Below are positions 1 to 27,616 of a stretch of DNA of 27,616 nucleotides, piece after piece. The notes beneath the pieces were generated by a model, which was not told the origin of the DNA, searched no databases, and saw only the letters and a list, made by a program, of their open reading frames with translations. Origin of the DNA: a virus (lineage: Duplodnaviria > Heunggongvirae > Uroviricota > Caudoviricetes); the IMG/VR virus record IMGVR_UViG_3300029887_000004; one strand, 5' to 3'. Within the stretch, counting starts at the first letter, position 1. The number at the start of each line of letters is the position of its first letter. Both the position numbers and the translations under genes were made by a program.

Positions 1-414
1 AATTCTATCCTTGAAATTTTGAACAAAATCCGCTGTAATAACTTTTGTAATATTTACATTGGTTGGTTCTATGCCATCTTCGACCAATACATTTATAATA
101 TCATCTTTTGTCCAAGTAGTGTTCATATCTTTGCATTTTTCTAGTTCAGATATCGAAATTGTTTCTTCAATAGTGTCAAAATCAACACATCCATAACCAA
201 TTCTCTCTCCGTTTTCAGCTAAATATAACATATAAAACATTCCTTCATTTTCACCGTTACCACGTAACTCATCAATGTTGTTGCCATACACAATATCAAT
301 TAAATTCCCTTCCCATGGATGATCTGCATAAAAATCACAATCATAACCATCTTCTGCATCGTATCTATCATCTTCTTCTGTCACAATCATCATGTACTTT
401 TTATCTGTTCTCAT
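1..414 (-). CDS. hypothetical acidic protein, partial (runs off window edge)
   Basis: Not in ORF track. GGAGG RBS then ATG at 414; open frame MRTDKKYMMIVTEEDDRYDAEDGY...QNFKDRI to base 1. Confidence 0.8.
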   Translation of the reverse strand, partial: MRTDKKYMMIVTEEDDRYDAEDGYDCDFYADHPWEGNLIDIVYGNNIDELRGNGENEGMFYMLYLAENGERIGYGCVDFDTIEETISISELEKCKDMNTTWTKDDIINVLVEDGIEPTNVNITKVITADFVQNFKDRI

Positions 415-702
415 ATTCTTTACCTCCATTTGATGAATATTTTTCGGCATATCGTTGGACAAACCTTTTACACCATCCTCCATTTCGAATGCCTTCTTGG
501 ATTACATAATCAGATTCTAAATTTTCTTTTGATGATTTACTGGCTTCATACTCCATATTATATAAAGTTTCTTCTAAACTATTGGCTGCAATTTCACTAT
601 CTGTGAATGCATATGCTCGTCCATAAGAATCAATACCAGATCCGCAAAAATTATCACCTAAATGCGTTAAAATATATTTCAATATTTTTGTTTTTCATCC
701 AT
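401..702 (-). pseudogene. hypothetical protein, paralogue of 4615-4863, apparent 1-bp deletion near 5' end
   Basis: GGAG RBS and ATG at 702 (MDEKQK) are out of frame with ORF 401-682; one extra A in the A-run restores MDEKQKILKYILTH. Confidence 0.6.
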
Positions 703-719
703 TTATATTCTCCATTTGC

Positions 720-1019
720 TCAAAAATCAAATTCTTTTAATCCGCCTGAATCGCGTATATATTCTGCCATATCAGGAATGCTTACTATATGTTTCTCTAA
801 TGCTTCTTTATCCTCTATTGCATAATAGCCATTTTTTTTAACTTCCTCGCTGGATTCGTAGTATAAGAAAATCGTATCAATTAAATTTTCCATTTCAGTT
901 CTAGGTTCATACCCCTGTTCTCTAATCCATGCTGCCATGTAATCATAATCGCACCATTTTTCTTTCGGATATTGTGAGTAATCTTTTTCTTCTGTCCATC
1001 GTCCAAACCAATCAACCAT
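720..1019 (-). CDS. hypothetical protein
   Basis: ORF track; start moved to ATG 1019 (MVDWFG) after AAAGGCGG. Confidence 0.75.
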   Translation of the reverse strand: MVDWFGRWTEEKDYSQYPKEKWCDYDYMAAWIREQGYEPRTEMENLIDTIFLYYESSEEVKKNGYYAIEDKEALEKHIVSIPDMAEYIRDSGGLKEFDF

Positions 1020-1122
1020 ATTTATACCGCCTTTCTTATAATTATTTTTCAACTTTTTTCATAGCAATTTCAATCCGTGAACCGTCTGGAAGATTCCACA
1101 TTCTTTTCATATTATTCACCCC

Positions 1123-1341
1123 CTAACAAATTCCGTTTTCTCTAAATTCTACAAGCAGCCCATACATCCTTCCTTTCTTTTCAAAGAAATCGTTCCAATT
1201 AGATAATTCTTCGATCGAATAATTCTGATTGTACATATCTGCTTGCCATTCAATTGCTTTATCTCTCCACTTTGCTTTTTGTTTTACATAACTTTCATGT
1301 CGTGATAACGCTCTATGTTTTGTATAATCTGACTGTCTCAT
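1123..1341 (-). CDS. hypothetical protein
   Basis: 72-aa ORF with AAGGAG RBS. Confidence 0.75.
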   Translation of the reverse strand: MRQSDYTKHRALSRHESYVKQKAKWRDKAIEWQADMYNQNYSIEELSNWNDFFEKKGRMYGLLVEFRENGIC

Positions 1342-1365
1342 AATCTATTCTCCTTTTCTGCAATC

Positions 1366-1395
1366 AAAAAGCAAATAACATATCGCTATCTGCTT
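1366..1395 (-). terminator. probable intrinsic terminator
   Basis: AGCAGATA/TATTTGCT stem followed by T-run on minus strand. Confidence 0.5.
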
Positions 1396-1599
1396 CTACA
1401 CATCAAAATTATATTCTGGATAAAGATATTCCAAATTCAAATCTTCCTCTAACCAGCAATGATCTGAAATATCCGGAATATCTACAATCACATGATCTGG
1501 GTGTGTTTCTTTTATTTCTCCATTATGCCATTTACCTGTGTCTGGATCATGATACTTAACTTTTTGTTTTACCTTGAATAAGTGTGTTAAATTTGCCAT
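1396..1599 (-). CDS. hypothetical small protein
   Basis: 67-aa ORF with GGAG RBS. Confidence 0.75.
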   Translation of the reverse strand: MANLTHLFKVKQKVKYHDPDTGKWHNGEIKETHPDHVIVDIPDISDHCWLEEDLNLEYLYPEYNFDV

Positions 1600-1677
1600 A
1601 ATTTTTCATCTCCGTTTCTTGGGTCAATATAATCAGTTCCATTTTCATCATAACAAAATTAATATGTATACATACAT

Positions 1678-2175
1678 TTAGACCTCCGTTTTTATATATT
1701 GTCTTTGCTTTATATCTACTTCCTCCATATCTTCAACTCGTTCGCACAACAAATTTAGCACCAGTTTCAACATTTCCATATCATTATACTCAAATGCTAA
1801 CACAAGATCTTGAACAGTTTCCTCTCTATGCTCTTCATCATCATATCCATCTGATAGACATGAACAAATTTTTTCTGCTAACTTTTCGTTATCTGCTTCT
1901 TTTTCCCAGTCATATGCCGGAATATCATCAATAATATCTGCGTCTCTATCCATTCGGATCAAGTCAATTTCATTTATCCATGCATACTGAAGTAAGATCC
2001 GTAAATCTTTTGGCATATCACTGATATTGGTTTCGTTTTGAGCTGGTACACTGATAAAAACACCTTCTTCATATTCATAAGTATATGGTGGTTCCATGGC
2101 ATTGAGTCCTTTAATAGTTTTCTGTTTTAAATGTGCTGTACTAATTTCTAGATATTTTCTTTCATTTGTTTTCAT
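1678..2175 (-). CDS. DUF5983-like protein
   Basis: Motifs ISTAHL and MPKDL..LLQYA...IRMDRDA.IIDDIPAYDW recalled from DUF5983; AAGGGAG RBS. Confidence 0.6.
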   Translation of the reverse strand: MKTNERKYLEISTAHLKQKTIKGLNAMEPPYTYEYEEGVFISVPAQNETNISDMPKDLRILLQYAWINEIDLIRMDRDADIIDDIPAYDWEKEADNEKLAEKICSCLSDGYDDEEHREETVQDLVLAFEYNDMEMLKLVLNLLCERVEDMEEVDIKQRQYIKTEV

Positions 2176-2228
2176 ATTTTGATTCTCCCTTCTGAAATCC
2201 TTGTTTCATTTTTCTATTATTCTCCAAC

Positions 2229-2265
2229 AAAAAAAGGAACCATACACTATTCTGTATGATTCCTT
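2229..2265 (-). terminator. terminator after mazF
   Basis: AAGGAATCATAC/GTATGGTTCCTT stem with T-tail on minus strand. Confidence 0.75.
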
Positions 2266-2289
2266 CGTTTCGCATATTCATTTACATTT

Positions 2290-2616
2290 TTACATAAAGC
2301 TTGTTACTAAATCTCTAGCTTCTTTCCATATGTCTTCTGGGCATTTTTCTTTGAATTTTCCATTACGTGCTCCAATATCAAGCATTTTTGCCTGGTCACA
2401 TAATACCACGCCCGTTGTCTGCGTTCTGGCGTCCAGCTCGATATGAAACGGATGATGTTTATTTGTATTTGTAATTGGACACACCATTGCCATGGCACTA
2501 TGATAATTTAAAATATCATTGCTTATTACAAGCGCTGGTCTTCTTCCTGACTGTTCATGTCCTTGCTGCGGATTGAAATCCATTGTAATAATATCACCTT
2601 GAGTATAATTTACCAA
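2290..2616 (-). CDS. mazF: PemK/MazF-family endoribonuclease toxin
   Basis: QGDII.MDFNPQQGHEQSGRRPALVISND...VCPIT...LCDQ signature. Confidence 0.95.
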   Translation of the reverse strand: MVNYTQGDIITMDFNPQQGHEQSGRRPALVISNDILNYHSAMAMVCPITNTNKHHPFHIELDARTQTTGVVLCDQAKMLDIGARNGKFKEKCPEDIWKEARDLVTSFM

Positions 2617-2909
2617 ACTTCGTTCCCTACATGAGTACCTACATCAACCTCTTGACTACTTTCTACATAAATATCATCAATCGGTTTGTTGTAAAATGCT
2701 TCAAGCCTTTCTTTCAAGTTTAAATATTTTGGTTTTGCCTTTTTAATGGTAATAATGCCATCGTCTACGCTAATTTCTACGTTATCGTTTTCTTTTAATC
2801 CAGCACTACTAATGATTTCTTTTGATAAGCGAATACCTTGGCTATTCCCCCATTTTTTTATGGCTGTTTGTGAAATGAATATGCTTTCCTTTCTGTTCGC
2901 AATTGTCAT
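2610..2909 (-). CDS. mazE: AbrB/MazE-family antitoxin
   Basis: IKKWGNSQGIRL motif, C-terminal VGNEVW, overlaps mazF; start at ATG 2909 after GGAGG. Confidence 0.92.
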   Translation of the reverse strand: MTIANRKESIFISQTAIKKWGNSQGIRLSKEIISSAGLKENDNVEISVDDGIITIKKAKPKYLNLKERLEAFYNKPIDDIYVESSQEVDVGTHVGNEVW

Positions 2910-2940
2910 TCTTTTAGCCTCCCTGTCAAGTATACACAAC

Positions 2941-2986
2941 GGATATACCTTAATAATAGTATATACAAAGTATATCCTTTTGTCAA
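2941..2986 (-). promoter_or_regulatory. sigmaA promoter of mazEF with operator inverted repeat
   Basis: TTGACA (2986-2981), 17 bp, TATACT (2963-2958); inverted repeat GGATATAC 2941-2948 / GTATATCC 2970-2977. Confidence 0.8.
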
Positions 2987-3049
2987 TAATTTTATTCTTG
3001 CAATATTTTACAAATTAATAGGCTCATCGTTCTCATTATATTCAATCGG

Positions 3050-3094
3050 TTTACACTCCCCACAGCTAAAGCAAGGGGTTTTACGACGCATTGG
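3050..3094 (-). mobile_element. 45-bp IS200/IS605-type palindromic remnant (PATE-like)
   Basis: TTAT then CCAATGCGTCGTAAAACCCCTTGCTTTAGCTGTGGGGAGTGTAAA; single hairpin, sits between an RBS and an orphan gene tail. Confidence 0.6.
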
Positions 3095-3124
3095 ATAAAA
3101 TAGCACCTCCTTGAAATGCGGTTT

Positions 3125-3418
3125 TCATTTACTTAATACTTTCCATTTATCAATATTTTCAGTATCAAAAAACGAATGTAATTCCTCTTCTGATAATGGT
3201 GTAATTCCATAAACACCATCATATCCAAATCTTTTCAAATCATCTTTTATAAACTCTTCTGCCTCTTCAAAAGTTGGATAATGGTCTGCTTTGATTGCTA
3301 TACTATACTCCGTATCTATAAGACCTCTACTAATTTCACATCCATTTTCTGTACCATTTTTGATTTCTTCTTCTGTTGCCTTTACTCCGCAATTTAATTC
3401 GTAATATTTAATCTTCAT
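3125..3418 (-). CDS. hypothetical protein
   Basis: 97-aa ORF with GGAGG RBS; TGA stop is the start of the junction motif. Confidence 0.8.
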   Translation of the reverse strand: MKIKYYELNCGVKATEEEIKNGTENGCEISRGLIDTEYSIAIKADHYPTFEEAEEFIKDDLKRFGYDGVYGITPLSEEELHSFFDTENIDKWKVLSK

Positions 3419-3791
3419 AATATTCCTCCCAGTCCTCTTCGCTTAACAATTTCCATAATTCATAAACCATCTTTTTACACGCTTCCATATCTTCATAAAC
3501 ATCTTTCATATCATATGGCGCGCCATTAAGTCCATGTCACGTATTATCTAGCCACAAATATGCCTCATAGCTGCAATCATAATTATCATAATATTCTTCA
3601 ATATCATTTAGTAATGTATGTACATTGTTATCTTTCATTTCCGCTTCAAAACTAAAATCTTGATCTGCCGGACTGTACTTTGAAAATTCATAAGAAAAAT
3701 CGTCACCATCATTTGATTCAATATCAACTTTCCATCCGTTCTCTTCTGCAATCTCTATAATTCTATCTCTCATGGTTTGTAATTTGTTCAT
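3408..3791 (-). pseudogene. hypothetical phage protein with in-frame TGA at 3537-3539
   Basis: YLWLDNT*HGLNGAPYDMKDVYEDMEACKK...; frame continues to TAA 3408 and overlaps next start. Confidence 0.75.
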
Positions 3792-3818
3792 ATCATCAAC
3801 CTCCGATCAAATATATTG

Positions 3819-3980
3819 TTATTCACATTCTATACAATTATTTTCAATTTCTTCTTCTGTTTTCCATTCTTCAAGTCCAACGCATCTGCATTCACAACTA
3901 TCCTTTTCATCACAGTAAAAGCAACATTTAGAGCATTTACTATCTTCTGGAACAGAAACATCAATTAAACATTTCAACAT
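3819..3980 (-). CDS. small Cys-rich protein (53 aa)
   Basis: Not in track. GAGGTG RBS; MLKCLIDVSVPEDSKCSKCCFYCDEKDSCECRCVG... Confidence 0.7.
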   Translation of the reverse strand: MLKCLIDVSVPEDSKCSKCCFYCDEKDSCECRCVGLEEWKTEEEIENNCIECE

Positions 3981-4001
3981 ATTATCACCTCACCAAAATA
4001 A

Positions 4002-4322
4002 TTAATCTTCATAATTAACTCTGTACATTTCCTCATATTCTTCTGATAAACTTCTCAATACATCTTTATAGATGTAAAGCTGATTATTTTCTAAATAATT
4101 ACGCAATCCTATTTCCGTATCAAAGAATTCCTCAACGGCTGTCGAATTTGCCCATCTGTCAAAAGATGCTAATGCAGCTGCTCGCAATAACCATTTTCCA
4201 TTTGTATCACTATGTGGTTCTACAACCAGGAATAAAATTGTATCTGTTTTCGCTTGTAGTGTTGTTTCATATTCATCAACTTCATAGCCGTTATCCTCAA
4301 ACCAATTCTTTATAATATCCAT
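4002..4322 (-). CDS. hypothetical protein
   Basis: ORF track; start moved to ATG 4322 after AGGAG. Confidence 0.75.
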   Translation of the reverse strand: MDIIKNWFEDNGYEVDEYETTLQAKTDTILFLVVEPHSDTNGKWLLRAAALASFDRWANSTAVEEFFDTEIGLRNYLENNQLYIYKDVLRSLSEEYEEMYRVNYED

Positions 4323-4349
4323 AAGATACATCTCCTAAAAATGTATTTT

Positions 4350-4601
4350 TCATTTAATTCCATGCTCTTTTTCAAAATCCAATAAATTCTGAATTGCATC
4401 ATCGAATGCTTTATCTGTTGCTTCATTTTTTGTATGTGATACAACAGAACCCATATAATTTGCAAAAGACTTCAAAGCTCTATATTGTTCCATTTCTTTA
4501 ACTGTAAGACCTAGATGATCTGCTTCATGTTGCATAATTTCTTTAGCATCTTTGCTCTCATATCCGCATGTCTCACAAACATATATTGTATACTGTTTCA
4601 C
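4350..4601 (-). CDS. hypothetical protein with C2H2-like motif
   Basis: YVCETCGY...MQHEADH; GAGGTG RBS, GTG start. Confidence 0.75.
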   Translation of the reverse strand: MKQYTIYVCETCGYESKDAKEIMQHEADHLGLTVKEMEQYRALKSFANYMGSVVSHTKNEATDKAFDDAIQNLLDFEKEHGIK

Positions 4602-4614
4602 TTAATCACCTCAT

Positions 4615-4863
4615 TTACATTTCTGTAAATACTGCTCTCCAGCATCCATCTATAACTATATTGTCTCTTCTATAATCTGGCCTCTTTGAGTTCAGTTCAT
4701 GGAATTCTTCACACCCAAGATCATAAAGAATTTCTGTTAATGCATCAGCTGCAATTTCACTATCTGTCCAAGCGTAAGCTTTTTCATCTCCGTCTACACC
4801 AGAGCAACACCAGTTCTCAGTAAGACTACTCATAATAATGTGCAGTAATTTCTTTTTGTTCAC
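4615..4863 (-). CDS. hypothetical protein, paralogue of 401-702
   Basis: AYAWTDSEIAADAL vs AYAFTDSEIAANSL; GAGGTG RBS. Confidence 0.8.
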   Translation of the reverse strand: MNKKKLLHIIMSSLTENWCCSGVDGDEKAYAWTDSEIAADALTEILYDLGCEEFHELNSKRPDYRRDNIVIDGCWRAVFTEM

Positions 4864-4886
4864 ACTAACACCTCAACCTGAATACT

Positions 4887-5051
4887 TTATTCACCATCGT
4901 TTCCGTCAGAATCTCTAAGTACTGCGTTTTCAATGTAAATATCAATTCCAGCAGAAGCGCATTTACTTAGAAATTCATCCATTGCTTCATCATATGTGTT
5001 TTCGCTTGTTTTAAAATAAATACTACTGTCGCTTATATATAATTCATTCAT
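4887..5051 (-). CDS. hypothetical protein (54 aa)
   Basis: Start moved to ATG 5051 after AGGAGG that follows the junction motif. Confidence 0.7.
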   Translation of the reverse strand: MNELYISDSSIYFKTSENTYDEAMDEFLSKCASAGIDIYIENAVLRDSDGNDGE

Positions 5052-5107
5052 AACTCTACCTCCTAATAAAATGTGCTTTTCATCCGTTTTCAAATCTTTA
5101 TCTTCAT

Positions 5108-5308
5108 CTATGTTTCAACAAAATATCTATTGATAATACTTTCAGGAATTGCTAATATTCTTCCGTCACTTTTTAATTTATATAAGTTATCTCTAATCAG
5201 TCTCTTACGAATTAGAATAACTGTAGCTTTTGGTGAAATTTCATATAATGAGCCATCCCATTGATACCCATTTTGACTACAACCATTCAAAATATATTGT
5301 TTTTCCAT
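5108..5308 (-). CDS. hypothetical protein
   Basis: 66-aa ORF with GGGAG RBS. Confidence 0.7.
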   Translation of the reverse strand: MEKQYILNGCSQNGYQWDGSLYEISPKATVILIRKRLIRDNLYKLKSDGRILAIPESIINRYFVET

Positions 5309-5377
5309 TTTTTCTGTTCTCCCAAATTATAATTACCATTCCATTGATGCATCTATTTCCAATAATTTTCTATCTTC

Positions 5378-5794
5378 CTACATAACACCATAATTAGGAC
5401 GGTTGTATCTGTACCCGTGTTCATCCTTATACTTTTCAAGTGCTGCAAACATATCTCGTTCTAACTGGGAAGCCCAGTTATCCGAATTCCAATTTACGTT
5501 CACATTCCAATCTGCATATCCATCTGATTCCCATTCAATGTTTTTAATACAAACAAAATAATCAATAACGGGTGTTTTATTACCAGAACACGGAATACGA
5601 GATACCTGTTCTTCGGTTAGAATATTTAATTCTATATCTATATATCCAAATTCTAAAACCGCAACCCCTATGTACCTTTCTCCATCTTCTTCCATATTCT
5701 CCATCCAATTTTTACGAAGATCGTCAATTAGATTTTCAATTCCGTTTAAAAAGAATTTATATTCTTTAAATTTCTTTGCCTCTTCAATAGTCAT
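5378..5794 (-). CDS. hypothetical protein
   Basis: Start moved to ATG 5794 after AGGAGG that follows the junction motif. Confidence 0.8.
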   Translation of the reverse strand: MTIEEAKKFKEYKFFLNGIENLIDDLRKNWMENMEEDGERYIGVAVLEFGYIDIELNILTEEQVSRIPCSGNKTPVIDYFVCIKNIEWESDGYADWNVNVNWNSDNWASQLERDMFAALEKYKDEHGYRYNRPNYGVM

Positions 5795-5830
5795 ATATTC
5801 ACAATCCTCCTTTTGAAATTTCCGTTTCAA

Positions 5831-5983
5831 TTATATTCCAAACGCCATAAATACAATCGCACACAGCAACATACCAAATGCTGTAAGCGCTAAAGCTCCT
5901 TTAATTGTCAAGTTAGATCTTGACATATGGCTTCCCATGTACCAACATGTCAAACTAATTAATGTACATGTAATTCCTCTCAT
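5831..5983 (-). CDS. small membrane protein (50 aa)
   Basis: Not in track. GGAG RBS; MRGITCTLISLTCWYMG...GALALTAFGMLLCAIVFMAFGI; ATG overlaps upstream TGA. Confidence 0.7.
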   Translation of the reverse strand: MRGITCTLISLTCWYMGSHMSRSNLTIKGALALTAFGMLLCAIVFMAFGI

Positions 5984-6132
5984 TTTTTTATCTCCTTTGT
6001 TCTCAAACATTTCTCTTTATAAGCATATTCTCTGTCATAAACTTCTTTATAGAATTGAATATCCTGTGCTGTTGCTCTTTTTACTTTCTCTATACAATTT
6101 TGTAAAAAAGCCAAACTTTCTTCCTTATTCAA
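5980..6132 (-). CDS. hypothetical protein (50 aa)
   Basis: Start moved to TTG 6132 after GGAGG that follows the junction motif. Confidence 0.7.
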   Translation of the reverse strand: MNKEESLAFLQNCIEKVKRATAQDIQFYKEVYDREYAYKEKCLRTKEIKK

Positions 6133-6163
6133 ATGTTTTCCTCCTATACTTTCCGTTTCACTG

Positions 6164-6529
6164 TTATTTCCACCCAATATCTTTCGGTGTAATTTCAATA
6201 TAACAATGTGGTATGCACGATTTACCGAAGTTTACACCAATAAAAATACTTGTGTCTCTTAAAGATATTTCTGTACTTGTAATTTTACAAAATTTTATAA
6301 TATACCACGGTAATTTATTCTTGATCCATGTCATTCTCATTGAATCACTATCTGAAATTTTCTCATAAAGCGAATACATTTCATTTTTCTTTGTCTCATA
6401 TTCTCTTCTATCATTAATAATTTCATCCCTACATTCCTGATACATCTTACAATACTGTTCATCAAGGCTATTTGATAATTCAATCAAGGATGTCTGTATA
6501 CTCTTCAATCTTTCGTAACTATTTCTCAT
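6164..6529 (-). CDS. hypothetical protein
   Basis: 121-aa ORF with GAGGAG RBS. Confidence 0.75.
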   Translation of the reverse strand: MRNSYERLKSIQTSLIELSNSLDEQYCKMYQECRDEIINDRREYETKKNEMYSLYEKISDSDSMRMTWIKNKLPWYIIKFCKITSTEISLRDTSIFIGVNFGKSCIPHCYIEITPKDIGWK

Positions 6530-6546
6530 ATAAAATCACTCCTCAT

Positions 6547-6741
6547 TTATAATTTAACTCCATCAGTAGGGAGTTCGAATTCTTTTACCAGTTCATCAAA
6601 TACATCATCTGGCATCTGACTTAGATTATCTTCAATATCCTCTTTACTGAAATCATGGTTTGCATATCCGAAAAACTGTTCAATCTGTTCATTGTTTGCC
6701 TTATGTAATATAAAGTCCATCATCATTTCTTCAATATCCAT
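6547..6741 (-). CDS. hypothetical acidic protein
   Basis: 64-aa ORF with AGGAGG RBS. Confidence 0.75.
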   Translation of the reverse strand: MDIEEMMMDFILHKANNEQIEQFFGYANHDFSKEDIEDNLSQMPDDVFDELVKEFELPTDGVKL

Positions 6742-6774
6742 ATTATTTTCCTCCTAATACTTTCCATTTCATTA

Positions 6775-7086
6775 CTACTCATAATCTCTACATAAATCCA
6801 ATACTGTATCAATAATATTCTGTACGGAATTAATTCCATACCCACTCAACATATCAAACGAAGAATTGTCAGATACATATACTAAATCACAATAATGACA
6901 CCATCCATCTTCTTCGTTATTAACAAATGTAATTTCAAGATTAATTTCGTTTGTTAATGGATATTGCCAAGCTCTGTTATCAAACGATGTTGGTTTATTT
7001 CCATTTCCGCTCCACATTTCAGGATTCATTTCTTTTAAAAACTCTGATACTATTTCAGTTGCTTTTTCTCTTGTCATATTATCCAC
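6775..7086 (-). CDS. hypothetical protein
   Basis: 103-aa ORF; start may be ATG 7077. Confidence 0.75.
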   Translation of the reverse strand: MDNMTREKATEIVSEFLKEMNPEMWSGNGNKPTSFDNRAWQYPLTNEINLEITFVNNEEDGWCHYCDLVYVSDNSSFDMLSGYGINSVQNIIDTVLDLCRDYE

Positions 7087-7101
7087 TCGCTTTCTTATTA
7101 T

Positions 7102-7278
7102 TTATGTATTGTGATAACCAATCGGTTCTTCACCTCTTAACTTGAGTTCCATTCTTAAAGCTTCAACAGAAACACATCCTGCAATAGGTTGGTTACAATC
7201 AACTGACATCCAAATTCTGTTTTTAATCTCTTCTGTTGTCCAATCTTTTACTTTTTCTAATTCCCATTCATACACCAT
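7102..7278 (-). CDS. hypothetical protein (58 aa)
   Basis: Not in track. GGAGG directly after junction motif; MVYEWELEKVKDWTTEEIKNRIW... Confidence 0.75.
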   Translation of the reverse strand: MVYEWELEKVKDWTTEEIKNRIWMSVDCNQPIAGCVSVEALRMELKLRGEEPIGYHNT

Positions 7279-7345
7279 GTTATTTCCTCCTGAAATCTAC
7301 GTTTCATCTATATAATTCACGTTTACACTTCTATCTAACAAATCA

Positions 7346-7519
7346 TCATTTCTTTTTGTTCTCTTTGACTTCGAATGAAATGTTACAAGTTGCAAATGGA
7401 CACTTCCAACATTCATAATGTTTACCTTTGTCACAATTTTTCTCATTCACAATACAACCTTGTTCATGAATGTAATCTCTTTCTTCAAATGAATTACAAA
7501 TAATTTTTATAAAATTCAT
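7346..7519 (-). CDS. small Cys-rich protein (57 aa)
   Basis: Not in track. MNFIKIICNSFEERDY...YECWKCPFATC; flanked by junction motifs. Confidence 0.7.
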   Translation of the reverse strand: MNFIKIICNSFEERDYIHEQGCIVNEKNCDKGKHYECWKCPFATCNISFEVKENKKK

Positions 7520-7548
7520 ATTTTTCCACCCTATAAATCATCGTTTCA

Positions 7549-7866
7549 TCAGTTTTCTACTTCTACAAAAACAGTGTACTCAATTCCATTACATTCAAAA
7601 TTCCATTCACCGTCATATGTGCAACCTGGCTCTGTGCATGTCAACTCAAACCCATTATGGAATAATACCCCTTCTGTATATGGAGCTTCTTCTTCACAAA
7701 TTACTAATTTAATATCCACTTCAATTCCGTTTGGGAATTTTGCGGCGTGTGTAATCGTCTCATCTCGTTTATACCCATATTTCTGATAAATTTCATCGCC
7801 TGTAAGATTAAGTAAATCGTTAATTAACTTCATTTCCGCGTTTGAAATTTTAATTGTTTGTACCAT
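7549..7866 (-). CDS. hypothetical protein
   Basis: Start moved to ATG 7866 after GGAGG. Confidence 0.8.
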   Translation of the reverse strand: MVQTIKISNAEMKLINDLLNLTGDEIYQKYGYKRDETITHAAKFPNGIEVDIKLVICEEEAPYTEGVLFHNGFELTCTEPGCTYDGEWNFECNGIEYTVFVEVEN

Positions 7867-7918
7867 AATATTTTCCTCCAATTCTAAAATCCAAATGAAA
7901 ATCTTGTTTCATCTAATA

Positions 7919-8113
7919 TTAATTTATGGGTTCTACCATATCAAATCTTGCCACGTTCAGGTACCTCGCTTTTAAATTAGAATTGTATGTTGCAGCAATT
8001 TCCATACATTGACTTCTACAATTCTGCTTATACTCACAGCTGCCACATTCATCTGTTTCACTTTCCTGATATGATAAGATTTTGTCTTCATAGTCATTTT
8101 CCCAATGTTCCAT
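7919..8113 (-). CDS. small Cys-containing protein
   Basis: CGSCEYKQNCRSQC; AGGAG RBS. Confidence 0.7.
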   Translation of the reverse strand: MEHWENDYEDKILSYQESETDECGSCEYKQNCRSQCMEIAATYNSNLKARYLNVARFDMVEPIN

Positions 8114-8124
8114 TTCCGTTTCTC

Positions 8125-8364
8125 CTAAATTCCGAGTAAATCTTCTAATTCTCTCATCCGATCATGCTTAAAACCAATACATACAAGTGCCTGAAGAATA
8201 CCTTCTGAATATCCTCTGTGATTTTCAGCTTTCATCCGTAAAATTTCAAAATGCACTCTGCTATCGGTTTCATTTGCTTCTGTAAATTCTTTAATCGCCC
8301 GATTTGCATTTCGAATTCCTTCTTCCATAACTCTTTTACAATTTTCACATTCTGTTTTATTCAT
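8125..8364 (-). CDS. hypothetical protein
   Basis: 79-aa ORF. Confidence 0.7.
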   Translation of the reverse strand: MNKTECENCKRVMEEGIRNANRAIKEFTEANETDSRVHFEILRMKAENHRGYSEGILQALVCIGFKHDRMRELEDLLGI

Positions 8365-8444
8365 TTACATCGCTCTCACTTTCTGTTATAATAACTATTC
8401 AAGGAATTGGGGACTTACATGGAATTTCCATTGCCCCATTGTTG

Positions 8445-8537
8445 TTAGCCTTCAATATATTCCCAGGCTTCTCGTTCTGTTGGAAAAGCAATGCTGCATC
8501 CTGGGATATACCAGTTTCCGTATTTCATGTACGGCAT
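8445..8537 (-). CDS. 30-aa peptide
   Basis: Not in track. AAGGAGGTG RBS; MPYMKYGNWYIPGCSIAFPTEREAWEYIEG. Confidence 0.65.
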   Translation of the reverse strand: MPYMKYGNWYIPGCSIAFPTEREAWEYIEG

Positions 8538-8567
8538 AGCTACACACCTCCTTGTATGTATTTATAG

Positions 8568-8596
8568 AAAAAGCAGAGAACGCCATCTCTGCTTTT
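8568..8596. terminator. terminator-like hairpin, possibly bidirectional
   Basis: AAAAAGCAGAGA-ACGCCA-TCTCTGCTTTT. Confidence 0.75.
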
Positions 8597-8659
8597 ATCT
8601 ATCTCGTTATGTTATTCTCTCTTTTGGAATTGCTATTCTATCCGTAAAAATCTACATTT

Positions 8660-8872
8660 TTACTCTCCAACCTCAAACAATTCGTCACCGGAAAAATCAA
8701 CCATATCTTGTAAAACGGCATGAGCAAATTCCTTTGCATAGTCTGTCCATATCTTATATTGTAATTCTTCCGGATTTAATTCATTAAGTCCATAATCTTT
8801 GACGAGTGCCTTTATAATGTTTTTCATTCTGTATTCATAATTTTCTTCAGTAGTGTGAATATGCATATACAT
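8660..8872 (-). CDS. hypothetical protein
   Basis: 70-aa ORF with GGAGG RBS. Confidence 0.7.
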   Translation of the reverse strand: MYMHIHTTEENYEYRMKNIIKALVKDYGLNELNPEELQYKIWTDYAKEFAHAVLQDMVDFSGDELFEVGE

Positions 8873-8875
8873 AAT

Positions 8876-9085
8876 TTAAACCTCCTCATAATCTTCAAGT
8901 AATTCTTTTAAATTTCCTTTTCTCCATCTATGTAGTTTTCTATCTCCTAATAGATTTTTAACATTGACTTCTGTCCAGTACATATACTGTTTGACGGCAT
9001 TGTGATAATATCCGTCATTATGAACTTCAATATATTTATTTTTATTTTTCTTATTTCTATAGATTTTTATTACCACAATTTTCAC
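8876..9085 (-). CDS. hypothetical basic protein
   Basis: 69-aa ORF. Confidence 0.7.
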   Translation of the reverse strand: MKIVVIKIYRNKKNKNKYIEVHNDGYYHNAVKQYMYWTEVNVKNLLGDRKLHRWRKGNLKELLEDYEEV

Positions 9086-9097
9086 CGTCTCTCTTTT

Positions 9098-9289
9098 TCA
9101 AATCTCTTCAAGAATCCATTTCTCAACAAAATCAAGTACAGCTTCAGGGATAACACCATCTATTCCTTCGCCATAATTGAATGTTTTTCCTACAAGTGTT
9201 GTTTCAAACTTAATGTCCTCGTTGTATATAATTTTATATGTTCTTAATCTACCAACTTCTCTTACTAATTCGACTCTCAAAACATTCAT
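9098..9289 (-). CDS. hypothetical protein
   Basis: 63-aa ORF with AAGGA RBS. Confidence 0.7.
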   Translation of the reverse strand: MNVLRVELVREVGRLRTYKIIYNEDIKFETTLVGKTFNYGEGIDGVIPEAVLDFVEKWILEEI

Positions 9290-9337
9290 TCTTTTTTATC
9301 CTTTTCATTATTATTTGAATTAATTCACGTATTGTTT

Positions 9338-9736
9338 TTACACATCCATAGAAATGCAATGGTAAGCCCACCATCTTCCATTTCTTTCAACAAGTTTGTA
9401 CCAACTCGTAAATCTCTGTCCCGTACAATCAAACACAGAAGGAACACATTCCATATATTCATTATATTGGAACCATTCATCCGCTGTTTCCCTTGTAGTG
9501 ATTTCTTCTGGAAGTCGAAGTAATTCAATATACCCGTCAATTCCATTTTCATGCACAATATGTCTTTCTGGTTTTTCATTCTCTCGTTTATAAATTTCAC
9601 GAATTTTTCTTTTCCTTTTGAGAATTTTATCTCCGCATATTTCATTTACATCGTATCCTTGCTGTTCACACAGTTCTTTACAAATTTGAATCGCCTCATA
9701 GTATCCCCATAATCTGTGCTTTGTCTCATAATCCAT
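9338..9736 (-). CDS. hypothetical phage protein
   Basis: 132-aa ORF with FDCTGQRFT motif; GGAG RBS. Confidence 0.8.
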   Translation of the reverse strand: MDYETKHRLWGYYEAIQICKELCEQQGYDVNEICGDKILKRKRKIREIYKRENEKPERHIVHENGIDGYIELLRLPEEITTRETADEWFQYNEYMECVPSVFDCTGQRFTSWYKLVERNGRWWAYHCISMDV

Positions 9737-9756
9737 ATTTCACATCTCCATTTTAT

Positions 9757-9939
9757 CTATTCCAGATCCGCAAATCTGCCATCGTAATTCTGTTTCCACG
9801 ACCTATAAACTCCGTTTGTATCACGAAACTCTAAGTAATATGCCTCTCTCCATTCCCACGGCTCCTGTCATGCAATCTCTTTAATTGTACAAACAATGCC
9901 CTGACAATGAATTCTATCTCCTGGCCGTAAGTCTCTCAT
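9757..9939 (-). pseudogene. small hypothetical gene with in-frame TGA at 9868-9870
   Basis: GGAG RBS; MRDLRPGDRIHCQGIVCTIKEIA*QEPWEWREAYYLEFRDTNGVYRSWKQNYDGRFADLE. Confidence 0.7.
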
Positions 9940-9962
9940 AATTATTCTCCCTTCTCTGTAAT

Positions 9963-9999
9963 AAAATAGGCAGCTAGGTATTTATTCTCCTAACTGCCT
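9963..9999 (-). terminator. intrinsic terminator
   Basis: AGGCAGTTAGG/CCTAGCTGCCT stem then ATTTT. Confidence 0.65.
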
Positions 10000-10008
10000 T
10001 GCTGTATT

Positions 10009-10230
10009 TTAATCATTATAAGGTTCATAAAGATTCCGAACTGTTGTCATACATTTCATCATCAACCCGAAATCATTAAGTCTATCAAGATCTTTGATGA
10101 TCGTCGTGTCACCGCACACATTGATAAGAATACATTTCGCATTCTCACAATAATCTACTGTGACGCGTCCTTCGTTTGTATATACGTTTTCCTCAAACAT
10201 CTCATTCATTTTCTTGATCCAGTTTTCCAT
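10009..10230 (-). CDS. hypothetical protein
   Basis: 73-aa ORF with AAGGAGG RBS. Confidence 0.75.
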   Translation of the reverse strand: MENWIKKMNEMFEENVYTNEGRVTVDYCENAKCILINVCGDTTIIKDLDRLNDFGLMMKCMTTVRNLYEPYND

Positions 10231-10243
10231 TATGTATTCCTCC

Positions 10244-10468
10244 TTACTTTACCTTCATCAGCAGCTTACCAAGTTCATTTGCATCTACCACACTACAGAT
10301 CGCAGTTGCCTTCGTGCTTTCAGTTCCATCTTTCCGTGAAAACTTCGTGACCATGTATACCTTATCAGGCATTTCTTTGCCATCAACAGTGTAATGTCCG
10401 ATTTCCACTGTGTTTTTACCAATAGTTCCAATTTCTCTTGTCTTGCTGTAAATAAATTCTTTTGCCAT
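10244..10468 (-). CDS. hypothetical protein, possibly PC4/YdbC-like ssDNA-binding
   Basis: GGAGG RBS; EFIYSKTREIGTI...KATAICSVVDANELGKLL loosely resembles YdbC. Confidence 0.45.
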   Translation of the reverse strand: MAKEFIYSKTREIGTIGKNTVEIGHYTVDGKEMPDKVYMVTKFSRKDGTESTKATAICSVVDANELGKLLMKVK

Positions 10469-10471
10469 GAT

Positions 10472-10642
10472 TTAGTCCTCCGTTTCAATTTCATTCCCAT
10501 CATCATCTTCCAACCAATATTTTAGACCGAGATAATCTGTATCTCTCAAATTTTCTACTAGCATTTTCGCTTTCGGAACAGAAACAGTTGATTTTAATTT
10601 TCTGGCTTGTGTTTCTACACCATCACTTGCTACAACGTACAC
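10472..10642 (-). CDS. hypothetical protein (56 aa)
   Basis: Not in track. GGAGG RBS, GTG start; MYVVASDGVETQARKLKST...YWLEDDDGNEIETED. Confidence 0.65.
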   Translation of the reverse strand: MYVVASDGVETQARKLKSTVSVPKAKMLVENLRDTDYLGLKYWLEDDDGNEIETED

Positions 10643-10824
10643 ATTCCCTTGCCTCCTTCCATTACAGATTTTCTTGTTGCAAATAATCGACCGTCAAGAC
10701 TCATATATACATCAACCATTGTATTTTCTGTTCTTACATACAAAACGGTCATATGCCGCAAAGTGTCCTTCTGTATATACAGTACGGGTTCATACCGATC
10801 AAAGATTTTTATCCAAATCACCAT
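10630..10824 (-). CDS. hypothetical protein
   Basis: 64-aa ORF overlapping both neighbours. Confidence 0.65.
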   Translation of the reverse strand: MVIWIKIFDRYEPVLYIQKDTLRHMTVLYVRTENTMVDVYMSLDGRLFATRKSVMEGGKGMCTL

Positions 10825-11120
10825 AAAATCGCTTTCCTTTCTGTGATTACTAACAGCCCGAATAAAATGAACGTTACCCCTAACGGCCAGGTATCGCTTG
10901 CATATCTAATGAGTAGATATCCAACAATCATAAGCATCACACAAAAGATTTTCTGTGCTATGTATTTACGGCGTTCTATTTCTCTTTTGCGCCTTGCTTT
11001 CTCTTTTTGAATTTCCATTTCGCGCTGCTGTTCGATGTGCTGACGGTACTTTTCATAGTCGGTAATGTCAACAATATTGTAATGATCCGGATCGAACACG
11101 GCGCAATGTGGGACTTTCAT
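10818..11120 (-). CDS. membrane protein with two C-terminal TM helices
   Basis: IFCVMLMIVGYLLI and WPLGVTFILFGLLVI. Confidence 0.75.
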   Translation of the reverse strand: MKVPHCAVFDPDHYNIVDITDYEKYRQHIEQQREMEIQKEKARRKREIERRKYIAQKIFCVMLMIVGYLLIRYASDTWPLGVTFILFGLLVITERKAILW

Positions 11121-11361
11121 TTTTCTTCATTCCTTTCACTTTTTTATTCGACACAAGGTTATTCTCTTTAATCAGTCTTGCTTTTACTTCTCTATTCAGC
11201 CGTGTATTTACTTCAATTCTCTTGTGAGTTACACGGTTTAAATAATGTAAGTGTGATCCAGTACCATCTCTTCCGTTCACTCTTGTTTCTCTGAATCCAT
11301 TAGGAAATAAATATTCCCTTTCAAAATCCAGAACTTCCTTTGGCTTTCGTCGTCTCGACAT
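11068..11361 (-). CDS. HicA-like toxin family protein (solitary)
   Basis: NGFRETR...GSHLHY...RIEV...RLIKENNL matches the HicA pattern including the GSH histidine. Confidence 0.6.
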   Translation of the reverse strand: MSRRRKPKEVLDFEREYLFPNGFRETRVNGRDGTGSHLHYLNRVTHKRIEVNTRLNREVKARLIKENNLVSNKKVKGMKKNESPTLRRVRSGSLQYC

Positions 11362-11771
11362 TATTCATCATCTCCTTTTAATAATCCGAAAAATTCTAAT
11401 TCTGCATCATCCATAGCACATTCATTCATGAAATATTCGTACTGTTCTTCATCTGTCATATTACATTCTTCCAGAAGAGTATCTTTCCATTGTGTTGCAA
11501 GTTCTTCCAGGCGTGAACGTGGAATATAATAATTTTCCGTTTTGTAACGAAATGAATCAATCGCATTCTGTAAAACAAAGATTTCTGGCGTTCCACAGGT
11601 TCCATAATTTCCATACATCCATGAGGCAGCAGTGTAAGCCCAACTTCCATCAGCACAGATGTCGGATACGATCTTGTACTCTTCTGTGTTTTCCATTTTG
11701 ATGAGTGCGTACTCTTTCTTTTGAGCAATGATTTCATAATCAAAGCCAGCTGGATTATGTCGTGTTTCCAT
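11361..11771 (-). CDS. hypothetical protein
   Basis: 136-aa ORF with GGGAG RBS. Confidence 0.8.
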   Translation of the reverse strand: METRHNPAGFDYEIIAQKKEYALIKMENTEEYKIVSDICADGSWAYTAASWMYGNYGTCGTPEIFVLQNAIDSFRYKTENYYIPRSRLEELATQWKDTLLEECNMTDEEQYEYFMNECAMDDAELEFFGLLKGDDE

Positions 11772-11789
11772 TTTATTCTCCCTTCTTCC

Positions 11790-12035
11790 TTATACAAATT
11801 CGATTAGATTAATTCCTAAGTTCTCCTCTAACGATTCAAGGAAAATTTCTCCATCTTCTTTGTTTTTGCAGTAATTCACCAAAGATGTCACACGTAATTC
11901 ATTGTCGCTTTCCTGCAATTTCCCTTCAAACATCGCACAAACTTCATTCCAAAGATCATCGTTTGTTTCCAGCTCTACAGATAAATCTGTAAACCGTTTC
12001 TGTTTTAATAAGTTGTACCGTAATGTTTCTTTCAT
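11790..12035 (-). CDS. hypothetical protein
   Basis: Start moved to ATG 12035 (MKETLRY). Confidence 0.7.
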   Translation of the reverse strand: MKETLRYNLLKQKRFTDLSVELETNDDLWNEVCAMFEGKLQESDNELRVTSLVNYCKNKEDGEIFLESLEENLGINLIEFV

Positions 12036-12253
12036 TTTCTCTTCCTCTCTTTCTCGTGATTGAATCAAATAATCACATCAGCACAGACAAGGTAACTTAC
12101 CTTCTCTGCACTGTCTAACTACTTAATTTTCACTTTCGCTTTCGGATAAATACTCTTCAAGTCCTGCATATTCGTCATCCGAAAGCAGATTCCGTAAATC
12201 ATCCATTGACATAATCATTATTCTCCTTTCTCGTTTGTGTTTTTGAGTGAAAG

Positions 12254-12289
12254 AAAACACCATCAGTTAGCTAGGCTGACGGTGTTTCT
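12254..12289 (-). terminator. intrinsic terminator
   Basis: AAACACCGTCAG/CTGATGGTGTTT stem with T-tail. Confidence 0.7.
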
Positions 12290-12379
12290 TCCTATATATA
12301 TGTGGAGGGATAAGGTGGTGCTTTCTTATTCCGAACTCCCTATGTAAAATATGTATATGTATTGCTTGCTATGTATTAT

Positions 12380-13314
12380 TTATTTTGCCTGTACAGGTTC
12401 TGGCTGAATCATAAATACATGTTTGCCTTCTGTTTTTCTTACATGTTTCCGTTTTGCCTTCTCAACAAGAATATCTTCCATGAATAAACTTGTTGCAATT
12501 TTAAAATCGAGCAACGGATATTTTGTAACCGCATTCGCTTTCAGAAAAAGAGGATCAATACCTCTTAAATATTTGACGAGAACTTCTGCATTTTCAGTTC
12601 TGGTATAAGGATACAGTTTATATACATCTCGTAATGCTCTCATCACATATGTACTATATCCATTTGCCTTTCTGTCAAAGCCTGCACGTTTGCAAATATC
12701 AAAAACATAATCTGCCACGTTTTCTCCCTTCTTGCAAAGATCGAGTGCCTCTGTATAGCTTCCTAATACTGATGCCCGCGCTTGCCAGAACTCTGTACAA
12801 ATTCAAAACCGTACTTACCTTTGAGCTGTTCAAGAATTTCTGTTGCTTTATCATGCATGATTAATCTAGCGCCGTGTGTCTGCGGAGCTGTCATTTTTGC
12901 AACAAATTTATTCTGGAAGGCATACATTTTAGCTTCATATATTCTTCTTTCCGTTGGATCTTGCGGTGCATTTAATGCAACCATAACCCGTAAATCATCT
13001 TTAGGATTTACAATCATCTGTGAAGCAATCCATCTGCCGTAACCATCAAAAAGGTAAATTTTGCCTTCTTCCCAGTGCGGGACGCCCTGTAACGGCTGAC
13101 ACTGGTTATCATCCCAATTCGAAACAAGATAATTTAAATTTCTGTCCGTTCTTGCTTCGATCTGATAAGATGGATCAATTTCCAACAAGTCAACCGGAAC
13201 TGAAAGAACCTCGTTTGGTGCATTTCTATCAACTGCATCTTTGAGTAAACCTTTTAACATTCCTACGTTCCCTTTGTTTTCTCTTCCTGTTACTTCTTTA
13301 AATTTCTTACACAT
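12380..13314 (-). pseudogene. ParB/Srx-like (DUF6551-like) gene split by a frameshift near 12776
   Basis: VPVDLLEIDPSYQ...IYLFDGYGRW ParB-like motifs; one extra G in GGG (12775-12777) joins both ORFs as GKRGASVLGSYTEALDLCKKGENVADYVF. Confidence 0.7.
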
Positions 13315-13372
13315 AATTTTATTCTCCTTTTTATGTTTTATTATTTTGAATTTCCCTTTGATTTTGAGCATA

Positions 13373-13403
13373 AAAATAACAGGTATATTTCAACCTGCTT
13401 TTC
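13373..13403 (-). terminator. terminator-like hairpin with conserved tail
   Basis: GCAGGT/ACCTGT stem then TATTTTTATGCTCAAAAT. Confidence 0.6.
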
Positions 13404-13415
13404 TATTCTCTGTGT

Positions 13416-13619
13416 TCAGTTTTCGAAACCACATAATGTATATGGTTCTAATGTACATACCATATAACAATATATAGCATTATCATACAGTATGTCATCT
13501 TCGGCAATTCGCTTCCAATTTTCAAGCGTTGCCTTTTCATTTTCTCTTAGTCCTCCACCGTATTCTTTCCAGATCGTATCACGGCTTGCAATGTTTAGTT
13601 CTGCAAGTCTACGATCCAT
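13416..13619 (-). CDS. hypothetical protein (start probably further upstream)
   Basis: Frame stays open about 20 codons upstream to an ATC behind AAAGGAG. Confidence 0.65.
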   Translation of the reverse strand: MDRRLAELNIASRDTIWKEYGGGLRENEKATLENWKRIAEDDILYDNAIYCYMVCTLEPYTLCGFEN

Positions 13620-13709
13620 TTGCCGTAAAGATTCTATACGGCGGTTTAGTGACCAGCTTTCTATTTTGCGTTGTGTGATTGTGCATCAGCTCCTTTCTGT
13701 AATTTTGCC

Positions 13710-14270
13710 TTACCGGATTCTATAATAAATTTCATCAATCATTCTTGCTCTTACTGCTCCGTCAAAGATATAGAAAGCTCCTGTTTCTTTGTCAATGAAT
13801 GCATTTCCGAAATCAACCTTTACAATCTTGCCGCATTCTCTCAGAACTTTTAATCCGGTTTTAGTCACAAGCTCTGTAATTTCTGTTTCTGTCATGAATG
13901 GATTTCCGTTTGCCTTTTCCAGAATTTTCTGATAGCAGATTTCCGCCAGTTCCCTTTCTGCTTCTTTCTGTTTGTAAAATGCCTGACGGCTGATGTCACG
14001 GAACAGATCGTCTAACGCTTCCTTTACCTGCTGCAAAGTAAGATATTCCTCGTGGAGTTTCTTGTATTTTCCTACAGACTCGTTGAATTTCCGTTCTTCC
14101 GCCAGCTTGTTGCAATACTGGACTGCTGCCGCAAATTCTGCTTCTGTCATATCACAGGTAAAGATGATGACTTCCGGTTTCTCTTTTGCTTCAAAGTCGA
14201 TTCCGGATAATGCAAGATAAGAATAAAAACTTGCGCTACTTGTTACTTTGATTTCAAATACTTTTCTCAT
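13710..14270 (-). CDS. hypothetical protein
   Basis: Start moved to ATG 14270 (MRKVFEIK) after AAAGGG. Confidence 0.8.
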   Translation of the reverse strand: MRKVFEIKVTSSASFYSYLALSGIDFEAKEKPEVIIFTCDMTEAEFAAAVQYCNKLAEERKFNESVGKYKKLHEEYLTLQQVKEALDDLFRDISRQAFYKQKEAERELAEICYQKILEKANGNPFMTETEITELVTKTGLKVLRECGKIVKVDFGNAFIDKETGAFYIFDGAVRARMIDEIYYRIR

Positions 14271-14354
14271 GATTTTTAATTTCCCTTTCTTAATTAATTT
14301 GATTATGTATATATTATGCATAATTATAAGTGCATAACTTATAATTCATAGTTC

Positions 14355-14528
14355 TTAGTGCGGCGAAATGATCCAGTTTCCGTTGTTCGCTTCGCCAAAA
14401 GCATAAACATACGCAATACACAGAAGAGATGGAATAATATTCCACATACTAGCTTCCAAACTGAGCATGAACCAGATTGCGCCGATCCATGCCAGGATAT
14501 AACTTACTTTTAAAATTTTATCTCTCAT
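14355..14528 (-). CDS. small membrane protein (57 aa)
   Basis: Not in track. AAGGAG RBS; MRDKILKVSYILAWIGAIWFMLSLEASMWNIIPSLLCIAYVYAF... Confidence 0.7.
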   Translation of the reverse strand: MRDKILKVSYILAWIGAIWFMLSLEASMWNIIPSLLCIAYVYAFGEANNGNWIISPH

Positions 14529-14587
14529 TTTTTTCTCCTTTGCTTTTTTGTTTTATTCTCTATTTGCCTTTTTCGAATTTTGAGTAC

Positions 14588-14623
14588 AAAAATAACAGCC
14601 ATCGTTTTCGTGATGGCTGCTAT
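14588..14623 (-). terminator. terminator after HigBA-like pair
   Basis: GCAGCCATC/GATGGCTGT stem then TATTTTTGTACTCAAAAT. Confidence 0.75.
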
Positions 14624-14654
14624 TAAAATGTATACAGTATTTAGTTTATAAGGA

Positions 14655-14936
14655 CTATTTCCGCAATGGGACAATATCTAATGTATATCCCATTGGTACA
14701 AGCAATTTAATAAGTGTGTCAATCTGCGGCACTGCTTTCATACTTTCCATTCTGGCGATCGCTGACTGTTTAACTCCGCTTGCCTTTGCAAGTTGGGTCT
14801 GAGAGAATCCGCTGGACTCTCTCATCTCCTTTACTTTCTCAATCAATGCGACTTCAAAATTGATTTCTGCCTTGTCTTCTTCGGAAAAATATTCCGGATC
14901 GTTGAACATATCTTCGAAATTTTTATGCGCTTTCAT
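14655..14936 (-). CDS. XRE HTH antitoxin (HigA-like)
   Basis: RESSGFSQTQLAKASGVKQSAIARMES...PQIDTLIKLL; directly downstream of toxin. Confidence 0.88.
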   Translation of the reverse strand: MKAHKNFEDMFNDPEYFSEEDKAEINFEVALIEKVKEMRESSGFSQTQLAKASGVKQSAIARMESMKAVPQIDTLIKLLVPMGYTLDIVPLRK

Positions 14937-14938
14937 AG

Positions 14939-15301
14939 CTATTTTCCCTCTCTTTCTAACCAGTCTCGCATATTTGCCTTTGCCTTTTCGATTTCTCTTT
15001 TCGGCGCTTTCTGCGACTTTTTCATGTAATGACTTAGTAACACAAACTTATTCTCTTTCCAGTAGAAGAAGAAAATTCGATTCTTTAATGGTCGCAGTTC
15101 CCAAACATCTCCTTCGATCGGTCGGACTACAGGATATCCGATTCTTGTGCCGTTTCGCTTAAGCAACAAAATATATTCTGCAATCTTGTTCATGTTGATT
15201 CTTGCGTTTTTATCTGTCTTTGCCTTTTCCGCAAGCTCTGCGAAATATTCTCCAATTTCGCAATGATCGTTTGCGTCCTTATAAAATTCTACTGTATACA
15301 T
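14939..15301 (-). CDS. RelE/ParE superfamily toxin (HigB/Gp49-like)
   Basis: YTVEFY...GDVWELRP..NRIFFF...FVLLSHYMKKSQKAPKREIEKA. Confidence 0.9.
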   Translation of the reverse strand: MYTVEFYKDANDHCEIGEYFAELAEKAKTDKNARINMNKIAEYILLLKRNGTRIGYPVVRPIEGDVWELRPLKNRIFFFYWKENKFVLLSHYMKKSQKAPKREIEKAKANMRDWLEREGK

Positions 15302-15328
15302 TTATTATATTCCTCCTTCGTCAAGTTT

Positions 15329-15357
15329 ATTATAACATATTTGTTATAACTGTACAA
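15329..15357 (-). promoter_or_regulatory. sigmaA promoter of the TA pair with operator palindrome
   Basis: TTGTAC, 17 bp, TATAAT; palindrome TTATAACA-TATT-TGTTATAA at 15330-15349. Confidence 0.8.
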
Positions 15358-15379
15358 GATAGAATTTTATGTTTGCCTT

Positions 15380-15766
15380 TTAGTTTTCTCTTGTCAGTCC
15401 GAAAATCTCATAAACGTTTCCATCTTTTGTATAAATTCGGATTTTGCCTTCTGCCTTTTCTACGTCTACAATGTCATTAAGTCCCACGTATGCCTTGTTG
15501 AACTCATATTCGTTTGCAGACTTATAGGCGTAAAATTCATAGCCGTCACTTGTCATAAGTGCCAGTTCTTCGCCGTTAGTATTCCAATCTACTACGTCAG
15601 CAATAAACGAATCGGCGTAGCTGTAATCATGTTCGGCGGAATAGTCAAGTTTTCGGTTGTTGGTTTCCGTTGCGGAGTTCTGCCGTGATACGGTTGTATT
15701 GATCGCTGCGATTCCGGAAAAGATAGTTGTTGCTGTTAAGAGTGTGATGACTAATTTTTTGAACAT
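15380..15766 (-). CDS. putative secreted protein
   Basis: Signal-peptide-like MFKKLVITLLTATTIFSGIAA; GGAGG RBS. Confidence 0.75.
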   Translation of the reverse strand: MFKKLVITLLTATTIFSGIAAINTTVSRQNSATETNNRKLDYSAEHDYSYADSFIADVVDWNTNGEELALMTSDGYEFYAYKSANEYEFNKAYVGLNDIVDVEKAEGKIRIYTKDGNVYEIFGLTREN

Positions 15767-15840
15767 AGTTCTGTTCCTCCTTTTTGGTTTGCGTTTGGAT
15801 TTGCGTTTTTAGTTTGAAAATCAAAATTAAAAAAGGGCAT

Positions 15841-15876
15841 AAAAAAAGCACCCTAACCAAAAATGGTTAGAGTGCC
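15841..15876 (-). terminator. intrinsic terminator
   Basis: GCACTCTAACCA/TGGTTAGGGTGC stem then T7. Confidence 0.8.
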
Positions 15877-15887
15877 TGATATACCTA

Positions 15888-16166
15888 TTACAATTTTTCT
15901 AATTTCTCTTGCAAAGCTGCAATCTGAGATTGCAATTCTGCTTTTTCTTTTGCGTTGTCAGCGTCATCAAAAATGACGTCAACAATATCATTGGGTGTAC
16001 AACGAAAATATTCACATAATTTCCCTATTGTTTCCATTGTGACACTTTCATTTTTCCGCAGATGATCAAGTGTACTTCCCCCAACGCCAACTTCTTTTTT
16101 TAAATCTAAATGTTTTATATTTTCGCTTTTCATTCTGTCGAAAAGTTTTGAATAATCTAATTTCAT
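15888..16166 (-). CDS. Cro/C1-type (XRE) transcriptional regulator
   Basis: LDYSKL...DLKKEVGVGGSTLDHLRKNESVTMETIGKLCEYFRCTPNDI; ATG 16166 after GGAGG. Confidence 0.88.
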   Translation of the reverse strand: MKLDYSKLFDRMKSENIKHLDLKKEVGVGGSTLDHLRKNESVTMETIGKLCEYFRCTPNDIVDVIFDDADNAKEKAELQSQIAALQEKLEKL

Positions 16167-16205
16167 TTTCTTTTTCCTCCTCACCTCCATTCTATCATAT
16201 AATTT

Positions 16206-16631
16206 TTAATTATACAATACAGTATAAGACTGTGGAAAATCATGCAAGGTTCTTTTTGCGCATTCATAATCCGTGACGGTTCCGCAGAACTTGCCCAGGA
16301 ACTCGCCACCAGTTCCCTTCTTCTTTGCACGTTCATGGCGCATCATGGCAGAATAGTTCCCGTTGTACTTTTTGCCTTCTGCCTTGCGCCGCTGCCGTGA
16401 TTCTCGGATCTGGAAATCCCACAACATTTCCGTGTATTTATTTTGTGCGGTCGTGACAATCCAACGGGAACCGTCCCACACTTCTATTCTGATTCTGCCT
16501 TTATTGTGCCGTTTGAAAGCATCCGGCAAAGCTACGATCATAGTTCCGTTTGAAGCGGAAAGAATAATCGTGTTCATTGGAAAATCTACCTTGTGAATTT
16601 CCTCAGATCTAAATATCTTATACACTTTCAT
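16206..16631 (-). CDS. hypothetical basic protein
   Basis: 141-aa ORF with GGAGG RBS. Confidence 0.8.
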   Translation of the reverse strand: MKVYKIFRSEEIHKVDFPMNTIILSASNGTMIVALPDAFKRHNKGRIRIEVWDGSRWIVTTAQNKYTEMLWDFQIRESRQRRKAEGKKYNGNYSAMMRHERAKKKGTGGEFLGKFCGTVTDYECAKRTLHDFPQSYTVLYN

Positions 16632-16633
16632 TT

Positions 16634-17041
16634 CTATTTTACCTCCTGCGGATAATATTTTCCAGTTTCTCTGTTATAGTGATACAGAGTAACTTTGATT
16701 TTCTGTTCTCTGCACACATTAAGAACGGCAATGAGCGCAACCGTCAGACCTGTTACGTACAGGTTTAGTGTAAAAACGCCGCGGAGCTGTTCTGTTGCTT
16801 CTCTTTCCATTCCGGAGAGATCGAGCGGATCAAGTTCCGTTCCGAAAATAGATCCGTCAATTGCCTGTGGAATCTCGTGTCTACCTTCGCAGAGCGACAT
16901 GTAGACTTCAGTTACAGGAATCTGCGTCGGTTCTGCGTCCTGCTGATCATTCCATACTGGACATTCTTCTGCATAGAAACATCCCCAGCAATTATTACCA
17001 CACCGTGAACATGCGTATTCATATCTTTCTTTTCTTGCCAT
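16634..17041 (-). CDS. Cys-cluster N-terminus plus small alpha/beta domain, function unknown
   Basis: CSRCGNNCWGC....C; GRHEIP...LYVTGLTVAL...TLYHYNRETGKY. Confidence 0.75.
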   Translation of the reverse strand: MARKERYEYACSRCGNNCWGCFYAEECPVWNDQQDAEPTQIPVTEVYMSLCEGRHEIPQAIDGSIFGTELDPLDLSGMEREATEQLRGVFTLNLYVTGLTVALIAVLNVCREQKIKVTLYHYNRETGKYYPQEVK

Positions 17042-17140
17042 AATTTACCTTCTTTCTACCATTTTTGGCATGGTTGCCTTTTTATTTTTTGTAAAACCAT
17101 TGGGCGGAATTGCACCGCCCTTTTTCTATACTAATGGTCA

Positions 17141-17974
17141 TTATTTGAAATAATGTTTGATCACAATATTTGCAATCGTTACCGCAAGTCCGGAATAGTC
17201 ATATTCTACCTTGCCTGTTTTCTTGTTGCGTTTTGCCTTAACAAGTGTGTTCACCTGTCTTTTGCTGAAATCCACGTTGCCTGTTTTCTCGTCTACTGAA
17301 AACTTGTTAGTGAATCCTTTCACATAACAATCATTCAGTAGTTTCTTATCTTCTGCCGTAAGTTTTACACGGGTTTTTGTCGTGTACGGAGTTTCAAACG
17401 GCAGACTGAAAGTTTTCTTAATGATAGTTTCAAGTTCCGCGGAAGCCTTTTTATAGGCTTCCTTTACTTCATTGGACATAACAAGCGCGCCGTCATCACT
17501 TGCTTTAGAACTTACATGGATTGCCTCCAGTGCATTGTAGAGTTCTGGAGACTGGAAAGCCGGAATGATTGCGTACTTGATAAGCTTAGAGTTATCCCAG
17601 GTTGCCAAAATCCGCAATACAGTGCGCACTACGTCCTTGTCGTTTCCGAAATGATTTTCGTTTTTAACGCTCATTTCGGTTACTACCTGAGTATAGACTG
17701 GAAGTGTTTCTGCTGCATCTGTTTTCAGTTTTTCAAGTGCCTCCTTCAAATCATCGAGTTTCGCATTGAGCGCCTCCCGTTCCTTTTCTTTCTGATCCTC
17801 TGTTTTACTCTCTGCTTTTTCCAGATTAGAAATCTGTTTTTCAGTCCGTGAGATGTCATCCTTGCAAAGCTGAATGCTCATCTCAGTTCCTTCATGATTG
17901 ATAGCTACGTGCAGGTTTTTCACCTGCTCTACAGTTGCGGATTCGTTCAGAAAATTAATGTTTAAGTTCATCAT
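17141..17974 (-). CDS. hypothetical coiled-coil protein, first gene of the leftward array
   Basis: 277-aa ORF, K/E-rich helical N-terminal region, AGGAG upstream. Confidence 0.85.
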   Translation of the reverse strand: MMNLNINFLNESATVEQVKNLHVAINHEGTEMSIQLCKDDISRTEKQISNLEKAESKTEDQKEKEREALNAKLDDLKEALEKLKTDAAETLPVYTQVVTEMSVKNENHFGNDKDVVRTVLRILATWDNSKLIKYAIIPAFQSPELYNALEAIHVSSKASDDGALVMSNEVKEAYKKASAELETIIKKTFSLPFETPYTTKTRVKLTAEDKKLLNDCYVKGFTNKFSVDEKTGNVDFSKRQVNTLVKAKRNKKTGKVEYDYSGLAVTIANIVIKHYFK

Positions 17975-17989
17975 AATTGTTCCATTTCT

Positions 17990-18833
17990 CCTGTTTTACG
18001 CACAGGTGCATTATTTTTATTTTTTTAGTTTTTGTTTTAGGTGTGTTATTGCACACTATAAAAGGACAGACTGGTAGCGCTGCCACTTTATACTATGTAA
18101 TATTTATTTTCCGTAATGAAAGAGGCGCGGAAGTCATAAGCTAGGTGTTACCCTATACTGAGAACTAAGTGTCACCTTATTTCCTGCTCCCCCGCGCTTT
18201 TCATACGCTCTTATGTATTTTCCAGTGTTATAAGTATGGTTATGAATTACACCGGACAGCTTTTTTAAATTAGCTGAGCTGTTTTATTAAGGACTTTTTA
18301 AATCCGGTTGGTATCTTTCAAACGTTGTTGCTCTCCCACTGCCTAGAATATAGGACGCTTGAAAGACCCATTGCCAAGGGTGCTACCCTGTCCCGTATAT
18401 ACCTATAAATATATATACGTCTCGTTCCCGCCTTCAAAAAGGGGAGAGCTTGCAATGTTTCACACGGCATTACCGACCGTGCCGCCGCAAAGCGGTTATT
18501 TTCTCCCACTATGGGAGTTTGTATAGAGTAAATCCCCATAATATAATGCCGCTGGGTAACCTCTAGCAACCTATGCACTTTTTTGATCTTTAGTCGATCT
18601 TCTAGGAAGAACGGCTGTACTCAGTCCATGCATAGACTGTTTTTTTGTTCGGACTTTAAAAGTAGTGGACTTTTTGCACGATCTGTGCTAGAATCTAAGA
18701 ACGGTAAAGAACTTAGATTGCACTATGTGTGCAAAGCACTATGTGTGCAAAGGGGAAACCACAATTCCCATGCCCTTGTTGGGCTATGTAAAGATATGGG
18801 TTTGGTCTTGTAAAAGGTTTTGCCCTTATCTTT
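17990..18833 (-). ncRNA. putative long structured leader RNA (about 850 nt)
   Basis: Between consensus promoter and first gene; stems at 18047-18102, 18112-18207, 18310-18368, 18394-18419, 18463-18481; no credible ORF. Confidence 0.45.
18720..18751 (+). repeat. perfect 16-bp tandem duplication
   Basis: GCACTATGTGTGCAAA twice. Confidence 0.95.
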
Positions 18834-18839
18834 AATGCT

Positions 18840-18868
18840 ATTATAACCCTTTTATCGGGGTTTGTCAA
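18840..18868 (-). promoter_or_regulatory. perfect consensus sigmaA promoter (leftward)
   Basis: TTGACA (18868-18863), 17 bp, TATAAT (18845-18840). Confidence 0.9.
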
Positions 18869-18989
18869 CCCCTTTTTAGGATTTTTTAAAACTTTTTTGT
18901 CGGTCGGTGTCCGACATACAGAGGAAGAAACACCGCGAACGAAACGACCGTTCGCGTACCGTTTAGGCTATTACCCTTTCGGTAATTGT

Positions 18990-19062
18990 ATTATCTCATA
19001 AACATGCATAGATTGCAAGCGTTTTTTAGCTAAATTATACACAAAATATAAACATGCATAGA
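18990..19062 (-). promoter_or_regulatory. second leftward promoter with repeated putative operator
   Basis: TTGCAA, 17 bp, GATAAT (19018-18990); ATAAACATGCATAGA at 18998-19012 and 19048-19062. Confidence 0.6.
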
Positions 19063-19237
19063 ACTATTTTTAGTGCATATTGCTAGTTGATTAATTGTCA
19101 TTGTGTAATATATACAATAGATATAGCGTGAATAGTAGTATTATGCAGCATATTGACGAATAGTAATATTATACAATAGAACGTATAGTTTATTGTACAA
19201 AGTGACGAAAATAAAATAATTGAAAGAAGGTGTCATA

Positions 19238-19435
19238 TTGTCAGAAACCAATGAGTCACAACTAAAAGCTGTCAGAAAATATAACTCGCAATGTAAAAGT
19301 GTCGCAATACGCTACACTCCAAAAGAATTATCAGAGTTTGAAAGATTTGAAAGATATATTTCAGAAAATAGTGTGAATAAAGCCGAATATATCAAAAATT
19401 TAATAAAAGCAGATCTGGACAAAAAAGGGTATTGA
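19238..19435 (+). CDS. small ribbon-helix-helix-like regulator
   Basis: TTG start after GAAGGTG; SQLKAVRKYN...SVAIRY...NKAEYIKNLIKADL pattern. Confidence 0.6.
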   Translation: MSETNESQLKAVRKYNSQCKSVAIRYTPKELSEFERFERYISENSVNKAEYIKNLIKADLDKKGY

Positions 19436-19461
19436 TTGTAGAGCGCGCCGGAATAGAAGGT

Positions 19462-19517
19462 TGACTAATGGTCGGTTTAGAATGACTAATGGTCATATTT
19501 TTATGACTAATGGTCAT
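19462..19517 (+). repeat. three iteron-like repeats with 21-bp period
   Basis: TGACTAATGGTC at 19462, 19483, 19504. Confidence 0.9.
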
Positions 19518-19605
19518 ATTTAAGAAATTAGGAATGATTACTATTATTGAATTTATAGAAATGTGCGGTTTAGTACTGGTAAACTTTTTGTTTAGCATTG
19601 GTATA

Positions 19606-19645
19606 TGTGGAAATTGTGGATAACGTGGAAAACCATTGTGGATAA
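19606..19645 (-). promoter_or_regulatory. DnaA box cluster
   Basis: Perfect TTATCCACA (plus-strand TGTGGATAA) at 19615-19623 and 19637-19645; degenerate boxes at 19606 and 19624. Confidence 0.8.
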
Positions 19646-20333
19646 CTTGATAATAGTAATCATTACTATTTTCGATATGTAAAATTTTTACATATGACTT
19701 TACGTCACACTTTACTGCCTTTTTTCGCCTTGTCACCGGAGCAGAGCGCGCCATGGTCAAAAATTTTTATTTTACCAAACAATAGGAAAAATTTTATCTA
19801 TTGTCAAAATATTTTGAATTGTATTAGAATTGTGTTATGCCCTATAAAATACCTGTTTTTCGGGGTAAAATGACGTTGTGATCTGCTCATTGTCTAAATG
19901 TTCAGACGGGGGTAGTTAAAATCAGTAAATTATCTGAATTTTTTGAAATCTCACATAGCTGGTTCATCCACACACCAACTCCAAAATCCATCACTCCACC
20001 CAATCTCACCATTATCCCTATCTCACCACCCTCCCATTCCACCCATCCAAAAACAATCCCCATTTTGCCCAATAATCAAGCCAAAAATCCAATTATATTA
20101 CCCTAAAACACCTTATCGTACCCTTTATCGTTAACCCCAATAATCAAGCCTTAAAATCACTCTACCATTCATATTTCATTTCCAACTTTCACACATCCGT
20201 TCCAAAATAACCTATATAAATCCCAAACTCCAACGATAAGTATTTCACCACGCAAAAATTACTCTCTTCTACATTAACTTACTCATCACTCCTCCACAAT
20301 TCCATCCAACACCATCACAAATCATCCCTACTC

Positions 20334-20362
20334 TTGATCTAAGGACAAAACAGTATTATAAT
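20334..20362 (+). promoter_or_regulatory. sigmaA-like promoter
   Basis: TTGATC, 17 bp, TATAAT upstream of 20428. Confidence 0.65.
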
Positions 20363-20427
20363 CAATCTAGAATCCATTCAAACACATACGCCCTATAAAC
20401 TGTCCACCTACAAAAGAAAGAAGGAAA

Positions 20428-20949
20428 ATGATGTCATTTCGTGATGAATTGTCCAGCCTTACCCCAACACAGAAGCAGATCCAGGTCAAAGCAACATCTG
20501 AAGCACAAACAAATGCCAGACTTGATTATTCTGGTGTAAAAGATCTTTTACGCTCCAAAGCACAGCATAATGAGTACACAACTATAGGCAATCATAAATA
20601 TATCTCTTGCTATTATCCGGATTCCTATTCGGGCGAACCAGAAGCTGCAGAATATGTCAGACGAGTCTGTGAAACAAGAACAACCATGCATAGAAGAGGA
20701 TTATTTTCTGGACAAGTACAAGAAACATCATGCGTAATCTCTTATGTTATTACAAACCAATCTGCATATGATGAATATTTAAAAGAATTACAAAGACTCG
20801 CTGCAGAAGATGATATTCGTATATCTGTAGTAGGATATAATAAATTAGAAAAACGTACCGAAATATCAATTCCCTGTTGTCTCGGATCAACTTTACTGGC
20901 AAACAATTATATGTACAGAATCAAACTTAGTGTCAGTATCACATTTTAA
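20428..20949 (+). CDS. hypothetical protein
   Basis: 173-aa ORF with its own promoter, AAGGA RBS and downstream hairpin. Confidence 0.8.
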   Translation: MMSFRDELSSLTPTQKQIQVKATSEAQTNARLDYSGVKDLLRSKAQHNEYTTIGNHKYISCYYPDSYSGEPEAAEYVRRVCETRTTMHRRGLFSGQVQETSCVISYVITNQSAYDEYLKELQRLAAEDDIRISVVGYNKLEKRTEISIPCCLGSTLLANNYMYRIKLSVSITF

Positions 20950-20970
20950 ATAGGAAATAACTCAAATAAA

Positions 20971-21005
20971 ATAAGGGTAGATGACCATAAAATCACCTAC
21001 CCTAT
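20971..21005. terminator. terminator-like hairpin
   Basis: AGGGTAGATGA/TCACCTACCCT stem. Confidence 0.55.
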
Positions 21006-21305
21006 ACAAAAAGATACTTCTACAAGTTTTAAATCGATCTTATATCTATACCCTAACAACTATCCACCAAACACATCTAAATCCGTCCTAGAAAAATAAT
21101 CTCGCATACTCTCCCACGATCACACCTAAGAAATGATATGTACACTCTCCTATCAAATGTGTTATAGGGAGGGGTATTTAAAACCACAGTAGCAAAACAT
21201 CTTTGCCATTCAATACACTACATTCAAAAATCAAAAAATAAAATTTCCAATGAGAGAATAATATTTTGCAAAAGAAAAATTATATCTTAAAGGAGATTTT
21301 AAGCT

Positions 21306-22292
21306 ATGAATACATATTTAGTACCAACTACTGCAGCTTATTGTTATGAACCATACGATCATATCTTTATGGTATATGCAGAATCAGCCAAAGAAGCTTA
21401 CACAAATACTTACACTAAATTACAAGGACAAAATATTCCTCTAAAACAAGATTCGTATGAGTCTTATTCATGTGAATTATATTTACCAGAATATACCTCC
21501 ACAGATCCATTTCATGAATCCAGAAAATATGATATACTTAGAACAGCATTCAAAAATACGAAGGGGATGGAATATATGGCACACTTCAATGTAAATTGGA
21601 AGGATTATACAGATATGCTTGCCAGGAAAGCAAAAGAAGAAAATTGGTCAAACAAAACATATCCTAATAATGGAATTCTAACAAATTACCTGGTTCATAC
21701 ATATAAAAAGCTTAGAACGGATGGACAAATCATTTATAGAACAAATTATGCATTATTCAACACAGGATTGTTTACGAAATATTATGAGCCAATCTATGCT
21801 TATTCAAATTCAGAATATAATATCTCTTTCCTTACTGGACATGAATTAAATCAGCATGGAATATCAGAACGACCTCAGAAAGCAAACTATTTCAAAGATC
21901 CATCACTACTACTCTTCGATTGGCACTACCCTATAGACATTCATTTTAAGCATATTCTAGAAGATGAAAGAAATAAAGAACGTTTACCAGAAGGGTTTCT
22001 AGAAAAAGAAAATAAAATGTGTATTCTTACAGGTGCAGTTGAGTTAATGAAACGTAGAGTCTCAGCAAATTATAAATTAGCAATACCGCAATGTTATGAA
22101 GACAAAATCCAATTACTATTACCGTTGTGTCTAGATACCGATGAAGGAAAACCAAATCTAGCATTAGCTGTTACAAAATTAGATAATTGTTATCAAGGAT
22201 TCACTTGTCTAACATTAGATATGGCATATAATAATGCTAGATTAATTGCAAGTCCTGATATAGAATGGTTAACTGATACAGAAATAGAATAA
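21306..22292 (+). CDS. DUF3825 domain protein
   Basis: FNTGL, ANYF.DPS.L.FD, NYKLAIPQ.Y...IQLLLPLCL, TCLTLDMAYNNARLI motifs. Confidence 0.85.
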   Translation: MNTYLVPTTAAYCYEPYDHIFMVYAESAKEAYTNTYTKLQGQNIPLKQDSYESYSCELYLPEYTSTDPFHESRKYDILRTAFKNTKGMEYMAHFNVNWKDYTDMLARKAKEENWSNKTYPNNGILTNYLVHTYKKLRTDGQIIYRTNYALFNTGLFTKYYEPIYAYSNSEYNISFLTGHELNQHGISERPQKANYFKDPSLLLFDWHYPIDIHFKHILEDERNKERLPEGFLEKENKMCILTGAVELMKRRVSANYKLAIPQCYEDKIQLLLPLCLDTDEGKPNLALAVTKLDNCYQGFTCLTLDMAYNNARLIASPDIEWLTDTEIE

Positions 22293-22315
22293 AACAAAAT
22301 ACAAAAATAATTTTA

Positions 22316-22349
22316 ATAGCAGATGAGAGAAATCTTGTCTGCTATTTTT
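22316..22349 (+). terminator. intrinsic terminator with conserved tail
   Basis: ATAGCAGA/TCTGCTAT stem then TTTTATGTTCGAAAAT. Confidence 0.75.
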
Positions 22350-22457
22350 ATGTTCGAAAATAAAGATTAACAAAATCATAAAATTAAAAATGGTTCAAAT
22401 CAAAAAGAGAATAAATAAATATCAAAGAAAATAATAAATACAAAGGAGATATTTACT

Positions 22458-23291
22458 ATGAGCAATAATTTAAAACTGATCACAACAGAAAAATTTGGAG
22501 AACTAAACTGCAGCTTTTACAAAAATATGAATGACGACATTCTATTGACAAGAGAACAAATTGGACAAGCATTGGAATATAAAGATCCTTCTAAAGCAAT
22601 TCAAAAAATCCATTTGAAACATCAAGATCGTTTGGAATCATTATGCTTGAGGGTGAAGGATTCTACTTTCGATCACCCCCAATCTGGAGGTAGTCGAAAT
22701 AATTTAACTACAGAACGTGTTTACTATACAGAACGAGGTGTCATGGAAATCTGCCGTTGGTCCCATCAAAAGAAAGCTGACGAATTTATGGATTGGGTAT
22801 GGGACATCGTAGAAAGATATAGAAATAATACTCTTACATCTATAAATTTACAGCCAATTATTAAATCCCTTCAAACTCTTATTCAGGCTCAAAATGATAT
22901 GAATCAAGCAATTAGCTTGTTATATGATAGATATAATACTGATGTTGCACAGCTAAATGAACGGTTGACTACACTAGAAAACAAAATGTCTATACTGGAA
23001 ACATTACCAATTAAGAAAATGCCATATTGGGTAAGTGTTATGATGCCTAAATTTAAGCGAATTATGATGAAATATGGAATTGATGATTACAAAACATTAT
23101 ATAGAAAATTATTTGAAAAATTTGGAGAACAATATCCAGATAAGGATTTAAATCAGATGATAGATGACTATTGTCATAATAATAATCTAAAGAATTGTAT
23201 GACCATGGATGCACTAGCTTATGACAAAGAATACAGAAGTTTATTCGAAGAAATGGTTGATGCAATTCTGGATGAGAGAACAATTTTATAA
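22458..23291 (+). CDS. BRO-N domain protein (antirepressor-like)
   Basis: LTREQIGQALEY.DP..AI.KIH...YTERGVMEICRWS.Q.KA.EFMDWVWDI, then coiled coil. Confidence 0.85.
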   Translation: MSNNLKLITTEKFGELNCSFYKNMNDDILLTREQIGQALEYKDPSKAIQKIHLKHQDRLESLCLRVKDSTFDHPQSGGSRNNLTTERVYYTERGVMEICRWSHQKKADEFMDWVWDIVERYRNNTLTSINLQPIIKSLQTLIQAQNDMNQAISLLYDRYNTDVAQLNERLTTLENKMSILETLPIKKMPYWVSVMMPKFKRIMMKYGIDDYKTLYRKLFEKFGEQYPDKDLNQMIDDYCHNNNLKNCMTMDALAYDKEYRSLFEEMVDAILDERTIL

Positions 23292-23566
23292 AACTATTCA
23301 ATAATAAATGGAGAAAATATAGTAGGAACCACTCTTTTATTATTGGAATTGATCATTAAAAGTGGCTACGGTAGTTTTTGGTTACACGGTTGGATTGACA
23401 ATAGTGTGCCACGCTACCAACGATTCCGCTACTTCGCTTCGCTACGTTGCTCATCGTTCTGGCGACTGCAAGCAGCCACCAGTTAATGCAAAATGTATAA
23501 AGTATTCATTAACCAATTATAAACAGATTATAAAATAGAGCAATTTTTTGCTTATAAATACTGGGT

Positions 23567-23630
23567 GAAATGCGGGTACCATTTCTTCCCTATATATATT
23601 ATATATTAGGAACTTTTGGTACCCGTTTTC
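23567..23630. repeat. long imperfect inverted repeat with TA-rich centre
   Basis: GAAATGCGGGTACCA...TTCCCTATATATATTATATATTAGGAA...TGGTACCCGTTTTC. Confidence 0.8.
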
Positions 23631-23686
23631 GAGAGGAACTTTTCCCAGAAAAAATAAGGGAATTTTAAAGGAGGAAAAATCAAAAA

Positions 23687-24766
23687 ATGGAAAAAATGGT
23701 TGTAAAACAAGGGAAAATTAAAGAAATTGATCTCGTAAACAAGTATGCAAGCCCTGCTGTTAAGGAGTCGTACATCAAAAATGGTAAGCTTCTAACAAAG
23801 AACAAAAGGACTCTTTTGGAAAAAATGTCCAGATACTGTAAAATTGTTGATCTTGGTAAAAGAGAATATGAGATTACAGAAGTCTATCCATATATCTTAC
23901 CAGCTAATTTTAAGAAGATGAATGCTTCTCTATATCAATATATTGTTCCACTATTACTGGAAAAAATTATTAATGGACATGATCAGAATCGAAAAATTGA
24001 TATCACGCTTGGTAAATGGGCCAGAGAAATTAATATGGTTAATCAAAATTATAATCTCTGTAAATATAATAAAGAGGAAACTAGCAGAGCTATTAAATAC
24101 GAATTGGATACTATTAATGAATTTTATAATAAATCAGATGATATGATTGAGTATTATATTATGAATGCTCTGGATTATCTTAAATCTGCAGGTCTTATCA
24201 TCTGGCGTGATGTGTACAAGATCACTTCTGAAGTATCCGACGAGATGGTTGAAATCGATTCAGATGGAGTTGTTCATGCAAATATTAAATTGGAAACTAG
24301 AGAAGCGTCTAAAGAGGATATGGACTTTTATGCTGCTTGTATTAAGGTTGCTGATGAAAAAGCAAATATCACAAATGCATCAGAAAGATATTACAGCAAA
24401 AAATCACAACGATTTAATGAAGCCCTCAAAGATGAATTATATAAACGCAAAATCAAACTTGTCTATAAGTCATATGAAGCTTATTACATCGATCTTGACA
24501 AATGTAGTTTTGTTCTAAATCAATTCCCACATCAATCCAATATTATCAAAAAATTTAATGATACTTTCACAGAGATGATTATTGGCAATGCCCAAAAACG
24601 TTTTGATAAATCACCTCGAAAATATACGATCTATGAAAGTAAAGATGATTATTCCCTGTGTTTTAAGGGATTGTGCGAAATGACAATAAACAATGAAACT
24701 GAATATCTTGGGAAGAGAATTAATAAACGTAAAGTTGAAGATGAATACACGCTTCAAATTAATTAG
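23687..24766 (+). CDS. hypothetical protein, possible replication/DNA-binding protein
   Basis: 359-aa ORF with AAGGAGG RBS; ALDYLKSAGLI wHTH-like segment; function from context only. Confidence 0.6.
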   Translation: MEKMVVKQGKIKEIDLVNKYASPAVKESYIKNGKLLTKNKRTLLEKMSRYCKIVDLGKREYEITEVYPYILPANFKKMNASLYQYIVPLLLEKIINGHDQNRKIDITLGKWAREINMVNQNYNLCKYNKEETSRAIKYELDTINEFYNKSDDMIEYYIMNALDYLKSAGLIIWRDVYKITSEVSDEMVEIDSDGVVHANIKLETREASKEDMDFYAACIKVADEKANITNASERYYSKKSQRFNEALKDELYKRKIKLVYKSYEAYYIDLDKCSFVLNQFPHQSNIIKKFNDTFTEMIIGNAQKRFDKSPRKYTIYESKDDYSLCFKGLCEMTINNETEYLGKRINKRKVEDEYTLQIN

Positions 24767-24782
24767 CAAAGGAGATATAAAA

Positions 24783-26642
24783 ATGGAATTTAATACAAAC
24801 CAAAAAGAAGCCATTCACACCATAGACGGAAATATGGTTGTCATTGCTGCAGCTGGATCTGGAAAGACATCTGTACTTACATATAGAATTTTAAACATGG
24901 TTAAGAATTATGGAGTTGATCCCACTACTATTTTGGCTGTCACGTTCAGTAAAAAGGCAAAAGAAAGCATTGAGCAGAGATTGGGAAAGCTTGGAGTAGC
25001 TAATGTAAATGTAGAAACTTTTCACTCTCTCGCTCTTAAAATTATTACTTCTACATATGGATATGGAAAATACAAGGTATGGACTGCATCTTGGGAAAAA
25101 GAAAAAGCACTGAAAGAAATTTGTTGTGATTTACTTGGATTATGCAAGAACAAAGATGATGTTCCTTATAATGGAATACTGAGATTTTTGGGAATTCAAA
25201 AGACAAACATGCTAGGCTCAACAGATGATTTGATTTATTCAGATGACGATCCGTATCCTGATGATCGGATGAAAAAGATTTATAAAATGTATGAAGATTA
25301 TAAAAAGGATAAGTCCTATATTGAATTTGATGATTTTCTGAATATGGCAAATCAGTGTTTTGACAAATTCCCAGATATTTTAAAATTTTATCAGAATAAA
25401 TATCTTTACGTGTTATCAGATGAGTTTCAGGATGTGTCTATGGCACAGTCTCTTCTTCTTAAAAGAATTAATAATAAAAATACTATGATTGTAGGTGATC
25501 CTTTACAGGCAATCTATTCTTTCCGTGGTGGGCGAAGTGAATACATTATGCAGTTTGATCAGGATTATTCTGATGTGAAAATCGTCCATTTAAACACGAA
25601 TTACAGATGTAGTACAGATATTGTACGCATGGCGAATATGTTAGCACAACATATTCCTGACAGTAAGGATAAAAATTACGTAGAAAGTATTGCTTCTAAA
25701 GGAACACATCAGCTCCCTGAATACAGAAAATTTGTAAGTGAATATGATGAAGCCTCTTGGATTTGTAAAAAGATCACAGAGAAAAAAGAGAACAATGAGT
25801 ATAGAGATATGGCTGTTCTAGCAAGGACAAATGCCCAGTTGACAATATTGCAAACTGTCATGTCTAAAAATATGATTCCATATGACGTTGTTAATGGGGT
25901 CATGTTTACGGAACTACCAGAGATTAAGTTACTGATTTCCTATCTTAAATTGGCATTGCACGAAGGAGATAGTTCAGCATTTTCGTATGTATATAATAAA
26001 CCAAATCGTTGGTTAGACCAGAAATTTTTCGCTGAAGTCAAAGAAAATGCTACGAGGAAAAACACTTCTTTATACAATGCAATGTTTACGATTGATCGCA
26101 GAAATTGGCGTTTCAAAAATGGAATTGATCAATTATATGAAGTTATTAATACACTACAGAACAGAAAATTCGAGTCGGTTGGTGAGATGATTGAATATTT
26201 GAGATTCTATCTTAAAATCGATGATTTTGTTAGCAAGGGCAAACAGGCTGATGATGGTGGATTTTCGGAACAGATTGAAAATATGGATGCTTTTCAGAAT
26301 ATTGCAGAAAAGTATTTTGATTTAAACGAGTTTATGTTGTACTTAGATGACATCAATAGACAAGTTGCAATGGAGAATAATGATAAAGTACATCTCTCAA
26401 CAATTCATAGAGCAAAAGGTTTGGAATATCCAATCGTGTTCATTGTTGGATTGAATGATGGACTGCTCCCACATGCAAAAAGTGACAATCTCGATGATGA
26501 ACGCAGGTTATTATATGTGGGTATTACAAGAGCAGAGAATGAGTTATATCTCTCTTCTACTGCATCATACAATGATAATCTTATGACTCCTAGTCCGTTT
26601 ATTGATGAACTTGGAGATAGCGTTAAAAAGATGAAATGTTGA
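24783..26642 (+). CDS. UvrD/PcrA/Rep-family SF1 helicase
   Basis: AAAGSGKT, AVTFS, DEFQD, VGDPLQAIYSFRG, NYR, STIHRAKGLEY, ERRLLYVGITRA; ATG 24783 after AAGGAG. Confidence 0.95.
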   Translation: MEFNTNQKEAIHTIDGNMVVIAAAGSGKTSVLTYRILNMVKNYGVDPTTILAVTFSKKAKESIEQRLGKLGVANVNVETFHSLALKIITSTYGYGKYKVWTASWEKEKALKEICCDLLGLCKNKDDVPYNGILRFLGIQKTNMLGSTDDLIYSDDDPYPDDRMKKIYKMYEDYKKDKSYIEFDDFLNMANQCFDKFPDILKFYQNKYLYVLSDEFQDVSMAQSLLLKRINNKNTMIVGDPLQAIYSFRGGRSEYIMQFDQDYSDVKIVHLNTNYRCSTDIVRMANMLAQHIPDSKDKNYVESIASKGTHQLPEYRKFVSEYDEASWICKKITEKKENNEYRDMAVLARTNAQLTILQTVMSKNMIPYDVVNGVMFTELPEIKLLISYLKLALHEGDSSAFSYVYNKPNRWLDQKFFAEVKENATRKNTSLYNAMFTIDRRNWRFKNGIDQLYEVINTLQNRKFESVGEMIEYLRFYLKIDDFVSKGKQADDGGFSEQIENMDAFQNIAEKYFDLNEFMLYLDDINRQVAMENNDKVHLSTIHRAKGLEYPIVFIVGLNDGLLPHAKSDNLDDERRLLYVGITRAENELYLSSTASYNDNLMTPSPFIDELGDSVKKMKC

Positions 26643-26746
26643 TGAATGTTTAGAGAATATAAAATTAGGAACTATTAATCATCCCTATAGTCAAGGAGTG
26701 ATAAAAATGTATTTAAAAATTATGAAAATCAAAGGAGATACTAATT

Positions 26747-26992
26747 ATGAAAGAGAACACAAGATTTTGCACCAGAAGTTTAAGAGATAATACAAGATTT
26801 GGAGGAGTAATTCAGTTGACAGAATTTTCTCCATATCCGAATTCTACTACCCTATCACATGGATCGCACTTCGCAGAAAAGATTATTGCAGACAGAAAAA
26901 TTGATGAACAGTGTCGAAGAAATATTATTCAAACACAAAAATTAAAAGCAAAGCAGTCCACAGTAAAGGAAGTGGATGAGTTTGTTTACTAA
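26747..26992 (+). CDS. hypothetical protein
   Basis: 81-aa ORF with AAGGAG RBS. Confidence 0.7.
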   Translation: MKENTRFCTRSLRDNTRFGGVIQLTEFSPYPNSTTLSHGSHFAEKIIADRKIDEQCRRNIIQTQKLKAKQSTVKEVDEFVY

Positions 26993-27416
26993 AACTGATC
27001 GTAGATATTTATCTAAAGCGAGACAGGCTGCAGATATTTCTGATTATAAAAACGTACATATCGGTTGTGTGGCAGTATACAAAGGAAATATTGTTGGTAT
27101 TGGTTGTAATACTAATAAAACTCATCCAGTACAGAAATATTATAACAAATATAGAAATACTGACGTTGATCAGGAAACACTTCTTCCTAAAATACATGCA
27201 GAAATTAGCTGTATCAATTCCATCCGACATTTGGATATAGATTTTTCCAAAGTAAAATTATATATATATCGAAAACGAAATGATAAACCTTATGGTATGT
27301 CTAGGCCATGTCCGTCATGTATGGCTGCCATCAAGGATTTAGGCATAAAACACATTTACTATACTACAAATGAAGGCTTTGCTTATGAATGTATAACACA
27401 GGAGGATTTAGTATGA
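26976..27416 (+). CDS. cytidine/deoxycytidylate deaminase family protein
   Basis: Zn-binding IHAE and SRPCPSC motifs. Confidence 0.88.
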   Translation: MSLFTKTDRRYLSKARQAADISDYKNVHIGCVAVYKGNIVGIGCNTNKTHPVQKYYNKYRNTDVDQETLLPKIHAEISCINSIRHLDIDFSKVKLYIYRKRNDKPYGMSRPCPSCMAAIKDLGIKHIYYTTNEGFAYECITQEDLV

Positions 27417-27544
27417 ATATTATAGATTTTGTATGGAATTTTAAAAATTTTAAACTTAAGGATTTTGGATTAGATCCTGAATATAACATGTTATGTGCGC
27501 CAGTATGTGAATGCGGATGTGGTGAGAAGATGAATGTTTTATAA
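27413..27544 (+). pseudogene. gene probably truncated by IS insertion
   Basis: GGAGG RBS; MNIIDFVWNF...CAPVCECGCGEKMNVL; TAA spans the putative IS junction. Confidence 0.55.
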
Positions 27545-27616
27545 AGTATGTCAAGAACACCCGTGACTTTAGTCATGGGATGAATTGACATACATATGTT
27601 AAACAGAAATACACTG
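27543..27616 (+). mobile_element. probable left end of an IS200/IS605-family element
   Basis: After TTAT: hairpin CCCGTGACT-TT-AGTCATGGG (27560-27579) nested in TATGTCAA/TTGACATA. Confidence 0.6.

Follow-up and report, generated by a model that had tools for sequence, protein, structure and literature searches.

Comparison of a large gut phage with its relatives makes it probable that palindromes of the form TGAAA-N6-TTTCA serve as fixed crossover joints between accessory genes, each with its own six-base address, and that a phage tyrosine recombinase exchanges DNA between matching addresses of related genomes. The address-coded exchange joints we regard as real; a tyrosine recombinase is the likely agent at them, as judged from sequence. 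The window (the whole stretch of DNA analyzed, 27,616 nucleotides) belongs to a partial phage record of 112,891 bp (113 kb, 55% complete), for which no near-identical cultured phage was found.

In this record, 17 perfect copies of the motif occur with a spacer of 6, while spacers of 3, 4, 5, 7, 8, 9, and 10 gave 2, 0, 0, 0, 0, 0, and 2 copies, and three local shuffles gave 1–3 perfect copies versus the 17 real ones. Non-coding DNA, which makes up 18% of the record, holds 15 of the 17 perfect and 11 of the 23 one-mismatch copies. Inverted arms around a fixed centre were seen at spacer 6 only, here and in the other phages scanned, and the visible conserved arms are symmetric and only 5–7 bp long. 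A sequence-only reading of the window had described an array at 2193–7911; the sites are there, but they are not confined to that interval, as copies extend along the early arm, between about 10 and 93 kb of the record. That reading correctly saw an empty stretch: 8000–18000 has no non-coding sites over 24 genes, and 1–8000 has 6 over 24 genes. The empty stretch (8000..18000, minus strand) contains the first early genes and lies downstream of a 12-of-12 promoter-like site (18868–18840).

All 12 of the 16-mers listed for the window are present at their given coordinates on the minus strand, placed after a stop codon and ahead of the following ribosome-binding site; graded against TGAAA-N6-TTTCA, 5 are perfect, 3 near, and 4 degenerate. 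The perfect joints are at 7896..7911, 7291..7306, 5814..5829, 3112..3127, and 2193..2208. At 7896, a contig of run X5 has the block replaced up to 7893, and genome G001 keeps the same centre next to an unrelated left flank. The joint at 7291 is a hub, with 6 different flanks on the left and 5 on the right; in an independent contig (X1) a 24-bp island around it is all that remains, both flanks having been replaced (6744 joined to 7284, and 7307 to 7892). The joints at 5814 and 3112 are also present in the distant phage G010, and at 2193 the blocks of relatives start at 2209–2213. One near-perfect joint, at 5067..5082 (one mismatch), recurs in G010 as well; as a hub it has 5 different flanks on the left and 7 on the right, and two of the runs have breaks at 5083. 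The other two, each with two mismatches, are at 7533..7548, where both lie in the right arm, and at 4337..4352, where blocks start at 4353/4354. As had been read from the letters, the TGA of the motif is itself the stop codon of the upstream gene at 3125 and 4350, that is, in the joints at 3112 and 4337. Between 7896 and 7533 lies a single-gene slot (7549..7881, minus strand), contained in a block at 7882..7535 with 89% identity.

The degenerate copies, all on the minus strand, are more heterogeneous. The site at 6756..6771 (four mismatches) has lost its right arm, yet blocks of relatives end at 6726–6793; its centre differs by 1 base from that shared by 6145 and 5814. At 6145..6160 (three mismatches), a block starts at 6160 in many relatives, and contig X1 joins 5083 to 6147. 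The copy at 7338..7353 (three mismatches) is at best a weak candidate; L009, a relative, carries this centre between better arms. The site at 5328..5343 (three mismatches) is a weak look-alike, for which we find no support as a joint: no breakpoint falls inside it, and the nearest contig end, at 5319, is 9 bp away.

Most units between joints had been described as having no evident promoter. This needs correction for the mazE-mazF toxin-antitoxin pair (2290..2986, minus strand) between 3112 and 2193, which has its own promoter-like site (2986–2958, 11 of 12) and a terminator-like site (2266–2233); in relatives, the pair enters 59 bp upstream of the joint and not at it. Among the matches listed, no strong promoter-like or terminator-like site lies at a joint, the one exception being a weak terminator-like hairpin overlapping 3112, and no Rfam match was found in the window. 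A scan of 23 genes (720–7866) with PHROGs and Pfam put names only to DUF5983 and mazEF.

Gene content among close relatives changes at the sites, and aligned loci lose homology at site edges. Over 25 loci, with block ends dereplicated and L028 (2.8 kb) left out, 205 of 390 breakpoints fell at a site with at most one mismatch, in windows that take in 2.3% of the bases and 293 of the 1201 junctions; 148 fell at site-free junctions and 21 inside genes. (L032, a 1-kb fragment, was left out of all locus comparisons.) Right block ends lay at +14 to +18 in 65 of 103 cases and left block ends at −2 to +2 in 73 of 102. When 14-mers were ranked by their unrelated flanks with no knowledge of the motif, the top 19 were all sites, as were 67 of 98 overall. 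Downstream gene classes had at least two upstream partners in 29 of 37 cases with a site and 38 of 86 without (p = 7e-4); for upstream classes the corresponding figures were 25 of 37 and 41 of 88 (p = 0.049). Independent contigs likewise join at site edges, keeping islands of 20–24 bp. Each site keeps its own centre and order in relatives while its neighbours change, the order having been read by eye across the 25 close relatives.

The exchange itself can be placed within the site. Where two copies had only the left flank in common, 110 of 126 pairs had the same centre, and where they had only the right, 90 of 120; the remaining 16 and 30 pairs are exceptions with different centres (pairs are not independent). 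Variants of each arm follow the gene on their own side: within left-flank classes the left arm is invariant in 29 of 37 and the right arm in only 8 of 37, although right-flank classes show little contrast (26 of 42 for the right arm, 21 of 42 for the left). Six four-way quartets at true sites, retained after 3 of 9 were dropped as a shifted look-alike inside a gene, have shared runs of 12–19 bp, all spanning the centre. Because arm variants travel with their own flank, the crossover is placed in a core as short as 12 bp. The initial view of the palindromes as recombinase sites is partly supported: gene content changes at them, and inverted arms around a 6-bp centre, with crossover in the core between partners that have matching centres and no flanking homology, fit a tyrosine recombinase; its comparison with integrons is not supported.

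The joints persist over large distances. G010 aligns to the record over only 5,772 of 112,891 bases (~5%), but 11 of 40 centres are common to it (null mean 1.0, maximum 7 in 5000), 10 of them in order, and 9 shared centres have both flanks at random level. SPbeta has the same system with arms TAAAA/TTTTA. It shares 23–25 of its 34 perfect sites with phi3T, SPR, and BUCT082, 6–9 of them with both flanks unrelated; only 6 of 36, 10 of 51, and 7 of 36 breakpoints in the SPbeta comparisons lie at sites. The same arms were found in phages of Bacillus, Lactobacillus, Staphylococcus, Enterococcus, and Lactococcus, and enrichment of the motif is weak in SEP9, VPE25, and AM5.

In the mechanism we propose, the enzyme would bind the two arms and cut across the 6-bp centre, and matching centres would be needed; copies within one genome should therefore rarely recombine together. 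When a prophage meets a related phage that is entering or co-infecting the cell, a pair of crossovers between the two genomes would replace a single slot or several consecutive ones, leaving gene order unchanged and the operon unbroken. Near-matching centres may recombine occasionally, giving rise to deletions, duplicated addresses, and re-addressed genes.

Alternatively, the palindrome could be the site of a transcription regulator, a stoperator-like roadblock, with Sak4 or some other general recombination protein bringing about exchange by annealing 12–19 identical bp, and centres kept because only full matches anneal. We consider this rather unlikely. An operator, already raised as an alternative from the sequence, accounts for crossovers inside the site only once such annealing is added. 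A Sak4-like annealing protein is indeed encoded in the record, and many breakpoints lie at site-free junctions. A deletion in run X8 (6135 joined to 6746), with 10 shared letters, joins the degenerate sites 6145 and 6756, which also fits annealing. The location between stop codon and ribosome-binding site resembles that of stoperators in Cluster A mycobacteriophages, in the available part of that account (PMC6550527), and in SPbeta, according to a source available in part, a repressor derived from a recombinase, MrpR, acts on a different repeat (PMC10516654). On the other hand, identity goes down to 12 bp with arm mismatches between partners, and ribosome-binding-site-type words of equal shortness are far weaker hubs than the sites. 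The Sak4-like gene is absent from the 12 G001 genes with matches in at least two of six cultured phages, and the motif also occurs in phages that we take to be virulent. The Sak4 recombineering assay, as described in the available part of the report, used an 81-mer (PMC5928155).

As to which tyrosine recombinase would act at the joints, our tentative choice is a YomM-family recombinase of the late region and not the recombinase beside the array; this is the least certain part of the reading, and we give it slightly less than an even chance. Among G001 and six cultured phages, only three genes are common to at least four: a DnaB-type helicase (6), a YomM-like gene (5), and a neighbouring replication-region protein (4). 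The YomM-like protein is the only PF00589 match in SEP9, VPE25, and Nyseid. Copies with N6 outnumber those with N7 in 8 of 8 YomM carriers, and N6 counts are 1–4 in 3 of 3 controls without a tyrosine recombinase; as all three are Herelleviridae, ancestry confounds this co-occurrence with YomM. The window's own contig, itself 55% complete, does not carry the YomM-like gene, which in relatives lies in the late region, ~50 kb away from the array. Four phage records of a second gut clade, whose YomM is 77%–78% identical, have only 3, 6, 7, and 2 perfect sites. In YomM of SPbeta and E3, H-x-x-K replaces H-x-x-R, leaving the SPbeta copy with one catalytic arginine missing.

That the same joints are served by another enzyme (the intact neighbouring recombinase, a YopP-like protein, or host Xer) seems improbable. 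No recombinase lies in the window, as had been stated, yet a tyrosine recombinase starts ~1 kb beyond its first base (G000 83304–84308). It has all catalytic residues, lies inside the array, and occurs in all 5 of the near-complete close relatives, which were found by using it. Nevertheless, it has no match in G006–G008 or in G010, which keeps addresses on both sides of its position; it has only generic 23%–30% matches, and no family, among cultured phages, and no relatives were found in GTDB contigs. SPbeta has a second PF00589 protein at 79.1–79.6 kb, which would bypass the H-x-x-K defect of its YomM. Against Xer, the same arms occur in phages of five host genera, from Bacillus to Lactococcus, which presumably have different Xer systems. 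By these comparisons, the YomM family appears to follow the motif better than the neighbouring recombinase does.

The integron-like interpretation, in which single genes are excised as circles and captured or reordered at any site, is very improbable. Promoterless genes do follow the sites, at a few loci one centre occurs twice around a block (6145/5814 in the window; L026; L027), and the gene of slot 7549..7881 is flanked by another joint pair in L029. However, centres are distinct and address order is conserved, with no reordering and no stacking at one attI. Neither candidate enzyme is an integron integrase (TIGR02249 scores of 22.4 and 41.8 bits, cut-off 265), and instead of attC-type long hairpins there are 16-bp sites with weak RNA folds, where homology ends at the edges. 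No backward joint (circle junction) at a site was seen in contigs of 6 runs, contigs being prone to drop rare forms. An RNA stem-loop for processing or translational coupling would suit a palindrome just before a ribosome-binding site, and one of six tested folds reached −5.6 kcal/mol (z −2.1), but this suggestion is highly improbable: the other five gave z −0.2 to −1.5, the arms stay unpaired in the best structure of two of six, the loop is always exactly 6 long, and conserved centres between unrelated flanks are left unexplained.

Mosaicism of phage genomes at gene boundaries is a long-standing question, usually answered by selection acting on the products of random illegitimate recombination. 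In the present case, a substantial fraction of gene boundaries coincides with built-in, ordered joints, and the set persists between phages sharing ~5% of their DNA. SPbeta-like and related large Firmicutes phages may thus carry a natural, recombinase-driven cassette exchange, in which ~30 sites, alike in their arms but each with a six-base address of its own, partition the accessory genes into numbered slots, a conserved YomM-family enzyme swaps slots between genomes, and mismatched addresses prevent self-deletion; we advance this wider proposal with reserve, as almost an even proposition. If true, it would assign a role to a conserved recombinase that occurs even in phages for which no integration is known, and short, mutually orthogonal recombination sites would be available as a natural library. 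Since SPbeta also has the system, it is testable in B. subtilis 168 by standard genetics. The novelty assumes a dedicated enzyme; exchange by annealing at operator sites would be a form of the linker model. We found no published account of the site system and no paper on yomM of SPbeta in open texts without supplements, so an earlier mention of the SPbeta repeat is possible.

Among known systems, heterospecific lox/FRT cassette exchange also combines the same arms with different spacers: only matching spacers recombine, and two crossovers swap the cassette. That version is engineered, with 13-bp arms and 8-bp spacers, and in nature Cre and Flp each recognize a single type of site. Integrons, with IntI, attI, and attC, are similar in having short promoterless genes separated by recombination-type sites, but here there is no IntI, no folded attC, no single attI, and no reordering. 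Like the present sites, which are presumed to be bound by a protein, stoperators (13-bp sites oriented with transcription in Cluster A mycobacteriophages) and the SPBRE/MrpR system of SPbeta (a 15-bp motif in ten promoter regions) consist of short sites for protein binding that occur by the dozen in a temperate phage, many of them off promoters; a crossover point with a copy-specific centre is not described for either in the available parts of the sources (PMC6550527, PMC10516654). PeSLs of T4-type phages, as far as the accessible text describes them, are cassettes of promoter and terminator-type stem-loop that form mini-circles and for which homologous recombination has been proposed (PMC2839356). 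As in PeSLs and the Botstein-Campbell linker model, repeats between accessory phage genes would be targeted exchange points that protect neighbouring genes; unlike PeSLs, the sites here are 16 bp, without a promoter, with a distinct centre per copy, a fixed order, and weak folds (PMC2839356, in part). The pdif sites of Acinetobacter plasmids, in the portion of the account available, measure 28 bp, including arms of 11 bp for XerC and XerD, and are used by host enzymes (PMC6449649). They too are numerous recombinase-type sites with a variable 6-bp central region bounding accessory modules; here, the arms are symmetric and 5–7 bp long, the carrier is a phage, and ~30 addresses stand in one order (PMC6449649).

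All 12 TGAAA-N6-TTTCA sites noted in the sequence-only reading are present on the minus strand of the window between 2193 and 7911. Five are perfect, one has one mismatch, two have two, three have three, and one has four. In the 112,891-bp virus record that contains the window (G000), 17 perfect copies occur at a spacer of 6, versus 0–2 at spacers of 3–5 and 7–10, and 1–3 in three shuffled sequences. The proposed enrichment at junctions was confirmed, with 15/17 perfect copies being non-coding against a background of 18%; a site is typically placed 0–25 bp downstream of a stop codon and 12–30 bp upstream of the next start. Window 8000–18000 has no non-coding copies, in line with the absence of sites from its junctions in the sequence-only reading, but the array is not confined to 2193–7911: it extends from roughly 10 kb to 93 kb in record coordinates. 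In G001, a complete relative, only 2 of the 34 matches fall within 72–160 kb. At window 6145–6160 and 6756–6771, a degenerate right half and the following RBS form a hub to which three unrelated flanks are joined on either side, possibly a second kind of linker.

The window is the end of the record, whose completeness is 55%; genomes of close relatives reach 200–217 kb. The record encodes DNA polymerase III alpha, a DnaB-like helicase, ribonucleotide reductase, a C5 methylase (with an intein at G000 81195–83246), and a Sak4-like protein. Its layout resembles that of SPbeta, with which it also has the recombinase YomM in common via its relatives. A search of GTDB contigs for relatives of the recombinase that lies just beyond the window gave no match, and hence no host. 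Window 1–18000, read on the minus strand, is the first stretch of the early arm and follows a perfect promoter-like site (18868–18840). Some 2.4 kb at window 18000–20400 are sparsely coding and contain a switch in GC skew, short repeats, and this same early promoter-like site; they may be an origin or genome end. G000 36427–45869 holds TerD, vWA-TerF, and P-type ATPase genes and, after them, an RNA repair cluster (kinase, RNA ligase, and RlaP-type). The region near 73.6–75.7 kb has a Tpt1 gene and a second mazF; an RRXRR-HNH gene lies at 66908–68455, and a nicotinate phosphoribosyltransferase gene, split in two and adjoining an HNH/NUMOD endonuclease gene, at 58699–61418. At window 14655–15301 a Gp49-like (DUF891) gene precedes an HTH gene, an arrangement like that of RelE/HigB-type toxin-antitoxin pairs. 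A 42-bp element at window 3057–3098, common to many unrelated contigs and marked by depth spikes in 4/4 runs, resembles the terminal hairpin of IS200/IS605-type elements.

The search for a co-occurring tyrosine recombinase revealed an intact one at G000 83304–84308, 1 kb beyond the window. A scan with this neighbouring recombinase gave 26 loci; in a comparison of 25 of them with the region of the window, the stretches of DNA in common start and stop at sites. For 24 relatives' loci and the own locus, 2901 block ends were reduced to 390 by approximate dereplication, the events not being independent. A strong site was found in both partners at 150 of these ends and in one at 55, so that 205/390 breakpoints in relatives fall at the motif; of the rest, 148 lay at junctions without a site, 21 in genes, and 16 at weak sites. 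Strong-site windows comprise 2.3% of bases and 293/1201 junctions. Right block ends clustered at +14..+18 (65/103) and left block ends at −2..+2 (73/102), so that homology ends at the edge of the palindrome. When 14-mers were ranked, blind to the motif, by the count of unrelated flanks on both sides (overlapping words counted separately), the top 19 were sites, as were 67/98 in all. Junctions with a site were more variable than those without, clearly for downstream gene classes (29/37 versus 38/86 varying in partner, p = 7e-4) and marginally for upstream ones (25/37 versus 41/88, p = 0.049). Partner variation at many site-free junctions indicates that these too exchange often. Contigs from public runs provided independent cases: replacement of the blocks 5083–6147 and 5083–7893, retention of a 24-bp island at 7284–7307, and, in the downstream array, joints and 20–22 bp islands at sites. 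Other joints in the same runs lay away from sites.

Each site has its own six-base centre, or address, and one order of centres (read by eye) is kept in relatives while the intervening genes differ. Centres were identical in 110/126 pairs sharing the left flank only and in 90/120 sharing the right flank only; at the G000 80312 site, six left and nine right flank classes are joined through one centre. G010, a distant phage with 44 sites, aligns to the own record over 5,772 bases only. Nevertheless 11 of 40 centres of the own record recur among the sites of G010 (null mean 1.0, maximum 7 in 5000), 10 of them collinear and nine with both flanks at random level. In SPbeta, 34 perfect sites have TAAAA-N6-TTTTA form; 24 recur in phi3T, 25 in SPR, and 23 in BUCT082 (105 of 125 kb read), with both flanks unrelated at six, seven, and nine, respectively. 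Breakpoints fell at SPbeta sites in 6/36, 10/51, and 7/36 cases, versus 1.8% of bases. At the G000 79230 address, the centre in locus L005 (11230–11245) is the reverse complement of that in most relatives, the left flank keeping its orientation, which suggests inversion of the centre alone.

Operators kept whole would move both arms together; instead, arm variants split by flank, placing the crossover within the site. Six quartets at true sites share runs of 12–19 bp (three further quartets were artefacts and were dropped). Among 37 left-flank classes the left arm was constant in 29 and the right arm in eight; the contrast was smaller for 42 right-flank classes (right arm 26, left arm 21). At G000 78308, two left-arm variants and two right-arm variants are found paired in every possible way, and each variant is accompanied by its own flank; the crossover is thereby confined to a 12-bp stretch. 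The centre differed in 16/126 left-flank and 30/120 right-flank pairs, often by 1–2 bases; such exceptions would explain deletions, duplicated addresses (L026, L027, and window 6145 with 5814), and a gene at another address pair (L029).

The placement of the sites, the breakpoints at them, the conservation of their addresses, and crossover within the core are observed; slot exchange at these fixed joints by a tyrosine recombinase is probable, the enzyme's role being inferred. The enzyme would cut across the 6-bp centre and require a matching centre; two phage genomes in one cell could therefore swap slots through crossovers in pairs, and self-deletion would be limited by each site having an address of its own. 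The main alternative, a regulator site doubling as a 12–19 bp annealing point, is considerably less likely. Owing to the placement of the joint between stop codon and RBS, an incoming promoterless gene would be expressed from upstream early promoters.

The neighbouring recombinase gave generic matches only among cultured phages and no match in G010 or in three other phage records (G006–G008); G010 keeps the addresses on both sides of the position that this recombinase has in G000. Five near-complete relatives carry a second constant recombinase ~50 kb away, at a position not reached by the own contig. Matches to this second recombinase number 190 phage records (139 over 80% of its length) and include SPbeta YomM. 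YomM-family genes in cultured phages (L047, L052, L046, L048, and L049) adjoin large tail or lysis genes, away from site arrays. TRAAA..TTTYA matches at spacer 6 versus spacer 7 numbered 36/8 in SPbeta, 34/12 in FADO, 42/8 in E3, 16/0 in Nyseid, 24/14 in LIBA6276, 13/7 in both SEP9 and AM5, and 9/4 in VPE25, all YomM carriers, and 34/8 and 32/6 in the relatives G001 and G002. The controls SPO1, A511, and Lb338-1 had 1/4, 2/1, and 4/6 and no PF00589 match. The sole PF00589 match in SEP9, VPE25, and Nyseid is the YomM-like protein; in SPbeta and E3, YomM itself goes undetected by this model. Spacer-6 copies were non-coding in 31/36 cases in SPbeta, 33/34 in FADO, and 10/15 in Nyseid, and less often in SEP9 (6/13), VPE25 (6/9), and AM5 (6/13). 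Three of 306 G001 proteins, the YomM-like protein among them, are common to at least four of six cultured phages. Several points speak against YomM: the SPbeta and E3 copies have H-x-x-K; in a gut clade with 77–78% identical YomM, perfect sites number 3, 6, 7, and 2; gene and array are far apart; and the controls are one unrelated family. That YomM specifically is the exchange enzyme is a tentative proposal, with chances slightly below even.

Heterospecific lox/FRT exchange is an analogue for how such joints would work. The interpretation in the sequence-only reading was partly supported: gene content changes at the sites and their geometry fits a tyrosine recombinase, whereas the array does not belong among integrons, as the integrase test went against it and address order is conserved. 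No description of this system was found in searches of open-access main texts. PMC2839356 discusses for PeSLs the linker idea that the joints realise; PeSLs have a promoter-terminator unit, whereas the joints lack one and do not belong among them. The comparison also took in stoperators (PMC6550527) and Sak4 (PMC5928155). SPBRE is described as a 15-bp motif that MrpR binds in ten promoter regions (PMC10516654); judged by number and position, it is probably a different element. As described in PMC6449649, pdif modules likewise have a variable 6-bp centre, but their sites differ from the joints in arm length and symmetry, which places the joints outside that class.
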